Made by a program: the position numbers and the translations under genes. A stretch of DNA of 64,000 bases from positions 341,496 to 405,495 of the forward strand of contig CAYUCS010000001.1 in assembly GCA_964443495.1 (NCBI GenBank), in the 5' to 3' direction. Shown here one piece after another: positions 1-64,000 of this stretch. The DNA comes from an uncultured Gammaproteobacteria bacterium (GTDB lineage Bacteria; Patescibacteriota; Patescibacteriia; Patescibacteriales; GWE2-39-37). The notes beneath the pieces were generated by a model. The model was not told the origin of the DNA and searched no databases. It worked only from the letters and a program-made list of their open reading frames with translations. Positions within the stretch are counted from its first letter, which is position 1. Each line of letters starts with the position of its first letter.

Positions 1-3
1 AGC

Positions 4-33
4 AAAAAAGCCGCAAATAGTTTGCGGCTTTTT
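4..33. terminator. Hairpin terminator (bidirectional type) downstream of the thyX-like gene
   Basis: AGCCGCAAA / TTTGCGGCT 9-bp stem (9-29) with an A-run before and a T-run after. Confidence 0.6.
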
Positions 34-48
34 ATTATTCGATAGTAG

Positions 49-1452
49 TTATGATTTGTCCACCATGATGTATTTAGCTAGATTGGGATGCACGGAGGCG
101 ATTTGGTCATGCATCATTTGGGCGACCTTGCGGTAGGTGAAGTGGCCGCCTTGGCGCGATCTCAAGCCGATGAAGTAGAAAGCTTCGCGCAGGTTCATCT
201 TCATGACGAAACGACGGGCGGTCGCTTTGGTCGTTACATATTGCGCTTCGTACGGATATTTTTGGGCGACGAAGCGGGCGAATTCATGCGCAAGCTCCAT
301 TACTGAGCGGTATTCGTCGCCGAGGCCGACCTGGTCGAAAAGCTTCGGAGTAAAGAAGCCATATGAACCAGTAAGCAGCTGCGGGGTTTGAGTCATGATC
401 CGATTGCGTTTCAAGTCGTAGTAGGCCCCTTGGTCCAGAAGCACGTCGAAAGTGTAGTAGGGGTACTCTAATTCGCGCGGCGGCTTGTCATAGATGTTGC
501 GCGCTTTCTCGAAAATGGTTTCGAAGTAGCGGTCCTTTTCTTCTTGCGAGAGTTTTTTGGCTTGTTCAAGGCAGGCTGAATAGCTCAAAGGCTGGTATTT
601 GTAAATCATCGCAGCCAAAATCTTGTCCTCGGCGTCGGTGTCATATTCGATCAGCTCGACTTCGAGCTTGTTTTCGTCGCTGAATTCCGGCCTGGCCATT
701 CCGCGCGAAAGCTCTCGCGATTTGGCGTGGGCGAACTGCTCATTGGCGACATAGCCTTCGTTTACGTCGGCGTACTTGACCAATGTCGGAGTGACTTCCA
801 TGGCGACGCGTTTCAGGTCCTTGCCGATGTTCCGCACCTCTTCAAGGGGGTGGGACAGCATTTTGGTGATGGCGTATTCCATCGTGCGCGCATTGGTGCT
901 CATGCCCAGATTGGCCAAGACGGCATTGGGCAGGGCGAAGCGGCACACGTCGATCCACTTGGATTTGATTTTAGCTTGGTAGATCGGGTCAGGGTCGCCG
1001 AGTTTGTTCGGGTACAATTCCATGATGGCGAGGCGGATCGGTTCGAGCGATTTTTCGTACAGGTCGAACAGCTGGCCGATGACCGCTTGGTAGGTCTGGC
1101 TGATTTCCGGATCATTGGCGATGGTTTCAGGCGTGTAAACCCGGTCGCGGTTATAGACTTGGTAGCGCGAGGATTTCTCGGTGTAGGAAGCGAGGCGGTT
1201 GGCCTGGATCGCCTCGACGGCCATCAAGGACACGTTTTCAATCGCCACGTTCATGAAGGCATGCTCGGCGACCGAACCGTGACCGTAGTTGACGACCCAT
1301 TTCTCGTTGAACTCGGCCGATTTGTTTTCGGTGAGCTCGTTGGCGATCTGATCGAATGGTTCGGCCGAGCGCGAACATTTGGCGAAGGTGACGGCGACAA
1401 CCTCGGGCGGGAGATTTTTTAGGGCGTAAATTCTTGGGGAAGTGTTGTGCAT
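49..1452 (-). CDS. thyX: Tandem two-domain ThyX-like flavin-dependent thymidylate synthase
   Basis: 467 aa, about twice a canonical ThyX. Half 1 has ANRLASYTEKSSRY and STNARTMEYAITKM blocks. Half 2 has KRNRIMTQTPQ and MNLREAFYFIGLRSRQGGH blocks. Sits in a dTTP gene cluster. Confidence 0.65.
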   Translation of the reverse strand: MHNTSPRIYALKNLPPEVVAVTFAKCSRSAEPFDQIANELTENKSAEFNEKWVVNYGHGSVAEHAFMNVAIENVSLMAVEAIQANRLASYTEKSSRYQVYNRDRVYTPETIANDPEISQTYQAVIGQLFDLYEKSLEPIRLAIMELYPNKLGDPDPIYQAKIKSKWIDVCRFALPNAVLANLGMSTNARTMEYAITKMLSHPLEEVRNIGKDLKRVAMEVTPTLVKYADVNEGYVANEQFAHAKSRELSRGMARPEFSDENKLEVELIEYDTDAEDKILAAMIYKYQPLSYSACLEQAKKLSQEEKDRYFETIFEKARNIYDKPPRELEYPYYTFDVLLDQGAYYDLKRNRIMTQTPQLLTGSYGFFTPKLFDQVGLGDEYRSVMELAHEFARFVAQKYPYEAQYVTTKATARRFVMKMNLREAFYFIGLRSRQGGHFTYRKVAQMMHDQIASVHPNLAKYIMVDKS

Positions 1453-1472
1453 AGTATTGTATTGTAAATTCT

Positions 1473-2639
1473 TCAGAACAATCCGCTTGAACCGAAACGG
1501 CCTTCGACTCGCTCAGTCTTGTCCATCAGCCTTTCTTCTATTACAACCGGCGTTTCCACTTTCTGTATCAGGAGCTGGGCGATTTTCTGGCCGGCTTCGA
1601 TGCGGTAAGGCGCTTGGCTGAGATTGATCAGGACCACGGCTAGAGGGCCGCGGAAATTTTCGTCTATGACTCCGGCCAGGGTGTGGATCCCTTTGGTGGC
1701 GATTCCGCTCTTGTCCCAGACCAGTCCGGCATAACCCTGCGGCAGCGCTAGCCTGATGCCAGTCTCGATCACTTTTTTCTCTCCAGGCGCCAGCTCATGC
1801 GCTTGGTCGGAAAAGAGGTCGAGGCCAGCGTCACCGGAGTAGCTGCGGCTCGGCAGCTTGGCGGTGGATGAGAGCCGTTCTATTTTTAATGACAAAGGCC
1901 GGCTTGAAGCTTCGGGGCTGGCTGGATTGACTACTTGGCGGCCGAGCAGCGGAGCGATTGCTTGCCAGACAAGCCAGTTGACGGCTTCGCGATCCAGGAT
2001 GGCCCCATGCGGGCTGCACTCGATCAGTTGGAAGCCGGGAAAAGTTTGGGCGATTTCCAGATAGACCCTTTCCGCGTTGCGCAAGTGCTCAAGGTCAGCT
2101 TCGTGGATATCGCGCTTCTGGCCGCCGACGTAATCGCGGTGGCCTTTCTGATCGACCAGTTGCTGGGCGACGGCCGCGTCCACATGCAGGATCAGGTTAA
2201 GGTCCGGCTTGGGGATTCCGAATTGCTCGTATTCCAATTGATAAAGCCAGTTGAAGTATTTTTGCCGCTCTGCGGCGTCGCTGATCTTGCCGCCTTGATG
2301 GCCCATGTTGGCTGTGACATAGCGGTTGGTGATGACGATCTTGCCTTCTTGGAGCCATTTGCGCATCTGGAAGCTGGCGTCGTAACGGTCAGCGGCGTAG
2401 AAGATGGAAGCGCGGTAGGGCCCTACTTCGTCAGCCGTGCCGTACTTGCCATTAAGGTATTCCTCGACCAATCCAGCGGATTTTTTGCCATATTGCGGAA
2501 AATCCACCAAGGCGACTTCGTAGCCGAGACGCTTGAGGCGTTCGGTCAAGAGCTGCGCCTGGGTCGCTTTGCCCGAGCCATCGGTGCCGTCGATGACGAT
2601 CAGCTTGCCGCTGTAGTTCTGGTCGATTGGTTGTTGCAT
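1473..2639 (-). CDS. tmk/dut: Thymidylate kinase - dUTPase fusion protein
   Basis: N-terminal half: LIVIDGTDGSGKAT P-loop and AADRYDAS (Tmk). C-terminal half: AGLDL, GVIDENFRG, KIAQLLI, RFGSSG (trimeric dUTPase motifs). The ORF extends to a GTG at 2678, but that codon lies inside a hairpin, so the ATG at 2639 is preferred. Confidence 0.8.
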   Translation of the reverse strand: MQQPIDQNYSGKLIVIDGTDGSGKATQAQLLTERLKRLGYEVALVDFPQYGKKSAGLVEEYLNGKYGTADEVGPYRASIFYAADRYDASFQMRKWLQEGKIVITNRYVTANMGHQGGKISDAAERQKYFNWLYQLEYEQFGIPKPDLNLILHVDAAVAQQLVDQKGHRDYVGGQKRDIHEADLEHLRNAERVYLEIAQTFPGFQLIECSPHGAILDREAVNWLVWQAIAPLLGRQVVNPASPEASSRPLSLKIERLSSTAKLPSRSYSGDAGLDLFSDQAHELAPGEKKVIETGIRLALPQGYAGLVWDKSGIATKGIHTLAGVIDENFRGPLAVVLINLSQAPYRIEAGQKIAQLLIQKVETPVVIEERLMDKTERVEGRFGSSGLF

Positions 2640-2647
2640 AGGGGTTT

Positions 2648-2682
2648 GAAGAAAACAAAGGAGTGCAGGCTCGTGCACTCCT
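2648..2682 (-). terminator. Intra-cluster hairpin (terminator or attenuator) between the kinase gene and tmk-dut
   Basis: AGGAGTGCA / TGCACTCCT 9-bp stem (2659-2682), followed on the minus strand by TTGTTTTCTTC. Confidence 0.4.
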
Positions 2683-2703
2683 CCTTGTTAGATTGTTAAT
2701 CGG

Positions 2704-3252
2704 TTACCTCGAAATCAGCTGGTCCAATTGCCGGTAGAGCGCGGCCAAGTCGCCGTTATTGTCTATTTCCGCGTCAGCATGGCCCATGACCTCGGGAATG
2801 GTCAGTTCGGTCGGCAGTTCGTGGTCAGCTTGGAATTGCTCGTAGGTCTTGGTGGCGTCATCGGCGTTCTCATTGCGCTTGGTCAGGCGCTCCCATCTCG
2901 TCCGCGGTTCGGCGACAAGGCGGATAAGCTTGAAGTCAGGAATCTCTTTCAAGTGAGTGATATCCGGCATGCGCCTGATGCCTTCGACGACCACTATCTG
3001 GTGCTCATCGTTCTTTGCATCGTTGGCTATGACCTTGGCCATAAGGTCCTGGCCGAAAGCGGCTCGCATTATCTCGGAGAAAGTGACGATGTTTTCGCGC
3101 GTTTGCGGAATGTAAAAACGATCAAGGCCATCGCGCAGCATCGTTGAAAAACGATAAGTCGAAGCGCCGTATTTTTCTTCAAGATACTTGGCAGCCGTAC
3201 CTTTGCCCGAGGCGATCAGGCCGGTAAAGCCGATGATGATTTTTTGGCTCAT
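2704..3252 (-). CDS. Small P-loop nucleotide or nucleoside-monophosphate kinase (CoaE/dNMP-kinase-like)
   Basis: N-terminal IIIGFTGLIASGKGT Walker A; 182 aa; embedded in the dTTP cluster. Confidence 0.5.
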   Translation of the reverse strand: MSQKIIIGFTGLIASGKGTAAKYLEEKYGASTYRFSTMLRDGLDRFYIPQTRENIVTFSEIMRAAFGQDLMAKVIANDAKNDEHQIVVVEGIRRMPDITHLKEIPDFKLIRLVAEPRTRWERLTKRNENADDATKTYEQFQADHELPTELTIPEVMGHADAEIDNNGDLAALYRQLDQLISR

Positions 3253-3255
3253 AGT

Positions 3256-4032
3256 TTAAAGCGGTATGTCGGATTTTAGGATCTTGCCGATCGGAGTGAA
3301 ACTGGCGGCATATTTGGAAAGCGGCTTTTCAGCGGGTTTCTGGGCCGGTGAGGCAGGAGCCGCCGGTTCGGCCTTTGGAGCCGTCACGGCAACCGGCAGG
3401 TCGGCCGGAACAGCGGCAGGCTGGATTTCGCGGATCGGGGCGATCGTGACCGCGGTCGGGGCCGGTGCCGGGTCGGCAATGGCCGGGGTGCCTGATTGCT
3501 GGGTGATGATGGTCTCGGTCGGTTGCGGGGCGGTTGGCGCCATGTCAGCGTAGGTCTCCATGTCGGTCGAAAGTATTTTGTACTGCACGCCGGTTTCAGC
3601 GAAGATATCGGCGGTGCGTCCGGAGCCATGGTAATTCTTCTGGCAGACGACGCGTTTGATGCCGGCATTGATAATCATCTTGGCGCAGGTATAGCAGGGG
3701 GTCATCTTCTGGTAGATGGTCGCGCCGTCAAGCGAGATTCCCTCGCGCGCGGCCTGGCAGATGGCGTTCTGCTCGGCGTGGATAGTGCGGATGCAGTGGC
3801 GGCTCTGGTGGCCGTCAGCATGAGTGACGGTGTGCATCTCATGGCCGATCTCGTCGCAGTGGGCAATACCGGCTGGTGAGCCGACATAGCCAGTCGCGAT
3901 GATGCGCTTGTCCTTGACGATGACGCAACCGAGACGCCCGCGGTCGCAGGAACCGCGGCTGCCGACCATATCGGCGATGTTCAAGAAGTACTCATCCCAC
4001 GAGGGGCGGTGGTGAGGAGTCGGATTTTCCAT
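3256..4032 (-). CDS. dCMP deaminase with a long Pro/Ala-rich C-terminal tail
   Basis: HAEQNAI and PCYTCAKMI zinc-binding motifs of the cytidine/dCMP deaminase fold; the last ~110 aa are low-complexity P/A/T-rich. Confidence 0.8.
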   Translation of the reverse strand: MENPTPHHRPSWDEYFLNIADMVGSRGSCDRGRLGCVIVKDKRIIATGYVGSPAGIAHCDEIGHEMHTVTHADGHQSRHCIRTIHAEQNAICQAAREGISLDGATIYQKMTPCYTCAKMIINAGIKRVVCQKNYHGSGRTADIFAETGVQYKILSTDMETYADMAPTAPQPTETIITQQSGTPAIADPAPAPTAVTIAPIREIQPAAVPADLPVAVTAPKAEPAAPASPAQKPAEKPLSKYAASFTPIGKILKSDIPL

Positions 4033-4181
4033 AGAAAAAAATGTTTAACTTGACTAAACCCCCTTGTTTATTGCGTTTTTGTGTTTGTTTGTGGAAAAGT
4101 CCTTTTTAGCCCTTTTATTTTATCAGAGAGGTGAGTTAAAAGCAAACCCAGTTTTTGCGTCGGTAATGCTTTATTTTTAGC

Positions 4182-4218
4182 AAAAAAAACAGGGACGGCT
4201 GGGCCGTCCCTGTTTTTT
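4182..4218. terminator. Bidirectional rho-independent terminator
   Basis: CAGGGACGGC / GCCGTCCCTG 10-bp stem flanked by A8 and T6 runs. Confidence 0.7.
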
Positions 4219-4221
4219 AGA

Positions 4222-4977
4222 TTATTTCTGCTCTTGGGAGATGAATTTTTTCATGTCCGCTACCGAACTCATAAGTTGGGCAGGGAATATGATGGTCGAG
4301 TTTTTCTCGATCGAAATCTCAGCCATGGTCTGGAGGTTCCTGAGCTGCAAGGCGATCGGGTGGGCGGCGATGACATCGGCCGCTTCGCCCAATTTTTGCG
4401 AAGCCATCAGTTCGCCCTCGGCAGCGATGATCTTGGCGCGTTTTTCACGTTCGGCTTCGGCCTGCTTGGCCATGGCGCGCTGCATATTTTCCGGCAGCTC
4501 GATATCCTTGATTTCGACGACCGAGACGACTACGCCCCAGGGCTCGGTGTGGGTGTCGAGAACTTTCCTGATTTCGCCATTGATGACATCGCGTTCGGAT
4601 AGGATTTCATCGAGCTGGAAACGGCCGACGATGTTGCGGACCGTGGTTTGCGCGATCTGGTCGATGGCGCGCATCACGTTCTCGATGGCTACGATGCTTT
4701 TGATCGGGTCGATTACTTGGTAATAGGCGACGGCCGAGACATCAACCGAGACATTGTCTTTGGTGATGATCTTTTGCGGAGGAATCGGCAGAGTGATGGT
4801 GCGTAGGTCGATTTGCCGCATCCAGGAGATGTAGGGGATGATCCAAGTCAAGCCCGGCTCCTTGATGCCGGTAATTTTGCCCAAGAGGAAGACTACGCCT
4901 TTTTCATACTGCTGGACGACCCTGAAGCCGGGCAGTATCAAAAAGACAAACACGAGGAACAGGATTGTGTAGCCCAT
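4222..4977 (-). CDS. SPFH/Band-7 (stomatin-prohibitin-like) membrane protein
   Basis: N-terminal TM helix, then VVQQYEKGVVFLLGK...GLTWIIP...DNVSVDVSAVAYYQV and a C-terminal AEAEREKRAKII coiled coil. Confidence 0.8.
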   Translation of the reverse strand: MGYTILFLVFVFLILPGFRVVQQYEKGVVFLLGKITGIKEPGLTWIIPYISWMRQIDLRTITLPIPPQKIITKDNVSVDVSAVAYYQVIDPIKSIVAIENVMRAIDQIAQTTVRNIVGRFQLDEILSERDVINGEIRKVLDTHTEPWGVVVSVVEIKDIELPENMQRAMAKQAEAEREKRAKIIAAEGELMASQKLGEAADVIAAHPIALQLRNLQTMAEISIEKNSTIIFPAQLMSSVADMKKFISQEQK

Positions 4978-5105
4978 AGATTTCCGTTGGCGTGATGCCT
5001 TAGTGATTTATTCTGATTTAACCTTAGCAAATGCGTGGCAAAATGCAAATAAAAAAGGGGAACGCGAGTTCTCCCTTGGCCCATGCGGGCGACGTCTATA
5101 AGATG

Positions 5106-5291
5106 TTAGCGCCGAGGCAGTAAAGGCGGCACTGTGCCTGGGTGCGATTTCGCCATTTTTTTTCTGGCGTCATTTTGGGGATCAGTGGTTCCCAATAGCA
5201 GATTCGATGCAATTTCCTTGATCGCTTCTTTTGAAAGTCCGATCACTTCCTGAGCAAAAAACTTTAATTGGCCGATGCTTGATTGTCTCAT
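5106..5291 (-). CDS. Small hypothetical protein (61 aa)
   Basis: GGAGGG Shine-Dalgarno 5 nt before the ATG; stem-loop plus T-run downstream on the minus strand (~5050-5080); no recognisable domain. Confidence 0.4.
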   Translation of the reverse strand: MRQSSIGQLKFFAQEVIGLSKEAIKEIASNLLLGTTDPQNDARKKMAKSHPGTVPPLLPRR

Positions 5292-5336
5292 GGTGCCCTC
5301 CAATGAGCATTTTTTACTAAAGTAACATTAATTTAT

Positions 5337-5369
5337 AAAAAAAACAAGCCCCGAAAGGGGCTTGTTTTG
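5337..5369. terminator. Bidirectional terminator downstream of rplA
   Basis: ACAAGCCCC-GAAA-GGGGCTTGT hairpin with A-run and T-run. Confidence 0.7.
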
Positions 5370-5386
5370 AGTATGTTCGGTGCGCT

Positions 5387-6082
5387 TTATAATGACACTT
5401 TGATGCCAGGGCCCATGGTCGAGCAGATGACCACGTTCTTGATGTAAGCGCCCTTGGCCTTAGCTGGCTTCAACTTCTTGATGATATCGACTACGGCCTG
5501 GAAATTCTCAGCCAACTTGGCAGTCTCGAAAGAGGTTTTGCCGATCGGCATGTGGATATTGGCGGTGTCGTCGTTCTTGAAGCTGATCTTGCCTTTCTTG
5601 ATTTCGGCGATCGCCTTGGCCGGGTCAGTGGTAACGGTCTCGTTCTTCGGTGAAGGCATCAGGCCGCGGGTACCAAGAATCTTGGCGATCGGGGCCAGGA
5701 AGCGCATCATTTCCGGAGTGGCGATGGCGACTTCGAAATCAGTCTTTTCAGTTTTCTTGATTTCTTCGATCAGCTCTTCGCCGCCGACAATGTCGGCGCC
5801 GGCTGCCTTGGCGTCAGCCTGCTTGTCAGCGCTGACGAAAGCGGCCACCTTGACGGTCTTGCCGATACCGTGAGGCAGGCTGACAGCGGAACGGATCTGC
5901 TGGTCGCCCTTCTTGGTGTCGATGCCGAGGCGCAAGTGGACCTCGATCGATGAATCGAACTTGGTGGCCGAGAATTTCTTAGCCATCTCGATGGCTTCAG
6001 CGATCGGATAGGCCTTGGCCTTGTCAAAATCGTAAGCCTTTTTCTTGGACTTTTTTACGGTCTTTTTGGTTGTCTCAGTCAT
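5387..6082 (-). CDS. rplA: 50S ribosomal protein L1
   Basis: YPIAEAIEMAKKF...IEVHLRLGID...QIRSAVSLPHGIGK pattern. Start uncertain: ATG at 6082 preferred, and the ORF also opens at a GTG at 6118. Confidence 0.9.
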   Translation of the reverse strand: MTETTKKTVKKSKKKAYDFDKAKAYPIAEAIEMAKKFSATKFDSSIEVHLRLGIDTKKGDQQIRSAVSLPHGIGKTVKVAAFVSADKQADAKAAGADIVGGEELIEEIKKTEKTDFEVAIATPEMMRFLAPIAKILGTRGLMPSPKNETVTTDPAKAIAEIKKGKISFKNDDTANIHMPIGKTSFETAKLAENFQAVVDIIKKLKPAKAKGAYIKNVVICSTMGPGIKVSL

Positions 6083-6133
6083 GCGTTTGTAGTGGTCTGC
6101 GTCCAATCGGACTCCCACGTTAATATTGAATGA

Positions 6134-6559
6134 TTAATCTTTGATTTCTACGCCCATCTGACGAGCGGTGCCGGCGATGGTCTTCATCGCGGCCTCGACG
6201 CTGGTGGTGTTCAGGTCCTGCAGCTTGATTTGCGCGATCTCGCGCAGCTGCGCGCTGGTCAGGGTGCCGACCTTCTCGATGTGGGCCTTCTTCGAACCGC
6301 TCTTGATGCCGGCGAACTTCTTGATCAATTCGCCTGCCGGAGGGGTTTTGGTGATGAAGGTGAAGGAGCGGTCGTCATAAACGGTGATCACTACCGGAGT
6401 GATTTCGCCCATGCGGTCCTTGGTTGCGTCGTTGAATTGCATGCAGAAGGCTTGGATCTGCACGCCGTGCTGGCCCAAAGCCGGACCGACTGGAGGTGCA
6501 GGATTGGCCTGGCCGGCAGGGATCTGCAATTTGATCTGTGCTAGTATTTTCTTAGCCAT
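6134..6559 (-). CDS. rplK: 50S ribosomal protein L11
   Basis: [33 protein letters not shown]... canonical L11 N-terminus. Confidence 0.95.
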
Positions 6560-6617
6560 AATTTTAATGATATTTACTTATATTCAATTGCTCCGAGAAG
6601 CGCAGAGCAACCAATGA

Positions 6618-7163
6618 TTAGATTTTCTTGATCTGCAAGAAGTCGAGTTCCAGCGGCGTTTCGCGGCCGAACATCGAGACCAATACTTTGACTTTGCCCT
6701 TGGCTTCATCGACTTGGGTGACCTTGCCTTCCAGGTTCTTGAACGGTCCATCGACGATCTTGACCGGGGAGTCGACCGTGACATCGATGGTGAATTTCGG
6801 TTCTTCAACGCCCATGCGTTTCTGCAGCTCTTTGACCTCCGTGTCGGAAATCGGGGTTGGGACGGTGCCGGTGCCGATGAAGCCGGTGACGTTCGGCGTG
6901 TTACGCACGACGTACCAGGAGTCATCGGTTACGATCATCTCGACCAAGACGTAGCCGGGGAAGATTTTCTCTTCCACGGTTTTACGTTTGCCGTTCTTGA
7001 TCTTGATCTTCTTCTCGATCGGAATCAGGATATTGAAAATTTTGTCCTCCATGTCCATCGACTCGGTTCTCTGACGCAAGCTCTGGGCGACGTTCTCTTC
7101 GTAGCCAGAGTAGGTGTGGATGACGTACCAGCGACGGCCTTGGTTTAAGACTTGTTTAGCCAT
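6618..7163 (-). CDS. nusG: Transcription termination/antitermination factor NusG
   Basis: RRWYVIHTYSGYE NGN domain and a C-terminal KOW (VKIVDGPFKNLEGKV); secE-nusG-rplK-rplA synteny. Confidence 0.9.
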   Translation of the reverse strand: MAKQVLNQGRRWYVIHTYSGYEENVAQSLRQRTESMDMEDKIFNILIPIEKKIKIKNGKRKTVEEKIFPGYVLVEMIVTDDSWYVVRNTPNVTGFIGTGTVPTPISDTEVKELQKRMGVEEPKFTIDVTVDSPVKIVDGPFKNLEGKVTQVDEAKGKVKVLVSMFGRETPLELDFLQIKKI

Positions 7164-7206
7164 AGATTTATATTTATAACTTCTCCTTGTTGTTGAGATA
7201 AAGCGG

Positions 7207-7401
7207 TTAGGCGCCTCGGCTGATCAAGAGGCTCAAGCCGGTGGTGAAAACCATGTCCAGCAGGTATAAAAAAACGGAAACAGCCAAGCTGACACCGATG
7301 ACCATGAGCGTGTAGTTGGTGGTTTCATTCTTTGTCGGCCAGGTGACTTTTCGGAGCTCCTCGACCGACTCTTTAAGATACGTGGTTAGGCGGTTTACCA
7401 T
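7207..7401 (-). CDS. secE: Preprotein translocase subunit SecE
   Basis: 64 aa; ELRKVTWPTKNET followed by a single TM helix; located upstream of nusG. Confidence 0.85.
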   Translation of the reverse strand: MVNRLTTYLKESVEELRKVTWPTKNETTNYTLMVIGVSLAVSVFLYLLDMVFTTGLSLLISRGA

Positions 7402-7503
7402 AATTTTGGTTTAAAAAACAGCCCTTGCGGGCGTTCCAATTAACTATGATTAGAATAACCGATTGGCGATAAAATGTCAAGGTTTGGGCGCTGGGCGTAA
7501 ATA

Positions 7504-7512
7504 TGTTATAAT
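7504..7512 (+). promoter_or_regulatory. Extended -10 promoter element TGTTATAAT
   Basis: TGnTATAAT 10 nt upstream of the 7522 start; the same 9-mer type recurs before several genes in the window. Confidence 0.4.
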
Positions 7513-7521
7513 TAAGCCACT

Positions 7522-7905
7522 ATGGATAACAACAACGTAGCGATTTACAGCTCCAAGATCATTGCCGATATCGTATGGGGGATTTTTTATTTTCCCTTGT
7601 GGTGGTATGGGGCTGGATTGCTCAAATTCATACTTACATTAGGTAAATTTATTGCCGAAAGGGAGCACGAAACCGGCTTTTTGGTCTGGCTCAAGAATAT
7701 CGGCAAGCCGATGTATGGGCAGAGCGACTTCGCCGGTGTCCTCATCAGTATCTTCATGCGGTTCATTCAGATTGTCGTCCGAGGCGTTATTATGCTTTTT
7801 TGGCTATTTTTAGCTATAATTTTTCTGGGTATTTGGATTTGTCTGCCAATCGTCACTCTTTACGAGATTTTTTATCAAATCATCCCTTCAGCTAATCATT
7901 TGTAA
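7522..7905 (+). CDS. Small integral membrane protein, unknown function
   Basis: 127 aa with 3-4 hydrophobic helices; stop lies 3 nt before the Clp-like gene start. Confidence 0.6.
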   Translation: MDNNNVAIYSSKIIADIVWGIFYFPLWWYGAGLLKFILTLGKFIAEREHETGFLVWLKNIGKPMYGQSDFAGVLISIFMRFIQIVVRGVIMLFWLFLAIIFLGIWICLPIVTLYEIFYQIIPSANHL

Positions 7906-7908
7906 ACA

Positions 7909-10641
<2,733 letters not shown>

Positions 10642-10686
10642 AAGGACACGAAAAGGGAGGCTCGCTTGGTGCGTCCTCCCTGACTG

Positions 10687-11064
10687 TTACAGGCTCACGG
10701 CGTTCGATAATCTGTGCGCCTCCGGCATGAAATATTTCTTCTTTACGCTGGGCGGCACCGGCAATTGGGTCAAGGACAGTACTTCGTCCTTGTCCGTCAT
10801 GACGATAGTGATGTCGACAGCGCCCGCTACGGGATTGAGGCGATCCAGGCAGCGTTGGTAAGAATCCATGCTGCAGTAAACGTGGGCGTATTTGCGCCAG
10901 TTCAGTCTTCTGATATACTGACAACCGCAGTCGCTGATCCAGTCGATCAGGGCGCAACTGCCTTTCGCCTCCTCTGCTAGCATCATTGCTAGCCGGTCAT
11001 CGCAAATGCCGACAATCAGGCACTTGCTTTTGGAAGATCCGCTTCGCTGTGCATGAGCCAACAT
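10687..11064 (-). CDS. Hypothetical Cys-rich protein
   Basis: GAGGAGG upstream of the ATG at 11064; 125 aa; no domain recognised. Confidence 0.45.
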   Translation of the reverse strand: MLAHAQRSGSSKSKCLIVGICDDRLAMMLAEEAKGSCALIDWISDCGCQYIRRLNWRKYAHVYCSMDSYQRCLDRLNPVAGAVDITIVMTDKDEVLSLTQLPVPPSVKKKYFMPEAHRLSNAVSL

Positions 11065-11143
11065 GGTAATGAGCACCTCCTCTTGGAGTGTGAGTATCTA
11101 ATATTTTATTATACCATTTTTCCTAAAATAGTCAAAATTTTTT

Positions 11144-12175
11144 ATGACTTTACAGTATATCTTAGCCTTTTTTTTCAGTCTTGCCGTTTCCGCTACTCTG
11201 ACTTGGCCGATTATCCATTTGGCACGAAAGATCGAATTGGTCGATGCGCCCAATGACGAGCGCAAGCTCCACCGCCAGCCGACACCGCTATTGGGAGGGT
11301 TGGCTATTTTTTTGACCTTCTTCTCCCTGGTATATTGGTTCCGCGACACCATGCTTTCCGGCAACCTTGAGCCTTATCATTTTTTCGGCTTCTTTGTCGG
11401 CGGCCTGTTCCTGATGATCGGCGGCTTTCTGGATGACAAATACAACCTCAAGCCGGTCCAGCAGCTGATGTTTCCGATTTTGGCCATCGCGGCCGTGATT
11501 TCCGGCGGCGTCCACATCGAGAAGATAACGAATCCGGCGGGCGGCTATATCTATCTCGGCGCCTGGTCTGGCATCTTGATCGCTTTCTGGCTGATGGGCA
11601 TGATGTACACTACCAAGCTGCTCGACGGTCTCGATGGATTGGTGACCGGCATGGTGGGCATCGGCGGCTTGATCATTTTCCTATTCACTTCGACTACGCG
11701 CTATTATCAGCCGGACATCGCTTTGGCGTCATTGATATTGGCCGGGGCTTGCGCCGGCTTCCTGATTTTCAATTGGCATCCGGCCAAGATTTTCTTGGGG
11801 GAGGGCGGCTCGCTTTTGCTTGGTTATATCCTTGGCGTACTGGCCATTATCTCTGGCGGCAAGATCGCGATCGCATTGCTGATCATGGGCGTGCCGATCC
11901 TTGATGTCGTGTGGACGATCGTCCGCCGCCTGGCGGCAGGGAGGAATCCTTTCCGTTTCGCCGACCGCAAGCATCTGCATCATCGTCTGTTCGACTTGGG
12001 ATTGGGCCATCGCAAGACTGTGGCCATCTTCTATGCTTTCGCTTTGTTTTTCGGTCTTTCCGGCTTATTCTTGCAGAGCTTGGGCAAGATTTACGCCCTG
12101 GCTGGCCTTTTTGCGGTCATGCTGGTAGTGATCCTGAGTTTCAGTTATTTTGATCGCAAGCGTGCGGCGAAGTAG
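11144..12175 (+). CDS. Glycosyltransferase family 4 (WecA/MraY-like polyprenyl-phosphate sugar-1-phosphate transferase)
   Basis: Multi-TM protein; LVDAPNDERKLHRQPTPLLGGLAIF, FLDDKYNL and FLGEGGSLLLGY blocks. Confidence 0.8.
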   Translation: MTLQYILAFFFSLAVSATLTWPIIHLARKIELVDAPNDERKLHRQPTPLLGGLAIFLTFFSLVYWFRDTMLSGNLEPYHFFGFFVGGLFLMIGGFLDDKYNLKPVQQLMFPILAIAAVISGGVHIEKITNPAGGYIYLGAWSGILIAFWLMGMMYTTKLLDGLDGLVTGMVGIGGLIIFLFTSTTRYYQPDIALASLILAGACAGFLIFNWHPAKIFLGEGGSLLLGYILGVLAIISGGKIAIALLIMGVPILDVVWTIVRRLAAGRNPFRFADRKHLHHRLFDLGLGHRKTVAIFYAFALFFGLSGLFLQSLGKIYALAGLFAVMLVVILSFSYFDRKRAAK

Positions 12176-12240
12176 ATTTTATCTTATTTTAGCAAAAATA
12201 TTTGGAATCAAAATGTTCGTTAGGAGCGAAGCGTTCGAGC

Positions 12241-12268
12241 TTGACTTTTTGGCATTTTTTAGTATAAT
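12241..12268 (+). promoter_or_regulatory. Sigma-70-type promoter for rplU
   Basis: TTGACT (12241-12246), 16-nt spacer, TATAAT (12263-12268). Confidence 0.55.
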
Positions 12269-12321
12269 AAAGCATACCGCCTGAAAGTGGCGCGTTTTTA
12301 TTTATATTTGCAATAATCCAT

Positions 12322-12636
12322 ATGGCAAAAATCGCAATCATCAAGACTGGCGGCAAACAGTACAAAGTTGAAGCTGGTAAATCGTTAAAGATCGAAAAGC
12401 TCCCATTGGAAGTCGGCGCAACCGTCAAATTCGAGACCTTGATGGTCGCTGAGGCTGATGGCGCGACCCTCGAACTCGGCAAGCCTTCATTGGGCGAACG
12501 CGTCGAGGCCAAAGTGCTTGAGCAGGACAAGGCCGACAAGGTTTCGGTCATCAAGTATAAGAACAAGACCCGCTACAAGAGGAACGTCGGCCATCGCCAG
12601 CCTTACACCAAGGTCGAGGTCACTTCTATCTCCTAA
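12322..12636 (+). CDS. rplU: 50S ribosomal protein L21
   Basis: MAKIAIIKTGGKQYKVEAG... canonical L21. Confidence 0.9.
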   Translation: MAKIAIIKTGGKQYKVEAGKSLKIEKLPLEVGATVKFETLMVAEADGATLELGKPSLGERVEAKVLEQDKADKVSVIKYKNKTRYKRNVGHRQPYTKVEVTSIS

Positions 12637-12653
12637 GATCAAAACGTACATAT

Positions 12654-12686
12654 AAAAAAACATCCGCGTGAAGCGGATGTTTTTTT
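12654..12686. terminator. Bidirectional terminator between rplU and recR
   Basis: CATCCGC-GTGAA-GCGGATG flanked by A7 and T7. Confidence 0.7.
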
Positions 12687-12692
12687 ATATGT

Positions 12693-13316
12693 CTAAGTGA
12701 GTTCGTTGCGATAGCGGAGAGCGTTGCCAAGCGTCATCTCATCGACATACTCGAGGTTGGCGCCCATCGGCAGGCCGCGAGCCAGCCGGGTGACTTTTAT
12801 AGGGAGAGGCTTCAGGATCTTGGCCAGATACATGCTGGTCGTTTCGCCTTCGATGGTCGGATTCAGAGCCAGGATGACCTCTTTGACCTGGCCAGTCTTC
12901 AGTTGGGCCAAAAGCGGTTCGAGATTGAGGCTGCTAGGGCCGATGCCTTCGAGCTGGTTCAGCTCGGCGCCGAGCACGTAAAAACGGCCCTGGAATTGCC
13001 GGCTCGATTCGATGGCCAGATAATCGCGCTGATCCGAGACGATGCACAGCTGACCGTTCTGCCGGCGCTGGTCAGAGCAAATCGCGCACGGACTGGCCTC
13101 GGCGATGGCAAAGCAGGAGCGGCACCTGGTGACGCCCTGCTGGAGCGAAGCGATCGCCTGGCTGAGCTCGGCAACATTCTTTTCCGGCTGAGCCAAGAGC
13201 GACAAGGCGAACCGTTCGGCCGTCTTCGGTCCGACGGTCGGCAGTTTGGCAAAAGCCTCTATTAATCTTTGTATAGCCTTAGGGTAGTGCATATGAATAA
13301 CAGGGTCAGAGAGCAT
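12693..13316 (-). CDS. recR: Recombination protein RecR
   Basis: LPTVGPKTAERFA helix-hairpin-helix, CRSC...CAIC zinc finger, Toprim region; alternative start ATG at 13292. Confidence 0.9.
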   Translation of the reverse strand: MLSDPVIHMHYPKAIQRLIEAFAKLPTVGPKTAERFALSLLAQPEKNVAELSQAIASLQQGVTRCRSCFAIAEASPCAICSDQRRQNGQLCIVSDQRDYLAIESSRQFQGRFYVLGAELNQLEGIGPSSLNLEPLLAQLKTGQVKEVILALNPTIEGETTSMYLAKILKPLPIKVTRLARGLPMGANLEYVDEMTLGNALRYRNELT

Positions 13317-13347
13317 GGCACAGGGATCGACTGCGGGTGAGCAGTCG

Positions 13348-13381
13348 GTTCTCCGCAGGTTCCGGAAGGACCAAGGAGAAC
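13348..13381 (-). promoter_or_regulatory. Stable intercistronic hairpin between ybaB and recR
   Basis: GTTCTCC / GGAGAAC outer stem enclosing GGTTCC-GGAA-GGACC. Confidence 0.4.
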
Positions 13382-13390
13382 AGCCTTAGC

Positions 13391-13666
13391 TTACATCAAC
13401 CCAGGAAAGCCGCCCATTTCCTGTAGCTTGGCAGCCATCAGTTTCTGAGTCTTTTTTACGGCCTCGTTGATCGCTTCCTTGACGTTCTTTTCAGTCGATT
13501 CTTTGGAAGCGCCGTCGGCAATCGTCAGGGAGGTGACTTCCAGATTGCCATTCATCTCGACCTTGACCCCGCCGCGTTCGACGGTTACGGATTCTTTGGC
13601 CAGGGCGTTCTGCATGGTTTTGGCCTGGTCGCGCAAATCCTTGATTTGTTTGAGCTTGTTGAACAT
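13391..13666 (-). CDS. ybaB: Nucleoid-associated protein YbaB/EbfC
   Basis: 91 aa; MFNKLKQIKDLRDQAKTMQ...GGVKVEMNGNLEV; upstream of recR. Confidence 0.85.
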   Translation of the reverse strand: MFNKLKQIKDLRDQAKTMQNALAKESVTVERGGVKVEMNGNLEVTSLTIADGASKESTEKNVKEAINEAVKKTQKLMAAKLQEMGGFPGLM

Positions 13667-13834
13667 GGTTTTATGTTATACTTATTAGTAAGCCATAAGG
13701 CACCGACATAGTCATAATTATGCCTGGTCACGGCTTTTTTTTCAATGTCCCGATCCCAAGCGAAGCAGAGTCGAGAGATTATCTATTTTCAGGGGCTAAT
13801 AATAGCTATTTTAAAGCGGACTAATATCAAAACA

Positions 13835-14389
13835 ATGGCTGATGAACTGGTCGATATATTCGATGGCGACGGCAAACCGACCGGAGTCACGAAACTTAAA
13901 AGCGAGGCGCATCGAGACGGCTTGTGGCATCGTGCCGTCCATGTTTGGTTATATAATTCGCGGGGCGAGATACTGTTGCAACTGCGCGCGAAAGGGAAGC
14001 AGCTATATCCAGGCGTGTGGGATCTTTCAGCTGCCGGGCATGTCGCCGCTGGCGAAGATCCTGTTGCTGCCGCAGCCAGGGAGCTGGAAGAAGAGCTCGG
14101 CTTAAGGGTCGCCCAGGCTGACCTTGAATTCTTCAAGTCGGTGAAGAATTCGCCGCCGTATCCCGGTTTCAGCAATAACGAGTTCTATTTCGTTTACTTT
14201 TGCAAGTTCAATGGACGGGCCGACGAGCTCAAGCTCCAGGGCGACGAAGTCGAGGCGGCAAGGTTATTTTCCATCGATCAGGTCGAAGCCGATCTGTCGC
14301 TTGACCGCACTAAGTTCGTCCCGCATGGGGAATATTGGCAAGACGCTTTGTCCGGTCTTAAGCGCGTAATTAAAGACGAATTAAATTGA
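13835..14389 (+). CDS. NUDIX hydrolase
   Basis: Nudix box GHVAAGEDPVAAAARELEEELGL; ATG at 13835 preferred over the ORF opening at 13745. Confidence 0.75.
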   Translation: MADELVDIFDGDGKPTGVTKLKSEAHRDGLWHRAVHVWLYNSRGEILLQLRAKGKQLYPGVWDLSAAGHVAAGEDPVAAAARELEEELGLRVAQADLEFFKSVKNSPPYPGFSNNEFYFVYFCKFNGRADELKLQGDEVEAARLFSIDQVEADLSLDRTKFVPHGEYWQDALSGLKRVIKDELN

Positions 14390-14395
14390 AACGAC

Positions 14396-14839
14396 ATGGT
14401 ACAAAAACTTATCGACCAGCATGGCAGATTGAGAGAGTTGCTCAAAGAGATGGAGGCATCTGCTAGCCTTCCGGAAAAGCATGTCTCGATCGGCAGGCTG
14501 CAGTCTGAATTCAAGAGCGTTTTGTTTGAGCATCTTGCTCTGGAAAATGAAAAGTTCTACCCCAGGCTGATAGCGGCCATAGGCGCAAGCGACGCGTCGG
14601 CTGATGGCGTCGAGCGGATCAAGCGTTTCATCGCGGGCATGAAAGATATCGGCGTTAAGATTGAAAGCTTTTTGAAGAAATATGATGACGATCGCTCGAT
14701 CGAGTCAAACTGGGAGGATTATGGAAAGGATTTGGCCGAGTGCGCGTCTTTGCTTAGAATCAGGATGGAATCCGAAGAAGAGGGCGTGTATATGGAATGG
14801 GAAATTTACGGAGCGAACATCAACGATTGGCGGGAGTGA
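14396..14839 (+). CDS. Hemerythrin-like (HHE cation-binding) domain protein, tentative
   Basis: LFEHLALENEKFYPRL type helix; all-helical; 147 aa. Confidence 0.4.
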   Translation: MVQKLIDQHGRLRELLKEMEASASLPEKHVSIGRLQSEFKSVLFEHLALENEKFYPRLIAAIGASDASADGVERIKRFIAGMKDIGVKIESFLKKYDDDRSIESNWEDYGKDLAECASLLRIRMESEEEGVYMEWEIYGANINDWRE

Positions 14840-14844
14840 ACATA

Positions 14845-14875
14845 AAACGAGCCCCGGTAGGGCTCGTTTTTTTTG
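14845..14875. terminator. Bidirectional terminator
   Basis: ACGAGCCC / GGGCTCGT stem followed by T8. Confidence 0.65.
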
Positions 14876-14881
14876 TTCGCG

Positions 14882-16267
14882 CTAGAAATTCGGCGGCGGT
14901 TCGTGCTGCAGATCGACGTTCTTGAAATCGGCAGTATCGTCATCGAAGTATAAGTCGATTTTTCCGGTCGGACCGTTTCTGTGCTTGGCCACATGCAGTT
15001 CGGCGCTATGCTTGTCGAATTCGGACAAGTCCTCGCGGCGGTAGTTGCGGTCGGCAGCCTTGCGGTAGATGAACATGACGATATCGGCGTCTTGCTCGAT
15101 CGAGCCGGATTCGCGCAAGTGGGCGAGTTTCGGAATGGCCGGGGTCGATTGTTCGACGGTGCGCGAGAGCTGGGACAGGGCCAAGACGGGGATGTTCAGC
15201 TCGCGGGCTAAGTTCTTGAGGCCGCGGGAGATTTCCGAAACTTCCTGCACGCGATTGTCCGAGTATTTGCCGCGGCCTTCCATCAGCTGCAGGTAGTCGA
15301 TGACCACGAAGTCGAGGCCTTTCTCGATCTGCAGGCGGCGGCACTTGGTGCGGATATCCATGATAGTGGTATTCGAGGAATCGTCGATGTAGATCTTGGC
15401 TTCTGCCAATTCGCCCATGGCCTGGCCGATCTTGGTGAAGTCGTTGTCTTCGCCCGAGTCTGAGAGGCGGCCGGTGCGCATCTTCCATAAGCCGACGCTG
15501 GCCTGGGCGCAGAGCATGCGATCGACCAGCTGTTCCTTGCCCATTTCCAAAGAAAAGATGCCGACCGAAACCTTGTTTTTCAGGGAAACCATGCGGGCCA
15601 TGTCCAGTGCGAACGAAGTCTTGCCGACCGAAGGACGGGCGGCCAAGATGATCAAGTCGGAACGCTGCAATCCGCCCAAAAGTTCATCGACGCCATGGAA
15701 GCCGGTCGAGAGTCCGCGCAGCTTGCCGCCTTGGCGGTGCAGCTCGTCGATACGTTCGAAGGCTTCGGCCAAAAGGGAATCGATCGGCAGAAAAGCGTTC
15801 TTGGTGAATTTCTGGGAAACGGAAAAAAGCTTCTGTTCGGCCTGGTCCAGGACTTGCTCGATGTCTTCCTCTTCGGTGTAGCCCATCTCGGACAGCTGGG
15901 CGGCCACGTTCAGCAGCCGGCGCAGCGTCGCCTTGCGCTGGACGATATTTGCATAGAAGACGACATGCGAAGAAGTGGCGACCGAGTTGGAGATTTCCGC
16001 CAGGTAGCCGCGGCCGCCGATCTTTTCAAGATGCCCCTTGTCCATCAGGCGGCTCGAAAGGGTGAGGATGTCGATCGGTTCCTGCTTGGCGTACAGCTCC
16101 TTCATCGCCTCGAAGATGAGCTCATGCGACTCTTTGTAGAAATCGTTGGGCTGCAAGAAATCAGCGATCTTGATGATCGAGTCCTTGTCAATCAAAAGAC
16201 AGCCGAGAAGCGACTGTTCAGTTTCGATGCTTTGGGGCGGCAGTTTGCCGACGACCTGGTTATTCAT
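14882..16267 (-). CDS. dnaB: Replicative DNA helicase DnaB
   Basis: PPQSIETEQSLLGCLL N-terminal domain, ARPSVGKTSFAL Walker A, VVIDYLQLM Walker B. Confidence 0.95.
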   Translation of the reverse strand: MNNQVVGKLPPQSIETEQSLLGCLLIDKDSIIKIADFLQPNDFYKESHELIFEAMKELYAKQEPIDILTLSSRLMDKGHLEKIGGRGYLAEISNSVATSSHVVFYANIVQRKATLRRLLNVAAQLSEMGYTEEEDIEQVLDQAEQKLFSVSQKFTKNAFLPIDSLLAEAFERIDELHRQGGKLRGLSTGFHGVDELLGGLQRSDLIILAARPSVGKTSFALDMARMVSLKNKVSVGIFSLEMGKEQLVDRMLCAQASVGLWKMRTGRLSDSGEDNDFTKIGQAMGELAEAKIYIDDSSNTTIMDIRTKCRRLQIEKGLDFVVIDYLQLMEGRGKYSDNRVQEVSEISRGLKNLARELNIPVLALSQLSRTVEQSTPAIPKLAHLRESGSIEQDADIVMFIYRKAADRNYRREDLSEFDKHSAELHVAKHRNGPTGKIDLYFDDDTADFKNVDLQHEPPPNF

Positions 16268-16351
16268 AAGGGTATCTTAACGATTCGCCGGCAATTTAGC
16301 AAGCAGTGATTTTGCACTTTTTTTCCACCTCTGGGCGGCAGCCGGCCAGTC

Positions 16352-16380
16352 TTGTCAAAATCATTTTTTTGTGTTAATAT
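16352..16380 (+). promoter_or_regulatory. Promoter for tRNA-Lys
   Basis: TTGTCA, 17-nt spacer, TAATAT (preceded by TGT), 55 nt upstream of the tRNA. Confidence 0.45.
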
Positions 16381-16435
16381 ACACTTAATCAAGATAATTC
16401 TGCCTCGTGCAGTTTTATTTTTGGTCGACAATTTA

Positions 16436-16508
16436 GCGCCCATAGCTCAGTTGGTAGAGCAGGTCCCTTTTAAGGACAAGGTCCAAGGTTCGAGTCCTTG
16501 TGGGCGCA
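16436..16508 (+). tRNA. tRNA-Lys(UUU): tRNA-Lys (anticodon UUU)
   Basis: Cloverleaf: GCGCCCA/TGGGCGC acceptor, GCTC/GAGC D stem, CTTTTAA anticodon loop, CAAGG-TTCGAGT-CCTTG T arm; no encoded CCA. Confidence 0.9.
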
Positions 16509-16510
16509 CA
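16489..16510 (+). repeat. Direct repeat copy 1 (the tRNA-Lys 3' end itself)
   Basis: TTCGAGTCCTTGTGGGCGCACA, identical to 16678-16699. Confidence 0.9.
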
Positions 16511-16549
16511 AATATAAAGCACCGGCCAATCGGCTGGTGCTTTATATTT
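16510..16549 (+). terminator. Long AT-flanked hairpin after tRNA-Lys
   Basis: AAATATAAAGCACCGGCC / GGCTGGTGCTTTATATTT ~18-bp stem with one G-U pair. Confidence 0.6.
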
Positions 16550-16663
16550 GTGCGTTCTCTAGGTAAAGCGAATTTTGCGGGAGGAGGGTGCTAAAATATA
16601 CAAAATAATTTCCAGTTATTAATTAATAAAATCAATAATAAATGACCACTTCTCATGAGAGAC

Positions 16664-16699
16664 GGGGCTTTCGCCCCTTCGAGTCCTTGTGGGCGCACA
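16664..16699 (+). repeat. GGGGCTTTCGCCCC hairpin plus direct repeat copy 2 (tRNA-Lys 3'-end fragment, att-like)
   Basis: Hairpin at 16664-16677 abuts the exact 22-nt copy of the tRNA 3' end at 16678-16699. Confidence 0.85.
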
Positions 16700-16779
16700 T
16701 CGCTTTTATTGATTATTCAGGGGCGCTGTGTTAAAACGAGAATAATCGTACATTCTATTTCAAGTTTAAGGAGGTTCGG

Positions 16780-17691
16780 ATGAAAAAGCTGATCAGAATC
16801 ATATTTGATGAAGTGATGGCCCGCATCCTGAATGCGCGCCGTTTCAACAACCCGTTCTGCTGGGTGCGGCTGCGTATGTGCCTGAGTTTTGCTAACCGGC
16901 TGGTCGACGAGAAGGATTGGTACATGATCAAGCTTTACAGCGGCATGCAGACGCCGCTCCTCGACGCCATCGAGTATCTGGCAAAGGTCGGGGACTACTC
17001 CTCGGTTCCGCGGCTTGAGACGCTGCTCCGGCACTACCTGAAGAAATCTGAAGAGGGCGGGCGGACAAGCGATTGGGGCGGCGGAGAAGTCACTTGCTTC
17101 TACGGCCCGATGGACTACATGCCTCAGTATGTGCAGACCGCGGCCATCCGGGCGCTGTTCGCCTTGATGGCTAAAGCCGATGCCGAGAATCTCGCCAAGG
17201 AACTTCTGGCGCAAGCCGAAACCAACGGCCTGTGCGAACGCTCGCTCGAAGAGGTGTCGGAATTCCTCGAACTCGGCTACATCGGCCGCGGCTTTTGGCG
17301 CGACGATGCCAGGTATCAGGCGCCGTTCAAGGTGCCGGAGGATTCTATCATGCTGCACCAGGGGTATCGTGGGCGTGCCGATGGCAGCTTTATCGAATAT
17401 TTCCTGGTGTATGCCAGTCAGGCTGACTACAAAGTCGACAAGACTGCCGACAACTCGGGTTTTTCCTGGATAACTGCAACCCTGGTATTGGGGGTCAGCG
17501 AATCCGAGAGCTGTAGCGTCAAGGTCAAGTATATAGTTCACGAGGATGGCGTCGGAGTCATTGATGGCCTGATTTTCGATCTTGAAGATATTTTCAACGA
17601 CAACTACCGTAAATTGAAGAAGTTGGAGCGTCTGTGGCTGAGATTCCGAGAAGGGATCCTGCCGGAGGCACGCCCCGAATTCGTTGCGTAA
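16780..17691 (+). CDS. Hypothetical protein with N-terminal HEAT-like repeat
   Basis: Strong AAGGAGG Shine-Dalgarno; LLDAIEYLAKVGDYSSVPRLETLL resembles a HEAT/PBS-lyase repeat; the rest is unknown. Confidence 0.6.
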   Translation: MKKLIRIIFDEVMARILNARRFNNPFCWVRLRMCLSFANRLVDEKDWYMIKLYSGMQTPLLDAIEYLAKVGDYSSVPRLETLLRHYLKKSEEGGRTSDWGGGEVTCFYGPMDYMPQYVQTAAIRALFALMAKADAENLAKELLAQAETNGLCERSLEEVSEFLELGYIGRGFWRDDARYQAPFKVPEDSIMLHQGYRGRADGSFIEYFLVYASQADYKVDKTADNSGFSWITATLVLGVSESESCSVKVKYIVHEDGVGVIDGLIFDLEDIFNDNYRKLKKLERLWLRFREGILPEARPEFVA

Positions 17692-17736
17692 ACAGCAGCT
17701 GCATCGATTTGCAAGTAACCGCCCCTTGAAAGAAAT

Positions 17737-17765
17737 AAGCCCCCTCAGGAAACAGAGGGGGCTTT
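17737..17765. terminator. Bidirectional terminator between convergent orphan genes
   Basis: AAGCCCCCTC / GAGGGGGCTT 10-bp stem. Confidence 0.6.
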
Positions 17766-17788
17766 AATATTGCTGGGCCAGCTAGGTT

Positions 17789-18340
17789 TTAGTCGAACCG
17801 TGCATGGCCGCACAAGAAAAAGGGCATCGGTGGCGGCGGATCGGCAGGTGGACGCCAACCGTCATGACAGTAGGTGCGCGGGATGATGAGGCTGCCTTGT
17901 TCAACTCTGGTTACGACAGAACAGGGGAAGGTCAGCCGGCTCATATCTCGGCCGCCGAAGCCCGTCATCTTTTCCCGTAGAACCATAAGGCAGATCAGCG
18001 ATTCCGGCGGATCAGTAGGCAGTGTTTTGAAATTCTGTCGGAACTCTGATTCGAGCAACTGCCAGGTCATGCCCAGGAAGATGGCTTGCCACTCCGATGG
18101 GTGGGAGTACTCGAATTCTTCGCAGGCCGGTTCAGTAATCGGGAAAAGGAGCGTTCTATCTCCTTCGGCGGCATGCCACAGCAAGGCGTGGGTCCTTGCT
18201 TCATTGACCTTGACTACGGTCAAGAAAGGCTCGTCCAGCTTCATCGCAGCAGCCCGGTATTCGGCCATCAGCGCGAATCTTTCTTCTTGGGTTTTGATAT
18301 CCCAAGGGTTTAAAGGATCAAACAAATCTTTCCAGTCCAT
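17789..18340 (-). CDS. Hypothetical protein
   Basis: AAGGAGG Shine-Dalgarno before the ATG at 18340 (MDWKDLFD...); 183 aa; no domain recognised. Confidence 0.55.
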   Translation of the reverse strand: MDWKDLFDPLNPWDIKTQEERFALMAEYRAAAMKLDEPFLTVVKVNEARTHALLWHAAEGDRTLLFPITEPACEEFEYSHPSEWQAIFLGMTWQLLESEFRQNFKTLPTDPPESLICLMVLREKMTGFGGRDMSRLTFPCSVVTRVEQGSLIIPRTYCHDGWRPPADPPPPMPFFLCGHARFD

Positions 18341-18449
18341 ATGAAAGGCCTCCTTGCGGGAAATTTGCGTAACTACCTTACTTATATGAATAAATGCCCA
18401 TGTTGTCAATTTGCGGCGGTTTTGGCGATTTGGCCCGCTCGAGGGTAGA

Positions 18450-18458
18450 TGATATAAT
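18450..18458 (+). promoter_or_regulatory. Extended -10 element TGATATAAT
   Basis: TGnTATAAT 28 nt upstream of the GH130-like start. Confidence 0.4.
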
Positions 18459-18486
18459 AATGATAACTAAGAAATAATCTCAGCTT

Positions 18487-19524
18487 ATGGTTAATGTCCA
18501 AAAATTAGGCCTAGTCCTGGAGCCGACCCAGAACTCGTTCGAAACCAGGGCGGTCTTGAATCCGGCAGTCTTCCAGGACGGCAATGATATCCATGTCATT
18601 TATCGCGCGATCGACGAGGGCTATATGTCGTGCCTCGGCTATGCCAGGCTGTCCGGCCCGACTACGGTGGTCGAACGGTGGAACAAGCCGTTCATGGTGC
18701 CGAAATTGAAGGCCGAAAGCAAGGGCATCGAGGATCCGCGCATCGTCAAGATCGACGGTACCTACTATATGACCTATGTGGCGCACGACGGCAAGAATGC
18801 CGTGACCTATTATGCTGACGGTCCGAGCCTGTTCGAGTTGAGCCGTTGCCATATGGTCAGCCCCAAGATTATGTACAAGGAGGCGGCCGAGATTTTCCGC
18901 TATCAGAAGTTGAAGGACGACTATTATTTCTACGAAGCTTTCTACAAGGAATTCAGCGGCAAGAATATCTTGATCTGGCACAAGGATTGCATCCTGTTCC
19001 CGGAAAAGATCGGCGGCCAATTCAAAATGCTTCAGCGTATCTTGCCGGATATCCAGATCATCGGCTTCGACGATTTCGGGCAGTTCAAGGAAAAATATTT
19101 CTGGATCCATTATCTTTTGGATGAGTTGGCGGAGAATGTGGTTCTCGAGAGCGAGTACACTTTCGAGGAGCGCAACGTCGGCGGCGGCTGCCCGCCGATC
19201 AAGACTCCTGACGGCTGGCTCATGATCTACCATGGCGTGCACGAGAATAATCAGACGCGGACATACAGCGCGGGCGCGGCCTTGCTTGATTTGGAAAATC
19301 CGGCCAAGCTGATCGCCAAGCTGCCATATCCTTTATTCTCGCCATCGAACGAAGCCGAGTCCAGCGGGCTGGTCAATAATGTGGTCTTTCCGACCGGCAC
19401 CGCCCAATTCGGCGACGACCTCTATATTTATTACGGCGCAGCTGATACCCGTATTGCCGTGGCCAAGGTCAGCATGGCCGAGCTCTTGGCCGAGCTTAAG
19501 GCCAATCCGGTCAAGAAGGTTTAA
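18487..19524 (+). CDS. Glycoside hydrolase family 130-like (beta-mannoside phosphorylase/glycosidase, 5-bladed propeller)
   Basis: VLNPAVFQDGNDIHVIYRA...IEDPRIVKIDGTYYMTYVAHDG...MIYHGV pattern. Confidence 0.6.
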   Translation: MVNVQKLGLVLEPTQNSFETRAVLNPAVFQDGNDIHVIYRAIDEGYMSCLGYARLSGPTTVVERWNKPFMVPKLKAESKGIEDPRIVKIDGTYYMTYVAHDGKNAVTYYADGPSLFELSRCHMVSPKIMYKEAAEIFRYQKLKDDYYFYEAFYKEFSGKNILIWHKDCILFPEKIGGQFKMLQRILPDIQIIGFDDFGQFKEKYFWIHYLLDELAENVVLESEYTFEERNVGGGCPPIKTPDGWLMIYHGVHENNQTRTYSAGAALLDLENPAKLIAKLPYPLFSPSNEAESSGLVNNVVFPTGTAQFGDDLYIYYGAADTRIAVAKVSMAELLAELKANPVKKV

Positions 19525-19553
19525 CAAGCGGCCATCGGCCGATAAGCGATAAT

Positions 19554-20768
19554 ATGATCTGTCCGAATTGCCAGCAACGATTCAACTATTTCAAGCAGGA
19601 TTTCAACAAGAAACGGAACGGAGAAAAAGGTTTTCCGTGTCCGCAGTGTGGAACTGGGCTCAGGCTTAGTGCGAACCTTGTGCGGCAGATAAAGGTGCTG
19701 CTGGCTATTTTCACGGCCATAATTTATGCCAGCTCATTTTTTCTGAGCAAGATAATCAAATGGCAAGATGTCTATGCAGTGATATACCCGTTGATCTTCG
19801 CGGTGTTTGTTTGCTTGTTTTATCGCGCCACTGAGTCGGCTACCGCCGAGGTTGCCATCAATAATCATGCCACTGCCGTCGCGCCTACTTCAAATAGCCA
19901 GCCGGCTACCGAGGTGCAAGCGGATGGTTTCAAGGTGAACCTGGGCCGCTCCGCCGCTCCATCGCCAATTCCTGGCGCCTATTCGGTGGTAATTTCCTTG
20001 GCGGCGGTTGCGATCTTGTTTTTCATCTTCATATCCGGTCTGTTCAAGAATCCGATGGCGCAACCTATAGTGAATCATGGCACTCCGACCAATGAAAAAG
20101 ATCCGGCCGGTTTATTGCGCGATTCCGACAGCGACGGTTTGCTTGATACGGAAGAAGGGATTGAATACGGTACAAGTCAAAAAGATGCGGATACTGACAA
20201 GGATGGCCTGACCGATTATGAAGAGATCAAGATCTACGGATCAGATCCTCTCAAAACCGACACCGATGCCGATGGACAGCCTGACGGCGTGGAGGCGACG
20301 GCAGGCAGCGACCCAGCCGGCGATGGAATGTTTAACCCTTTCGCCTCGCCGGAAACGACCCTGCATTACATGGAGCACGCGATTGCCAAGGGTAATTTGG
20401 ATGCTTATGAGTCGTCCTTCTATTATCCAGACTCATTCATTGAAGGATTTATTGGGCCGAATTTCGGGACTGACTTGCCAGGCTTCAAAAGACGATTCAA
20501 GAACAAGGTGTTTGCCGGCATGTCCAAGGATAACGTCGGAGCGGTGGTTATCTCAAAGCGCGAGGACGTCGACAAGGAGAATGTCGCGATAGAATATTAT
20601 CGTTTTACCATCGAGAACCGGAATCGGGGAATCGGCGATCAGGACAAGACTTATTTCAAGAAGATCGGCGACCGATGGCTGGTGGATATCGAGAAAGAAT
20701 TTACTGTGCTAAAGGAAACTAATCCCGAGAGGTGGCAGCTTAATGTGAAAGTATATTCGAACGAATAG
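19554..20768 (+). CDS. Membrane protein with N-terminal zinc ribbon and thrombospondin-type-3-like Ca-binding repeats
   Basis: CPNC...CPQC; TM helices; DSDSDGLLDTEE, DADTDKDGLTDYEE, DTDADGQPD repeats. Confidence 0.6.
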   Translation: MICPNCQQRFNYFKQDFNKKRNGEKGFPCPQCGTGLRLSANLVRQIKVLLAIFTAIIYASSFFLSKIIKWQDVYAVIYPLIFAVFVCLFYRATESATAEVAINNHATAVAPTSNSQPATEVQADGFKVNLGRSAAPSPIPGAYSVVISLAAVAILFFIFISGLFKNPMAQPIVNHGTPTNEKDPAGLLRDSDSDGLLDTEEGIEYGTSQKDADTDKDGLTDYEEIKIYGSDPLKTDTDADGQPDGVEATAGSDPAGDGMFNPFASPETTLHYMEHAIAKGNLDAYESSFYYPDSFIEGFIGPNFGTDLPGFKRRFKNKVFAGMSKDNVGAVVISKREDVDKENVAIEYYRFTIENRNRGIGDQDKTYFKKIGDRWLVDIEKEFTVLKETNPERWQLNVKVYSNE

Positions 20769-20789
20769 CTCGGGTTATGGCCATGTCTA

Positions 20790-20818
20790 TTGACAAAACA
20801 TGTTCTTCGTGCTATTAT
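20790..20818 (+). promoter_or_regulatory. Sigma-70-type promoter for the DEAD-box helicase gene
   Basis: TTGACA (20790-20795), 17-nt spacer, TATTAT (20813-20818). Confidence 0.55.
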
Positions 20819-20882
20819 TTCATTATCAATTAAATCAGATTCGAATCTCTCGTCTTTATCCGTGTTATACATAAAAGCATAG

Positions 20883-22139
20883 GTGGTCCCAGAGAAGTCG
20901 GATCACCTATTTTTTATGCAAGAACACAACTCTTCATCGGTAGTGCGTTTTAGCGATCTGGGCATCAGCACCAGCATTCTTAACGTGCTCCAAAAACTCA
21001 ACTTGGAAACGCCGACGCCGATCCAAGCCAAGGCGATTCCGTCGGCTCTCGACGGCAACGACCTGATCGGTATCGCCCAGACGGGAACCGGCAAGACTTT
21101 CGCCTTCGGCATCCCTATGTTGGAACGCATCGCCAAGACCAAGGGCAAAGGCTTGGTGCTTTTGCCGACCCGCGAGCTCGCGCTGCAAGTCGACGAGAAC
21201 CTTCAGAAAATCGGCAAAGAATTCGGCTTGCGCACCGCTTCATTGATCGGCGGCGAGCCGATCGGCAAGCAGATCAAGCAGATCCAAGCCAATCCGCACA
21301 TCATCATCGCCACTCCCGGGCGCTTGATCGACCATCTTAATAACCGCAAGACTATCAACCTGCGCAACGTGACCGTGCTCGTCTTGGACGAAGCGGACAT
21401 GATGTTCGACATGGGGTTCATTCCCCAGGTGGAAGAGATCTTGGGTCAGGTGCCGAAAGAGCGGCAGACCATGCTGTTCTCAGCCACCATGCCTTCAACG
21501 ATCGTGCGCTTGGTCAATAGGCACATGTCTTTGCCTTTGACCATCGAGGTCGCGCCGGCCGGCACCACCGCCGAGCGCGTGGACCAGGAAGTCTATGTCG
21601 TCAACAAGGAGGACCGTTTCAACCAGCTGACCAAGATGCTCGATGAATATACCGGTTCAGTCTTGATTTTTACCCGCACCAAGCACGGCGCCAAGGCGCT
21701 GACCAGGAATATCGGCAAACTCGGCTTCGGCGTGGCGGAAATCCATTCCAACCGCTCGTTCGAGCAGCGCAAGGCCGCTTTGGCCGGCTTCAAATCCGGC
21801 AAGTACCGCATCCTGGTGGCCACCGACATCGCCGCTCGCGGCATCGACGTCACCGGTATCGAGCTGGTGGTCAACTTCGACCTGCCTGATTCGACCGAAG
21901 ACTACGTCCATCGCATCGGCCGCACCGCGCGTGCCGGCAAGCAGGGCAAGGCTATCTCGTTCGCTTTGCCGACCCAGTGGAAGGATATCCGCGACATCGA
22001 GAAGCTGATCAAAAAAGATCTGGCTCTGAAAGAGTTCGCCCAGCTGATCAAGCCGGCAGCCCAGCCGAAGGCCTCGCTGTACGGCCGCATGGGCGGCGCC
22101 AGGCCGGTCGCTTTCCGCCGCGGCGGACGCCGGCGCTAG
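20883..22139 (+). CDS. DEAD-box ATP-dependent RNA helicase
   Basis: Q motif TPTPIQ, AQTGTGKT, VLDEADMMF (DEAD), SAT, HRIGRTARAG; start uncertain (GTG at 20883 or ATG at 20916). Confidence 0.9.
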   Translation: MVPEKSDHLFFMQEHNSSSVVRFSDLGISTSILNVLQKLNLETPTPIQAKAIPSALDGNDLIGIAQTGTGKTFAFGIPMLERIAKTKGKGLVLLPTRELALQVDENLQKIGKEFGLRTASLIGGEPIGKQIKQIQANPHIIIATPGRLIDHLNNRKTINLRNVTVLVLDEADMMFDMGFIPQVEEILGQVPKERQTMLFSATMPSTIVRLVNRHMSLPLTIEVAPAGTTAERVDQEVYVVNKEDRFNQLTKMLDEYTGSVLIFTRTKHGAKALTRNIGKLGFGVAEIHSNRSFEQRKAALAGFKSGKYRILVATDIAARGIDVTGIELVVNFDLPDSTEDYVHRIGRTARAGKQGKAISFALPTQWKDIRDIEKLIKKDLALKEFAQLIKPAAQPKASLYGRMGGARPVAFRRGGRRR

Positions 22140-22196
22140 GCTTGCCTAGTCTGGGAAAATATCTTATTATAAGAACATTGTTTTTCTTATAATATT

Positions 22197-22269
22197 GCCA
22201 GCTTAGCTCAGTTGGTAGAGCAGCAGTTTTGTAAACTGCGGGTCATGGGTTCGAGCCCCTTAGCTGGCT
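22197..22269 (+). tRNA. tRNA-Thr(UGU): tRNA-Thr (anticodon UGU)
   Basis: GCCAGCT/AGCTGGC acceptor, GCAGT-TTTGTAA-ACTGC anticodon arm, TTCGAGC T loop (one T-T mismatch in the T stem). Confidence 0.85.
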
Positions 22270-22276
22270 CCTGCGA

Positions 22277-22304
22277 AAACTCCGCCTGAGGGCGGAGTTT
22301 TTTT
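22277..22304 (+). terminator. Terminator after tRNA-Thr
   Basis: CTCCGCC-TGAG-GGCGGAG followed by T7. Confidence 0.7.
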
Positions 22305-22313
22305 GAAGCGAAT

Positions 22314-23573
22314 ATGGAAAAGCCTACATATAAAATCTACGGCCTGGGTTGCAAAGTAAACCAGTATGACGCCGGCTATTTGGCCAAGCAGCTTGAGCGG
22401 CTCGGCTTTTTGCCGGCTGATGGCCCGGCTAGCTTGGCTATCGTCAATACCTGCACTGTCACGCAGGCAGCTATCGCCAAAGACTTCAAGACTGTTGAAA
22501 AGGCGCGCCAGGAAAATCCAGATGCCAAGATCGCTATCACCGGCTGCCTGCCAGTCAACTATCGCGAGCAGGCTTTGGCTGCCGGTGTCGATTATGTCGC
22601 CTCGGTCAAGGAAAGCGGCGATCTGGTCAATCAGGTCGCCGTTGATTTCGGCTTGGCCATGCCGAGCGGCTGCGGCACGATCGTGACCGACCAGTCCGGC
22701 CATTCGCGCTATTTCCTCAAAGTCCAAGACGGCTGCCGGCAGTTCTGCTCTTACTGCATCATTCCGTACAATCGCGGCAAACTGTCCAGCCGCCCAGCCG
22801 CCGAAGTGCTCAAAGAAGTCGAAGCGGCAACGGAGCAAGGGTTCGAAGAGGTTGTCTTGTGCGGCATCCACCTCGGGCTTTACGGAGTGGATAGCGAGTC
22901 GCAAGCGGCCAGCGGCGGCCGATATCATATGGTCGATTTGTTGAACGATTTATTCAAGATTGAAAAACTGAAGAAGGTCAGGTTGAGCTCGATCGAGGTT
23001 ACCGAAGTCAATGACGAAATGATCGCGCTTATGGAGTCGAATCGCAAATTCGTGCGCCATTTGCATATCCCGCTTCAGGCCGGTACGGACAAGATATTGA
23101 AGTCGATGAATCGACCTTACGACCTGGCTTATTTCAAAGAACGTATCGCCAGGTTGCGGGCGGCTGTGCCCGAAGTGGCGATCTCGACCGACCTGATCGT
23201 CGGTTTTCCGGGCGAGACGGATGACGACTTCGTATCGACGTTAGCGTGCGTGGAGCATATGGCCTTCAGCAAAGTGCACGTCTTTCCGTTTTCGGCACAT
23301 GAAAAAACGCCGGCCTATTCCATGCCGGATCAGCTTGATGAGGCAACCAAGAAGAACCGCGCCGCCGCCGTCCAAAAATTGAGCGACGCGCTCGAGCTGG
23401 AGTACGACAAGAGCTTTATCGGCCGGGAAGTAGAGGCGGTTATCGACGGCCGCAGCCAAGGCGGCAGCTATCGGGCCAAGAGCGAATATTATTTCGATGT
23501 CATCTTCGAGTCAGAACAGGTACATCGCCCTGGCGAAGTAGTGAAGATAAAAGATTGGAAGCTGCTTCAATAA
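22314..23573 (+). CDS. MiaB/MtaB-family radical-SAM tRNA methylthiotransferase
   Basis: N-terminal GCKVNQYD / NTCTVT / TGC cysteines, CRQFCSYCIIP radical-SAM motif, C-terminal TRAM-like domain. Confidence 0.85.
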   Translation: MEKPTYKIYGLGCKVNQYDAGYLAKQLERLGFLPADGPASLAIVNTCTVTQAAIAKDFKTVEKARQENPDAKIAITGCLPVNYREQALAAGVDYVASVKESGDLVNQVAVDFGLAMPSGCGTIVTDQSGHSRYFLKVQDGCRQFCSYCIIPYNRGKLSSRPAAEVLKEVEAATEQGFEEVVLCGIHLGLYGVDSESQAASGGRYHMVDLLNDLFKIEKLKKVRLSSIEVTEVNDEMIALMESNRKFVRHLHIPLQAGTDKILKSMNRPYDLAYFKERIARLRAAVPEVAISTDLIVGFPGETDDDFVSTLACVEHMAFSKVHVFPFSAHEKTPAYSMPDQLDEATKKNRAAAVQKLSDALELEYDKSFIGREVEAVIDGRSQGGSYRAKSEYYFDVIFESEQVHRPGEVVKIKDWKLLQ

Positions 23574-23604
23574 AAAAATGCCCGCTGCGTTGTAGCAGCG
23601 GGCT
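23573..23604 (-). terminator. Terminator for the minus-strand secreted-protein gene
   Basis: GCCCGCTGC / GCAGCGGGC stem; the A-run on the plus strand gives a T-run on the minus strand. Confidence 0.55.
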
Positions 23605-23627
23605 GGTGATGGTGCTTAAGGTCGGGA

Positions 23628-24209
23628 CTAGCGGTTTAGGATGGCTTCCGCGAGCTTTTGGGTTTCCGTCAATCTTACACCCATGATGTCGTAGTAATAC
23701 TTCGTTACTGCGACAAGGCGGGTTTGTCCTGGTTGGACCGTGAATCTCAGGTCGCAGAGAGGGATTTTGCCGGTTTTGACATTGGTATCGATTACTGATG
23801 TCATCGATACGGCATTTCCTTGCTGGACGAAATTCTCGACCAATGACTTTTTGTCAGGGTCTGTCACAGTGAAGTTTTCCATCATCTGGACGTAGTTCAA
23901 GTTAGACTCGATCAGTCCGGCCAAGGAGTTGCCCCTCGGGGAGATTATCGGATCTGACATGGCCACCATGGACGCGTTGTAGGACACGAAGACCTCGGCT
24001 CCGGCGATGGTTTTTGTGGTGTTGAGATACAGTGTTGCCGTTCCATTGCCGGAGGCGTCAATCGATATGTTTTCGATCGACAGGGAATCGAGCTTTGGTA
24101 TCGTGGCCAGTAGCCTCAAACCGGTAGGCGCCTTGGGAAGGCAGTGGGCGATGCCGGCAAGCGACATCGAAAACGTGAATACGACGACCAAAAAAACGAT
24201 CCTTTTCAT
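23628..24209 (-). CDS. Secreted hypothetical protein (cohesin-like beta-sandwich, tentative)
   Basis: Signal peptide MKRIVFLVVVFTFSMSLAGIAHC; beta-rich sequence. Confidence 0.55.
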   Translation of the reverse strand: MKRIVFLVVVFTFSMSLAGIAHCLPKAPTGLRLLATIPKLDSLSIENISIDASGNGTATLYLNTTKTIAGAEVFVSYNASMVAMSDPIISPRGNSLAGLIESNLNYVQMMENFTVTDPDKKSLVENFVQQGNAVSMTSVIDTNVKTGKIPLCDLRFTVQPGQTRLVAVTKYYYDIMGVRLTETQKLAEAILNR

Positions 24210-24390
24210 GCGTGTCTCCTTTTTTCTTGTAGCAGTTGGACGTATGGGCCCTTAAGCGGGTTTGGGTAAAAGAACAGTAATTATCATATAATAATACATT
24301 TTGCTAATTTTGTCAATGGTTTGGGCTAATTTTAGCCTAGTATAGGCAAAAAAGTTGCCATTTTTGCTATTTTTAGGTATCTTTACCAGT

Positions 24391-25776
<1,386 letters not shown>

Positions 25777-25801
25777 GATACTCAAAAATAAAAATATCCC
25801 C

Positions 25802-27010
25802 ATGCAAACAAGGCATCATCAGTTGCATTTTTGGAGTTTCCTCCGCAACAAGGAAATGAACGAGATCTATCTGTCATACGGCGTCACTAACTTCGCCCTG
25901 GGCCTCGTTTCCATTTTCGTCCCGATCTATCTCTACAAGCTCGGCTTCCCCTTGCCTTGGATTTTGGGGTATTATTTCATGCTGCCCCTATCGTCAGTGC
26001 TGCTGACCAACCGGGTATGCGCCAGGGTCGTGGCCAAGTCCGGGGTCAAATGGTCGATGCTTATCGCGGTGCTGTTCAAGATGCTGTTTTTTACCTGCCT
26101 CTATCTCTTGCCGGCGCATCGATGGCTGTTCTTCGTCTTGCCTCTTTTGAATATGCTCAAGACGCAGATCTCGAGCTTGGGGTACCACCTTAATTTCATC
26201 GAGCACTCCGATGCCGCACATCGCGGGCGGCAGGTTTCGATCCTGCAATCGACCGCTTTGGCCGCCAATCTGCTGGCCCCGCTTATCGGCGGAGTGGTCA
26301 TCGGCCTCGTCGGTTTCAAGATGCTGTTCGTCGGCGCCATCATGCTGATGGCGGTGGCGGCGATTCCGATATTGATTCTGCCTACCCACAAGAACCTCAA
26401 GCCGGTCGAGTTCGATATCAAGAATATGTGGCGCGACATGCTTAAGCGGGAGAACTTGCCGCTATTCCTGAGCTATGGAGGCTACGCGATCGAGGAGTGG
26501 ATCGGCTTCGTGGTCTGGTCGCTGTTCCTCTTTTTCATACTACATAACACCGAGTCGGTCGGAGCGGCCAGCTCGATCGTAGCGGCCGTCACCTTTTTGG
26601 TCTTCTATCTGGTCGGCCGCCTGTCAGACAAGGTCAGCAAGAAAAAACTGATCAAGCTCGGCACTTTCCTCTATTTTTTCGGCTGGGTCGGCCGCCTGTT
26701 CGCCGACAGCTTCAGCTCGGTCATCTTCATCGATTCGTACAAGAATATCACCGGCAACTTCCTGCAAGTGCCGTGGTCGGCCTTTTCCTATGACTTGGCA
26801 GCGCGCCGCAACTACTTCCGTTTCATCGTCCAGCGCGAGCTGATGTTCGATCTTGCCCGGGTAATGGTTGCGCCGATCATTATTCTCGTTTTTGTCGCCA
26901 ACTACCACCCTTTCCTGATAGCCTTCACCATCGCCGCCTTGGCGAGTTTGGGGTATATGACGATAAATTATCTGCCGGAGAACATGGCTGGCGAATTCGA
27001 AAAACAATAA
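25802..27010 (+). CDS. MFS-type transporter
   Basis: About 12 hydrophobic helices; ATG at 25802 avoids the overlap with cysS that the longer ORF (25544) would create. Confidence 0.65.
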   Translation: MQTRHHQLHFWSFLRNKEMNEIYLSYGVTNFALGLVSIFVPIYLYKLGFPLPWILGYYFMLPLSSVLLTNRVCARVVAKSGVKWSMLIAVLFKMLFFTCLYLLPAHRWLFFVLPLLNMLKTQISSLGYHLNFIEHSDAAHRGRQVSILQSTALAANLLAPLIGGVVIGLVGFKMLFVGAIMLMAVAAIPILILPTHKNLKPVEFDIKNMWRDMLKRENLPLFLSYGGYAIEEWIGFVVWSLFLFFILHNTESVGAASSIVAAVTFLVFYLVGRLSDKVSKKKLIKLGTFLYFFGWVGRLFADSFSSVIFIDSYKNITGNFLQVPWSAFSYDLAARRNYFRFIVQRELMFDLARVMVAPIIILVFVANYHPFLIAFTIAALASLGYMTINYLPENMAGEFEKQ

Positions 27011-27027
27011 TTCAAGCGACAACTTAA

Positions 27028-27064
27028 ACAAGGCCCGCCAATCCATTTCGGCGGGCCTTGTTTG
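27028..27064 (+). terminator. Terminator after the MFS gene
   Basis: ACAAGGCCCGCC / GGCGGGCCTTGT 12-bp stem. Confidence 0.65.
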
Positions 27065-27168
27065 CAAGACCTGGACATCGCGCGGCCAATGTGGTTATAT
27101 GTCAATTGCAAAGCGTTCTTTGAATATACCAGGCCGGCGGGCGAAAAAAACGCAGAAAGGAGTACACG

Positions 27169-27459
27169 ATGAGACTAAAGACCCGGGTTATTCCGAACTT
27201 CGCTCACTTCCCAATGGATCCGCTCAAGCCGATGATGGAAACGCTTACGGTTGAGCTCTATGATGACGAGAAGGTTCTCGGCATCAACGATGAGGGACAA
27301 CTTCTTTTACTGGTTAATTTTGCCAACTCGCCCCACGACACTCCGCGCAAAGTGCTGTGTCACTTCATCACGCTTGACTTCGATTTTGACCCAACCCACA
27401 TGGAGTATAGGGGCCAGGCAAGAGGAAGGTCGTTGTTCGTCGAAGAACCGCACGGCTGA
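27169..27459 (+). CDS. Hypothetical protein (96 aa)
   Basis: AAAGGAG Shine-Dalgarno; native-looking composition; no domain recognised. Confidence 0.5.
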   Translation: MRLKTRVIPNFAHFPMDPLKPMMETLTVELYDDEKVLGINDEGQLLLLVNFANSPHDTPRKVLCHFITLDFDFDPTHMEYRGQARGRSLFVEEPHG

Positions 27460-27520
27460 CGACTCCACGCTGCGATAATAACTGACTCCGGAATAAGTCG
27501 GCCATGACGAATAAAACAAA

Positions 27521-27556
27521 AACCCTGCGGCAATGATGCGCAGGGTTGTTTTTTTA
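27521..27556. terminator. Bidirectional terminator at the left edge of the AT-rich island
   Basis: AACCCTGCG / CGCAGGGTT stem, then T9; A-rich upstream. Confidence 0.7.
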
Positions 27557-27574
27557 TTACCGAAAATCAAAAGT

Positions 27575-28048
27575 TTATTTTCTTTGGTCAACTAAACCCC
27601 CGATATACTTCGCTTTATAAATTTCATCTCCATCCGCGGACTTGATTATTTCCTCGCCAAAAAAATTATCGATTTCTCCTTCGTAAACATTGATATATTC
27701 AACGTCGTCAAGGTTGTATCGTTTTGGGCCACGAAATGGTTTATCCTCGGGAATCTGCGAAAGCGCACCCTGCAAGGTTTTGTAAACAGTCTGAACATCA
27801 GCAACGCCTTCAACCACCCAGCCATAATAAACCATCATGTAAACAGGTAAGCCTCGAAAAAATACAACCTCTCGTCCGCCATATGGTTCACCGCCAAAGT
27901 AATTATCATGATATTTCCAATCCCCATCTTCAAATATCAATGTTGTGGATTTGTCAGCTTCAACAATTTTTTTGGCAGAGTCACCAGCCGCATAAGTTGA
28001 TTTTTTAGCTTTAACCAGAAATTTACAAAGCTCGTTTTGGTCAAACAT
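27575..28048 (-). CDS. DUF5680-like protein of unknown function
   Basis: WKYHDNYFGGEPYGGREVVFFRGLPVYMMVYYGWV block as I remember it for DUF5680; AT-rich gene. Confidence 0.5.
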   Translation of the reverse strand: MFDQNELCKFLVKAKKSTYAAGDSAKKIVEADKSTTLIFEDGDWKYHDNYFGGEPYGGREVVFFRGLPVYMMVYYGWVVEGVADVQTVYKTLQGALSQIPEDKPFRGPKRYNLDDVEYINVYEGEIDNFFGEEIIKSADGDEIYKAKYIGGLVDQRK

Positions 28049-28310
28049 GATTTTAAATTACCACCTTAAAAATAAATTTTATTTCACTTAACGTTACTCA
28101 CATGCGAAGTTCGTTTGAAGCGTAGTGAAAACGAATTTGGGTGGAGGCTTTCGGAGAAAACCGTAACCGCATGTGAGTTGTTGTGCGATGTGAATATTTT
28201 TCTTTTGTTCGCCCTTAGACGAACGGCTCAAAAAAAGAATCTAATTTTGTTTTTCCGTCTTGGATTCAGGCCAGAGGGGTCAGGGGTGAATGGCCTGGAG
28301 CCAAGACTCC

Positions 28311-29561
28311 TTAAATTTTAAAAAAAATATCATTCAAATTATCCTCAGAAAAAGATGCATCATCTTTAATCCAAAACTTTATTGAATCTCGAAGAAATCC
28401 TTCTATCTTTATTATATCATCATTAGTTAATCCGTGTTTATTTCCATGCACTATTTTACTTCTGGTTGCATACATTTTTTTAATAAAATCAAATATTTCT
28501 TTTCTATGATCTTGATCTCCCAAAAGAAAAGCCACGCGCATTGATAATCTAAATGTTAATTCGTCATTTCCATTTGGTAAATATAGTGATTCAAGACCTA
28601 TCATATAGTCAATCAATTTATCTTCAATATTTCTTCGTTCCATGCCAAGACTCAATCTTCTCATGGCTATATTAAATCTAGTATCTTTTTCTTTCGTAAT
28701 GAACTGGTAAATATCAGAAAGTTCTTCAATTTCTGATTTTACAAGTACGCACTTTTCCCCTATAACTATATTTTCAAACCAGGAACCAATGGTTGTAATG
28801 CCGCCGTGAGGATGGAATGTTTCCATTTCTGAATTAATTCTATGATCCCTGTAAACTCCCGAAGATTTTAATATTCTAAGTGCGCTTATCACTCTATCAA
28901 AAATGTCACTTGATATGTTTAATTCATCCTCACCAGGAATAGCAAGTGGCTCTTCTGGCTCAGATGGCACTCCAGATTTAATAATTTTAGCGGTTTCATA
29001 CTTTCTTTGAATAATATATGATGATTTTGAAAAATTAGCATATCCTCCCTCAAAGTCATAATCAGGCTCTGATAAACTAACAACTTTAGTTTTTATTACA
29101 ATTCCGTCACTCAGATCAATCTCAGCCTCTTCATATTGAAAGTTGTACAGTGCGGTTGAGTCAATAAATTGCAGCTTTTCAGAATAAAATAACTCTTCAA
29201 AGCTCAAATATGCCTGATTGAATATGTCTAATGAAAATTCAGCATTTTTAAAATAAAAGCTTCTCAAGAAACTCAAAAGACACGATTCGGAATTTCCAGT
29301 GGTTGTAAAACCTCGGCAAGTTCCAACAAGATTGCCAAGTAAGCCGTTAATTTCTGGAGCAACTTTCATTATTTCCTCACATTCACTAAATTCTGGTATT
29401 TTTTTAATCTCATTATCAAAATTTATTAATAATCTAATTACATAATATTTTTCACTCATGCGTTGCGGATCTAACTTTAAATTCCGACCATAAAAAGAAA
29501 GTGCTGACTCAGTTAGCACTTGAAGGTTGATATACAATTCCTTGTTGTGTATTTGTTCCAT
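28311..29561 (-). CDS. HEPN-domain protein (C-terminal Rx4H RNase-type motif) with an unknown N-terminal region
   Basis: C-terminal helices RFNIAMRRLSLGMER, LIDYMIGLESLY, LTFRLSMRVAFLLG, KKMYATRSKIVHG (R367..H372, nt 28446-28463); very AT-rich. Confidence 0.6.
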   Translation of the reverse strand: MEQIHNKELYINLQVLTESALSFYGRNLKLDPQRMSEKYYVIRLLINFDNEIKKIPEFSECEEIMKVAPEINGLLGNLVGTCRGFTTTGNSESCLLSFLRSFYFKNAEFSLDIFNQAYLSFEELFYSEKLQFIDSTALYNFQYEEAEIDLSDGIVIKTKVVSLSEPDYDFEGGYANFSKSSYIIQRKYETAKIIKSGVPSEPEEPLAIPGEDELNISSDIFDRVISALRILKSSGVYRDHRINSEMETFHPHGGITTIGSWFENIVIGEKCVLVKSEIEELSDIYQFITKEKDTRFNIAMRRLSLGMERRNIEDKLIDYMIGLESLYLPNGNDELTFRLSMRVAFLLGDQDHRKEIFDFIKKMYATRSKIVHGNKHGLTNDDIIKIEGFLRDSIKFWIKDDASFSEDNLNDIFFKI

Positions 29562-29819
29562 ATTGAAAAATATTCAAATAAACTTTTTTTGCCTCTTTGT
29601 AGGCAAAAAAACACCTTATTACCCCTATATAAATAGATAAAAAAACAAAATTGAATTCTTTTTTGAGCCAGGGCGTAGCCCAAAAGGAAAACATGCATTT
29701 CGCACAACTCGTTATTATGCGAAATGTTTTCGCAAAACATGCTTAAATGTGTATGTTATACGAAATGTTTGATATAATTTTAGTGTTCGCTAACTTTAGA
29801 TTAATTATACCAATTGGCT

Positions 29820-30058
29820 ATGAAATTGGAAGAGTTATTGCGAAAAATTGAAAACGAGCTAAGGCTGAGAAATTTTAGCCGACGTACTATCAAAAGCTAT
29901 GTGGCTTGCCTCTCTGAGTATTTGAGGTGCGTCTAGGGGATAAATGCCGATAAGGGCGCTATGTACAAGAATCGTTAGGGCATGCTAATATCAGAACTGC
30001 TCAGATTTATACCAAAGTGACGAGTCCGATGCTGAAAAGCATCGCAAGCTCGTTGTGA
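29820..30058 (+). pseudogene. Tyrosine recombinase/integrase remnant (N- and C-terminal fragments, catalytic core deleted)
   Basis: 29820-29936 encodes MKLEELLRKIENELRLRNFSRRTIKSYVACLSEYLRCV*. 29975-30058 encodes LGHANIRTAQIYTKVTSPMLKSIASSL*. Confidence 0.7.
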
Positions 30059-30062
30059 AAAT

Positions 30063-30443
30063 ATGACCAGGGAAGATTTTGAACAATTGGTCGAGGAGGC
30101 GTTGGCGCTGATGCCGCAAGAATTCTTGGACAAGCTCGACAACGTTGCGCTGGTCATCGAGGACCATGCGAGCAAGGAGCAGCGCCGGCAAGCGCGCTTG
30201 TCCGGCAATCAGGTGCTGTTCGGGCTGTATGAAGGCATCCCTCTGGTCCAGCGCGGCGCCGGTTATGGCAATGTGTTGCCGGACAAGATCACGATATTCC
30301 AAAAGGCCATCGAAGCCAGCTGCACCACTAGGGAAGAAGTGCGCTTGAAAGTGCGGGACACGGTCTGGCACGAGATCGCCCACCACTTCGGCTCTGACGA
30401 ATCCGGCGCGCGGCAGGCCGGCAAGAAAGCGAATAAGTTATGA
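30063..30443 (+). CDS. Small zinc metallopeptidase-family protein (DUF1025/zincin-like)
   Basis: WHEIAHHFG HExxH motif; 126 aa. Confidence 0.7.
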   Translation: MTREDFEQLVEEALALMPQEFLDKLDNVALVIEDHASKEQRRQARLSGNQVLFGLYEGIPLVQRGAGYGNVLPDKITIFQKAIEASCTTREEVRLKVRDTVWHEIAHHFGSDESGARQAGKKANKL

Positions 30444-31402
30444 AAAAAAATTTTTGGCAAAAATTGAAAAATACGGATAATCCGATATTGGCATTAGCGC
30501 CCATGGCTGGCGTGACCGACGCGCCGTTCCGGCAGATGTGCAAGAAGTTCGGCGCCGATGTCGCCTATTCGGAAATGGCCAGCGCCACGGCCTTGAATTA
30601 CCAGCCGCAGAAGACTTTGGAACTGGTGAAGTTTGAAGAAGTCGAGCGTCCGTACGTGGTGCAGCTGTTTGGCGCCAATCCGGAGCACTTCGTTAAGGCG
30701 ACGAAGATTATTGCCGAAGAAGTCGGCCCCGACGGCATTGATATCAACTTTGGCTGCCCAGTGCCTAAGGTGCAGAAGCAGGGGGCGGGTGCCATACTGA
30801 TGGGCCACCCCAAGCTGGCGCGCGAGGTCGTCGAAGCGGTGCTGGCCAATACGTCATTGCCGGTGTCCATCAAAATCCGCGCCCGCATGGAGAAGGGCGA
30901 GGGGGATGCGCGTCGACGTGTCGATGCTTTGGAATTCTTGGAAGCGATGCAGGGGCTCGACTTGGCGGCTGTGATGATCCACGGGCGCTCGATGGCGCAG
31001 GGACATTCCGGGGCCGTAGATTTCGAGATCATCAAGGACGCGCGGCCACTCGTGCCAGGCGTGCTGCTGGCCAACGGCGGCGTGACGGACGCAGCCAGCG
31101 CGCGTGAGCTTTTGGAAAAAACAGAAGCCGACGGCCTGGGTATCGCGCGCGGCGCCATGGGCCGCCCTTGGCTGTTCGAGGAAATTAGGAATAACAAGAC
31201 AAGAGCATTGAGCAAAGAAGAGATTTTTGAAATAGCTTTGGAGCATGCCGGGTTAGCTGACAAGATTTTGGGCAGGCAGGGAATAGTTGAGCTGCGCAAG
31301 CATTTGTGCTGGTACGTGGCCGGATTCCCCGGCGCCGGCGAACTGCGTCAGCGGCTGGTCAAAGTCGAGTCGCTTGAAGAAATTAAAAATATCTTATCAT
31401 AA
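30440..31402 (+). CDS. dus: tRNA-dihydrouridine synthase
   Basis: LAPMAGVTDAPFR, INFGCP and HGRSMAQGHSG blocks; ATGA overlap with the upstream gene. Confidence 0.9.
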   Translation: MKKNFWQKLKNTDNPILALAPMAGVTDAPFRQMCKKFGADVAYSEMASATALNYQPQKTLELVKFEEVERPYVVQLFGANPEHFVKATKIIAEEVGPDGIDINFGCPVPKVQKQGAGAILMGHPKLAREVVEAVLANTSLPVSIKIRARMEKGEGDARRRVDALEFLEAMQGLDLAAVMIHGRSMAQGHSGAVDFEIIKDARPLVPGVLLANGGVTDAASARELLEKTEADGLGIARGAMGRPWLFEEIRNNKTRALSKEEIFEIALEHAGLADKILGRQGIVELRKHLCWYVAGFPGAGELRQRLVKVESLEEIKNILS

Positions 31403-31404
31403 AA

Positions 31405-31429
31405 AACCGCCCATGCAGGCGGTTTTTTT
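31405..31429. terminator. Bidirectional terminator between dus and the corA-like gene
   Basis: AACCGCC-CATGCA-GGCGGTT flanked by A6 and T7. Confidence 0.7.
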
Positions 31430-31441
31430 CAAACTCGTGGC

Positions 31442-32416
31442 CTAAAGCCATTTTTTCTTTTTGAAGAGAAGGATGATGACGCCGCTTATGACGGCTAATA
31501 AGCTCATAATGATCCAGAAGCCGCCTGGTTCATCGACCCAGGGCGTGCCGGTGGCGCGCATGGTGAAGATGGCGACGAAGAGGGTGAGGTAGAAGCTGAT
31601 GAGCGAGAAAACGGTCAGAGTTTTCATCGTGTCGTTCAGGTGGGAATTCAAGAGCGACTCGTTGGTGCTGTTCAGGATCTGGACGATTTCCTTTTGGTTT
31701 TCCAATATTTCCCAGATGGTGATCGAGTGGTCGATCAGCTTCTTGTAGTAGCCCTTGAGCTGTTCGGCTGGCACCAGTTTGCTTTTGAGTTCCATGAATT
31801 TGGAAAGGATCTTCTTGTGGCTGTGCATGATCTTGTGGAAGTTGATGATGTTCTGGCGCAGCATCAAGATTTGCGAAACGGCCTTGCGCTGTTCTTGGGC
31901 GAAGATAATCTCTTCGACCTTGTTGATGGCCAGGCTGTTCTTGTCCAAGAGCGGGAAGCAGGAGCGCATCAGCTTTTCCAAAAGCTCGTAAAGCAGGATG
32001 GTCGAGGATTCGAGCTTGAAGGTCAAAAGCGAGTCGCCATCTTTCTTGCAAAGGTTGAAAAATTCGTTCAAGGCCTGGAGGTTGCCGTTGTGCAGGGTGA
32101 TGATGTAGCCGTGCAGCACGAAAAAATCCACCTCGGTCGCGACGATGGTTTCGTTGAGGTAGATCGGGAAGTGCATGATGGCGAAGATATAGTTGTCGCC
32201 CCGCTGCACTGATGGGCGTTGGGCGAAGACGTTGCTGGAAGAGGCGTGCAGGTGTGCCAGCTGGAAGTTGAAGCGTTTGCGCAAATATTCAATCTCCCGC
32301 TTGCTGGCGTTGGCGATGTTGATCCAGGTGATTTTCTTGTTGGCCGTCCGCGGATTATCGACTTCGACAATCTGGATATTACGGCTGAGTTTTTCCTCCT
32401 TGATATCTTTTGGCAT
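31442..32416 (-). CDS. CorA-like divalent cation channel with a non-canonical filter (TMR instead of GMN)
   Basis: CorA-type cytoplasmic domain and two C-terminal TM helices ending KKKKWL. The conserved GMN position reads FTMRATG (nt 31556-31564). ATG at 32416. Confidence 0.7.
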   Translation of the reverse strand: MPKDIKEEKLSRNIQIVEVDNPRTANKKITWINIANASKREIEYLRKRFNFQLAHLHASSSNVFAQRPSVQRGDNYIFAIMHFPIYLNETIVATEVDFFVLHGYIITLHNGNLQALNEFFNLCKKDGDSLLTFKLESSTILLYELLEKLMRSCFPLLDKNSLAINKVEEIIFAQEQRKAVSQILMLRQNIINFHKIMHSHKKILSKFMELKSKLVPAEQLKGYYKKLIDHSITIWEILENQKEIVQILNSTNESLLNSHLNDTMKTLTVFSLISFYLTLFVAIFTMRATGTPWVDEPGGFWIIMSLLAVISGVIILLFKKKKWL

Positions 32417-32617
32417 ATTTATGTAGCATGTAACGTGTAGCATGAAGCAAGGAATCAGGATGCAATTGATGCATTTTCCTGTTTCACGTTACACGCTGCA
32501 TGTTACATGATTAATTATGCCACAGTTTGACATTTTGTGCAAAATCGGGTAGGGTAAATAATCGTGAAACCGCCCTTTTCAACCCTTAAAATAGAAAATC
32601 GTCAAAAGGAGGAGCAT

Positions 32618-33373
32618 ATGAATCTGGCCATCAAAGTCGGTTCAAACCTGTTGGTTGATGACTGTTCAGGCAAGGATGAGGTCAATTTCAGCTTCATTCA
32701 TGATCTTACCAGGCAGATCGCCGAATTGCGCAAGCGAGAACATCGTGTCCTGCTCGTGTCTTCTGGCGCTGTCGCCAGCGACCGGGCAGCGCATCGTTCC
32801 AAAAATCTGCGCGCGGCAGTCGGGCAATTGCGCCTGATGTCGGTCTATTCGCATTGTTTCAGGGAGCATGGCGTCCATGACGTCGGCCAGATTCTCGTGA
32901 CCGACCACGATTTCCGCCACCCGGAGGTCTTTTCCGCCACGGTCTTCGAGGCCTTCTCCGAGGGGGTCCAACTGGTAATCAATGCCAACGACCCGGTCAA
33001 CAACCAGGAACTCAAGAATATGGAGAAGTGCGAGGACAACGACCGCCTGATTGCGAGCGCCGCTTCGATCCTCAAACTGGACTTCGTCATGTTCGGCATC
33101 GACCGTCCCGGATTGATGAAGGATAAGGAAGTCGTCAGGCGCGTGACCTTGGCCGAAAGAGAAACTGTCCTTGGCTATGCCAAAGGCGGCAGTCAGCACG
33201 GCCACGGACCGGAGGGCATGCGGACCAAGCTTGAACAGATCTTCAGGCTGGTCCATCTGAACATCGACGCCATGCTCTTGCCGGCCCACGAAAACGACGC
33301 GTTCCTGCGCGGCGCCGACCTGATGCTCGGCAAGCCCGTCCCGCCCATCGGCACGATTTTTTCCATCGATTGA
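32618..33373 (+). CDS. Amino-acid-kinase family protein, glutamate 5-kinase (ProB)-like
   Basis: AAAGGAGGAG Shine-Dalgarno; IKVGSNLL, LLVSSGAVA, AAVGQLRLM, INANDPV, EDNDRLIASAA blocks. Confidence 0.6.
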   Translation: MNLAIKVGSNLLVDDCSGKDEVNFSFIHDLTRQIAELRKREHRVLLVSSGAVASDRAAHRSKNLRAAVGQLRLMSVYSHCFREHGVHDVGQILVTDHDFRHPEVFSATVFEAFSEGVQLVINANDPVNNQELKNMEKCEDNDRLIASAASILKLDFVMFGIDRPGLMKDKEVVRRVTLAERETVLGYAKGGSQHGHGPEGMRTKLEQIFRLVHLNIDAMLLPAHENDAFLRGADLMLGKPVPPIGTIFSID

Positions 33374-33416
33374 TTTTCAATCACGCCCCGGCCAGTTCGG
33401 GGCTTTTTTGTCGGTA

Positions 33417-33425
33417 TGGTATAAT
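33417..33425 (+). promoter_or_regulatory. Extended -10 element TGGTATAAT
   Basis: TGnTATAAT immediately after a terminator hairpin (33384-33409), 27 nt before the start at 33453. Confidence 0.4.
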
Positions 33426-33452
33426 GGAACCAAGAAAAGTAATCAAATCATT

Positions 33453-36074
33453 ATGGCTAAAAAATCTGTCTGGCTCGGAGCGTTCTTGCTCGGTTTGTTC
33501 TTGGCGGTGCCGGATGCCATGGCGGCCAACATCTATGTAACGGCCGATGCGGGGTCGTCCGGCGGCAACGGTTCCAGCGCCAATCCTTATAATTCTATTG
33601 CCGCAGCTTTGGCGGCCGCGGCGCCTGGCGATGTCGTCAGGCTGCGTCCTGGCGTCTATGCCGGTCCGGTCTCATTCCCGCATGGCGGCACGGCCGGCAA
33701 TCCGATTACTCTTAGGTCGGACGGCGCTGCCAGGTCGGCCGTCATTGATTGCAATTGGCTGGCCAACACGAATTGCTTGACCGTCGATCGCAGCAACGTG
33801 GTAGTCGATGGGCTCGAGGTCAGGAATTCCCGGATTTACGGCATCAAGATCGATGGCGATGCCGACACGAACCAGCCGATCAACGGCAACGAATACGGTA
33901 ATTATAATGGCAATCGCAACGGCGATCCGAATCTGCGTCGCTATCGGGTCAACGGGGCCGATAATGTGGTGTTGAGGAATAATTACATCCACCACATCGT
34001 CTTTGACGGACTCAAGATCGGCCATGTCAACAACATCCTGATAGAGAATAACGAAGTGTATAAGACCGGCATGACTGATCCGATTTCAGGCGCGGCCAGC
34101 CAGCAGCAAGGCATCGACCTGGTCGGCGCTTACGGCGCGGTGATACGAGGCAACTATATCCACGATGACCTGGACAATCCGTCGATGGATATCGGCATGT
34201 TCGCCAAAGGCGGAAGCCAGGATGTGGTAATCGAAAACAACAAGGTGGAAAACATGGCCGACATGCAAGCGGCGATCGAGGTTGGCGGCGACACGGAGAC
34301 TTATAACACGCGCTATACGCCGTCGTCAGTCGATTCCCAGTTCCATGCTGATATGCTCACGGGCAGGGACCAGGCGACCGGCGTCGCCAGTTATCCGATG
34401 GATGACGCTGGCAGATACGTTGCTTCGCTCATGTCCGAGGCGCGCAATGTCGTCGTGCGCGGCAACGTCATCATCAATGCCAATCCGCCGCTGTCATTCC
34501 GCAATTCGTACAACGCTTCAGCATACAACAACACCATCATCAATTCCGGCTGGTCGCAGGGAATGCTCAAGATCTGGAACGACTGCAACTGCTCATTCAA
34601 CCTGCACAATAACGTCAATATCAGGAATTATAATAATATTTTCTATAACGCGGATGCCGCTATCATGAGCGGCGGTGCGCCCGGAGCGGCCATCTATCAG
34701 AAGAACGCCGGCAATATCGGCGGATACCAGGCGAATAACAATATTTATTACAACCAAGGCACTGGCGCCATATCCTTTGTCAGCGGCACGGACTCCGCTT
34801 CCTTGAGGAATGCCGACCCGCAGCTATCCGCAACGCAGGTTCTGGTGGCGGGCAGCCCGGCAATAGGGGCCGGTGCGGACTTGCGAGCCTTGGGCTTGCT
34901 CGGAGCTAGCGAGACTTGGATCGATCGCAACGGTATTGTCAGGCCGACCGCCGCCGAATTGGCCAGTGGCTATGACATCGGCGCCTTGTCCGTCGCGGCT
35001 GGCGCGGCTGCTCCAGCCGACACCGCGGCACCGACTACTCTTGCCAACCCGATCGGCGGCACGTTCGTCTCGCCGCAAAGCGTAAGCCTGTCGGCTAACG
35101 AGCCGGCCACGATATATTACACCATCGATGGTTCTGATCCTTCGGTCAATTCCGCGACGTATGCCTCGCCGATCGCGATTTCCTCATCCGCAGTGCTGAA
35201 ATTCTTTGCTCGAGATCCAGCTGGCAACAGGGAAGCTATCCGTACCCAGAGTTACGTGATTGCCGTTCCGCCCGCGCCTCCGACCGCCGGCACCACCTCT
35301 GTGCCTACGGCGCCTACGCAGCCGTCAGTTCCTAGCGCGCCGTCTGCTCCAAGCAGCCAGTGCACTTCTTGGGTTTACTCGACTTGGGGTTCTTGCGTAA
35401 ACGGGTTGCAGAGCAGGACAGTTGTCTCAGCTTTGCCCAATGGCTGCATCGGCGGCGTGCCTTCGTTGGCGCAAGCCTGTACGGTTTTGCCGCCCGCAAC
35501 TGCCAATACTTCAGCGGCGCCGGCTGCCGTGTCCGCCGCTGCGGCAATCAAGGACAGCGACGGCGACGGCTTGCACGATGAGCTCGAGGCGGCGCTGCTT
35601 ACCGACAAGCTGAAGCCGGACAGCGACGGCGACGGTTATCAGGATCGGTCCGAGCTGTTGTCGGGCAACGACCCGGAGAGGGCCAGCATCGCGTTGCCCA
35701 TCAATACCGCTTTCAGCTCGAAACAAGCCGGAAGGATCTTGCTGCAGGTAGAGAACAAAGGGCAGGCCTGGTATATCAATCCTGTGGATTCAAGCAGATA
35801 TTATCTCGGCCGACCGGCCGATGCTTTCGCGGTGATGCGCAAGCTCGGCTTGGGCGCCAAGCACGCGGTAATCACCAAGGGCTCGTTTTCTTCTCGGCTG
35901 GCCGGCCGCATCTTGATCGACGTCGAGGATAAGGGGAAGGCTTATTATATCGACCCCAAGACGTTGAAGGCCCTTTTTCTCGGCCGACCGGCCGATGCTT
36001 TCGCGGTGATGAGGGCCAAGGGGCTGGGAATCAGCAATGCTGATCTGAAAAAGATCAAAGTCGGCGGCATTTAA
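33453..36074 (+). CDS. Large secreted right-handed beta-helix (pectate-lyase-fold) surface protein with Ca-binding repeats and twin C-terminal domains
   Basis: Signal peptide MAKKSVWLGAFLLGLFLAVPDAMA; repeated NN-x-I/V beta-helix rungs; P/T linker; DSDGDGLHDELE and DSDGDGYQDRSE; two copies of the GRIL..VE.KG.AYYI.P....LGRPADAFAVMR module. Confidence 0.7.
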   Translation: MAKKSVWLGAFLLGLFLAVPDAMAANIYVTADAGSSGGNGSSANPYNSIAAALAAAAPGDVVRLRPGVYAGPVSFPHGGTAGNPITLRSDGAARSAVIDCNWLANTNCLTVDRSNVVVDGLEVRNSRIYGIKIDGDADTNQPINGNEYGNYNGNRNGDPNLRRYRVNGADNVVLRNNYIHHIVFDGLKIGHVNNILIENNEVYKTGMTDPISGAASQQQGIDLVGAYGAVIRGNYIHDDLDNPSMDIGMFAKGGSQDVVIENNKVENMADMQAAIEVGGDTETYNTRYTPSSVDSQFHADMLTGRDQATGVASYPMDDAGRYVASLMSEARNVVVRGNVIINANPPLSFRNSYNASAYNNTIINSGWSQGMLKIWNDCNCSFNLHNNVNIRNYNNIFYNADAAIMSGGAPGAAIYQKNAGNIGGYQANNNIYYNQGTGAISFVSGTDSASLRNADPQLSATQVLVAGSPAIGAGADLRALGLLGASETWIDRNGIVRPTAAELASGYDIGALSVAAGAAAPADTAAPTTLANPIGGTFVSPQSVSLSANEPATIYYTIDGSDPSVNSATYASPIAISSSAVLKFFARDPAGNREAIRTQSYVIAVPPAPPTAGTTSVPTAPTQPSVPSAPSAPSSQCTSWVYSTWGSCVNGLQSRTVVSALPNGCIGGVPSLAQACTVLPPATANTSAAPAAVSAAAAIKDSDGDGLHDELEAALLTDKLKPDSDGDGYQDRSELLSGNDPERASIALPINTAFSSKQAGRILLQVENKGQAWYINPVDSSRYYLGRPADAFAVMRKLGLGAKHAVITKGSFSSRLAGRILIDVEDKGKAYYIDPKTLKALFLGRPADAFAVMRAKGLGISNADLKKIKVGGI
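35804..35837 (+). repeat. 34-nt exact intragenic direct repeat, copy 1
   Basis: TCTCGGCCGACCGGCCGATGCTTTCGCGGTGATG, identical to 35978-36011. Confidence 0.9.
35978..36011 (+). repeat. 34-nt exact intragenic direct repeat, copy 2
   Basis: Identical to 35804-35837; the flanking DNA of the two protein modules is diverged. Confidence 0.9.
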
Positions 36075-36116
36075 GGCTCGGGCGGAGGAATATGTTTTGT
36101 CCGGTTGGATAATTTG

Positions 36117-36125
36117 TGTTATAAT
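36117..36125 (+). promoter_or_regulatory. Extended -10 element TGTTATAAT
   Basis: TGnTATAAT 34 nt upstream of the start at 36160. Confidence 0.4.
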
Positions 36126-36159
36126 ATCGATAACTTAACGAACTCAGCCAAAACAAGAC

Positions 36160-36639
36160 ATGGACATCCGTTCAACCGACGCAATCCGCCCCGAGCAGCC
36201 GCCGCAACCTGAGCGGCCGCAAGGCTTTACGCCCGAAAGGCCGGTCATGGTGGAGCAGCGGCCTGAAGCGCCGAAGCCGGTTGAGCGTGCCGGCGAGGAA
36301 GATTTTCCGCCTTCGGCCGCCGCGCAACAAGATGGCGACCTGGTGATCGCTCCGGCCTCGCCCGAAGTCCAGCAGATTGAGAAGATCATGGAAGATGGCC
36401 TGGCCGAGTTCTACGCCCAGATGCCGCCGGACAAGCAGCGCGAGTTCCGCCGGGTCGGCGAACAGACTGCCCGGCAGATCAGCCAGCTCCTGACCGCTAC
36501 TAAAGTGCAAATCGGCAAAATCATCAGCCTGATCAAAGATTGGCTCAAGATCCTGCCCGGCGTCAACCGTTTCTTCATCGAACAGGAGGCTAAGATAAAA
36601 ACTGACGAGCTTTTGCGCATGCGTCAGCCCAAACCATGA
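36160..36639 (+). CDS. Hypothetical Pro/Glu/Arg-rich protein coupled to the T4CP-like ATPase
   Basis: 159 aa; N-terminal ERP/PEx low complexity; C-terminal amphipathic helix; ATGA overlap with the downstream gene. Confidence 0.55.
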   Translation: MDIRSTDAIRPEQPPQPERPQGFTPERPVMVEQRPEAPKPVERAGEEDFPPSAAAQQDGDLVIAPASPEVQQIEKIMEDGLAEFYAQMPPDKQREFRRVGEQTARQISQLLTATKVQIGKIISLIKDWLKILPGVNRFFIEQEAKIKTDELLRMRQPKP

Positions 36640-39149
36640 ACTACGGACTCGAACAACCGGTGAGCCAGCCGCTGGATCCGACCGCTTTTGTCGATCTGGC
36701 GCTCGTTTATATTTTCGGCGCCCTGGTCGCCTTGTTTTTGCTGCTGGTGATCGCCAAGAAATTGATTACCCACTTCGCCAAAGGCAGCCACTACTTCGAC
36801 CACGTCATCTACCTGGTGCGCTTGTCCAAGGAAAAGCCGACCGACAAGGATAATAACCTGACGGTGCAGCAGCTCCGCGAAGAGATTGCTCGCGGCGAGA
36901 CCTTGTTTTCCTCCATCGGCGGCTTGCGCGCCGAGCGCGGCATCAGGCCGTGGCTTTATGGCCGCCGCGATCATTTTTCCTTCGAGATCGTGGCCAGTAA
37001 GAAAGTGATCGCTTTTTATCTGGTGTCGCCGCGGCCGATGGCCCGCTATCTCGAACAGCAAGTCCAAGCCCACTATCCGGAGGCCGTGGTCGAGGAGGTG
37101 CGCGATTACAATATCTTCACGCCGCAGAGCGTCATCGATTTCGGCTGGCTCAAGACCCGGCGCAGCTTCATCTTCCCGATTCGCACTTACAACAAGATGG
37201 AAACCGATCCGTTGAATTCCATCATCAACGTCTTGTCGAAGCTTGGCGAGAACGAATCTTTGGTCATCCAATACGTCGTGCGCAGCGCCAAAGGGATATG
37301 GCACTCGAAGGCCAGCCGCGTCTTCTCCAAAGTACGGCAGGGAAAGCCGTTGCACGAAGCCCTGAATAGCTCGCCCTGGGCCGAATTTTTCAGCTATTTC
37401 AAAGGCACGAGCCCTGAGGACAAACAGAAGCAGCAACAGCAGCAGACGATGCAGCGCACCAATGCCATGGATGAGGCGATTCTTAAGAATCTGGAAGAGA
37501 AGAATTCCAAGGCCGGCCTCGACGTCAACCTGCGCGTCATCGTCAGCACTGGCAGTGCCGAGCAGTCGCGCGGATACCTGGCTAACATTATCGGCGCTTT
37601 CTCCCAGTACAATCTTTACGAATACGGCAACTCTTTCAATAACAAGGTCAATTCTTTCATCAAAGGCTGGCGGCACAAGAAGTTCATGAAGGATTATATC
37701 TATCGCCGCTTCGACGACAAGCTGAGCTTCCTTTTGAATACCGAGGAGCTGGCCAGCCTGTTCCATCTGCCGCTCCGCTGGACCGAGACGCCGAACATCC
37801 TCTGGCTGACAGCTAAGCACGCCCCGGCTCCGACCGAAATCCCCAACGAAGGCATCATCCTCGGGCGCAATATCTATCGCGGCGTCGTGCGCGACGTGCG
37901 CATCAAGCGTGAGGATCGCCGCCGCCACACCTATATCGTCGGTAAGTCGGGTGTTGGCAAATCGGTGCTCTTGGCCTCGATGGCCATCCAAGACATCCTC
38001 AACGGCGAAGGTGTGGGCGTGATTGATCCGCATGGTGATTTGATCGATGACATCTTGAAGCGGATTCCGCCGGAACGCGCCGAGGATGTCATCCTGTTTT
38101 CGCCGGCCGACATCGAGCGGCCGCTGGCCCTGAACCTGATGGAATTCGACCCGCGTTATCCCGAGCAGAAGTCGTTCGTCATCAATGAGATGATCAAGAT
38201 TTTCGACAAGCTGTATGATCTCAAATCGACCGGCGGTCCGATTTTCGAGCAGTATATGCGCAACGCCATGCTATTGGTCATGGCCGACCCCGAGAGCGGT
38301 TCGACCTTGATGGAAATACCGAAAGTCCTGGCCGATGCGGAATTCCGCAAAATGAAGCTTGCTCGCTGTTCCGACCCGACGGTCGTCGATTTCTGGCGCA
38401 AAGAAGCGGAGAAGGCTGGCGGCGACGCGGCTCTGGCCAATGTCGTGCCCTATATCACCTCCAAGCTCACCTCTTTCATTTCCAATGATATGATGAGGCC
38501 GATCATCGGCCAGCAGAAGAGCTCGTTCAACTTGCGCGACCTGATGGATCGGCAGAAGATCCTCTTGGTCAGCCTGCCCAAGGGCCAGGTCGGCGAGCTT
38601 AACGCCTACCTGCTCGGCATGATCCTGGTGGGCAAGGTCCTGGTCGCCGCGCTGTCCCGCACCGACATGGCGAAAGAGCAGCGCAAGGATTTTTATCTTT
38701 ATATCGACGAGTTCCAGAATTTCACTACCGATTCTATCTGTTCCATCTTGTCCGAGGCCCGCAAATACAACCTGAACCTGGTCATGGCGCACCAATATCT
38801 CGGCCAACTGGTCAAAGGCCAGGACTCTTCGATCAAGAACGCGGTTTTCGGCAACGTCGGCACCTGGGTCTCGTTCAAGGTCGGTTCGGAGGACGCCGAA
38901 GAGCTTTCCAAGGAGTTCGCGCCGGTCTTCAACCAATATGACCTGATAAATGTTGAGAAATATTCCGCCTACATCAAGCTTCTGATCGACAACTCCGCTT
39001 CCAGGGCTTTCTCTATGGCCACGACCTGGCCGTTGCCCGGCCTCAAGCGCGATGACCTGGCAATGAGGATCAAGAGCTTGTCACGCCTGAAGTACGGCCA
39101 GGACCGCAATATTATCGAGGAAGAAATCAGGCGCCGGGTCAATATCTGA
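36636..39149 (+). CDS. VirD4/TraD/TrwB-like coupling-protein-type P-loop ATPase (FtsK/HerA superfamily), membrane anchored
   Basis: N-terminal TM helix; IVGKSGVGKS Walker A; GVIDPHGDL; FYLYIDEFQNF Walker B; ARKYNLNLVMAHQYLGQL. Confidence 0.65.
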   Translation: MNYGLEQPVSQPLDPTAFVDLALVYIFGALVALFLLLVIAKKLITHFAKGSHYFDHVIYLVRLSKEKPTDKDNNLTVQQLREEIARGETLFSSIGGLRAERGIRPWLYGRRDHFSFEIVASKKVIAFYLVSPRPMARYLEQQVQAHYPEAVVEEVRDYNIFTPQSVIDFGWLKTRRSFIFPIRTYNKMETDPLNSIINVLSKLGENESLVIQYVVRSAKGIWHSKASRVFSKVRQGKPLHEALNSSPWAEFFSYFKGTSPEDKQKQQQQQTMQRTNAMDEAILKNLEEKNSKAGLDVNLRVIVSTGSAEQSRGYLANIIGAFSQYNLYEYGNSFNNKVNSFIKGWRHKKFMKDYIYRRFDDKLSFLLNTEELASLFHLPLRWTETPNILWLTAKHAPAPTEIPNEGIILGRNIYRGVVRDVRIKREDRRRHTYIVGKSGVGKSVLLASMAIQDILNGEGVGVIDPHGDLIDDILKRIPPERAEDVILFSPADIERPLALNLMEFDPRYPEQKSFVINEMIKIFDKLYDLKSTGGPIFEQYMRNAMLLVMADPESGSTLMEIPKVLADAEFRKMKLARCSDPTVVDFWRKEAEKAGGDAALANVVPYITSKLTSFISNDMMRPIIGQQKSSFNLRDLMDRQKILLVSLPKGQVGELNAYLLGMILVGKVLVAALSRTDMAKEQRKDFYLYIDEFQNFTTDSICSILSEARKYNLNLVMAHQYLGQLVKGQDSSIKNAVFGNVGTWVSFKVGSEDAEELSKEFAPVFNQYDLINVEKYSAYIKLLIDNSASRAFSMATTWPLPGLKRDDLAMRIKSLSRLKYGQDRNIIEEEIRRRVNI

Positions 39150-39176
39150 CCGCATCTTTGCCCGAAGCTATAAATT

Positions 39177-39185
39177 TGTTATAAT
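39177..39185 (+). promoter_or_regulatory. Extended -10 element TGTTATAAT
   Basis: TGnTATAAT 28 nt upstream of the response-regulator start. Confidence 0.4.
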
Positions 39186-39213
39186 ATAGCAACAAAACTA
39201 AATCGAAAAAAAT

Positions 39214-39660
39214 ATGAAAAGAAGCAAGAAGGTCATTGTCTTGGCTGACGACGACAAATGGCTGGTTGACCTTTACGGCGAAAAATTACGCCTGGAAGGC
39301 TACGAAGTCCACACCGCGCACAACGGTAAAGACGGTTTCGATTTGGTTTTGGAGAGCATGCCCGACCTGGTGCTATCCGACGTAGTCATGGCGGGAGGCG
39401 ATGGTTTTTATCTTTTGAAGAAGATCAAGGGCACCGAACAGACCAAGAATATCCCGGTTATCAGCCTGACCAACCTTTCTAATGAGCAGGACAAAAAGGC
39501 GCTTTACGATATCGGCACGGCCGATTATCTGGTCAAGGCCGATTTTACGCCGAGCCAGGTCGTCGAACGCATCGCCAAGGTGCTGGAAAATGACGGCTCC
39601 CGGTCAGCCAAGCCTGCCGTAACCTTGATGAAGAAGACCAAGATAGCGGCTAAGATCTAG
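39214..39660 (+). CDS. Stand-alone response-regulator receiver domain (CheY-like)
   Basis: LADDD acidic pocket, DLVLSDVVM phospho-acceptor Asp, ISLTN, DYLVKA Lys; no output domain. Confidence 0.8.
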   Translation: MKRSKKVIVLADDDKWLVDLYGEKLRLEGYEVHTAHNGKDGFDLVLESMPDLVLSDVVMAGGDGFYLLKKIKGTEQTKNIPVISLTNLSNEQDKKALYDIGTADYLVKADFTPSQVVERIAKVLENDGSRSAKPAVTLMKKTKIAAKI

Positions 39661-39749
39661 CCGCTTTTATTTTCGGCGGCCATAGCCGAGGTTTACAAAA
39701 AAAATAAAATTCGCTAACATAACAAAACCTAAAAATAAAAGCAAAAACT

Positions 39750-40382
39750 ATGGACATGCAGAATGCTGACGGACAAGAAACCTTGGACGTGACCGAGGAA
39801 CTTACGCAGATGGGCGCAGCGACCCCGGCGCCGGCGGAAGAGAGCCAGCTGACCTTGAATCAGAACAAGGTCGATATCATCCGCAAGCTCCTTTCGAATA
39901 TCAAGGAATCAAGCGAACAGCTTTTGAAGCTCATGGATAACGGGTCGGTTTCCGCTGACCAACTGGATCTTCTGGCTTCGACCATCCGTACCACTACCCA
40001 GGAAGCGGAGGAGGGCAATGTGATCGAGGGCGTCTTCGATGGCGTCAACATGATCGGTCCTGACGGCCATGAGTATCACGTTTCGGCCAATTATGCCTCC
40101 AAGTCCAAATTGGTCGAGGGCGATCGGCTCAAGCTGGTCATCGCCAAGAACGGCGCCTTCCTCTATAAGCAGATCGGCCCGATCGAACGGAGCCGTTTAG
40201 TCGGCCAATTGCGCCGGGTAGGGGAGAATGACTTTTTGGCTGTCGTCGATGGCAAGACCTGGCGTCTGCTCAATGCCAGCATCACCTATTTCAAGGGCGA
40301 TGACGGCGACGAGGTAGTTATCCTGGTGCCGAAAGACGGGGAGTCCCGCTGGGCAGCCGTGGAAAATATCATCAAGAAATAA
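39750..40382 (+). CDS. Hypothetical protein
   Basis: 210 aa; acidic N-terminus and beta-rich C-terminal half; terminator follows. Confidence 0.55.
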   Translation: MDMQNADGQETLDVTEELTQMGAATPAPAEESQLTLNQNKVDIIRKLLSNIKESSEQLLKLMDNGSVSADQLDLLASTIRTTTQEAEEGNVIEGVFDGVNMIGPDGHEYHVSANYASKSKLVEGDRLKLVIAKNGAFLYKQIGPIERSRLVGQLRRVGENDFLAVVDGKTWRLLNASITYFKGDDGDEVVILVPKDGESRWAAVENIIKK

Positions 40383-40412
40383 TTTCAATATAGCTTTCTA
40401 ATATTAGCAAAA

Positions 40413-40435
40413 AGAGCCCCGAAAGGGCTCTTTTT
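40413..40435 (+). terminator. Rho-independent terminator
   Basis: AGAGCCC-CGAAA-GGGCTCT followed by T5. Confidence 0.7.
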
Positions 40436-40446
40436 GCCAGTTCGGC

Positions 40447-40475
40447 TTGATTTGTGGCGGCAATACAGCTAAAAT
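40447..40475 (+). promoter_or_regulatory. Sigma-70-type promoter upstream of dnaX
   Basis: TTGATT (40447-40452), 17-nt spacer, TAAAAT (40470-40475); leaves a ~100-nt structured leader. Confidence 0.5.
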
Positions 40476-40583
40476 ACGGGTATATCGTGAGTGCGCCATG
40501 GGCGCATTTTGTGGTCGGAAAGCATGGATTATTGACCGCAAAATGCCTCCATTTTATTCATCAGACATTTATTTCCATAAAAT

Positions 40584-42197
40584 ATGGCAACCCTATATCG
40601 TAAATACAGGCCGCAGAATTTTGCCGAGGTGGTGGGCCAGAACCATATCAAGGTTATCATGCAACACGAGCTGGTCGCCGACAAGCTCGCCCACGCCTAT
40701 CTTTTTTGCGGTCCGCGTGCCGTCGGCAAGACGACCTTGGCCCGGGTATTGGCCAAGGCGGCCAATTGCCTCAATCGCAAGCCGGAGAGCTATGAGCCGT
40801 GCGGCGTATGCGATGCCTGCGTCGATATCAGCGCCGGGCGTAGCTTCGACGTGATCGAGATCGATGCCGCTAGCCATACCGGCGTCGATAACGTCAGGGA
40901 AAACATCATCGCCAGCGCGCGCGTCGCTCCGTCCAAGCTGAAGCGCAAGGTCTTCATCATCGACGAGGTCCACATGCTTTCGACCGCCGCCTTCAACGCG
41001 CTTCTGAAAACTTTGGAAGAGCCGCCGGAATTCGTGCTGTTCGTGCTGTGCACGACCGAAGTCCACAAGGTTCCGGCCACCATCATCTCGCGCTGCCAGC
41101 GTTTCGATTTCAAGCGCATCAGCCTTAGCGAGGTCGTGCGCAAGCTCACCCATATCGTCAATCAGGAAGACATCAAAGTCGAGAAGAATATTTTGGAATC
41201 GGTCGCCCGCCATGCCGACGGCCACATGCGCGACGCGGAAAGCCTCTTGGGCCAGCTGGTCAATCTGGGCGGCAAGGAAATCTCGCAAGCCGATGCCGAC
41301 CTGGTCATTCCGAGGAGCGACTTGGGCGAGGTGGCCAGCCTGATCGAGATACTGTCCAACAAGGACGCGGCCGCCGGCATCCGCCTGGTCAACAAGCTCT
41401 TGGACGAGGGTGTCGATATCAAGGTATTCATGGGCGATGTCATCGAGATGCTGCGCAAGCTGATGCTCATGAAGATCAATCCGGCCTTGTCCGATTGGCT
41501 CGGACTCGAGCTCGGCGAAGCGCTCGAGATGCGCCTGAGCCAGATCAGCAAGAATCTCTCTCAGGAACAGCTTTTGGCTTTCTTGGAGCAGAGCATCAAG
41601 GCCTCAGGCGAGTTGAAATCGAGCTTCATCGTCCAGCTGCCCCTCGAGCTGATGATCGCCAGGATCTGTACGGCTCCTGCCCAGCCGATGATGGCGCCAG
41701 CGCCCGTGGCTGGCAATGCCGCGCCTGCCGCCAAACCGGCTGCCGCGGCAGCCGCCGTGACTGAGGGTTCGGCGCCCAAGTCTGAAGTTATCAGTTCGGG
41801 CAATTTGGACTATGAATTGATTTTGTCTAAGTGGAACGAGTTCCTGGTCAGGATCAAGACATACAACCATTCATTATCATTCATCCTGAAGGTCTGCCAG
41901 CCGAAGAGCCTGAATGGCAACGAGCTGTGCCTGGCGTTCAAATATAAATTCCACAAGGATCGCATCATGGATCCGACTATCAAGACCTTGTTGGAGCGGG
42001 TATTGAAAGAAACCTATTCGACCAGCCTGACGATCGAGGCGGTCATCGACGAGCAGCTCGAGGTGACTGCCGGTGAGAGCGCGCCGAAGGCCGAAACGCC
42101 CGTCGGCGCTCCGGCAGCCGAAGCCCCGGCCAAGCCGGAAAACGATAAGATGATCGACAACCTGCTCAAGGCCTTCGGCGGCAAGGTCGTCGGCTAA
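40584..42197 (+). CDS. dnaX: DNA polymerase III subunit gamma/tau
   Basis: YRKYRPQNFAEVVGQ, GPRAVGKTT, zinc module CGVCDAC, IIDEVHML, SRCQRF. Confidence 0.95.
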   Translation: MATLYRKYRPQNFAEVVGQNHIKVIMQHELVADKLAHAYLFCGPRAVGKTTLARVLAKAANCLNRKPESYEPCGVCDACVDISAGRSFDVIEIDAASHTGVDNVRENIIASARVAPSKLKRKVFIIDEVHMLSTAAFNALLKTLEEPPEFVLFVLCTTEVHKVPATIISRCQRFDFKRISLSEVVRKLTHIVNQEDIKVEKNILESVARHADGHMRDAESLLGQLVNLGGKEISQADADLVIPRSDLGEVASLIEILSNKDAAAGIRLVNKLLDEGVDIKVFMGDVIEMLRKLMLMKINPALSDWLGLELGEALEMRLSQISKNLSQEQLLAFLEQSIKASGELKSSFIVQLPLELMIARICTAPAQPMMAPAPVAGNAAPAAKPAAAAAAVTEGSAPKSEVISSGNLDYELILSKWNEFLVRIKTYNHSLSFILKVCQPKSLNGNELCLAFKYKFHKDRIMDPTIKTLLERVLKETYSTSLTIEAVIDEQLEVTAGESAPKAETPVGAPAAEAPAKPENDKMIDNLLKAFGGKVVG

Positions 42198-42235
42198 ATC
42201 TGCCTCTCAAGGGGAAGTGATAAATATTTTTGAAT

Positions 42236-43066
42236 ATGAATAATAAAAAAGGAGTTCAGAAGAATCGTAAACCGAAAGTCGCTTTGGTTTTGGGCGGCGG
42301 CGGCGCTCGCGGCATTGCCCACGTCGGCGTCTTGAGGACGCTCGAGGCCGCGGGCATCAAGATTGACGCCATCGTCGGCACTAGCATGGGCGCGCTGGTC
42401 GGCGCCTGCCATCTTCTGGGCCGGCTCGATCTGTTCGAATCCGAGGCTCGCAGCTTGAACAAGCGCAAGGCCATCAAGGAAATCCTTGATTTGACAGTCC
42501 CCAAATATTCGCTGCTTAAGGGCAAGAAGGCTCATCGCTATATCGAGAAATTGGTCGGGCGCAACAATTTCAACCATCTGAACGCTCCGTTGTGGGTGAT
42601 TGCTACCAACCTGGCCGACGGCCAGCCAGTCATCGTCAATAAAGGTAGCTTGGCCAACGCGATCCAAGCCAGCATCGCCGTGCCTGGCGTCTTTCCGCCG
42701 GTGAAGCTGGGTGATGACTATTTGGTCGATGGCGGCGTAGCCAGCCCGACCCCGATCGCCGAGGCTTTGGCCTGGGGCGCCGATATCGTCATTGCCGTGG
42801 ATTTGGTTTTGAAGCGGGGAAGCAAGCTGAGGGAAAAGCCGGACTTGTTGTTTACCTTGATGCAGTCCTATGAAACCATCCGTAACAAGTCGGTTTGGGA
42901 CGGGCAGACCGAGCATCAACGGGTCATCACCATCAGGCCTGACCTGAATGGCAACGGATTGGTCTCAAGCTTCAAGTTTTTTAAGGTAGATGATTTCATT
43001 ACTGCCGGAACCAAGGCGGCAATCGGGGCATTACCGGAAATCAGGGAAGCGATTGACAGTTTCTAG
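42236..43066 (+). CDS. Patatin-like phospholipase
   Basis: LVLGGGGARG oxyanion motif, GTSMG nucleophile elbow, DGG near the C-terminus; ATG at 42236 (the ORF opens at a TTG at 42230). Confidence 0.85.
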   Translation: MNNKKGVQKNRKPKVALVLGGGGARGIAHVGVLRTLEAAGIKIDAIVGTSMGALVGACHLLGRLDLFESEARSLNKRKAIKEILDLTVPKYSLLKGKKAHRYIEKLVGRNNFNHLNAPLWVIATNLADGQPVIVNKGSLANAIQASIAVPGVFPPVKLGDDYLVDGGVASPTPIAEALAWGADIVIAVDLVLKRGSKLREKPDLLFTLMQSYETIRNKSVWDGQTEHQRVITIRPDLNGNGLVSSFKFFKVDDFITAGTKAAIGALPEIREAIDSF

Positions 43067-43148
43067 ATATTGGGTTACAATAGCAAACGAGGCTTCAAGG
43101 CCTTATTTGTATTAAGGCTGGTCTATTTGAGGCCGCAAAATATAATAT

Positions 43149-43219
43149 TCGGGGATCGTCTAATGGTAGGACAGCGGGTTCTGGTCCCGTCAATTGGGGT
43201 TCGAGTCCCTATCCCCGAG
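43149..43219 (+). tRNA. tRNA-Gln(CUG): tRNA-Gln (anticodon CUG)
   Basis: TCGGGGA/TCCCCGA acceptor (U1-A72), GCGGG-TTCTGGT-CCCGT anticodon arm, TGGGG-TTCGAGT-CCCTA T arm. Confidence 0.85.
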
Positions 43220-43227
43220 CAAATAAA
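43203..43227 (+). repeat. Direct repeat copy 1 (tRNA-Gln 3' end plus 8 nt)
   Basis: GAGTCCCTATCCCCGAGCAAATAAA, identical to 43319-43343. Confidence 0.9.
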
Positions 43228-43299
43228 ATCAGTCCCTTTTGGGGCTGATTTTATTTTGTTTGTGGGATAGGGCCGAAAGAAAGTCAATGCGTGAGGCGT

Positions 43300-43343
43300 G
43301 GGGCTTCCGCCCCGGTGAGAGTCCCTATCCCCGAGCAAATAAA
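43300..43343 (+). repeat. GGGGCTTCCGCCCC hairpin plus direct repeat copy 2 (tRNA-Gln 3'-end fragment, att-like)
   Basis: Hairpin at 43300-43313, then GGTGA, then an exact 25-nt copy of the tRNA-Gln 3' end at 43319-43343. Confidence 0.85.
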
Positions 43344-43385
43344 TAAAGAGCACCTCCTCAAGAGGCGCTCTTTATTTATTTTTTT

Positions 43386-43425
43386 AGGAATGGGACTCGA
43401 ACCCGCCTACCGGCAGGCAGGCGGG
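43386..43425 (-). other. Third tRNA 3'-half-like fragment (different tRNA) behind a GC hairpin, inverted orientation
   Basis: Minus strand reads CCCGCCT-loop-AGGCGGG then TTCGAGTCCCATTCCT; no matching 5' acceptor strand upstream. Confidence 0.6.
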
Positions 43426-43501
43426 CAGCAGTGAAAAAAATTTGCACAGCACACTTTATTTATTAAAAAGAAACCCGCGCTTGGCTGGCGCGGGGCTGAA
43501 T

Positions 43502-43948
43502 TTATGGGGCGATAGAGAAAAGTTCGGCTGGCGCGTCGGCAATAACGCATTGGGCGATACCCGACCAGCCACCCCTGGCTTCGTATTCACCAATCCAGAT
43601 CTCACCTTTGCGCTCGAAAGAAAATCGAATTTCGTTAGACTTGGCTATCGTTTCATAGACAGACGAATCCAGTGCTTTCGAATACATTTTTTTGAAATAT
43701 AGCTCATCTGGCAAAAGCCTGATGTTGGACAAGATCGACAAGCCAAGGCGGTCAATCATGTATCCAGGCACCTCAAGCTCATCAAGTTGCTCGGGCGGTT
43801 CCGTTGAAATTATACCGGAAAACATGATTCTACAGTAATCTTTCTTTATGAGCATCGCGGGTGTGGAAGCAATGCCCAGGCTGTGGCGTTGATCGTCGGT
43901 GAAATCGGTTGATTTTTGAAAAAAGAACCCTTGGATGATTTTTTTCAT
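43502..43948 (-). CDS. Hypothetical protein (148 aa)
   Basis: GGAGGTG Shine-Dalgarno upstream of the ATG; no domain recognised. Confidence 0.5.
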   Translation of the reverse strand: MKKIIQGFFFQKSTDFTDDQRHSLGIASTPAMLIKKDYCRIMFSGIISTEPPEQLDELEVPGYMIDRLGLSILSNIRLLPDELYFKKMYSKALDSSVYETIAKSNEIRFSFERKGEIWIGEYEARGGWSGIAQCVIADAPAELFSIAP

Positions 43949-44138
43949 CTTTGCACCTCCGTTGTTGTATTCAAGATTTATTCAGATGTTAGTCAATTTT
44001 TATATTTATGTCAATTTACTTAACTAATTTATTGTGCTGGCCGAGGAGCGTGAATATGATTGACTGCGGGAGTAAAATATGTTTGAATATGTAATCTGCT
44101 CATTTCATTAAAAATAAACCAACTCAGGAGGTGGAAGG

Positions 44139-45329
44139 ATGAAAATAGATACTTCGAGACGGCTTGAACAGGCTTTGGCGCTTTGGGAGAACTTGAATTA
44201 CTACTATCGTGTCGTGGCCGAAAGGTGCATCGCGGTCAAGCAGAGCCATCGTTTCCCGATGGAAGAGATGTACAAGAACAGCGATAAGCTGAGAAAAGTC
44301 TTGCTCGGAAGCTATTCCTCGAATCCGTCTGATCGTTTCGACTTTTCGGATTTTAGCGGAAGCACGGAAAAGAGCATGCACCTTTTCGGGAATCTCGGAC
44401 TTTTGCCGCTGTATCTGCATCACTGGACGGTCTCATCGAGGCGCGTCTATCATCTGTCACAGAATCTCCAAACCCTGCTTCGATGGACATCGCTTGATAA
44501 TGTGCGTTGGAGCGATATCGAGTGGCCGTTCAACTCCTTTGTCGTCTCTCTTGAGACGCCCATCGTTGACACCAATGGCGATAAATTCGATTGCATGCTG
44601 TTCACAAAAATTGATGCGATCGACGAAGGAGTTGTCAGGATGTCGGACATCTCGATCACTCTTTTTTCTTCGAGATTAGAGGGTCTTGAAACTTTCACCA
44701 GTGTCCAGCGGCAGAATCTGCAGCGGGCGTATAACGAGTGCAAGGCAAAAAAGGTCAAGAAGATGATGAGCGTCATTGACAGTCTTCAGCCCGGGCCGCA
44801 TGCGACTCGACCGGTAAGGATGTATTACTTCGACGCCATGAAAAATCGCGATATGCTCGTATCCGAAAGTGCCGAAGTGCTTAATGAGCGGCTCGTAAAA
44901 GAGCACCAGCTTGGCAGCTATGACGTTTTCGATGCTGCCCTTAACATCGTTGCCGGTCTGGCCCTTTATCTTGGCTCGCAGGATGCGGACAGCGAAGAGC
45001 GGACCGAGTGGCGCCGTGCCTCTGTTCCTGGCGAACGGAATCATCGGCACATCAACAACACTGCCCAGGTCTGCGAAGTCTTTTGCACGAAAAGCCTTAC
45101 CATCAGGGATCAGGAGTTTATCTCGGCAATCAATCGCCAGTTGGAGATAAGCGGACGCATGGGCATGCCGGTGCATTGGCGGTGCGGCTATTGGAGACGG
45201 CCGCCAGGAATGGGTTGCATTCCGATGGCCAAAAGATCGGTCCGCGTCAGCCCGAGCCTGGTCAACTCCGATCTCATTGATGAGTTTACGGACAAGGGCT
45301 TGCCGGTCGGCTCATGCCACAGGATTTGA
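44139..45329 (+). CDS. Hypothetical protein (396 aa), first gene of an orphan operon
   Basis: CAGGAGGTGGAAGG Shine-Dalgarno; basic C-terminal block PVHWRCGYWRRPPGMG; no domain recognised. Confidence 0.6.
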   Translation: MKIDTSRRLEQALALWENLNYYYRVVAERCIAVKQSHRFPMEEMYKNSDKLRKVLLGSYSSNPSDRFDFSDFSGSTEKSMHLFGNLGLLPLYLHHWTVSSRRVYHLSQNLQTLLRWTSLDNVRWSDIEWPFNSFVVSLETPIVDTNGDKFDCMLFTKIDAIDEGVVRMSDISITLFSSRLEGLETFTSVQRQNLQRAYNECKAKKVKKMMSVIDSLQPGPHATRPVRMYYFDAMKNRDMLVSESAEVLNERLVKEHQLGSYDVFDAALNIVAGLALYLGSQDADSEERTEWRRASVPGERNHRHINNTAQVCEVFCTKSLTIRDQEFISAINRQLEISGRMGMPVHWRCGYWRRPPGMGCIPMAKRSVRVSPSLVNSDLIDEFTDKGLPVGSCHRI

Positions 45330-45370
45330 GCGTGCTCCACGCAAGCCAACGCACAAAGGAGGTAGTTAAG

Positions 45371-45637
45371 ATGGAACAGCCATTCAATTTGACGTCGTCT
45401 GAATTCAGCCCCGCTGGCAAGGTGGTTGGCCACCTGTATTATCACGGCATCCTGAAATGCTTGCTGCACGATGATGAATATTCCGGTTCGCCTAGCGAGG
45501 GCGGTTCGCATTTCCTGCGCCTACACGTCAGCCGAGCGGACCTGGAAGCTTTTCTCGACCTCATCGAGGAATATTATGCGGCCGCTGGCGAACGTTTTGC
45601 CGGCGGCGTAGCTGCCTTGCGCCAGAAAGTCGCGTGA
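45371..45637 (+). CDS. Hypothetical protein (88 aa)
   Basis: AAAGGAGGTAG Shine-Dalgarno 7 nt before the ATG at 45371. Confidence 0.55.
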   Translation: MEQPFNLTSSEFSPAGKVVGHLYYHGILKCLLHDDEYSGSPSEGGSHFLRLHVSRADLEAFLDLIEEYYAAAGERFAGGVAALRQKVA

Positions 45638-45700
45638 TATCCGTTCACGTCAAATAAACGCCCCCCGATTATTGAATCGGGGGCAAGGAGGAGGCAGGAC

Positions 45701-46102
45701 ATGCAACAGTCGAAGAATTTTGGCGAAGCGAAAGAGCGAGGATTGGAAGGCTACGGAACGATGCCCGGGCACGTGCTCGTCTTGAAACACGGCCTGATGG
45801 GCGCTTTTCCGGCATTGATACGCGAAGGTCTTGGGCTGTTCATCTGCACTGACCTCGAAGTCCTCAAGAAGGTCTGGGAGCTCTTGCCGAAGCGGCAAGC
45901 TAAGCTGCTCGAGCTTGAGCTGTGCGCGAACTTGGCCGAGAAGGTCGCCTTCAACCCCCAGCTTGGCGACGAGGCCCAGCCGATCAGAATCCTTGACGAA
46001 GAAGACTTCCGTATCATATCCTCGCGGCCCGACGCATTCATGTGGTCGCCGGGGCTACTCTCGCTGGACGGCGAGGGCGAAGTTCTTTCACCATTTGTCT
46101 GA
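45701..46102 (+). CDS. Hypothetical protein (133 aa)
   Basis: CAAGGAGGAGG Shine-Dalgarno; followed by a terminator. Confidence 0.55.
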   Translation: MQQSKNFGEAKERGLEGYGTMPGHVLVLKHGLMGAFPALIREGLGLFICTDLEVLKKVWELLPKRQAKLLELELCANLAEKVAFNPQLGDEAQPIRILDEEDFRIISSRPDAFMWSPGLLSLDGEGEVLSPFV

Positions 46103-46120
46103 AATCAACCCACTGACGGA

Positions 46121-46148
46121 AAACCCGCTTCGGTGGGTTTTTCTTTTT
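46121..46148 (+). terminator. Terminator ending the 44.1-46.1 kb operon
   Basis: AAACCCGC-TTCG-GTGGGTTT followed by a T-rich run. Confidence 0.65.
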
Positions 46149-46224
46149 GCGCGACCGCAAACTTAAAACGTTCGGCCATAAAAAAACTCCCGGACTAAGT
46201 CCGGGAGTTTTATATGAGTAGAGG

Positions 46225-46422
46225 TTAAGCGAGCTTAACGTTCACTGCGTTCATTCCTTTCGGCGATTCCTCTGATTCGAAAGTGACCTGATCACCTTCG
46301 TTGATCTGGTCAAAGCTGACGCCGACCAGGGAATTGCTGTGGAAGAACAGGTCCTTAGCTTCGCCATCGATGGCGATGAAGCCGAAACCTTTGTCAGTCT
46401 TCTTTTTGATAACTCCGTTCAT
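46225..46422 (-). CDS. cspA: Cold-shock protein (CspA family)
   Basis: KGFGFI (RNP1) and LFFHSN (RNP2-like) motifs; 65 aa. Confidence 0.9.
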   Translation of the reverse strand: MNGVIKKKTDKGFGFIAIDGEAKDLFFHSNSLVGVSFDQINEGDQVTFESEESPKGMNAVNVKLA

Positions 46423-46514
46423 GATGTAATATCATTACTTTGTAAAATGGTAAATCAAACATTTTTAAAGCTCGACGAATTCTCTTTTTCAAAACATTTT
46501 TTTCACTTAGATAT

Positions 46515-46543
46515 ATTGTAGCATAAAATTAAAAAATTGTCAA
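46515..46543 (-). promoter_or_regulatory. Sigma-70-type promoter for the csp gene with a ~90-nt leader
   Basis: Minus strand: TTGACA (46543-46538), 17-nt spacer, TACAAT (46520-46515). Confidence 0.55.
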
Positions 46544-46560
46544 GAATGCCGTTTGCCGGG

Positions 46561-46589
46561 TTGATTTTATGCGCTTAACACGGTAATAT
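46561..46589 (+). promoter_or_regulatory. Promoter for the 40-aa basic ORF
   Basis: TTGATT, 17-nt spacer, TAATAT. Confidence 0.45.
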
Positions 46590-46614
46590 TAGTATTATTC
46601 ATAAATATCCAAAT

Positions 46615-46737
46615 ATGGCTAAAAGAAGCACTGGTGTTGGTAGCAAAAAGACCGGCAGCCCGCACAAGACCGCCAAGCGCCTGGAAACGAAGCGTGTCAG
46701 GCTTGAAGAATTGGCAGCAAAAAGGAAGAAGCGCTAA
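46615..46737 (+). CDS. Highly basic 40-aa microprotein (not in the ORF track)
   Basis: MAKRSTGVGSKKTGSPHKTAKRLETKRVRLEELAAKRKKR*; has its own promoter and a downstream hairpin plus T-run (~46749-46778). Confidence 0.4.
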   Translation: MAKRSTGVGSKKTGSPHKTAKRLETKRVRLEELAAKRKKR

Positions 46738-46794
46738 TAGATACACTGCGAATAAAGACACACCCAGAAGGTGCGTCTTTTTTTGTCTTGCTTA

Positions 46795-47190
46795 TTACAT
46801 CTCGGCATCTGGGGATGGCTCCATCAGTCCGAAACGGTTGCCCTCGGTATCTTTGGCGCCGGCAAACCAGCCGACCCCGGGAATCTCCGACCGTTCCTTG
46901 GTGATGGTGCCGCCGGCTTTTTTGACGGCTTCGACCGCCTTGTCCAGATCCTTGACTTCGACGGTGCAGTCATAGAGATAGAATCTGTCCGAACCGTCCT
47001 TTGGCCGTTCGTATAGGCCGCCGTTGATGCCTGGCTCGCCTTCTTTGCCAGTGATGAGACCCCAGTAGTCCATGCCGCTCTCTTCCTTTTTCATCCATTG
47101 CACGATTTCCCACCCCAGGGTTTCCTGATAGAATTTCTTGGCGCGCTCGATGTCATCGGCTTGGATTTCGAAATGAATTACTCTGTTCAT
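46795..47190 (-). CDS. VOC/glyoxalase-bleomycin-resistance family protein
   Basis: VIHFEIQADDIERAKKFYQETLGW...GWFAGAKDTEGNRFGLM. Confidence 0.75.
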   Translation of the reverse strand: MNRVIHFEIQADDIERAKKFYQETLGWEIVQWMKKEESGMDYWGLITGKEGEPGINGGLYERPKDGSDRFYLYDCTVEVKDLDKAVEAVKKAGGTITKERSEIPGVGWFAGAKDTEGNRFGLMEPSPDAEM

Positions 47191-47206
47191 ATGGTTGATT
47201 TAATTA

Positions 47207-47782
47207 TTAGGTAGCTTGTTTTTCAAGCTTGACGGCCAGGCTTATGACCGTGTTGATGACCAGCTCGGCGTTCTTCGCGTGGAGCTCCTCGTTCAGCAAT
47301 TGGCCGTTCTCGTCGTAGGCCGCCCAGATAAAGGGAATAAGGACTTGGTCACGGACGCTGTACATCTTGAGTTCGGCCGCGACCAGGCGTTGCTGTTCGA
47401 CCGAGCGCGCACCGCCGGCCGCACCGCCATAGCCGACGTAGCCGATGGCTTTGCCGTTCCACTCCTTGTAACCGTAATCATAGGCGTTCTTGAGCGCGGC
47501 CGGGTAACCGTGGTTGTATTCCGGCGTAACAATGATGAATCCGTCGCCGTCGTCGATTTTCTCGAGCCAGCGGTTGACCGCCGGGTCGGCATGGGGTCCT
47601 TGCCGTGTCCCGGGCAGCTCGGCATCAGCGAATATCGGTAGCGGATAGTCGCGGAGATCGAGGAGTTCAAAATCGGCCCGGTCGTTCTTGCTGGCGATCG
47701 CCATGAACCACTCGGCCACCTTGGCGCCTGCTCGCCCTTCGCGGATGCTGGCTAGGATGACTTTTATTTTCGGTTTGTCCAT
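47207..47782 (-). CDS. NAD(P)H-dependent FMN reductase family protein
   Basis: KIKVILASIREGRAGAKVAEW...FIIVTPEYNHGYPAALKNAYDY. Confidence 0.75.
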   Translation of the reverse strand: MDKPKIKVILASIREGRAGAKVAEWFMAIASKNDRADFELLDLRDYPLPIFADAELPGTRQGPHADPAVNRWLEKIDDGDGFIIVTPEYNHGYPAALKNAYDYGYKEWNGKAIGYVGYGGAAGGARSVEQQRLVAAELKMYSVRDQVLIPFIWAAYDENGQLLNEELHAKNAELVINTVISLAVKLEKQAT

Positions 47783-47941
47783 ATGATTATCTTACTGCCC
47801 ATGTAATTTACCTCCCCGGAATTAAATAAATGTTAAGACGCCTCGGTTGACTAAAAAGCTGCTGATTGGTAAGCTTTCGTGATAATTCCTCGGCTTCGGA
47901 CCGAGAATCCGGCTCATTAATACAACGCAAAGGAGGAAGGT

Positions 47942-48538
47942 ATGGCAACGGAAGGTTGGAAATCGGAAATATTCATCAGTGCCGACATCGAGGCGGACGG
48001 CAGGGTGCCGGGCATCAACTCCATGCTCTCGCTGGGCTCCGTGGCCCTGCGGGTCAATGAGTCCGGGTATGAGGAGATAGCTACTTTCGAGGCCAATCTG
48101 CTCGAACTGCCCGGAGCCGTGCGCGACCCCGAGGTAATGGCCTGGTGGCAGAAATTCCCCGAGGCTTGGGACAGGTGCCGGACTGGCGCTCGGCCGGCAG
48201 CAGATGTCATGCATGATTATCTTGCCTGGATCAAAGGCTTGCCAGACCGCGCCGGCCTGGTCGCCTATCCGGGGGCTTTCGATTTCATGTTCATCTATTG
48301 GTATCTCTACGCCCTGACCGGACAGCGGCCGTTCAATGCCTCGGCGCTGTGCGTCAAGTCGTATGCCATGGGCATGTTGGGTGAGGCTTCGTGGCTTGAC
48401 TTCGAGCGCAAACGGATACCGGAAAAGTATCTTTCATCCCACCCGCACGACCACACGCCGCTTAACGACTCGATCGAACAAGGACAGATCTTCGCCGCCC
48501 TCTATCGGGACAACGTCATTGGCCGAACAAGGCGCTAA
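47942..48538 (+). CDS. DEDDh 3'-5' exonuclease (Rv2179c-like exoribonuclease family)
   Basis: SADIEADG (ExoI), AYPGAFDFMF (ExoII), HTPLNDSIEQG (ExoIII H-x4-D); AAAGGAGGAAGG Shine-Dalgarno. Confidence 0.65.
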   Translation: MATEGWKSEIFISADIEADGRVPGINSMLSLGSVALRVNESGYEEIATFEANLLELPGAVRDPEVMAWWQKFPEAWDRCRTGARPAADVMHDYLAWIKGLPDRAGLVAYPGAFDFMFIYWYLYALTGQRPFNASALCVKSYAMGMLGEASWLDFERKRIPEKYLSSHPHDHTPLNDSIEQGQIFAALYRDNVIGRTRR

Positions 48539-48606
48539 GGCGTCGTTCGTGCTTTGCTCCCGCCGCATCGGTTTCCGGTGCGGCTTTTTTCATCCGGAAG
48601 GCAGGC

Positions 48607-48635
48607 ATTGATATATGTCTAAAAATGTGTTATCT
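48607..48635 (+). promoter_or_regulatory. Promoter for the 48.7-50.7 kb operon
   Basis: TTGATA, 17-nt spacer ending in TGT, TATCTT. Confidence 0.4.
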
Positions 48636-48678
48636 TAGTAAGAATTTTTTTGCTCATTAAACAATCCGGGAGGGTGAC

Positions 48679-49602
48679 ATGGAAAAGGCATTGCAGGTCT
48701 TCAGAACGGCTTTGGGGTTGAAGCATAGGAACCTGATAAGACGCTGGCGCTGGCTGGAACGGAATTATCATCCGGAACATGACGAGGAAATCAGGTCGAT
48801 CCTGGAGGAATTAAAAGCGGTATCGCTTACTTTGAGGAATGAGGTCGGGTGGTCGTACATCGACGACCTGTCGACGTTCATGAACCTGCAAATCAGGCAC
48901 AAGATGGACGACCTCAAGGCTCGAGTCATGAATCTCGTTGATCCGCCTGGCCAGGCCGCAGTTTCGAAACTGGTGTCGGAAATAAGGCAATTGATCGCCG
49001 CGTCCAGCGAAGAGCTCAAGCAGTATAAAGGCGGCTCCAACTGCCTCGACGCCAAGGACTATGAGATGAAAATTTCATTGCTTGAGTCGATTTCAAAGAA
49101 GCCGCTGACTAGCGGCGAAGTCCGTGCCGTAGTCGACGATTATGAATCTTCGCAGGGCTACATGATCCATAACTTCGAAGAAGAAGGGGGCGATCCGATC
49201 GTCGAATGCATCCCGTTGCCTAAAGAGCCTGACGAGGATGACATCTTAGGCCAGCACGGCATAGTAATGGGGTTCCGTGTCGGCTATATGGCGATGGGCA
49301 GCTGGATATTTCCGATCGTCGAAACCGAGGATGACCGTATCGGCATACCGATCGAGAAATTGCTTGCCGAATTCGGCGGCTGTCCCAGGGGACGCGTAAA
49401 TGACATGGAAAAAAGGCAGAATGATGGTTACGATATGTACCGCAAGCGGTGCAGCTGTTGCCTGAGGCACGTCTGCCCGGGCGGAGATTTGTATTTCGCC
49501 TGGAACCTGAAAGCGTTGGCGGCGAAATTTTTACGGGTCAAAAACCGATCGCAAGAGTCAATCAGGGCCTTGCTGGATTTCAGCGGCTATCAAGCTTCCT
49601 AA
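48679..49602 (+). CDS. Hypothetical protein (307 aa) with a weak J-domain-like N-terminus and a C-terminal Cys cluster
   Basis: GGGAGGGTG Shine-Dalgarno; LIRRWRWLERNYHPEHDEE (HPE where a J domain has HPD); RKRCSCCLRHVCPGG. Confidence 0.55.
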   Translation: MEKALQVFRTALGLKHRNLIRRWRWLERNYHPEHDEEIRSILEELKAVSLTLRNEVGWSYIDDLSTFMNLQIRHKMDDLKARVMNLVDPPGQAAVSKLVSEIRQLIAASSEELKQYKGGSNCLDAKDYEMKISLLESISKKPLTSGEVRAVVDDYESSQGYMIHNFEEEGGDPIVECIPLPKEPDEDDILGQHGIVMGFRVGYMAMGSWIFPIVETEDDRIGIPIEKLLAEFGGCPRGRVNDMEKRQNDGYDMYRKRCSCCLRHVCPGGDLYFAWNLKALAAKFLRVKNRSQESIRALLDFSGYQAS

Positions 49603-49613
49603 GGAGGGAAAAA

Positions 49614-50081
49614 GTGATCGATATCAAGGGGAATATCAAGGGGGTCGAGGGCGACCCGTCGAATTTCAGGTTGCGCCGTTTCAGGTTCCGCGGAGTCGAG
49701 TGCGAGTGCATGGAGTCATTACTGCAGGCTTTTAAGTTCGAAAACCGGGAAGTGCAGCAGTTCATCTGCCAGCTTCGACCGCGCATCGCCAAGCTTATCG
49801 GGACAGAGCGAAACCAGGTCTGGCAAGCCTCCTTGACCTTGTGGTGGGACGACCAGCCTTATCATCGGTTATCGCCGGAGTATCAGGAACTGTTGGACGA
49901 GGCTTATGAAGCACTGTCCCTGAACCAGGACTTCGTCAACGCTTTGCTCGCGACCGGCGATGAAATGCTGACCCACAGCATCGGCGAAAGGGATCCGACC
50001 AGGACCGTCTTGACCGAGGAGGAGTTCTGCTCGCGCCTAATGAAAATCAGGCGCATCAAACAAGGGAGGGAAGCATGCTGA
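49614..50081 (+). CDS. NADAR (YbiA/DUF1768)-like protein, tentative
   Basis: AAGGAGGG Shine-Dalgarno plus GTG start; PSNF...FRGVECECMESLLQAFKF...ALLATGDEMLTHS mirrors the NADAR blocks LSNF / SxEHxxQAxKF / LLxTGxxxLxE. Confidence 0.45.
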   Translation: MIDIKGNIKGVEGDPSNFRLRRFRFRGVECECMESLLQAFKFENREVQQFICQLRPRIAKLIGTERNQVWQASLTLWWDDQPYHRLSPEYQELLDEAYEALSLNQDFVNALLATGDEMLTHSIGERDPTRTVLTEEEFCSRLMKIRRIKQGREAC

Positions 50082-50305
50082 CTATCGAACAGATGAATAA
50101 AGCGGCGCGGATTATCGAAATCGAAGGGGCAGACGGCTATGTGGCGGCGGCCAGGGAGTTTGGCCGTGAAGCGGCGATGCTGCTTCTGGTGGCCCACCTG
50201 CGCAGGGCGGCCGGTTCGATGGATTCTTTTCCGCCGGATAGCGCCATCGACGCGTCGGTCATCGAAACTGTCGATCGCATAATCAAGGAGAAAGCCCATG
50301 CCTAA
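50075..50305 (+). CDS. Hypothetical protein (76 aa)
   Basis: GGGAGGGAAG Shine-Dalgarno; 7-nt overlap with the upstream gene. Confidence 0.5.
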   Translation: MLTIEQMNKAARIIEIEGADGYVAAAREFGREAAMLLLVAHLRRAAGSMDSFPPDSAIDASVIETVDRIIKEKAHA

Positions 50306-50705
50306 GCGCACTATGGAACAGATGATTGCCCGCCGGATCAGGGAATTCAACGCCCTGCCGCCCGAACGGCGTATCCGCCGCACGCAGCTGCTACGCCAGC
50401 TGTTGCGTCTCGAAGGAGTGGTGAACGTCATAATCTATGGGCGCGCCTGCTACTACCCGACGCTCAAGAAGATGCTTGCCGCCCCACCCTGGCACGAGAA
50501 GGCCCATCCGAGGTATCTCGAAGTCTTTACTTCGACCGGCAAGAGCAAGGAAGGCTTCCTTGCGATCAATGAGCCGGCCGGAGAAGGGACGCTCGAACAT
50601 GAAAGGGTCCCGTTGGCCGACATCAAGCTTGGGTCGGACCAACTGCTCAAGGGGATAGAAGAAAACCGCTTCCTCTTGCAGATAACCGTGAATTCCAAGC
50701 AATGA
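50298..50705 (+). CDS. Hypothetical protein (135 aa)
   Basis: AAGGAGAAAG Shine-Dalgarno; 8-nt overlap with the upstream gene; Arg-rich N-terminus. Confidence 0.5.
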   Translation: MPKRTMEQMIARRIREFNALPPERRIRRTQLLRQLLRLEGVVNVIIYGRACYYPTLKKMLAAPPWHEKAHPRYLEVFTSTGKSKEGFLAINEPAGEGTLEHERVPLADIKLGSDQLLKGIEENRFLLQITVNSKQ

Positions 50706-50725
50706 CAGTCATCAGCTGATTTGTC

Positions 50726-50760
50726 AGGCGCCCCGGCTTATGCCGAGGGCGCCTTTTCTT
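50726..50760 (+). terminator. Terminator ending the 48.7-50.7 kb operon
   Basis: AGGCGCCC / GGGCGCCT outer stem with inner CGGC/GCCG, then TTTT. Confidence 0.65.
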
Positions 50761-50826
50761 AACCGTTAGTTAATCCAACAGAGCCAAGATGATGATACGC
50801 AACGAATAAGAGAGGGGGTGAGAAAT

Positions 50827-51015
50827 ATGATGTCGCTAAAATGCCAGGATATGGGCATGGATTGCCGTTTCGTGGCCCATGGCCATACCAAGGACGAAGT
50901 CAAGAAAGAGATGATGGATCACGCCATGATGGCGCATCCGGAGGTTTTAGGCGGTCCGCCGGAAGAAATGGAGCAGATGGAAAAGCTTATGGACGAAATG
51001 ACCAAGGAGGATTGA
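50827..51015 (+). CDS. DUF1059-like small metal-binding protein
   Basis: MMSLKCQDMGMDCRFVAHGHTKDEVKKEMMDHAMMAHPE; GAGGGGG Shine-Dalgarno 8 nt upstream. Confidence 0.55.
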   Translation: MMSLKCQDMGMDCRFVAHGHTKDEVKKEMMDHAMMAHPEVLGGPPEEMEQMEKLMDEMTKED

Positions 51016-51120
51016 CGGGCCAGGCAATCGATGGCCCGTGTCGGCTGGCTGGACTTGGAAACGGTAAAAAGGTACAATTAAGCAGTAATCATTAAGAAAT
51101 AAGACAGTCGAATCAACCTG

Positions 51121-51693
51121 ATGTACATATTTTTTGACACGGAGACGACCGGTTTGCCGAAGAATTGGAAGGCGCCGATTACGGATTCCGACAACTGGCC
51201 GCGAATGGTCCAGCTAGCTTGGCAGCATTACGACGAAAAGGGCAATCTCTTGAACAGCAATAATTATCTGATCAGGCCTAGCGGCTTCACCATTCCTGAA
51301 GCGGCTTTCAAGATCCATGGGATTTCGACTGAGCGGGCTTGGAATGAGGGTCGCGAGCTTGAGCAAGCTTTGATCGATTTCAGCCGGGCGACGGCCGAGG
51401 CCAAGTTCTTGGTAGCGCATAATATCGCTTTCGATCTGAAAATCGTCGGCGCGGAGTTGCTCCGTCTCGGCTTGCCGGTAGAGGCTTTGGATATGCCGCA
51501 GCTTGATACCATGAAGGCGGGTGCGAGCGTCTGCCAGCTTCCCAGCCTGTACGGCGGCTTCAAGGCGCCGAGCCTGACCGAACTGCATCGCCATCTTTTC
51601 AATGAGGATTTCGACGGCGCCCATGATGCTTTGGCCGACGTCGAGGCTTGTGCCAGATCGTTCTTCGCTTTGAAAGAGCGTGGCGCCATCTGA
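51121..51693 (+). CDS. DnaQ/epsilon-like DEDDh 3'-5' exonuclease
   Basis: FFDTETTGLP (ExoI), LVAHNIAFDLKIV (ExoII), HDALADVEA (ExoIII). Confidence 0.8.
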   Translation: MYIFFDTETTGLPKNWKAPITDSDNWPRMVQLAWQHYDEKGNLLNSNNYLIRPSGFTIPEAAFKIHGISTERAWNEGRELEQALIDFSRATAEAKFLVAHNIAFDLKIVGAELLRLGLPVEALDMPQLDTMKAGASVCQLPSLYGGFKAPSLTELHRHLFNEDFDGAHDALADVEACARSFFALKERGAI

Positions 51694-51732
51694 CATCCGC
51701 GATTTGAAAATATCAGCAGTAATCAAAAACAT

Positions 51733-52020
51733 ATGACAAAAGCCAAATCAACCAAAGAAAAATTTTCCGAAGAGGAATTCTCCAAGGAATTCAAGGTTTC
51801 CGGCGAAAAGCTGGTCAAAAAAGTGAAAGAACTCATCAAGGAGGGCAACGCCCGCAAGATTATCATCAAGGACGAGAAGGGTAAATCGATCATGGAGTTG
51901 CCGGTGACCGTAGGCGCGGTCGGCGTGATTCTGGCTCCGGTCTTGGCCGCAGTCGGAGCTTTGGCCGCCCTGCTGACCGAATGCACTATCGTGGTGGTCA
52001 AAGAGAAGAAGAAAAAATAA
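51733..52020 (+). CDS. DUF4342-like protein
   Basis: EFKVSGEKLVKKVKELIKEGNARKIIIKDEKGKSIMELPVTVGAVGVILAPVLAAVGA. Confidence 0.5.
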   Translation: MTKAKSTKEKFSEEEFSKEFKVSGEKLVKKVKELIKEGNARKIIIKDEKGKSIMELPVTVGAVGVILAPVLAAVGALAALLTECTIVVVKEKKKK

Positions 52021-52032
52021 TCTCAAGATAAG

Positions 52033-52069
52033 AAAAAAGCCGCCTCGGTAATATACCGTGGCGGCTTTT
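52033..52069. terminator. Bidirectional terminator
   Basis: GCCGCCTCGGTA / TACCGTGGCGGC stem with one mismatch, flanked by A6 and T4. Confidence 0.6.
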
Positions 52070-52100
52070 GCTTGCGTGTCGTTGCCATGATGATAGCTTT

Positions 52101-52721
52101 TCATTCGGCGACGGGTTGCGCAAGCAGCTCATCAATGGCCGCTTCCAGTTCGTGGATAAGGATGAAGTGTTTTTCGGCGAACGGGAGATAAAAGCGCCGG
52201 GTTTCCTCGATTTTGCGCGCGCGTTTTTCGGCGGTGCAGACCCACATCGTGAGCAGGTTGTGGAGGCGGTCGGCCATCTTTAGGATGAAGAATTCCCTCG
52301 GTGCATGGATGAAGCGGCGGTGATAGACCAGGTGGCACTCTTCCTTGTCCGGAAAGTCGGCTGAGGGTTTGGTCATCCACTCGACCAGCAGGGCGATTTC
52401 CTCACCGTACTCGACCCGGACCCGCTCGATGGTCCACGACGGTATGTCCTCGACGATGTCGTGGAGCAGGGCGGCGACGATGATCTTGTAGTCGTGCGTC
52501 CGCAGGTAAAGGATGGCGATGAGCGCGACGGCGCGCAAGTGTTCGAAATAGCGCTGGCCGTCTTCCCGCATTATTTCGCGGAAGGCGTCCTTGGCATCCT
52601 TGTAGGCTTTCTCGATCAGCTTGTAGCGCCAGTCGAGCGTCGGGTAGAGGGTGGCGATGATCTTGAAGAATTTCTTCTTGTCGTGCGCTCCGGCCAGGAT
52701 GTTCTTGACTTTGGCTAACAT
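52101..52721 (-). CDS. HD-domain (p)ppGpp hydrolase-like protein (SpoT/Mesh1-type small alarmone hydrolase)
   Basis: YFEHLRAVA, AALLHDIVEDI, LKMADRLHNL; no synthetase domain. Confidence 0.65.
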   Translation of the reverse strand: MLAKVKNILAGAHDKKKFFKIIATLYPTLDWRYKLIEKAYKDAKDAFREIMREDGQRYFEHLRAVALIAILYLRTHDYKIIVAALLHDIVEDIPSWTIERVRVEYGEEIALLVEWMTKPSADFPDKEECHLVYHRRFIHAPREFFILKMADRLHNLLTMWVCTAEKRARKIEETRRFYLPFAEKHFILIHELEAAIDELLAQPVAE

Positions 52722-52762
52722 GGCGGCTACCTCCTTTGTTGGGATTTGAAAGTGCGTATATC

Positions 52763-52789
52763 AAAAAACCGCTCGGGCGAGCGGTTTTT
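52763..52789. terminator. Terminator downstream of gyrB
   Basis: AACCGCTCG / CGAGCGGTT stem flanked by A6 and T5. Confidence 0.7.
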
Positions 52790-52791
52790 GG

Positions 52792-54828
<2,037 letters not shown>

Positions 54829-54989
54829 CTATTTTTAATACAAAAATAGAGCCCAGAAGCGACTCCTTTATCTTGCTATAATTGTAGCAAAAACAGAGCT
54901 TTTTAGCAAGGTTTTTACTGGCTATAATATTTGTCAGATAGGTGATTTTCGTGCTAAAATTGAGCTATATTCATCATTCAACCCCCCTT

Positions 54990-55949
54990 ATGAACAATGG
55001 CAATCCGCCTCAAGGACCGTTAGAGCAAGCCAAGGCCGAGCAGTATAAGGATCTTGAAGGCCTGAGCATCAAGAAACTCGAGTTCGCTTTATGGTACACG
55101 GAAAATAAATTCAAGCTCTACAAATTGCTGGTCAGCATCCTGCTGTTCATCGGCGTGGTCACTTGGGGTTATACTTTTTTCAATTTCGGCTACTATTATG
55201 TCGTCGGCATGGATCAGGATCGTCTATTGGCCAGGCAGATCGTTGCCACCCAGGGCATCGATCACGGCTACATATTGGAGGTTTCGGCCAAGAATCTGCT
55301 TGCCGGCACGACTCAAGTCTTGGAAACGGCTAATGGCAAATATGACCTGGTCGCGCAAGTCGAGAATCCTAATCCGCGCCACTGGGGCTTGATCACTTAT
55401 CATTTCGTGGTCGACGGCACGCCGACTCCGCGGGCCGATATGTTCATCTTGCCAAGCGAAAGCAAGCGCTTGCTGCAGCTGGGGCAGGAATTCACGCCTC
55501 GTCCGCTCGGCGCCGAACTGGTCATCGATAACGTCGGCTGGCAGCGCATCAGCAAGAAAACCATTCCGGATTGGCCGGCTTTCAAGGCCAAGTTCCTCAA
55601 TATCGATATCGCTGATAAAAAATTCACCCCGGCTCGTACGAGCGGCTTATCGGAAAAACTCAGCCTGAGCCAGCTTTCTTTCACGGCTACCAACCGCAGT
55701 TCGTATAACTATCTGCGCGCTAATTTCGACGCGTTCATTTATGTCGGCCCGACATTGATCGGAGTCAACCAATTCAGCATCGAGAATTTCCAATCCGATG
55801 AAACCAGGGAAGTGGCGGCTAATTTCTTGGGACAGTTCAATCGGGCGGACAATATCGAGATCGTTCCGAATATCAATATCCTGGATGCCGGCAACTTCTT
55901 GAAGTTTAACAGCTCCGAAAGCTTGCCAACTCACCCGGTTGAGCAGTAA
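54990..55949 (+). CDS. Membrane-anchored hypothetical protein upstream of the rodA/ftsW-family gene
   Basis: One TM helix (LLVSILLFIGVVTWGYTFF) and a beta-rich extracytoplasmic domain; ATG at 54990 (the ORF opens at a GTG at 54942). Confidence 0.6.
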   Translation: MNNGNPPQGPLEQAKAEQYKDLEGLSIKKLEFALWYTENKFKLYKLLVSILLFIGVVTWGYTFFNFGYYYVVGMDQDRLLARQIVATQGIDHGYILEVSAKNLLAGTTQVLETANGKYDLVAQVENPNPRHWGLITYHFVVDGTPTPRADMFILPSESKRLLQLGQEFTPRPLGAELVIDNVGWQRISKKTIPDWPAFKAKFLNIDIADKKFTPARTSGLSEKLSLSQLSFTATNRSSYNYLRANFDAFIYVGPTLIGVNQFSIENFQSDETREVAANFLGQFNRADNIEIVPNINILDAGNFLKFNSSESLPTHPVEQ

Positions 55950-55966
55950 TATGTAGCCGAAAGCCT

Positions 55967-57073
55967 ATGATGCGCCGGTTACTGCTTTACCTCAAAAATA
56001 TGGACTGGATAATGGTAGCCTCCGTGCTGCTATTATTAGCCATCGGCTTGGTTGAAATATATAGCGTCGCCCTGGGAAGAGGCGGCGCTGATTTGCTTAA
56101 TTTCAAAAAACAGATCCTTTTCATCGTAATCGGCTTCATCCTGATGTTCGGCCTGGCTTTTCTGGATTATCACTGGCTCCGCAGCTTCGGCAATTATTTC
56201 TACCTGATCGGAGTCGTTGCCTTGGTGGCGGTTCTGGCTTTCGGCAAGGTCATCAATGGCACTAGGGGCTGGTTCGATATCTTCGGCTTCGGCGTCCAGC
56301 CGGTCGAGTTCATCAAATTCGTGCTGATCCTGTTCTTGGCCCGGTATTTTTCGGCAGCATCATTGAAAGTGGCACCGATCAAGCATTTGGTGGTTACCGG
56401 TCTCGGGACTTTGCTGTTTTTCGTCTTAGTACTTCTCCAGCCAGACTTCGGTTCCGGCTTGCTGCTGTTCGCCCTTTGGCTATCGATCATCATCTTGGCA
56501 GGTTCGGAAAAGAAATATCTGGTCACCCTGTTCTTGGTGGTGGCCGTAATGTTCGGTGCCGCCTGGTCATTCTATTTCAAGCCCTACCAGAAGGAGCGCA
56601 TCATGACCTTCCTCAACCCCTCGTTCAACCCGCTTGATCAAGGATACAACGTGGCGCAAGCGATTATCGCGGTCGGCTCTGGCGGATTGACCGGCCGCGG
56701 CATCGGCTTCGGTTCGCAATCGCAATTGAAATTCTTGCCCGAAAGCCAGACTGACTTCATTTTCGCTGTCGTGGCCGAGGAGCTGGGCTTTTTAGGGGTC
56801 GGCCTAGTCTTGCTATTTTTCGGCATCTTTTTTTATCGTTGTTTGGCGAGCGTGCGTCAGGCCAAGAATGACTTCGGGGTCTTTTTCACGCTCGGTGTCA
56901 TGGTCCTGGTCTTTATCGAGATGTTCATCAATATCGGCATGAATCTCGGCGTGCTTCCGGTTATCGGCATCGCTTTGCCGTTTTTGAGTTATGGCGGCAG
57001 CTCGATTATCATGAACCTGATGATGGTAGGGGTCTTGCAAAGCATCGTGATCCGGTCTAGAATAAGTTATTAA
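55967..57073 (+). CDS. SEDS-family peptidoglycan polymerase (RodA/FtsW/SpoVE)
   Basis: About 10 TM helices; QPVEFIKF, PDFGSGLL, PESQTDFIFAVVAEELGF, LPFLSYGGSS. Confidence 0.9.
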   Translation: MMRRLLLYLKNMDWIMVASVLLLLAIGLVEIYSVALGRGGADLLNFKKQILFIVIGFILMFGLAFLDYHWLRSFGNYFYLIGVVALVAVLAFGKVINGTRGWFDIFGFGVQPVEFIKFVLILFLARYFSAASLKVAPIKHLVVTGLGTLLFFVLVLLQPDFGSGLLLFALWLSIIILAGSEKKYLVTLFLVVAVMFGAAWSFYFKPYQKERIMTFLNPSFNPLDQGYNVAQAIIAVGSGGLTGRGIGFGSQSQLKFLPESQTDFIFAVVAEELGFLGVGLVLLFFGIFFYRCLASVRQAKNDFGVFFTLGVMVLVFIEMFINIGMNLGVLPVIGIALPFLSYGGSSIIMNLMMVGVLQSIVIRSRISY

Positions 57074-57111
57074 GTCAACAGTCTGATAATTTAGTTAAAA
57101 TAAGCAATATT

Positions 57112-57732
57112 ATGAGTGAAGCAATCAAATTAGCGGCTGAAGGCCGTGAGAAAAGCGAGAAGCCGAATAAGCTGCGCGTAGCCGGTTTGGTGCCAGCCGT
57201 GGTTTATGGCCATGATTTCGCCAACCAGTCGATCAAGGTCAACGGGGGTGATTTCGACAAGGTTCTTGCCCAGGCCGGCGAAACCCACTTGGTCGATCTG
57301 TCGATCGATGGCAAGGCCCCTTTGAAGGTCATTATCTATGATGTCGCCCGCGAACAGGTCAAAGGCCGGGTACAGCATGTCGATTTCCTTAAGGTCAACA
57401 TGAAAGAGAAGTTGACCGTCGAAATCCCGTTGAATTTCGTCGGCGAATCCAAGGCCGTCAAAGAGCAGGGCGCCGTTATCAATCGTGCCAGCGACCACAT
57501 CGAGGTCGAGTGCTTGCCTGATGATTTGGTTGATAGCATCGAAGTCGATGTGTCGGTACTCAACGAATTCGGCGACACGATCACTATCGCCGACCTGAAA
57601 TTGCCGAAGGGCATGGCCGCCACCCACGACGCCGACGAGACTATCGTCAGCTTGGTCGAACAGGAGAAGCAGGAAGAGGCTCCGGTTGCAGAAGCGGAAG
57701 CAGCACCAGCCGCAGAAAAGAAAGCAGAATAA
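57112..57732 (+). CDS. rplY: 50S ribosomal protein L25/Ctc
   Basis: LRVAGLVPAVVYGH...VIIYDVAREQVKGRVQHVDF; acidic Ala/Glu tail. Confidence 0.85.
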   Translation: MSEAIKLAAEGREKSEKPNKLRVAGLVPAVVYGHDFANQSIKVNGGDFDKVLAQAGETHLVDLSIDGKAPLKVIIYDVAREQVKGRVQHVDFLKVNMKEKLTVEIPLNFVGESKAVKEQGAVINRASDHIEVECLPDDLVDSIEVDVSVLNEFGDTITIADLKLPKGMAATHDADETIVSLVEQEKQEEAPVAEAEAAPAAEKKAE

Positions 57733-57745
57733 GAAGGATATATCA

Positions 57746-57770
57746 AAAAGCCCCGGATTTCCGGGGCTTT
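57746..57770. terminator. Bidirectional terminator between rplY and prmC
   Basis: AAGCCCCGGA / TCCGGGGCTT stem flanked by A5 and T5. Confidence 0.7.
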
Positions 57771-58607
57771 TTAGTTTGAATGGATGATGGCTAAGCGGTC
57801 GTAACGGCCGAGGTCCTGTTTGATTTCGAAGCGGGCTTGCGGGAGTTCGGTTGCAATCAGGTCCCGCATGGCGGCACCCTGAGTGTCGTCAATCTCACAG
57901 AGGATGACAAAATCTCTCAGTCCGGTATTTTTGATTTGCTTGAAGAGCCTGCGGTAGTGGCGCAAGCCATCGGCGCCGGATTCGAGCGCTAAGCAAGGTT
58001 CGTGCTTTATGGACGGGGAGGCGGCGATTTGTGCCGGCGTAAGGTACGGCAGGTTGGCGCAGATTACGAAGCGCACGTCGCTGGACAGCCGCTTCGTTTC
58101 CAGGAGCGGTCGGAGCAGATTGCCGTGAATGAATTCGATCCGGTCATCGACGCCGTTCGATTCGGCGTTTTTTCGCGCTGTCGCCAACGCGCGTTTGGAA
58201 ATATCGATAGCGATGATTTTTGATCCAAGACGCTTGGCCAGCGTAATCGCAATGCAGCCCGAGCCGGTGCCGACATCGATGATGGCGCCAGGCATGGTTT
58301 TTTCAGTAAGAGCCAAGACCTCGTCGATCATCAGTTCAGTTTCCGGGCGTGGTACCAGGACGTGGCGGTTGACCGTGAAATCCAGGCCGTAGAATTCCTT
58401 GCGGCCGGTGAGATAGGCGAGCGGCTCGCCCGATCGGCGGCGCGCGACCAACTTCTCGATCCGGCGGATTCGTCCCGGTGCGAGCTGGCGTTCAGGCGAG
58501 ATCAAAACCTCTTCGCGCGATATTTCCAGTACGTGGGCGATGATGGTTTCGGCTTCCAGGCGCGATATTTCCGGGAAGCGCGCGATGATTGACTTGATAT
58601 TTTCCAT
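57771..58607 (-). CDS. prmC: Release-factor glutamine N5-methyltransferase PrmC/HemK
   Basis: DVGTGSGCIAI SAM motif; catalytic tetrapeptide reads NLPY (ICANLPYL) instead of NPPY; downstream of prfA. Confidence 0.85.
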   Translation of the reverse strand: MENIKSIIARFPEISRLEAETIIAHVLEISREEVLISPERQLAPGRIRRIEKLVARRRSGEPLAYLTGRKEFYGLDFTVNRHVLVPRPETELMIDEVLALTEKTMPGAIIDVGTGSGCIAITLAKRLGSKIIAIDISKRALATARKNAESNGVDDRIEFIHGNLLRPLLETKRLSSDVRFVICANLPYLTPAQIAASPSIKHEPCLALESGADGLRHYRRLFKQIKNTGLRDFVILCEIDDTQGAAMRDLIATELPQARFEIKQDLGRYDRLAIIHSN

Positions 58608-58705
58608 CTTTCAAAATATAAAAAAGCCAAAGGCTTTTTGTATGGTCAGGAATTCATGTTCCTTGACCAAAAAACGGCGCGTGAAGCGTGCCGTTTTCAG
58701 AGTTC

Positions 58706-59773
58706 TTATTGTTTTTGTCTCAATTCGGTTTCGGCTTGCTTCAGGGCGCTGACCAGCTCTTCCATATTGCCGTCCATGATGCGGGTAATCGAATGCCAGG
58801 TAGTGTTGATGCGGTGGTCAGTGATGCGGTCCTGAGGGAAGTTGTAAGTCCTGATCTTTTCCGAGCGGTCGCCTGAACCGATCTGTGATTTGCGTTCGGC
58901 GGCTTCGGCTTGCTGGATGTCGAGGCGCATCTTTTCGTAGAGGCGGGTGCGCAGCACTTCCATGGCCTTGACCTTGTTCTGCTGCTGGGATTTCTGGTCT
59001 TGGCAGGTTACGACCAGGCCGGTCGGCAGGTGGGTGATGCGGATGGCGGAGTTGGTGGTGTTGACCTTCTGGCCGCCAGGTCCGGAGGCGGCATACGTAT
59101 CGATGCGCAAGTCGGCGGCGTTGATCTGCACTTCGACTTCGGTGGCCTCGGGCAGTACGGCGACAGTGGCGGCCGAGGTGTGGATACGCCCGGCCTTTTC
59201 CGTTTCCGGCACGCGTTGGACGCGATGAGTGCCGCTCTCGAACTTCAGGTTGGAGTAAACGTTCTTGCCTGCGACCGAGAAGACGACTTCCTTGTAGCCG
59301 CCGATGCCGGTGGTGTTGGAGTCGAGGAGCTCGAGCTTCCAGCCCATCTTGCCGGCGAACAGGGAATACATGCGGAAGAGGTCGGCCGCGAACAATGCGG
59401 ACTCGTCGCCGCCGGTGCCAGCTCGGATTTCCATGATAATGTTCTTCTTGTCGTCTGGGTCCGCCGGGTGCAGCTCGGCCTCGATCTGCTCGGTCAGCTC
59501 TTTGGCTTTGGCCTTGAGAGGCTCGAGTTCAGCCTGGGCCATCTCTTTGAGTTCCTCGTCGGTTTCTTCGCTAGCCATCTCTTCGTTCTGTTTGATATGC
59601 TCAAGGGCTTGATTCAATTCATTGATCATTTCCACGACTTCTTTCAGGTCGGCATGTTCCTTTGAGACCGCCTTTAACTTATCCAAGTCGTTCACGACGG
59701 CAGGATCGGAGAGCTGCTGTTCCAGTTGTTTGAATTTTTCGAGGATGTCGGAGTACATAGTAGTAATTTTCAA
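58706..59773 (-). CDS. prfA: Peptide chain release factor 1
   Basis: PET tripeptide region [17 protein letters not shown]; SGPGGQKVN (GGQ). Confidence 0.95.
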
Positions 59774-59850
59774 TGATCAATTTACAATTTTCAAACATTG
59801 AAAATTGAAACATTCATTGAAAATTGATCATTGTAAATTGAAAATTAAGA

Positions 59851-59916
59851 AAAACGGTTATCTGATTCTTTTATGCTTGCATTATAACAAACATAACAAA
59901 ATCAGATAACCGTTTT
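59851..59916 (-). terminator. Long-stem hairpin downstream of rpmE
   Basis: Perfect 17-bp stem AAAACGGTTATCTGATT / AATCAGATAACCGTTTT with a 32-nt loop. Confidence 0.5.
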
Positions 59917-59923
59917 GAAGCCG

Positions 59924-60202
59924 TTATTTCTTTTCCTTCTTGCCAGCCTTGGTTTCGGCCTTGGTGGCGAGCTTTGCCTTCTTGGTGCGGATTTCGGTCT
60001 TGGCGACGCTCTTCTTCGCCTCGAATTTCTCGACGCGGCGGGCAGTATCGATCAATTTCTGCTTGCCAGTGTAGAACGGGTGGCAAGCGGAACAGAGTTC
60101 GGTCTTGATTTCTGCCTCGGTTGAGCCGGTGATGAAGCTATTGCCGCAAGCGCAGCTGACTTTTGCTTCCGGGTAGTATGCCGGGTGGGTTGCCTGTTTC
60201 AT
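59924..60202 (-). CDS. rpmE: 50S ribosomal protein L31
   Basis: [10 protein letters not shown]...CACGNSF...[12 protein letters not shown] plus a Lys-rich C-terminal extension. Confidence 0.9.
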
Positions 60203-60262
60203 ATTCGAAATTAGGATATAAAGTAAAATAAAAGCCTTTTCACCGAAGTTAAAAGCTTTTAT

Positions 60263-60291
60263 ATAATATGAGAGATTGGTCCATTTGTCAA
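60263..60291 (-). promoter_or_regulatory. Sigma-70-type promoter for rpmE
   Basis: Minus strand: TTGACA (60291-60286), 17-nt spacer, TATTAT (60268-60263). Confidence 0.5.
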
Positions 60292-60576
60292 GGCTTATGG
60301 GGGTGTGACAAGGAGTAAGATTAGCCTTGAAGTGTGTTTAGCTAATATTAAATAATTTTTTGGTACGGTTATTGATGATACTTACTAATATAGCATATTA
60401 TAATATATTTGTCAATAGTTGACAGGAAGGGATAAACATTATAGTATAAGCCTAGCTCCTCGTATTGTTTTACGGGGTCTTTATTATTAAATCTCTCACA
60501 CCCTTTCGCTAATCAGCGAATTAATTCCTTGTCCGTTCGGAACGGATGACAGAGGGTGGAGGCAAAAAGGAAACAC

Positions 60577-61296
60577 ATGTACGAACTTCCAACACTGGAG
60601 GAGATGCTTAAGGCTGGCATGCATTTCGGCCATCGCACCTCCAAATGGCACCCCAAGATGGCGCCATACATTTTCGGTTCACGCAATGGCGTGCACATCA
60701 TCAACCTGGCCAAGAGCCGCCGCATGCTGGTCGAGGCGCTGAATGTCCTCGAACAGGCTGCCGCTGACGGCAAGACCGTGCTTTTGGTCGGTTCCAAGGC
60801 CCAGGTCAAGGCCCCGCTGAAGCAGATTGCTTTGGACTCTGGCATGCCTTTCGTCAATGAAGGCTGGCTGGGCGGCACCATCACCAACTTTCCGGTCATC
60901 CGCAAGGCTATCCAGAAGTACAAGACTCTGACCGCCGAAAAGGAAGCTGGCAAGCTGGATAAATACACCAAGAAAGAGCGCTTGCAGATCGATCGCGAAA
61001 TCGCCCGCTTGGACAAGAAAGTCGGCGGCCTGGTCAATTTGAACAAGGCGCCTGACCTGATGTTCGTTTGGGACATCAAGGAAGAGGACACGGCCGTTAC
61101 CGAAGCCCTGAAGCGCCAGATTCCGATCATCGCTATCTGCGATACCAACGTCAATCCGCAACACATCACCCATATCATTCCGTCGAACGACGATGCCACC
61201 AAGACCATCAAGATGGTCCTGGCTCTCGTCGGACAAGCCCTGCAGGCTGGCCGTGACAAGGCAAAAGCCGCTCCGGTAACCACCGAAAAGCAATAG
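60577..61296 (+). CDS. rpsB: 30S ribosomal protein S2
   Basis: MLKAGMHFGHRTSKWHPKM...; ATG at 60577 fits the S2 N-terminus (the ORF opens at a GTG at 60556). Confidence 0.95.
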   Translation: MYELPTLEEMLKAGMHFGHRTSKWHPKMAPYIFGSRNGVHIINLAKSRRMLVEALNVLEQAAADGKTVLLVGSKAQVKAPLKQIALDSGMPFVNEGWLGGTITNFPVIRKAIQKYKTLTAEKEAGKLDKYTKKERLQIDREIARLDKKVGGLVNLNKAPDLMFVWDIKEEDTAVTEALKRQIPIIAICDTNVNPQHITHIIPSNDDATKTIKMVLALVGQALQAGRDKAKAAPVTTEKQ

Positions 61297-61353
61297 CCAT
61301 CCCTCGGGAGGGTTGGTTTTGTTCGCAATAATTTAAATTAAGCTCATACATAT

Positions 61354-62166
61354 ATGGCTATTTCACTAGAACTCATCAAGGAACTCCGTGAAAAATCCGG
61401 AGCTGGCATGGCCGACTGCAAGAACGCTTTGACCGAAGCGAACGGCGATCTCGAGCAGGCTATGGATATCCTGCGCAAGAAAGGCATCGCCAAGGCTGCC
61501 AAGAGAAGTGACCGCGAGACCGGCGAAGGCTTGGTCAAGGTCGCGACCAACGACGACAATAACGAAGGTTATATGTTCTCCGTTTGCGCTGAGACCGACT
61601 TCGTCGTCCGCAGCGAACAGTTCCAGGCTTTTGCCGGCAAGCTGCTCGAGGTGGTCAAGGCCGCTCGCGTCGACACCAAGGAAGCTTTGATGGATATCGA
61701 CCTGGATGATGCCGGCACTGTCGGCCAAGCGATCGAAGCTTTGAGCTCGGTCGTGGGCGAGAAGATCGAACTGAAGCAGTACGCCACTTTGACTTCCGGC
61801 GGCACCGTCGGAGCATATTCGCACGCTGGCGAGCAGATCGGCGCCTTGGTCGCCATCGACCGCCCGAACGCTCCGGAATTGGCCCGCGATTTGGCCATGC
61901 AAGTGGCAGCTGCCAATCCGAAATATGTCTTGCCAGCCGATGTCGCTGCCGAAGAATTGCAGCGCGAGAAGGATATCTATGCTGAACAGCTGAAGAAAGA
62001 AGGCAAGCCTGAGGCGATGATCGAGAAGATCATGGCCGGCAAAGTCAACAAGTATTATGAAGAGGTCTGCCTGACTGAACAGGAATTCATCAAAGACGAA
62101 ACTAAGAAGATCAAGGATCTCTTGGCCGGTGCCAAGGTTGAGAAGTTCGAGCGCTTCGCGCTTTAA
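61354..62166 (+). CDS. tsf: Elongation factor Ts
   Basis: LIKELREKSGAGMADCKNAL UBA-like N-terminus; follows rpsB. Confidence 0.95.
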   Translation: MAISLELIKELREKSGAGMADCKNALTEANGDLEQAMDILRKKGIAKAAKRSDRETGEGLVKVATNDDNNEGYMFSVCAETDFVVRSEQFQAFAGKLLEVVKAARVDTKEALMDIDLDDAGTVGQAIEALSSVVGEKIELKQYATLTSGGTVGAYSHAGEQIGALVAIDRPNAPELARDLAMQVAAANPKYVLPADVAAEELQREKDIYAEQLKKEGKPEAMIEKIMAGKVNKYYEEVCLTEQEFIKDETKKIKDLLAGAKVEKFERFAL

Positions 62167-62175
62167 GATACATTC

Positions 62176-62994
62176 ATGCGTCTTGCCAAGATAAAACTCG
62201 CGCCTTGGGACAAAGCGGTTTACGTCAATCCGGACGGCCATTCTTTGAATGTCGGCGATCACGTCATTATCAAGACTGATCAAGGCAATGAAATGGCTGA
62301 AGTCTTAGGCTTCGAGCAGGAAGAGAAGTGCGCCGGCTGCCGCAACGTGGCCGATCCGTTGACGGTCCTGCGCAAGGCCTCGTCCGACGAACTGGAACGC
62401 CAGCCGTCGCAAGAGGAGCGGGAGCGCATCCTGCGCGAGAGCAAGCAGCTGGCAGAGCGCCATAATTTGGACATGAAGCTGGTTGATCTGATGTTTTCGG
62501 CCGACGGCTCGAAATTGACGATCGCCTTCATCGCTGACGGCCGCGTCGATTTCCGCGACTTGGTCAAAGACTTGACCCGCGCCTTCAATCGCACGATCCG
62601 CTTGCAGCAGATCGGTATCCGCGACGAAGCCCGGCTCTGCGGCGATTGCGGGCACTGCGGCAAGCCGCTGTGTTGCCGAACCTTCCTGACGGATTTCATC
62701 TCGATCACTTCGGAGATGGCCGAAGCGCAACAATGCGAGCATCGCGGCTCGGACCGCATCTCCGGCGCCTGCGGGCGCCTGATGTGCTGCCTGGCTTATG
62801 AACTCAAGGGCTACGAGGCGTCGGCCAAAGAGTTTCCTCCTGTGGGCACGGCCGTCAATGTCGACGGGCGCCGCGGCGAAGTCGTCAGCCATCATTATTT
62901 GAAGCGTTCGGTCAACGTCAAATTCATGGACGAGGACGGCAAGGGCGGTTGGAGTATCGTCGAGATCGATCTTGACCGCAATAAGAGAAAATAG
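62176..62994 (+). CDS. PSP1 C-terminal domain protein (YaaT/RicT-like)
   Basis: FIADGRVDFRDLVKDLTRAFNRTIRLQQIG and a CGDCGHCGKPLCC cysteine cluster. Confidence 0.8.
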   Translation: MRLAKIKLAPWDKAVYVNPDGHSLNVGDHVIIKTDQGNEMAEVLGFEQEEKCAGCRNVADPLTVLRKASSDELERQPSQEERERILRESKQLAERHNLDMKLVDLMFSADGSKLTIAFIADGRVDFRDLVKDLTRAFNRTIRLQQIGIRDEARLCGDCGHCGKPLCCRTFLTDFISITSEMAEAQQCEHRGSDRISGACGRLMCCLAYELKGYEASAKEFPPVGTAVNVDGRRGEVVSHHYLKRSVNVKFMDEDGKGGWSIVEIDLDRNKRK

Positions 62995-63007
62995 CAGATC
63001 ATATATC

Positions 63008-63033
63008 AAAAAAGCCCCGATTTGGGGCTTTTT
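63008..63033 (+). terminator. Rho-independent terminator
   Basis: GCCCC-GATTT-GGGGC followed by T6. Confidence 0.65.
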
Positions 63034-63057
63034 TGTTTGTGGTGGTATAATTGTTCC

Positions 63058-64000
63058 ATGGAAAGGAACAGACGATTATTGATATTGGCTATTGCCGCAC
63101 TTTGTGCCGCTTCGATTTTTTTGTGGTGGCCTCGGCCGAGCGGCGATGAGATAAAGAAGTTCACGCAGGCGCCAGCGGCCATCAATAAGGACGCGGTAGC
63201 GGTCATAGCTCAACCGGAAGCCGAGGAAGACACGACAGCCGCAACACGCCAGGATGTCGTGCCCAGCAAGGTTTTTTCCGGCTTGTTTTTCGGCGACATC
63301 ATGATCGACCGGCATGTCGCGACCATCATCAAGAATGATGACGCCGCCTCGCTTTTGAAAGTTTTGTATGGTGATGGCGCGATGTTCAAGGGTTATGATG
63401 TGATTTCGGCTAATCTGGAGGGCGCGGTTACAGACAAGGGCGCTCACTACTCGCCGCAGCTAACGAACGATTTCGCATTCAAGCCGGTTACTGTGGCTAG
63501 CTTCAAAAAATACGGCTTCAATTTTTTCAATATCGCCAATAACCATTTGACCGACCAAGGGCAGAGAGGCGTGGCCGAGACGGAGAAGAATCTGGCTGCG
63601 CTCGGCTTGGGCTATTCCGGCTGCGCTGACCGGCAAGTCGGGGATTGCAGCGGCGCTGTGAAGAAAATCGGCGACACGAAAGCGGCCTTGCTCGGTTTCA
63701 GCATGGTCTATGGCGATTTCGACTTGGATGCAGCCAAGTCGAAAGTGGCTGAAGCCGAAACACAGAACGATTTCGTGGTCGTGAACGTTCATTGGGGCAG
63801 CGAATACACCCATCAATTTTCCAAAAAGCAGCAAGCGGTCGGCCGCGCCTTGATCGACGCGGGAGCGGATGTTGTCATCGGCCATCATCCGCACGTGACC
63901 CAGGGCATCGAGTCTTACAAGGACGGGTTGATTTTTTATTCTCTCGGCAATTTCATCTTTGACCAGTATTTTTCGCGTGACACCCAAGAGAGTTTGGCGA
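63058..64000 (+). CDS. CapA/PgsA-family metallophosphatase-like protein (3' end beyond the window)
   Basis: N-terminal TM/signal; FFGDIMIDRH, NIANNHLTDQG, VNVHWGSEY, GHHPHV; not in the ORF track because no stop codon lies in the window. Confidence 0.75.
   Translation, partial: MERNRRLLILAIAALCAASIFLWWPRPSGDEIKKFTQAPAAINKDAVAVIAQPEAEEDTTAATRQDVVPSKVFSGLFFGDIMIDRHVATIIKNDDAASLLKVLYGDGAMFKGYDVISANLEGAVTDKGAHYSPQLTNDFAFKPVTVASFKKYGFNFFNIANNHLTDQGQRGVAETEKNLAALGLGYSGCADRQVGDCSGAVKKIGDTKAALLGFSMVYGDFDLDAAKSKVAEAETQNDFVVVNVHWGSEYTHQFSKKQQAVGRALIDAGADVVIGHHPHVTQGIESYKDGLIFYSLGNFIFDQYFSRDTQESLA

Follow-up and report, generated by a model that had tools for sequence, protein, structure and literature searches.

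tRNA genes are the classic docking sites of genomic islands, and the scars left at them are normally viewed as passive. The closest described systems are those that use the T-loop as their attachment site: the T-loop-class integrase att site of Ms6 has a 26-nt core, a change of which retargets such an element to other tRNAs (PMC1762012), and Islander islands leave a regenerated tRNA gene and a displaced fragment (PMC4383910). Here we describe small modules, first encountered behind two tRNA genes in a stretch of 64 kb (hereinafter the window), that resemble these tyrosine-integrase T-loop att sites in having a direct repeat from the T-loop to the 3' end, a regenerated tRNA and a displaced fragment at the far end. 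Unlike the Ms6 and Islander elements, the modules have 91-170 bp between the repeats, with neither an integrase nor an ORF; a single module architecture serves at least 20 tRNA species; and the module junction is abutted by a GC hairpin, not by an inverted core half-site.

Other comparisons are partial too. As in CIMEs and the remnants of tycheposons, attL and attR are kept without recombination genes, the units stand in tandem with the older ones distal, and, to judge from the locus L185, an incoming island may be able to use the displaced att copy, as in CIMEs. However, CIMEs are kilobase-scale decay products of individual ICEs or IMEs, whereas the modules are tiny and uniform, group into families and are present at about half of their lineage's tRNA genes; they share with CIMEs the retained repeats without an ORF, and no full-length ICE or IME parent was found among the 57 hairpin instances described below or in IMG/VR. 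With MITEs, REP/BIME, Correia and RUP elements they have in common that they are small, non-coding, multi-copy, hairpin-forming and often terminator-supplying. In contrast to these, they lack terminal inverted repeats or a short target-site duplication (the A-rich start of the terminator and the GC hairpin are not inverted repeats, and the flanking repeat measures 22-30 nt), keep to one kind of target, and carry a target-derived repeat of 22-25 nt that differs from locus to locus. Finally, the predicted helix of acceptor and T-stem beside a T-loop sequence recalls mascRNA/MALAT1, the plant t-elements and the minihelices of RNase P/Z; unlike mascRNA and the t-elements, the module segment has no cloverleaf and matches neither a tRNA nor a mascRNA model. 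What sets the modules apart from the known tRNA-targeting elements is the size of 115-190 bp, the absence of any gene, the uniform architecture and the lineage-wide occupancy.

The tRNA-Gln locus and its duplicated 3' end

The window carries a tRNA-Gln(CUG) gene at 43149-43220 (ARAGORN; Rfam tRNA, 55.6 bits) on the plus strand, on which all features of this array are given. The last 17 nt of this gene together with the following 8 nt are repeated exactly 116 nt downstream, directly 3' of the hairpin GGGGCTTCCGCCCC. As stated in an initial annotation made from the sequence alone, this 25-mer, GAGTCCCTATCCCCGAGCAAATAAA, has exact copies at 43203 and 43319; shuffles of the window yield none, and a third copy was not found in the 64 kb, even allowing 3 mismatches. 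The repeat (family D1) reaches 30 nt at 93% identity between copy 1 at 43198-43227, the T-loop-to-3'-end segment that we call A, and copy 2 at 43314-43343, its direct counterpart A2, which has the variant loop GGTGAGAGTCC. The 91 nt between the two copies contain no ORF.

We observed the following order at this locus: tRNA, terminator, inverted copy, linker, GC hairpin and A2. The terminator (43221-43256; inverted pair I3), which lies right after the tRNA, was recovered in a terminator scan as an intrinsic one, with a stem of 16 bp between an A-tract and a T-tract, and shows compensatory changes in L002. It is followed by B', TTTGTTTGTGGGATAGGG (43255-43272), an imperfect inverted copy that combines the T-stem 3' strand and the acceptor 3' strand of the tRNA, and by a linker of 27 nt (43273-43299) that ends in GCGTGAGGCGT, identified by alignment with other units as a pre-hairpin motif of the CGGNGT type. 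The GC hairpin (43300-43313), which constitutes the right end of what we term type A modules, is invariant in the window, L002 and L179. RNAfold predicts that B' and A2 pair in a 17-bp helix around the hairpin (z = -3.96); B' is also able to pair with A instead, lengthening the terminator stem. The local alignment of B' to the perfect complement scores 21, and against a non-cognate control B' proves specific to its cognate tRNA.

Downstream of A2, a second module opens with a terminator-like hairpin and T-run (43337-43386; inverted pair I1), part of a long hairpin with arms at 43324-43356 and 43362-43394, such that each copy of the tRNA end has its own terminator hairpin, as had been proposed. 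Next comes B2' (43384-43404; inverted pair I2; conserved in L002 and L179), which repeats the T-arm and 3' end of tRNA-Gln imperfectly and in inverted orientation, and then a second GC hairpin (43402-43425), which along with GGGCAGCAGTGA forms the start of a truncated type C module (43402-43434; inverted pair I10), as indicated by a three-way alignment. In the initial annotation this region was read as a GC hairpin followed on the opposite strand by the 3' half of some other tRNA. Both the fragment (43387-43404) and the hairpin are present; however, the fragment is 89% complementary to tRNA-Gln 43197-43214, i.e. to its T-loop and 3' region, and hence is an inverted copy of tRNA-Gln itself. Neither the second nor the third copy is recognized as a tRNA or a tRNA pseudogene (RF00005), ARAGORN and Rfam calling 43149-43220 only, and 43255-43430 has no tRNA-like match even at E<=10. 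Instead of three separate tRNA relics, as first supposed, the locus is one complete and one truncated module of a conserved ORF-less family that lies behind at least 20 tRNA species.

The sister locus and the tRNA-Gln locus in relatives

A motif search with GGGGCTTYCGCCCC returns only two positions in the window, 43300 and 16664, where 0.12 are expected; the shared hairpin at the tRNA-Lys locus that had been pointed out earlier is thus borne out. There the tRNA-Lys(UUU) gene (16436-16510, plus strand; T-loop-to-3'-end segment 16489-16510) is followed on the same strand by a long-class type A module (16510-16699). It consists of the same parts as the tRNA-Gln locus with a longer AT-rich spacer: a terminator (16510-16549), B' (16549-16563), the spacer, the hairpin (16664-16677) and A2 (16678-16699), which is an exact 22-nt copy of the tRNA segment. 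At the tRNA-Lys locus of L201 a tRNA-Thr follows A2 at 40 nt, as against 5.5 kb of genes in between in the window.

The tRNA-Gln arrangement is also seen in L001, an independent Logan assembly of the same strain, in L002 from NCBI and in L179 from JGI, and hence is not an assembly artefact. It had been conceded at the outset that fragments absent from any other genome would point to such an artefact; on the contrary, they are widespread in other genomes. The relatives show identities to the window of 93% (L179), 89% (L002), 69% (L004), 62% (L086) and 49% (L005) at the amino acid level. By homologues of the patatin, the organism of the window belongs to Ca. Falkowbacteria. The upstream order of a T4SS-like ATPase, a response regulator, dnaX, patatin and tRNA-Gln is kept in L002, L004 and L086, and L179 spans dnaX, patatin and tRNA-Gln only. 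Among the window, L002 and L179, 7 substitutions are spread over the 119 columns of the non-tRNA part of module 1, all of them outside the hairpin and the A2 core, in contrast to terminator 2, in which 21 of 47 columns (45%) are substituted. This conservation of module 1 far above that of the adjacent terminator 2 suggests a constraint at the level of the host.

The occupancy of the dnaX(-patatin)-tRNA-Gln locus differs by lineage: it may have a short type A module, a long type A module, a type B module or none. In L205 the tRNA-Gln lies directly after dnaX and has a short module; L086 has a long one with the identical hairpin and an A2 matching its own T-stem CCAGG; L004 has a module that is built differently, in which A2 follows the T-loop and T-stem changes of its own tRNA, with GAATCTCTA in place of GAGTCCCTA; and the tRNA-Gln locus of L005 has no module. 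In L179 the type C module runs on as far as A3, where the tRNA-Gln end is directly copied for the third time; in the window this module is cut off after GGGCAGCAGTGA. Several Logan contigs (L003, L085, L087 and L088) break within tRNA-Gln, which we considered and rejected as strain variation: the breaks lie in the 5' half common to tRNA-Gln(CUG) and tRNA-Gln(UUG) and hence are repeat-induced.

Variable genes beyond the array

Synteny with L002 and L179 ends at 43402-43434, and a strain-variable block extends from there over 43435-45700 with ORFs at 43502-43948 (minus strand), 44139-45329 and 45314-45637 (both plus strand). The region 43502-45637 has no counterpart in L002; homology is back from 45701 and covers CSD, glyoxalase, FMN reductase, Phage_30_3 and RNase T. 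What L002 has in place of the three ORFs is the remainder of the type C module, a 103-aa ORF and a paralogue of Phage_30_3, all of which are lacking in the window. The three ORFs show no match to L002, L004 or L086 in tblastn searches and none in Pfam, PHROGs and PADLOC scans. The 396-aa protein encoded in the block has 4 homologue clusters among 5.8 billion proteins; its precomputed annotation and that of 2 of the 4 homologues include PF26125 (AcrVA2-like), which hmmscan in our hands did not reproduce. We also noted that none of the homologues of its ORF in L236-L238 adjoins a tRNA.

The initial annotation had linked two orphan blocks to the tRNA and suggested that a further copy of the 25-mer might mark a distal att site. 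The first block is indeed variable with respect to L002, whereas the ORF at 48.7-49.6 kb belongs to a separate indel that is not adjacent to tRNA-Gln. No distal copy of the 25-mer, nor any other repeat copy, bounds the variable block within the 64-kb window.

A family of gene-less modules in Ca. Falkowbacteria

When metagenome contigs were scanned with a pattern that joins the hairpin to GARTC, 57 instances were recovered in which the hairpin is directly followed by TTCGARTC or GTGAGARTC. In about 45 of the 57, the sequence after the hairpin is the 3' end of a tRNA located 71-154 nt upstream (up to ~330 nt in arrays), and the copy takes in the T-loop, the 3' strands of the T-stem and the acceptor, and the discriminator of that very tRNA; most of the others are truncated where the contig ends or match by chance in unrelated sequence. 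The direct repeat that starts from the T-loop, 25-30 nt long at tRNA-Gln and of the kind typical of the T-loop sublocation, is likewise found at ~45 loci. The module loci cover 13 isotypes and at least 20 anticodons; their spacers fall into classes of 71-84 nt and 128-154 nt, the modules measure about 115-190 bp and have no ORF, and a terminator after the tRNA is present in nearly all units. Wherever a contig could be named, it came from Ca. Falkowbacteria, Parcubacteria or Patescibacteria.

When the downstream copy was defined as an exact 13-mer of the tRNA 3' end within 700 nt, regardless of the hairpin, it was present at 38 of 83 tRNAs (~46%) in the module contigs and at 2 of the window's 3. 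In a control set of 28 tRNAs taken from other phyla, no partial downstream copy was found (0/28), the only copies being complete tandem tRNA-Gln genes of Acinetobacter; this set, as well as L005, came from a patatin scan of contigs whose over-general peptide patterns had led to unrelated phyla. In IMG/VR the hairpin pattern has 27 matches, none of them with a tRNA 3' end behind it. The segment from B' through the hairpin to A2 matches no Rfam family, permissive thresholds yielding only spurious miRNA-like hairpin matches, and a search of the searchable literature found no description of such a mini-module family. We conclude that this is a previously unlisted family of gene-less modules situated behind about half of the tRNA genes of Ca. 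Falkowbacteria.

The pairing potential noted at tRNA-Gln is a wider feature of the family. The pairing of B' with its cognate tRNA exceeds the 95th percentile of non-cognate pairings in 19 of 39 units; in the units of the short class, B' and A2 fold as a helix of 12-18 bp enclosing the hairpin, the segment from B' to A2 measuring 76-80 nt; and in 11 of 13 units there is pairing between UCG of the T-loop and CGG of the pre-hairpin motif.

The modules are of at least three types, which sometimes stand in tandem. Beside type A, type B ends in AGTTTATGCCCCGRAGCGNNAGCGTAGGGGTAAATC and was observed at tRNA-Gln (L004), tRNA-Lys (L158) and tRNA-Ala (L203). Type C, which is GC-rich and structured, is ~190 nt long and ends in GGTGAGGCGNAAKTC; it forms the second module in both L179 and L002, and an end like it is seen at the tRNA-Gly of L118. 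Tandem arrays of mixed types are found in L158, L183, L203 and L126, and degraded copies tend to be distal, as in L183, L203 and the second module of the window. We also observed a case of whole-module presence and absence between relatives: L158 and L171 have near-identical flanks, and two extra modules of L158 lie exactly between the repeat copies, a difference for which unequal crossing-over between the 22-nt repeats could be an alternative cause. In L135, the modules at tRNA-Ile and tRNA-Gly have an identical right part of 45 nt and unrelated terminators, a pattern that gene conversion or modular assembly fits better than simple copy-paste. In L141 and L213 the acceptor strand of A2 is mismatched to the upstream tRNA-Tyr, and these units are chimeras with their joint at the hairpin and the T-loop. 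In L144, L133 and L126 the terminator behind A is homologous to that behind A2. A C-G to T-A change in the hairpin is hinted at by L126 and L144.

Recombinases and larger islands at the same tRNA genes

The locus had initially been taken for an integration hotspot. In support of this, there are variable genes beyond the array, and islands encoding recombinases occur at tRNA-Gln or at its copy in L202 and L185; as regards the window itself, however, none of the ORFs tested (11.1-19.5, 27.6-33.4, 36.6-51.7 and 54.9-63.0 kb) has an integrase domain. A jackhmmer search over all loci detected recombinases only in L085, L185, L202 and L234, and none was found to be linked to the modules.

In L202, unlike in L155, a 7.4-kb element encoding a large serine recombinase is inserted right at the 3' terminus of tRNA-Gln(UUG); it displaces the existing module downstream and makes L202 the single instance among the 57 with the cognate tRNA kilobases away. 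This island entered later, between the tRNA and a module already in place. In L185, the gene for a large serine recombinase homologous to that of L202 abuts A2 and the hairpin instead of the tRNA, and the last codons of this gene (WLGDRDSKGRKPRAS) are the complement of A2 plus the hairpin, from which we infer that the displaced copy of a tRNA end is probably usable as an attachment site. L234 has a canonical 7.2-kb tyrosine-integrase element in tRNA-Lys(CUU) that duplicates tRNA nt 5-76 and is without the hairpin. As the elements of L202 and L234 end differently, the modules are not simply the ends of such islands. No full-length element ending in the hairpin was encountered among the 57 instances or in IMG/VR, and the module of the window itself yielded neither an empty-site nor a circular-junction allele.

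Possible origins and functions of the modules

The explanation we prefer, which we regard as having about an even chance of being correct, is that the modules are gene-less site-specific insertions in the T-loop of tRNA genes of Ca. Falkowbacteria. Each module would be the product of a site-specific insertion with its junction in the universally conserved T-loop, wherein the left end of the inserted DNA would supply a replacement for the segment from the T-loop to the 3' end along with an intrinsic terminator, so that the tRNA would remain functional. The original 3' end, A2, would be shifted downstream to lie directly behind the right-end hairpin of the module. Since the modules encode nothing, the recombinase would have to be supplied in trans. 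Repeated events would pile up modules in tandem, the newest by the tRNA and the distal ones decaying, and the displaced ends might stay usable as attachment sites, with the result that variable gene blocks would gather beyond them. We favor this proposal because of the identity block that runs from the T-loop to the end, the regenerated tRNA with a displaced fragment, the accretion in which older units are distal, the presence or absence of whole modules between relatives and the differing types at an orthologous locus; the recurrence of the modules at many tRNA genes, as against none of the control tRNAs, and the L185 recombinase gene abutting A2, with its L202 homologue abutting the tRNA itself, also count in its favor. 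It is from this observed architecture of the family, with its tRNA specificity and tandem arrays, that we infer the direction of insertion, the crossover in the T-loop and the trans-acting recombinase. Against insertion, it counts that no recombinase was found linked to the modules, that neither an empty-site nor a circular-junction allele turned up for the window's module, that the two L135 modules pair an identical right part with unrelated terminators, and that module 1 is so well conserved; insertion also leaves unexplained how an ORF-less module comes to carry a matching 3' end and a matching inverted copy at 20 or more tRNAs.

This per-tRNA match, together with the conservation of module 1 on par with coding DNA, keeps alive the contrary proposal, which we consider somewhat unlikely, that the modules are elements maintained by the host: either the RNA mimics the acceptor/T-arm minihelix, as punctuation for RNase P/Z or as a decoy for tRNA-binding factors, or A2 acts as a spare or decoy att site. 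The B'-A2 helix of the short class, whose segment is tRNA-sized, with its z-score in the window, the cognate specificity of B', the CGG-UCG pairing and the presence of modules at nearly half of the tRNA genes are consistent with such a role, as are the 45% substitution of terminator 2 next to a conserved module 1 and the location of the L185 serine-recombinase island at A2 rather than at the tRNA. Yet neither Rfam families nor tRNA models match the segment; compensatory changes are absent from the RNAalifold result, the hairpin being invariant through the way the loci were selected; and a transcript is only putative, given that the long units have no conserved promoter position and a strong terminator stands ahead of the segment. 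Further, that orthologous loci have different types or none, and that arrays mix two or three units, is hard to reconcile with a single function, and the visible decay of distal copies also speaks against host maintenance. A combined version, in which Ca. Falkowbacteria would keep hairpin-capped spare tRNA ends under host selection, as decoy or landing-pad att sites or as RNAs mimicking the top half of the tRNA, and would renew them by a dedicated T-loop-specific mechanism that self-matches each tRNA, seems to us unlikely.

Two further proposals were weighed. Partial tRNA copies as scars of integration, and their tandem accretion, are well documented (tycheposon preprint; CIME, PMC5704250), the genes beyond the array are variable, and real islands do occur at such tRNAs in L202, L185 and L234. 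Accordingly, the modules could be ordinary scars of large islands or prophages that decayed and left attL and attR behind in the manner of CIMEs; the hairpin would then be a conserved terminus shared within a single family of islands. Nevertheless, we hold this to be quite improbable: the cognate tRNA is close by in ~45 of the 57 instances and kilobases away in L202 alone, random deletion does not produce such discrete size classes or so conserved an internal architecture, the tyrosine-integrase element of L234 has no such hairpin at its duplicated tRNA segment, and the hairpin matches in IMG/VR lack tRNA ends. The succession A, B', A2 and B2' is direct-inverted-direct-inverted, with each pair centred on a terminator, and this, along with the homologous terminators of L144, L133 and L126, would also be expected of a by-product of replication, arising through palindrome extension and template switching at the terminator hairpin without mobility or function. 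Such a local process, however, explains neither why an identical non-tRNA hairpin and pre-hairpin motif are found at 20 or more tRNAs in many genomes nor the existence of a second conserved module type, and we deem it very improbable.

The genomes of this lineage are tiny and their tRNA genes single-copy, and at about half of these genes stands a uniform module without genes, which in every case regenerates the tRNA, supplies a terminator and leaves behind a spare att-like copy. If mobile, the modules would represent an unusually small site-specific element that uses the universal T-loop and in some way fits itself to any tRNA, and hence a candidate for a retargetable insertion system; if maintained by the host, they would represent a new way to protect essential tRNA genes or to organise gene flux. 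In practical terms, they explain why contigs break at repeats and why partial tRNAs are called spuriously in MAGs of Patescibacteria, and they serve as exact markers of the borders of flexible regions.

Several other candidates were set aside. Hammerhead and other small ribozymes, integron attC sites, IS200/IS605, the bridge RNA of IS110, IS91/Helitron and casposon- or CRISPR-like duplication were dropped on anatomy alone, because none covers both the locus-specific repeat of 22-25 nt and the conserved hairpin. A retro-type origin from a primer-binding site (cDNA), prompted by the CCA in A2 of L002, L004 and L086, was rejected, since CCA is not enriched: 10 of 49 A2 copies end in CCA versus 14 of 44 unit-less tRNA genes, and the copies in the window have CAA and CAT. 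A promoter in the AT-rich spacer of the long units was likewise discounted, with a -10-like signal in at most 5 of 24 units at any offset and unconvincing scans of the window. The G-U bias of B', considered as a sign of selection at the RNA level, is mostly T-enrichment, owing to the overlap of B' with the U-tract of the terminator, and is not decisive. Lastly, a stem-loop with a GAGAA loop and the cognate T-stem, considered as a general trait, is strictly matched in 9 of 39 units and is instead a trait of a subfamily.

Recombinases and variable gene content at tRNA loci

Two contigs bear homologous large serine recombinase ORFs, in L202 at 540-2141 and in L185 at 1296-2930 on the reverse strand, whose C-terminal tails (WLGRRDS... 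and WLGDRDS..., respectively) have their codons on the strand complementary to the tRNA-Gln 3' end; hence, these ORFs span the attachment junction. A canonical tyrosine-integrase element of 7.2 kb sits in the tRNA-Lys(CUU) gene of contig L234 (721-8260, reverse strand). Here nucleotides 5-76 of the tRNA are duplicated, and the displaced copy retains CCA, a terminator and an inverted copy, together with another partial copy, whose right end is unlike the others and constitutes type D.

In L201, a contig with a comparable tRNA-Lys locus, tRNA-Thr lies only 40 nt beyond the module, the gene-less unit of terminator, inverted copy (B'), linker, GC hairpin and direct copy (A2) behind a tRNA. The corresponding interval of the window (16700-22197) contains 5.5 kb of genes, including those for products of 303 aa and 206 aa, a GH130 gene and others. 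This stretch looks like a second variable block with the module as its border.

Variant and chimeric modules

In contigs L141 and L213, the A2 acceptor strand reads CCGGCCC and is mismatched to the TCCACCC of the upstream tRNA-Tyr, even though B' agrees with that tRNA. This discrepancy suggests that modules of different tRNA loci have recombined with each other. The second units of contigs L126 and L144 display the hairpin variants GGGGTTTAACCCA and GGGGTGTAAAACCCT, in which the closing C-G pair is replaced by T-A, a possible compensatory change. In contig L203 (about 3710-3360, reverse strand), T-rich sequence takes the place of the 5' acceptor strand of a tRNA-Ala, which accounts for the lack of an ARAGORN call for this tRNA; next downstream lies a type B module, succeeded by a type A module with internal deletions in its A2.

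Directly 5' of tRNA-Gln, contig L086 carries three tandem mini-hairpins (8290-8388), which read TTTTTCGGGG, 5 nt, CCCCGAGA. Each fuses the first 6-7 nt of tRNA-Gln to its last 7-8 nt and is thus a copy of the acceptor stem alone; L085 has one copy of this kind as well.

Four Logan contigs (L003, L085, L087 and L088) end 25-30 nt into tRNA-Gln. Strain variation was considered as the cause and rejected, because the breaks fall in a stretch common to the CUG and UUG isoacceptor genes; these ends are therefore repeat-induced assembly breaks.

Atypical genes of the window

Positions 28000-30000 have 33% GC, as against about 52% elsewhere, and may represent foreign DNA; neither the 416-aa ORF at 28311-29561(-) nor the 131-aa ORF at 29991-30386(-) has a Pfam match. 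The 396-aa ORF at 44139-45329 has just four homologue clusters among 5.8 billion proteins. Its precomputed annotation as PF26125 (AcrVA2-like, an anti-CRISPR-related family) was not reproduced in our own Pfam scan, which gave no match. Whereas the window holds a single Phage_30_3 (NADAR-like) gene (49449-50081), contig L002 has two such paralogues (11788-12390 and 14700-15368), which flank a glyoxalase/FMN-reductase pair.

Follow-up and report, generated by a model that had tools for sequence, protein, structure and literature searches.

A stand-alone AcrVA2/FinQ-like gene in a variable slot beside tRNA-Gln of a Falkowbacteria-like Patescibacteria chromosome

Do four tightly arranged genes next to a bacterial tRNA-Gln form one accessory system, or do they merely lie side by side? 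The question arises in the chromosome of a tiny-genome, Falkowbacteria-like member of the Patescibacteria (CPR), where a 64-kb stretch of a ~772-kb contig (hereafter the window) carries a block that a preliminary description had called orphan: three co-oriented genes for proteins of 396, 88 and 133 aa and a divergent gene for a protein of 148 aa, unit-like in organisation and with no placeable motif. Our analysis favours a mosaic, in which a stand-alone gene of the AcrVA2/FinQ family occupies a variable slot just downstream of the tRNA. Its product is likely a polypeptide-recognising silencer for which a role in conflict is the most likely one, a reading that we consider probable rather than secure.

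All four genes are real and are held by purifying selection. The proposed open reading frames were recovered at 43502..43948 (-) for the 148-aa gene and at 44139..45329 (+), 45371..45637 (+) and 45701..46102 (+) for the 396-, 88- and 133-aa genes. Measured against the orthologous locus L013, dN/dS is 0.084, 0.056, 0.087 and 0.237, respectively, a range of 0.06-0.24; the preliminary description had named values near 1 as what would refute it. The reported Shine-Dalgarno strings CAGGAGGTGG, AAAGGAGGTAG and CAAGGAGGAGG lie 4-8 nt 5' of the three plus-strand ATG codons, and GGAGGTG provides a site of the same type upstream of the 148-aa gene. Public annotation starts the second plus-strand gene at the ATG at 45314, giving 107 aa; the 88-aa start is preferred as it carries a Shine-Dalgarno sequence and agrees with 87-aa calls in relatives. 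A hairpin and T-run resembling an intrinsic terminator closes the plus-strand transcription unit at 46118..46143 (+), where a single terminator at 46121 had been described (-21.8 kcal/mol, z = -3.9; 0 of 200 shuffled sequences fold as well), and the layout suggests that the three plus-strand genes are co-transcribed. On the other strand, the 148-aa gene is followed by a terminator of its own (43494-43474(-), z = -2.95). Between the second and third plus-strand genes, a hairpin at 45662-45683 was weighed as a possible internal terminator or edge of a cassette and rejected, as it is not significant (z = -1.2) and not conserved at the related locus L011.

Between the divergent genes lies a 190-nt control region (43949..44138) that is AT-rich, as had been noted (33.7% GC versus 52.5% for the window). 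It contains the reported direct repeat GTCAATTT at 43992-43999 and 44010-44017, an 8-mer that is only mildly unusual, with 6 occurrences observed in the window versus 3.25 expected. L011 preserves the two copies at 100%, and they overlap TTGAC -35-like boxes of the minus-strand gene, for which a promoter-like site TTGACA-17-TAACAT is found at 44014-43986. Over its whole length the control region is 94% identical to that of L011, more than the coding DNA on either side, and includes two blocks of conservation.

The tRNA-Gln(CTG) at 43149..43220 (+) (ARAGORN; Rfam tRNA, 55.6 bits) marks the left edge of the hotspot, and the Falkowbacteria locus L007 preserves it together with its flanks. The scars described beside it (43314..43404) are present as a direct copy of the tRNA 3' end at 43314-43343, in which 25 nt at 43319-43343 are exact (0 expected), and an inverted T-arm fragment at 43387-43404. 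Both scars are conserved in L007, up to ~43445, and must therefore be old. Homology between the window and L011 starts at 43333, within the second tRNA-end copy. The variable slot itself spans 43452..45721 (GC 49.5%) and here holds the 148-, 396- and 88-aa genes as cargo. Homology to L007 detected by blastn is limited to window positions 42009-43451 and 45722-47794, and in L007 the slot is occupied instead by genes of 103 aa and 200 aa, the latter a Phage_30_3 gene. The earlier view of the block as accessory thus stands for the three cargo genes, since the slot holds other genes in a syntenic Falkowbacteria genome, and falls for the 133-aa gene, which belongs to the backbone. No integrase, phage or plasmid genes were found in the slot, nor an att-like direct repeat bracketing the cargo. 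The setting is that of a gene in a variable slot beside a tRNA-Gln with three tRNA-end fragments, in a family whose Patescibacteria members also sit among housekeeping genes. Adjacency to a tRNA was considered as a family-wide trait and dropped, as it occurs at 3 of 18 loci, about the level of chance.

The 396-aa protein is where the description as orphan fails. Profile comparison and a predicted fold place it in the known AcrVA2/FinQ family, and the family's motif is conserved in its sequence. PF26125 (AcrVA2-like) is on record, precomputed, for a protein identical to it (P0001), and, with E<=1e-5, for the orthologue at L011-L013, which is 95% identical, and for the proteins P0003 and P0004; P0002 has no hit on record. 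A Pfam scan against a local copy, which probably holds no PF26125 model, matched no family member. Profile searching recovers 760 family representatives at E<=1e-3, and 384 when the threshold is E<=1e-30; counted as clusters at 50% identity, the family numbers at least 760. Aligned by hhalign, the profile of 130 family members (A2) matches a reference alignment (A3) of 11 sequences, namely AcrVA2, FinQ and nine plasmid or phage homologues, with a probability of 95.9% and an E-value of 5.3e-9 over 148 columns, lengthened to 281 columns at mact 0.05. A sequence/profile search of the PDB with the 396-aa protein aligns it to AcrVA2 at a level that is not significant by itself (E 1.4), and PDB sequence searches with each of the four proteins and small profiles returned nothing significant.

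The AF2 model built from the 130-sequence alignment has a pLDDT of 86.6 and a pTM of 0.85. It predicts a helical N-terminal domain (helices within 7-99), an alpha/beta middle domain (mixed sheet and helices, 102-334) and a C-terminal domain of four strands (346-348, 350-353, 368-370 and 373-375), the same order as in the three-domain layout described for AcrVA2 (PMC10846135). An earlier model from five sequences was poor (pLDDT 63.8), gave only weak AcrVA2 matches and is superseded. In a Foldseek search of the PDB with the 130-sequence model, the three top matches are all AcrVA2 structures, 7ci2_A and 7ci1_A among them (E 1.7e-4, 4.2e-4 and 2.8e-3), and the next match has E>1, which leaves AcrVA2, a prophage-borne anti-CRISPR of Moraxella bovoculi (7CI1/7CI2; PF26125), as the sole significant structural match. 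With ~12% identity and TM-scores of 0.35-0.44, the kinship is a distant one. Foldseek against BFVD also lists phage proteins among the matches: Erwinia phage Yoloswag gp241, Dickeya phage JA13_060 and Shewanella phage Y11 ORF43 (E 1e-4 to 3e-4). These viral proteins of 320-358 aa are sequence homologues of AcrVA2, and sequence searches from the window protein itself do not detect them.

The preliminary description had picked out the basic C-terminal block PVHWRCGYWRRPPG as its only landmark; the block is present, and far from being unplaceable it corresponds to the family's functional HxR motif. The signature HxRxG(H/Y)WRR is encoded at 45174..45209 (+) as H346-W-R348-C-G-Y351-W-R-R-P-P-G357 (the PVHWRCGYWRRPPGMG block), and both the profile-PDB search and hhalign align it to 'PHIRRGHWHGYW' of AcrVA2 (H286, R288, H291), so that H346 corresponds to H286 and R348 to R288. 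H346 is found in 126 and R348 in 123 of the 130 aligned sequences. Position 351, opposite H291, is more permissive (97 His, 17 Tyr and 9 Phe) and is Tyr in the window protein, whereas all 11 sequences of the reference set have His there. In AcrVA2, as described by Marino et al. (bioRxiv 10.1101/2022.11.29.518452), replacing the corresponding residues by alanine (H286A, R288A and H291A) removes or lowers activity. Further upstream, and in the low-stringency hhalign extension only, W96 (130/130) aligns with AcrVA2 W79, and Ser107 with AcrVA2 D89.

Proteins of the AcrVA2/FinQ family are means by which mobile elements stop the production of one rival protein. To our knowledge AcrVA2 is the sole prokaryotic protein reported so far to destroy a specific mRNA through recognition of its nascent product. 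This translation-dependent, polypeptide-specific downregulation of mRNA has been demonstrated for that single family member, in a preprint, which also finds most family members where Cas12a is lacking and reports that FinQ lowers F transfer-gene mRNA, a precedent for a rival mobile element rather than CRISPR as the target (Marino et al., bioRxiv 10.1101/2022.11.29.518452). The window gene shares with AcrVA2 the format of a single-gene unit of ~1 kb, the domain order and the C-terminal HxRxGHW motif, whose H286 and R288 AcrVA2 requires to lower the mRNA; the low-stringency alignment would add the tryptophan (W79/W96). It differs in length (396 aa versus 322 aa; the N-terminal helical region is longer and the C-terminus is extended), in having Tyr in place of H291 and, by the same low-stringency alignment, Ser in place of D89, and in being a chromosomal gene of Patescibacteria with neither prophage context nor a known Cas12a link. 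FinQ, the fertility inhibition protein of IncI-type plasmids in E. coli and Salmonella, belongs to the same family through its alignment with AcrVA2 in the reference set that the window family profile matches. It is plasmid-borne and lies beside trb/exc conjugation genes, whereas a tblastn search of 72,556 plasmids with the 396-aa protein gave no match, and the hosts are unrelated.

A mechanism and a role in conflict can be proposed by comparison with the sole family members that have been studied. The 396-aa protein would most likely have a single target protein and bind a specific polypeptide of it, probably while this is emerging from the ribosome, and its C-terminal HxRxG(H/Y)WRR module would then trigger the loss of the target's mRNA and so switch off production of the target. 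That target is probably not Cas12a. Most likely the gene serves in conflict with mobile elements such as phages, or is what remains of such a conflict, brought in on mobile DNA.

The 396-aa gene has relatives at ~25 other loci, almost all in Patescibacteria, and it stands alone: no recurrent neighbour was found among these loci, and no homologue of the 148-, 88- or 133-aa protein near any of the ~25 relatives. Several of the Patescibacteria relatives are embedded among housekeeping genes, including EF-Tu/EF-G (between the two at locus L023), YchF, LeuRS and a SerA-like gene, and a host function is therefore possible. The Patescibacteria branch might accordingly have been domesticated, with the protein regulating a single protein of its own host cell rather than taking part in conflict. 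Single chromosomal copies, often in such company, are consistent with this, as is an N-terminal half strongly conserved across the 130 members, a pattern more readily explained by a common partner than by targets that diversify. The distribution is nevertheless patchy. The gene is missing at this slot from a genome whose flanking DNA is ~80% identical at the nucleotide level, other Falkowbacteria carry homologues of 41-45% identity at different loci, one locus holds two paralogues, and the species genomes scanned gave 19 full-length matches with search patterns that were narrow. We therefore regard domestication as unlikely.

Alternatively, the 396-aa protein could be a true anti-CRISPR directed against a Cas12-type effector, left behind at the tRNA-Gln by a prophage or another integrated element. 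Homology to AcrVA2, the adjoining tRNA-Gln with its repeated integration scars, and distant relatives on phages and on one IMG/VR contig all point that way. Against it, most family members occur without Cas12a (Marino et al.), the window contains no CRISPR or other repeat array in its 64 kb of the contig, the slot is free of phage and integrase genes, and strong purifying selection keeps the gene at a chromosomal site. The N-terminal and middle regions, which bind the Cas12a peptide in AcrVA2, are moreover barely alignable. An anti-CRISPR function here appears improbable.

The small gene that follows at a distance of 41 nt invites another explanation, in which the 396- and 88-aa proteins form a toxin-antidote-like cassette, the former triggering RNA decay and the latter acting as a small neutraliser. 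The two genes occur together in all four closest loci, and purifying selection acts on each. Their products have opposite character, acidic for the 88-aa protein (pI 5.4) and basic for the 396-aa protein (pI 8.3), and a 1,915-bp contig from JGI 3300075153 has the 148- and 133-aa genes adjacent with exactly this pair absent between them. The pairing does not extend further. Orthologues of the 88-aa protein (91% identical) are found in L011-L013 only, always alongside the 396-aa gene, and at 22 other loci there is neither an 88-aa homologue nor a consistently sized small co-oriented ORF downstream; many instead have a convergent gene directly 3' of the 396-aa relative. AcrVA2 and FinQ work as single proteins, and no toxin-antitoxin or defence model in Pfam, PHROGs, PADLOC or NCBIfam matches. 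We give such a cassette little credence. The 88-aa protein has no family match in these four collections and no PDB match; a viral-contig match was a chance hit to EGGSHFLR inside an unrelated 341-aa protein, and a 79-aa gene 5' of the 133-aa homologue at L009 proved unrelated when tested as a relative. The 148-aa protein is likewise without a match in Pfam, PHROGs, PADLOC, NCBIfam or the PDB, and its only homologues are a protein with 64% identity and, at L011-L013, orthologues with 96% identity. The 148- and 88-aa genes are lineage-restricted passengers.

The 133-aa gene lies outside the cargo and is conserved backbone that merely shares strand and terminator with the genes upstream. It belongs to a small Patescibacteria-type family with no match in Pfam, PHROGs, PADLOC or NCBIfam and none of significance in the PDB. 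At L007 and L008 it stands, in conserved synteny, ahead of CSD(-)/glyoxalase(-)/FMN_red(-) without the other three genes, and its homologues at 8 close loci and at 26-27 more distant metagenome loci, as well as at L009 and L010, all occur without the 396-, 148- and 88-aa genes. At L011-L013 the four-gene layout is the same as in the window. Recent transfer was considered as an explanation for the 95% identity of the 396-aa protein versus 80% for the 133-aa protein and rejected, since dS is similar (0.54 versus 0.52); the 133-aa protein just evolves at a higher rate. A single dedicated defence or anti-defence system of four cooperating parts, to which the tight layout, strong Shine-Dalgarno sites, single plus-strand terminator, highly conserved divergent control region and identical layout in close relatives had lent appeal, is very improbable and largely refuted by these phyletic patterns: co-occurrence is confined to relatives with 80-96% protein identity, the 133-aa gene occurs by itself elsewhere or next to the 148-aa gene with the other two missing, the relatives of the 396-aa gene have unrelated neighbours, and none of the four proteins matches a defence family in PADLOC-DB at E<=1.

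Read as a mosaic with a stand-alone AcrVA2/FinQ-family gene, what would be annotated as a "hypothetical protein operon" resolves into a gene that can be placed, a backbone gene and two genuine unknowns. The locus also brings into view a large, well-conserved branch of the AcrVA2/FinQ family that exists as single chromosomal genes in Patescibacteria, for which a deep alignment and a confident model are now available and onto which the HxRxG(H/Y)WRR module has been pinned. Most relatives of AcrVA2 are reported from where Cas12a is absent, and the branch supplies defined natural variants for asking which other targets the AcrVA2 mechanism has. Tentatively, and as a bolder proposal about which we are doubtful, the ~390-aa clade (at least 760 clusters, with named members nearly all from Patescibacteria) may be a host-chromosomal branch of nascent-chain-directed, single-protein silencers in ultrasmall episymbionts, the target being a conserved protein of phages or mobile elements or one of the bacterium on which they live. 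If so, the conserved N-terminal half would mark a common target or a ribosome-docking surface, and polypeptide-triggered mRNA destruction would be a principle of defence or regulation that reaches beyond an anti-CRISPR trick.

On five independent tests and a motif alignment, the 396-aa protein encoded at window 44139–45329 (+) belongs, distantly but with good support, to the AcrVA2/FinQ family, AcrVA2 being a Moraxella bovoculi prophage anti-CRISPR and FinQ an IncI-type plasmid fertility inhibition protein. Scans of local copies of Pfam, PHROGs, PADLOC and NCBIfam gave no match for the four proteins of the block, which the preliminary description had considered orphans with no placeable motif. 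For the 396-aa protein this no longer holds. In a large protein collection, a protein identical to it and its relatives carry a precomputed Pfam match to PF26125 "AcrVA2-like", a model evidently missing from the local Pfam copy, and the assignment was therefore tested independently in five ways. Searched with a profile, a set of 1.84 billion representatives contains 760 relatives at E ≤ 1e-3, of which 384 reach E ≤ 1e-30; lengths are mostly 380–400 aa. The AlphaFold2 model, a check proposed at the outset together with Foldseek, is confident (pLDDT 86.6, pTM 0.85; 130-sequence subfamily alignment) and has three domains in the order described for AcrVA2 (PMC10846135): a helical one at the N-terminus, an alpha/beta one in the middle and, at the C-terminus, a small one of four strands. 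Among 350,542 PDB chains the top three Foldseek matches were AcrVA2 (7ci2_A, E 1.7e-4; 7ci1_A, 4.2e-4; 7ci1_B, 2.8e-3) with modest TM-scores of 0.35–0.44, and beyond the AcrVA2 chains nothing fell under E = 1. Among viral models, Foldseek matched seven phage proteins at E < 1e-3. Erwinia phage Yoloswag and Dickeya phage JA13 are represented here, and tblastn links the two phages by sequence homology to the AcrVA2 protein of a Shewanella phage, itself 43% identical to crystallised AcrVA2. A reference profile was built from AcrVA2, FinQ and nine homologues encoded by plasmids or phages; the profile-profile match to it has a probability of 95.9% (E 5.3e-9) and lengthens to 281 columns at lower stringency.

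The C-terminal PVHWRCGYWRRPPGMG, earlier regarded as an unplaced basic block, aligns with AcrVA2 PHIRRGHWHGYW, the functional HxR motif, such that H346 and R348 correspond to AcrVA2 H286 and R288. Mutants of H286/R288 lose Cas12a mRNA downregulation while binding is kept (Marino et al., 10.1101/2022.11.29.518452). Within the subfamily, H346 is conserved in 126/130 sequences and R348 in 123/130. The third important AcrVA2 residue, H291, is replaced by Tyr351, a position occupied by His (97/130), Tyr (17/130) or Phe (9/130) across the subfamily, so that one of the three C-terminal functional residues is substituted. In the lower-stringency profile alignment the subfamily-invariant W96 aligns with AcrVA2 W79, whereas AcrVA2 D89 aligns with Ser107.

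All four ORFs are real genes under purifying selection. Their layout is identical in a metagenomic relative (L011–L013), with protein identities of 96% (148-aa), 95% (396-aa), 91% (88-aa) and 80% (133-aa) and respective dN/dS of 0.084, 0.056, 0.087 and 0.237 (Nei-Gojobori; dS 0.24–0.54). Since all four lie within 0.056–0.237, the missing coding signal named beforehand as grounds against them is not the case. The four ORF positions agree exactly with the preliminary description, as do the GGAGG-type Shine-Dalgarno sequence ahead of each gene, the low GC of the 190-nt divergent control region (33.7% vs 52.5% for the window) and the terminator after the plus-strand genes, a strong terminator-like hairpin with T-run at 46118–46143 (-21.8 kcal/mol, z = -3.9). 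A second such hairpin ends the 148-aa gene (43494–43474, −; z = -2.95). Both copies of the GTCAATTT direct repeat are present, although the repeat alone is only mildly unusual (6 in the window vs 3.25 expected); a related locus keeps both without a change, and they overlap TTGAC, which forms the -35-like element where the minus-strand gene has a promoter-like site. Public annotation gives gene 2 as 107 aa (45314–45637), so that its start falls inside the last part of the 396-aa gene. The start at 45371, which gives 88 aa, carries a Shine-Dalgarno sequence and matches 87-aa calls in relatives.

By synteny and phyletic patterns, the proposed four-gene system dissolves into one placeable AcrVA2/FinQ gene, one backbone gene and two unknowns. 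Falkowbacteria genome GCA_013336275.1 (L007) shares both flanks of the slot: DnaX, patatin and tRNA-Gln at one end, the 133-aa gene (45701–46102, +), CSD (−), glyoxalase (−) and FMN reductase (−) at the other, with nucleotide homology over window 42009–43451 and 45722–47794. Between these blocks it lacks the 148-, 396- and 88-aa genes and instead encodes a protein of 103 aa and a T4 gp30.3-like one of 200 aa. Because L007 is syntenic on both sides with other cargo in place of these three genes, the 133-aa gene is backbone, and the claim of accessory genes beside a hotspot is borne out. In 27 further metagenome loci of the 133-aa family the other three genes are absent except in the close relative, and on a 1.9-kb contig homologues of the 148- and 133-aa genes are divergent neighbours without 396/88 between them. 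Among ~25 loci of 396-aa relatives we found no homologues of the 148-, 88- or 133-aa genes, no recurrent neighbour and no consistent small downstream ORF; a convergent gene directly follows many of them. The 148-aa (43502–43948, −) and 88-aa (45371–45637, +) proteins had no family or structure match, and no relatives were detected past the immediate lineage. A 133-aa homologue (31% identity) also lies at 5001–5405 of IMGVR_UViG_3300017987_000003 (194.9 kb), classed viral in IMG/VR; this contig is a huge phage or else a piece of a Patescibacteria genome placed in the wrong class.

The tRNA-Gln scars are likewise present. The 3' 25 nt of tRNA-Gln (43149–43220, +) recur exactly at 43319–43343 (none expected by chance) and an inverted fragment lies at 43387–43404, so that window 43198–43404 holds native, direct and inverted 3'-end fragments. 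All three are kept in L007, and the scars are thus older than the lineage split. Left of the second copy, L011 has unrelated sequence with a 202-aa ORF (no Pfam match), which suggests recombination at that repeat. A second variable slot spans 47795–49448. Its 198-aa (47942–48538, +) and 307-aa (48679–49602, +) ORFs are absent from L007, in which the gp30.3-like gene comes straight after FMN reductase; the former matches the PADLOC 'Exonuclease' effector model (PDLC00753, E 9.4e-22) and the latter gave no significant match. The window has one T4 gp30.3-like gene (PF08010, NADAR-related; 49449–50081, +; E 2.5e-49) vs two in L007 (9292–9894, 12204–12872), one of which sits in the tRNA-Gln slot instead of 148/396/88. 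Elsewhere, an islet at 27500–30000 (33% GC vs ~52%) encodes a 416-aa protein (28311–29561, −) whose only match, to Apea-like HEPN, stays below threshold (PF18739, E 0.05) and which carries 'RSKIVH', of the RxxxxH type, close to its C-terminus. It adjoins a DUF5680 protein (27575–28048, −; E 1e-24), and the islet looks like foreign, possibly defence-type cargo.

Among one-genome-per-species contigs, 18/19 full-length matches to the 396-aa protein were Patescibacteria (including Falkow-, Sacchari-, Taylor-, Staskawicz-, Magasanik-, Uhr-, Kerfeld- and Moranii-bacteria and Minisyncoccia) and 1/19 was labelled Gammaproteobacteria, a count biased by search patterns drawn from Patescibacteria sequences. 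More distant matches occur in Acidobacteriota, Terriglobia, Bacteroidota and Cohaesibacter. One named metagenomic representative comes from Liptonbacteria, and an IMG/VR viral contig carries one distant relative. One relative lies between EF-Tu and EF-G, and a Minisyncoccia MAG (L018) carries AcrVA2-like paralogues at 5986–7152 and 9005–10171, separated by 1.8 kb with a D-isomer dehydrogenase-like gene of 392 aa between them. In the library of papers searched, none connects AcrVA2 to Patescibacteria.

AcrVA2 binds the nascent N-terminal Cas12a polypeptide, leading to translation-dependent loss of Cas12a mRNA; FinQ lowers F-plasmid transfer mRNAs, and most AcrVA2 relatives are found without Cas12a (Marino et al., 10.1101/2022.11.29.518452). 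By homology, the most likely activity of the 396-aa protein would be polypeptide-specific shut-off of some target via the conserved C-terminal module. The gene stands alone in a chromosomal context, is under strong purifying selection and is patchily present, and the N-terminal half of its product is well conserved; these points are compatible both with a role in conflict and with one as a domesticated regulator. What favours the conflict role is that a close syntenic relative lacks the gene and that the slot elsewhere holds phage-type cargo. The Patescibacteria clade has a modest chance of revealing a new use of the AcrVA2 mechanism.

Follow-up and report, generated by a model that had tools for sequence, protein, structure and literature searches.

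The gene cluster described here lies on the plus strand of a window of 64,000 nucleotides (the whole stretch of DNA that was analysed) and is probably a chromosomal locus that a Falkowbacteria-like Patescibacterium has inherited vertically, with an AdfN/gp30.3-type NADAR at its core acting as a stand-alone eraser. Most likely it reverses guanine ADP-ribosylation on its own, as an eraser inherited with the chromosome, and is not a self-contained toxin-antidote module. According to this model, the NADAR would hydrolyse ADP-ribose off the guanine bases of DNA, a reaction that T4 AdfN and other NADARs catalyse in vitro, and would serve as an "orphan antitoxin" or repair function shielding the DNA of the cell from ADP-ribosyltransferases (ARTs) encoded elsewhere, for example by phages, by neighbouring or host cells or by an unlinked gene. 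The C-terminal domain (gene 3) and gene 4 would most plausibly be targeting or regulatory accessories. An initial sequence-only reading had suggested a toxin-antidote module; the NADAR-superfamily gene of that proposal is present, but the proposal itself is unproven since no toxin partner was identified in the cluster.

Gene 2 (49614-50081, 155 aa), which starts with a GTG codon preceded by AAGGAGGG, is by its sequence clearly assigned to the NADAR superfamily and, within it, to the gp30.3/AdfN (phage) clade represented by PF08010. The match to this Pfam profile (E=1.1e-49, 168.3 bits with a cut-off of 36) covers profile positions 8-137 of 138, while the Pfam NADAR profile is matched at E=0.0025, under the cut-off of that profile. 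The best PDB match of the gene 2 family profile is E. coli YbiA (2b3w) at E=0.098, confined to the catalytic motif; a YbiA/NADAR fold relationship has been reported for T4 gp30.3 (bioRxiv 10.1101/2024.07.11.602962). Gene 2 is 33% identical to T4 gp30.3, and its residues E34 (in MESLLQAFKF, codon 49713-49715) and K41 (codon 49734-49736), invariant in both family alignments, align with E36 and K43 of the phage protein. T4 gp30.3/AdfN is a guanine-ADP-ribose DNA glycohydrolase by experiment and these two catalytic residues have been tested experimentally (bioRxiv 10.1101/2024.07.11.602962; PMC11125620). Furthermore, H121 (in LTHS, codon 49974-49976) is invariant in 23 family members, and the gp30.3 clade of NADAR is marked by a last-strand His at the conserved charged position that is otherwise Glu or Asp (PMC11125620). 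Hence the description of gene 2 as NADAR-like can be made more exact, whereas the remark that its SEH residues are replaced was misleading, as the catalytic E34 and K41 are kept and H121 is the signature of the clade. Gene 2 begins at the conserved MIDIKG core start, as do its orthologues; a longer version of 210 aa from 49449 was rejected because it overlaps gene 1 and the orthologues begin at MIDIKG.

The four open reading frames, namely gene 1 (48679-49602, 307 aa), gene 2, gene 3 (50075-50305, 76 aa) and gene 4 (50298-50705, 135 aa), are joined in this order by an 11-nt gap, a 7-nt overlap and an 8-nt overlap, and conservation elsewhere backs all of them. The 5' boundary of the unit is given by a terminator-like hairpin at 48562-48584 (10-bp stem with 8 GC pairs, then a T-run), which closes the upstream lineage-specific DEDDh exonuclease gene (47942-48538). 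A promoter-like site, TTGATA-17-TATCTT with a TG extension, follows at 48608-48636; an alignment of four genomes shows TTGAwAwAT...TGTTATyTT to be kept in the window and in the related genomes L001, L003 and L004, and the site is orthologous to the promoter immediately 5' of the NADAR gene in related genomes. At the other end an intrinsic-terminator-like hairpin with a U-tract is found at 50726-50761 (hairpin 50726-50754, then UUUUCUU), with a dG of -29.6 kcal/mol, a z of -5.0 and equally good folds in 0 of 200 shuffles; it was overlooked by a simple terminator scanner. No Rfam RNA family was found in 46000-52000. The promoter, the sizes of the four frames, the junction distances and the terminator are thus all present where the sequence-only reading had placed them. 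To call them a four-gene operon goes too far, as a single ancestral gene gave rise to both gene 2 and gene 3.

Indeed, comparison with fused orthologues shows that genes 2 and 3 derive from a single two-domain gene, made of the NADAR plus a C-terminal domain of ~70 aa, gene 3 being the detached C-terminal domain. Gene 3 matches the interior of the fused genes with 53-61% identity (tblastn), the latter encoding 222-aa proteins in related Falkowbacteria-like genomes (P0005, P0004, P0023 and P0015). The fission junction lies at 50064-50081 and comprises a Shine-Dalgarno sequence GGGAGGG (50064-50070) and a new ATG of gene 3 (50075) that overlaps the new TGA of gene 2 (50079-50081). The linker reads CA in the window and AACTCT in L004, and it is this deletion of 4 nt, seen against the fused orthologue, that splits the two genes. 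Programmed -1 frameshifting re-fusing them is unlikely, given that a slippery heptamer is absent from 50050-50081. In the sister genomes L001 and L036 gene 3 is deleted; the locus represents a clean gene fission, with start, stop and Shine-Dalgarno from one small deletion, plus domain loss in sister genomes. Gene 3 also diverges faster here than the neighbouring genes, with 52-60% identity to its L003 and L004 counterparts compared to 76.5% between these two, whereas the NADAR domain and gene 4 are about equidistant among the window, L003 and L004. A search of viral contigs for relatives of the C-terminal domain found none.

The same chromosomal site is occupied in five related genomes, and the locus is fixed and syntenic across about 30-35% protein divergence. 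L003 and L004, where the fused 222-aa orthologues occupy this site, share the gene order FMN reductase (minus strand), NADAR, gene 4, DUF1059, RNase_T, DUF4342, HD_4 and GyrB. Only genes 2 and 4 are co-inherited in all five genomes; co-inheritance of a four-gene unit, as had been proposed, is not supported, gene 3 being a split-off domain that sister genomes have lost. None of 25 other bacterial PF08010 loci from GTDB genomes had gene 1, gene 4 or another conserved partner beside it, and no ART was detected among the ten neighbouring proteins scanned at five of these loci. Genes 1, 3 and 4 matched no ART/DarT or defence model in Pfam, PADLOC, NCBIfam or PHROGs, and a window-wide PADLOC scan gave no DarT model among the 25 of 78 families listed. 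Related genomes sometimes hold two copies of the gp30.3/AdfN-clade NADAR. The host genome measures 772 kb.

The cluster was compared with three known systems. It resembles T4 gp30.3/AdfN (anti-DarT factor NADAR; PF08010 Phage_30_3) in that gene 2 belongs to the same family, has both catalytic residues (Glu and Lys) as well as the His typical of the clade, and is a single-domain core devoid of a DarG1-type N-terminal extension and of an adjacent toxin ("orphan"). Unlike AdfN, which is encoded by a lytic phage, gene 2 is found at a conserved syntenic site of a Patescibacteria chromosome, was ancestrally fused to the C-terminal domain that is split off here, is paired with a lineage-specific 135-aa protein and resides in a host whose DNA is presumably not hydroxymethylated. 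AdfN is moreover a phage-encoded counter-defence deployed during infection, whereas the present context is chromosomal and housekeeping, syntenic in the five genomes. With DarT1-NADAR (DarTG1) the locus shares a NADAR-superfamily hydrolase presumably reversing guanine ADP-ribosylation and small, tightly coupled genes. In contrast to DarTG1, no DarT or other ART was detected beside gene 2, which carries H121 where DarT-associated (BC4488-type) NADARs carry a last-strand Asp and has no N-terminal extension, and the locus is not mobile. As in YarT-YbiA of Chondromyces crocatus (PMC11125620), a NADAR-superfamily protein adjoins an uncharacterised protein of very small size, which might in principle represent a minimal ART. 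However, the YbiA clade has a last-strand Glu and YarT is an H-Y-[E/D/Q] ART, while gene 4 is without ART profile or fold support.

The cluster is a modest further example of a known phage enzyme family in a bacterium and not a new system, because the partner toxin is not seen; it would be a new kind of system only if gene 4 is a toxin. Earlier descriptions treat the gp30.3/AdfN clade as NADARs of phages, chiefly of T4-like ones, and here the clade is stably inherited in reduced Patescibacteria genomes, with uncharacterised accessory modules fused to it or paired with it and with no linked toxin. Such a stable, toxin-less chromosomal locus supports the reversal of DNA guanine ADP-ribosylation as a possible bacterial housekeeping or immunity function, and the locus offers the C-terminal domain and gene 4 as candidate specificity factors.

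Gene 4 is a lineage-restricted protein found, in five genomes, only directly downstream of this NADAR and translationally coupled in three of them, which shows it to be a young orphan constantly following this NADAR. Its relatives were not found in viral contigs, and JGI metagenomes gave only one sister-genome copy and a chance ParB-like match. Since gene 4 is never found without the NADAR, lies downstream of it and is unassignable, a toxin role is possible; the NADAR as antitoxin and gene 4 as toxin could then form a new type IV-like TA or writer-eraser pair, in which gene 4 would act as a minimal ADP-ribosyltransferase that has escaped recognition, or as some other toxin of nucleic acids, although we consider this fairly unlikely. 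Besides the linkage and the coupling, it is favoured by the invariant residues R49, S79-T80 and E100-x-E102, which are on or just after predicted strands and are ordered like the R, S-T-x and E-x-E motifs of R-S-E ARTs, a reading by eye rather than by statistics. However, these motifs are spaced by 30 and 21 residues, compared to roughly 40 and 40 in ARTs. Furthermore, Pfam, PADLOC, NCBIfam, PHROGs and the PDB profile search gave no ART match for gene 4, hhalign against T4 Alt returned a probability of 0.2%, and the fold search was uninformative because the AF2 model has a pLDDT of 53. The resemblance of gene 4 to an ART is at the motif level only, unsupported by Pfam, PDB profile search and hhalign. 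The fixed syntenic position of the locus is also unlike that of mobile TA cassettes. The more specific proposal that gene 4 is an ultra-minimal nucleic-acid ART built on R49, S79-T80 and E100-x-E102 and kept in check by the upstream NADAR, with gene 3 as the specificity subunit, is very unlikely. Two other matches of gene 4, to a "Mac" capping motif (E 0.002-0.14) and to the N-terminus of an O-methyltransferase (3ntv, E=0.024), were put down to chance or to similarity between helices.

The true substrate of gene 2 could also be RNA or a metabolite. In uninfected cells, neither T4 AdfN nor E. coli YbiA relieved the toxicity of DarT1 (PMC11125620), and therefore family membership does not allow the substrate specificity in vivo to be predicted. 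An RNA- or metabolite-related locus, as opposed to one of DNA repair or immunity, is nevertheless unlikely. Its NADAR would act on ADP-ribosylated RNA or tRNA, or on reactive riboflavin-pathway intermediates as proposed for YbiA, and this agrees with the link of NADAR and YbiA proteins to riboflavin intermediates and other processes (PMC11125620), with the RNase_T-type exonucleases and HD_4 domain protein among the neighbours, and with two concordant matches of the gene 1 profile to GatB/YqeY-type helical domains, PHROG "tRNA amidotransferase" (E=0.041) and PDB YqeY (E=0.091). Both matches are weak, under significance and do not recur across the gene 1 family, so that a GatB/YqeY-like tRNA-binding domain in gene 1 was kept as a lead only. 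Moreover, gene 2 belongs to the His-bearing gp30.3 clade and not to the Glu-bearing YbiA clade, and the sole tested member of the former hydrolyses guanine-ADPr on DNA (PMC11125620; bioRxiv 10.1101/2024.07.11.602962).

The stand-alone eraser of guanine ADP-ribosylation is likewise preferred over a prophage or mobile-element remnant bearing a phage anti-DarT counter-defence gene, which is highly improbable. While PF08010 relatives occur in 861 phage records, mostly of T4-like phages, the flanks of the cluster are housekeeping genes (DnaX, patatin, CSD, GyrB, FtsW and L25) with no phage genes nearby, its GC content is near that of the neighbouring genes, and the five related genomes have it at the same site.

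Finally, gene 1 is shown to have been inserted later, separating the conserved promoter from the NADAR gene, and would be co-transcribed by accident of its insertion site and not as a functional partner. In the window and in L001 it is followed by the NADAR and gene 4, and L036 likewise has its 3' end immediately before the NADAR, but it is missing from the orthologous locus of L003 and L004. Although it lies 11 nt upstream of gene 2 under a shared promoter, its proposed role as the cognate modifier or toxin with gene 2 as antidote is hardly credible in view of that absence, of the 25 PF08010 loci lacking it, of the four homologue surroundings looked up, which consist of unrelated or housekeeping genes (FemAB and Mur ligase included) with no NADAR, and of its confident AF2 model (pLDDT 81, pTM 0.79), for which Foldseek found nothing below E=0.04 and no ART in PDB and BFVD. 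The PDB profile search gave no ART for gene 1 either, and it was rejected as an ART on both fold and profile. The J-domain with an HPE motif attributed to it was also discarded: there is no Pfam DnaJ match, and other family members do not share the His of HPE, the family motif being Y-x-P (Y30, P32). Homologues of gene 1 are rare, with 2 matches among 5.8 billion proteins and 10 family representatives among 1.84 billion. Its members have a helical bundle at the N-terminus and a beta domain at the C-terminus, the latter with the invariant C235, C258, C260 and C266; the CSCCLRHVC cluster pointed out earlier does contain conserved Cys, as part of this four-Cys motif.

The locus is a chromosomal AdfN-type NADAR gene together with a freshly split accessory domain, a tightly linked orphan and an inserted orphan gene. 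All four forward-strand ORFs of the sequence-only reading were found in place: gene 1 (48679-49602, 307 aa), gene 2 (49614-50081, 155 aa, with a GTG start and AAGGAGGG overlapping the gene 1 stop), gene 3 (50075-50305, 76 aa) and gene 4 (50298-50705, 135 aa). Genes 1 and 2 lie 11 nt apart, genes 2 and 3 overlap by 7 nt and genes 3 and 4 by 8 nt. On the same strand, a terminator-like hairpin (48562-48584) ends the upstream gene and is directly followed by a sigma-70-like site at 48608-48636 (TTGATA, 17 nt, TG-extended TATCTT), and a hairpin then UUUUCUU (-29.6 kcal/mol, z = -5.0) lies downstream of the cluster at 50726-50754. No Rfam families were found within 46-52 kb of the window.

Gene 2 was rightly recognised as a NADAR-like protein. 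Indeed, it matches Pfam PF08010 (Phage_30_3) with E=1.1e-49 and a score of 168 bits (cut-off 36), while the general NADAR model PF08719 gives E=0.0025, under that model's cut-off. T4 gp30.3, renamed AdfN, is a NADAR-superfamily ADP-ribosylglycohydrolase that strips ADP-ribose off DarT1-modified DNA and in which E36 and K43 are essential (bioRxiv 10.1101/2024.07.11.602962). The same activity was demonstrated in vitro with guanine-ADPr as substrate, and the AdfN clade is defined by its residue at the conserved charged position in the final strand: His in this clade, Glu in YbiA and Asp in DarT-linked NADARs (PMC11125620). Compared with T4 gene 30.3, gene 2 shows 33% identity (E=1e-17), and the alignment sets its E34 and K41 opposite T4 E36 and K43 and its H121 opposite the clade His, all three positions being invariant among 23 diverse relatives. 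Given that the catalytic Glu is kept, the remark that the SEH residues are replaced was wrong in substance. The best PDB match of the family profile is E. coli YbiA (2b3w), weak at E=0.098 and covering the SNF...E...QAxKF region. Relatives are present in 861 phage records and in the genomes of 25 bacterial species (Patescibacteria, Geomonas/Citrifermentans, Melainabacteria, Clostridia and others), and their C-terminal extensions vary widely. By analogy with the family, the most likely function would be to reverse guanine ADP-ribosylation on nucleic acid as a stand-alone enzyme.

All the closest longer relatives of gene 2, namely P0005 (Candidatus Falkowbacteria, 222 aa), P0004, P0023 and P0015, carry a C-terminal extension of ~70 aa matching gene 3, and tblastn places gene 3 inside these fused genes at 53-61% identity. 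The linker DNA reads AGGGAAG-AACTCT-TGCTGACTATCGA in the related genome L004 and AGGGAAG-CA-TGCTGACTATCGA in the window, a 4-nt deletion which shifts the frame and creates both the new TGA ending gene 2 (50079-50081) and the new ATG of gene 3 (50075), with GGGAGGG 4 bases upstream. The split structure is also present in the independent Logan assembly L002. Gene 3 is thus a domain split off an ancestral NADAR protein; neither a recognisable family nor a solved relative turned up for it. The sister genomes L001 and L036 have lost this domain, their NADAR being coupled straight to gene 4; gene 1 of L001 is 82% identical to that of the window. In the window lineage gene 3 evolved faster than its neighbours: identity to the related genomes L003 and L004 is 52-60%, against 76.5% between those two, the corresponding values being 69-72% and 74% for the NADAR domain and 61-65% and 66% for gene 4. 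The start called for P0004 (237 aa) probably lies 15 codons too far upstream (L004 6342-6390): with the Shine-Dalgarno and ATG at L004 6388, the protein begins with the conserved MDIRGD and has 222 aa.

A word-indexed search with gene 1 returned only itself and one 82% relative, and an exhaustive HMMER search of 1.84 billion proteins gave a family of 10 representatives. In their alignment the motif FGGCPxG...CxCxxRxxCPGG holds four invariant Cys (C235, C258, C260, C266), and E215 (ETE motif), W209 and P32 are invariant too. The proposed J-domain-like HPE did not hold, as the family does not keep the His and no DnaJ match was found. The confident AF2 model (pLDDT 81, pTM 0.79) predicts a helical bundle at the N-terminus and a beta/Cys domain at the C-terminus, and Foldseek against PDB and BFVD returned nothing significant and no ADP-ribosyltransferase (ART). 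Four homologues with surroundings looked up have unrelated neighbours, including FemAB and Mur ligase, and a NADAR near none of them; gene 1 is likewise found at 0 of 25 other NADAR loci. In this lineage gene 1 was inserted behind the promoter and ahead of the NADAR, since the NADAR lies directly 3' of the promoter in L003 and L004 and the window keeps this promoter in front of gene 1 (alignment A6, window with L001, L003 and L004). Its GC is slightly lower (52.1% vs 56-59% for neighbours). Residues ~77-157 weakly match PHROG 1460 'tRNA amidotransferase' (E=0.041) and PDB YqeY 8xjg (E=0.091), two independent hits to GatB/YqeY-type helical (tRNA-binding) domains centred on LLESIxxxPLxxxEVR.

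Gene 4 homologues form only 2 clusters in a 5.8-billion-protein search, with one further copy in L004 (tblastn). Every copy directly follows this NADAR, at one and the same syntenic position in L001, L003, L004 and L036, and more distant genomes carrying the fused NADAR lack it. Profiles of Pfam, PHROG, NCBIfam, PADLOC and PDB gave no meaningful match, and the Foldseek matches of the AF2 model, itself poor at pLDDT 53, are noise. Invariant R49, S79-T80 and E100-x-E102 follow the order of R-S-E ADP-ribosyltransferases with a spacing short for these enzymes, and hhalign against T4 Alt gives a probability of 0.2%; such an identity for gene 4 would be a low-probability lead with nothing statistical behind it. 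The self-contained toxin-antidote module suggested earlier is not supported, although gene 4 may, with low probability, belong to one.

Among 10 neighbour proteins of five other bacterial PF08010 loci no ART was found, and the neighbours vary over the whole set of 25 without any conserved partner gene. Three other genomes, L014, L015 and L024 (about 4000-6460 each), have in common a conserved arrangement different from the studied locus, in which the PF08010 NADAR comes last, after a cold-shock gene, a zinc-ribbon-rich membrane protein of ~390 aa and a protein of ~100 aa. L030 and L034 (2090-7017) encode, in this order, a ~1000-aa protein with a weak PRTase-CE match (E=0.002), a ~215-aa protein and a 389-aa PF08010 fusion protein, which could be a polymorphic toxin with immunity. 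In L016 (5739-9275), from a genome bin labelled Cellvibrionaceae, DUF4326, the PF08010 NADAR and a DNA polymerase III alpha-like gene follow one another tightly, much like the replication module of a phage. In the more distant L039 (6001-7797) the fused NADAR-CTD gene once more has a cold-shock gene and GyrB nearby; the two genes after it, one of 61 aa and one with a Fic domain, are likely a Fic toxin-antitoxin pair.

DnaX and patatin flank the locus at one end, and HD_4, GyrB and FtsW at the opposite end, an arrangement syntenic with a Falkowbacteria genome; the locus is therefore chromosomal rather than a prophage. A lineage-specific DEDDh exonuclease (47942-48538), absent from L003 and L004, has its own terminator and fits PADLOC 'Effector, Exonuclease' (PDLC00753, E=9e-22); a second DEDDh exonuclease lies at 51121-51693. 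Between DUF1059 and RNase_T, L003 (9518-9985) and L004 (7905-8372) carry a NUDIX hydrolase gene missing from the window counterpart (50818-51693); this loss may be relevant to the NADAR locus, as free ADP-ribose is among the compounds that NUDIX enzymes can break down. The same relatives (L003 4731-6199, L004 1366-2369) have a second PF08010 paralogue between patatin and the cold-shock gene; this 200-aa protein has a weak zinc-finger-like tail, and an orphan of 103 or 117 aa comes before it. The matching window stretch (43100-46102) holds instead three orphans without Pfam matches (148 aa on the reverse strand, 396 aa, 107 aa), then a conserved 133-aa gene (45701-46102, 73% identity with L003), and looks like a variable islet beside the studied locus.
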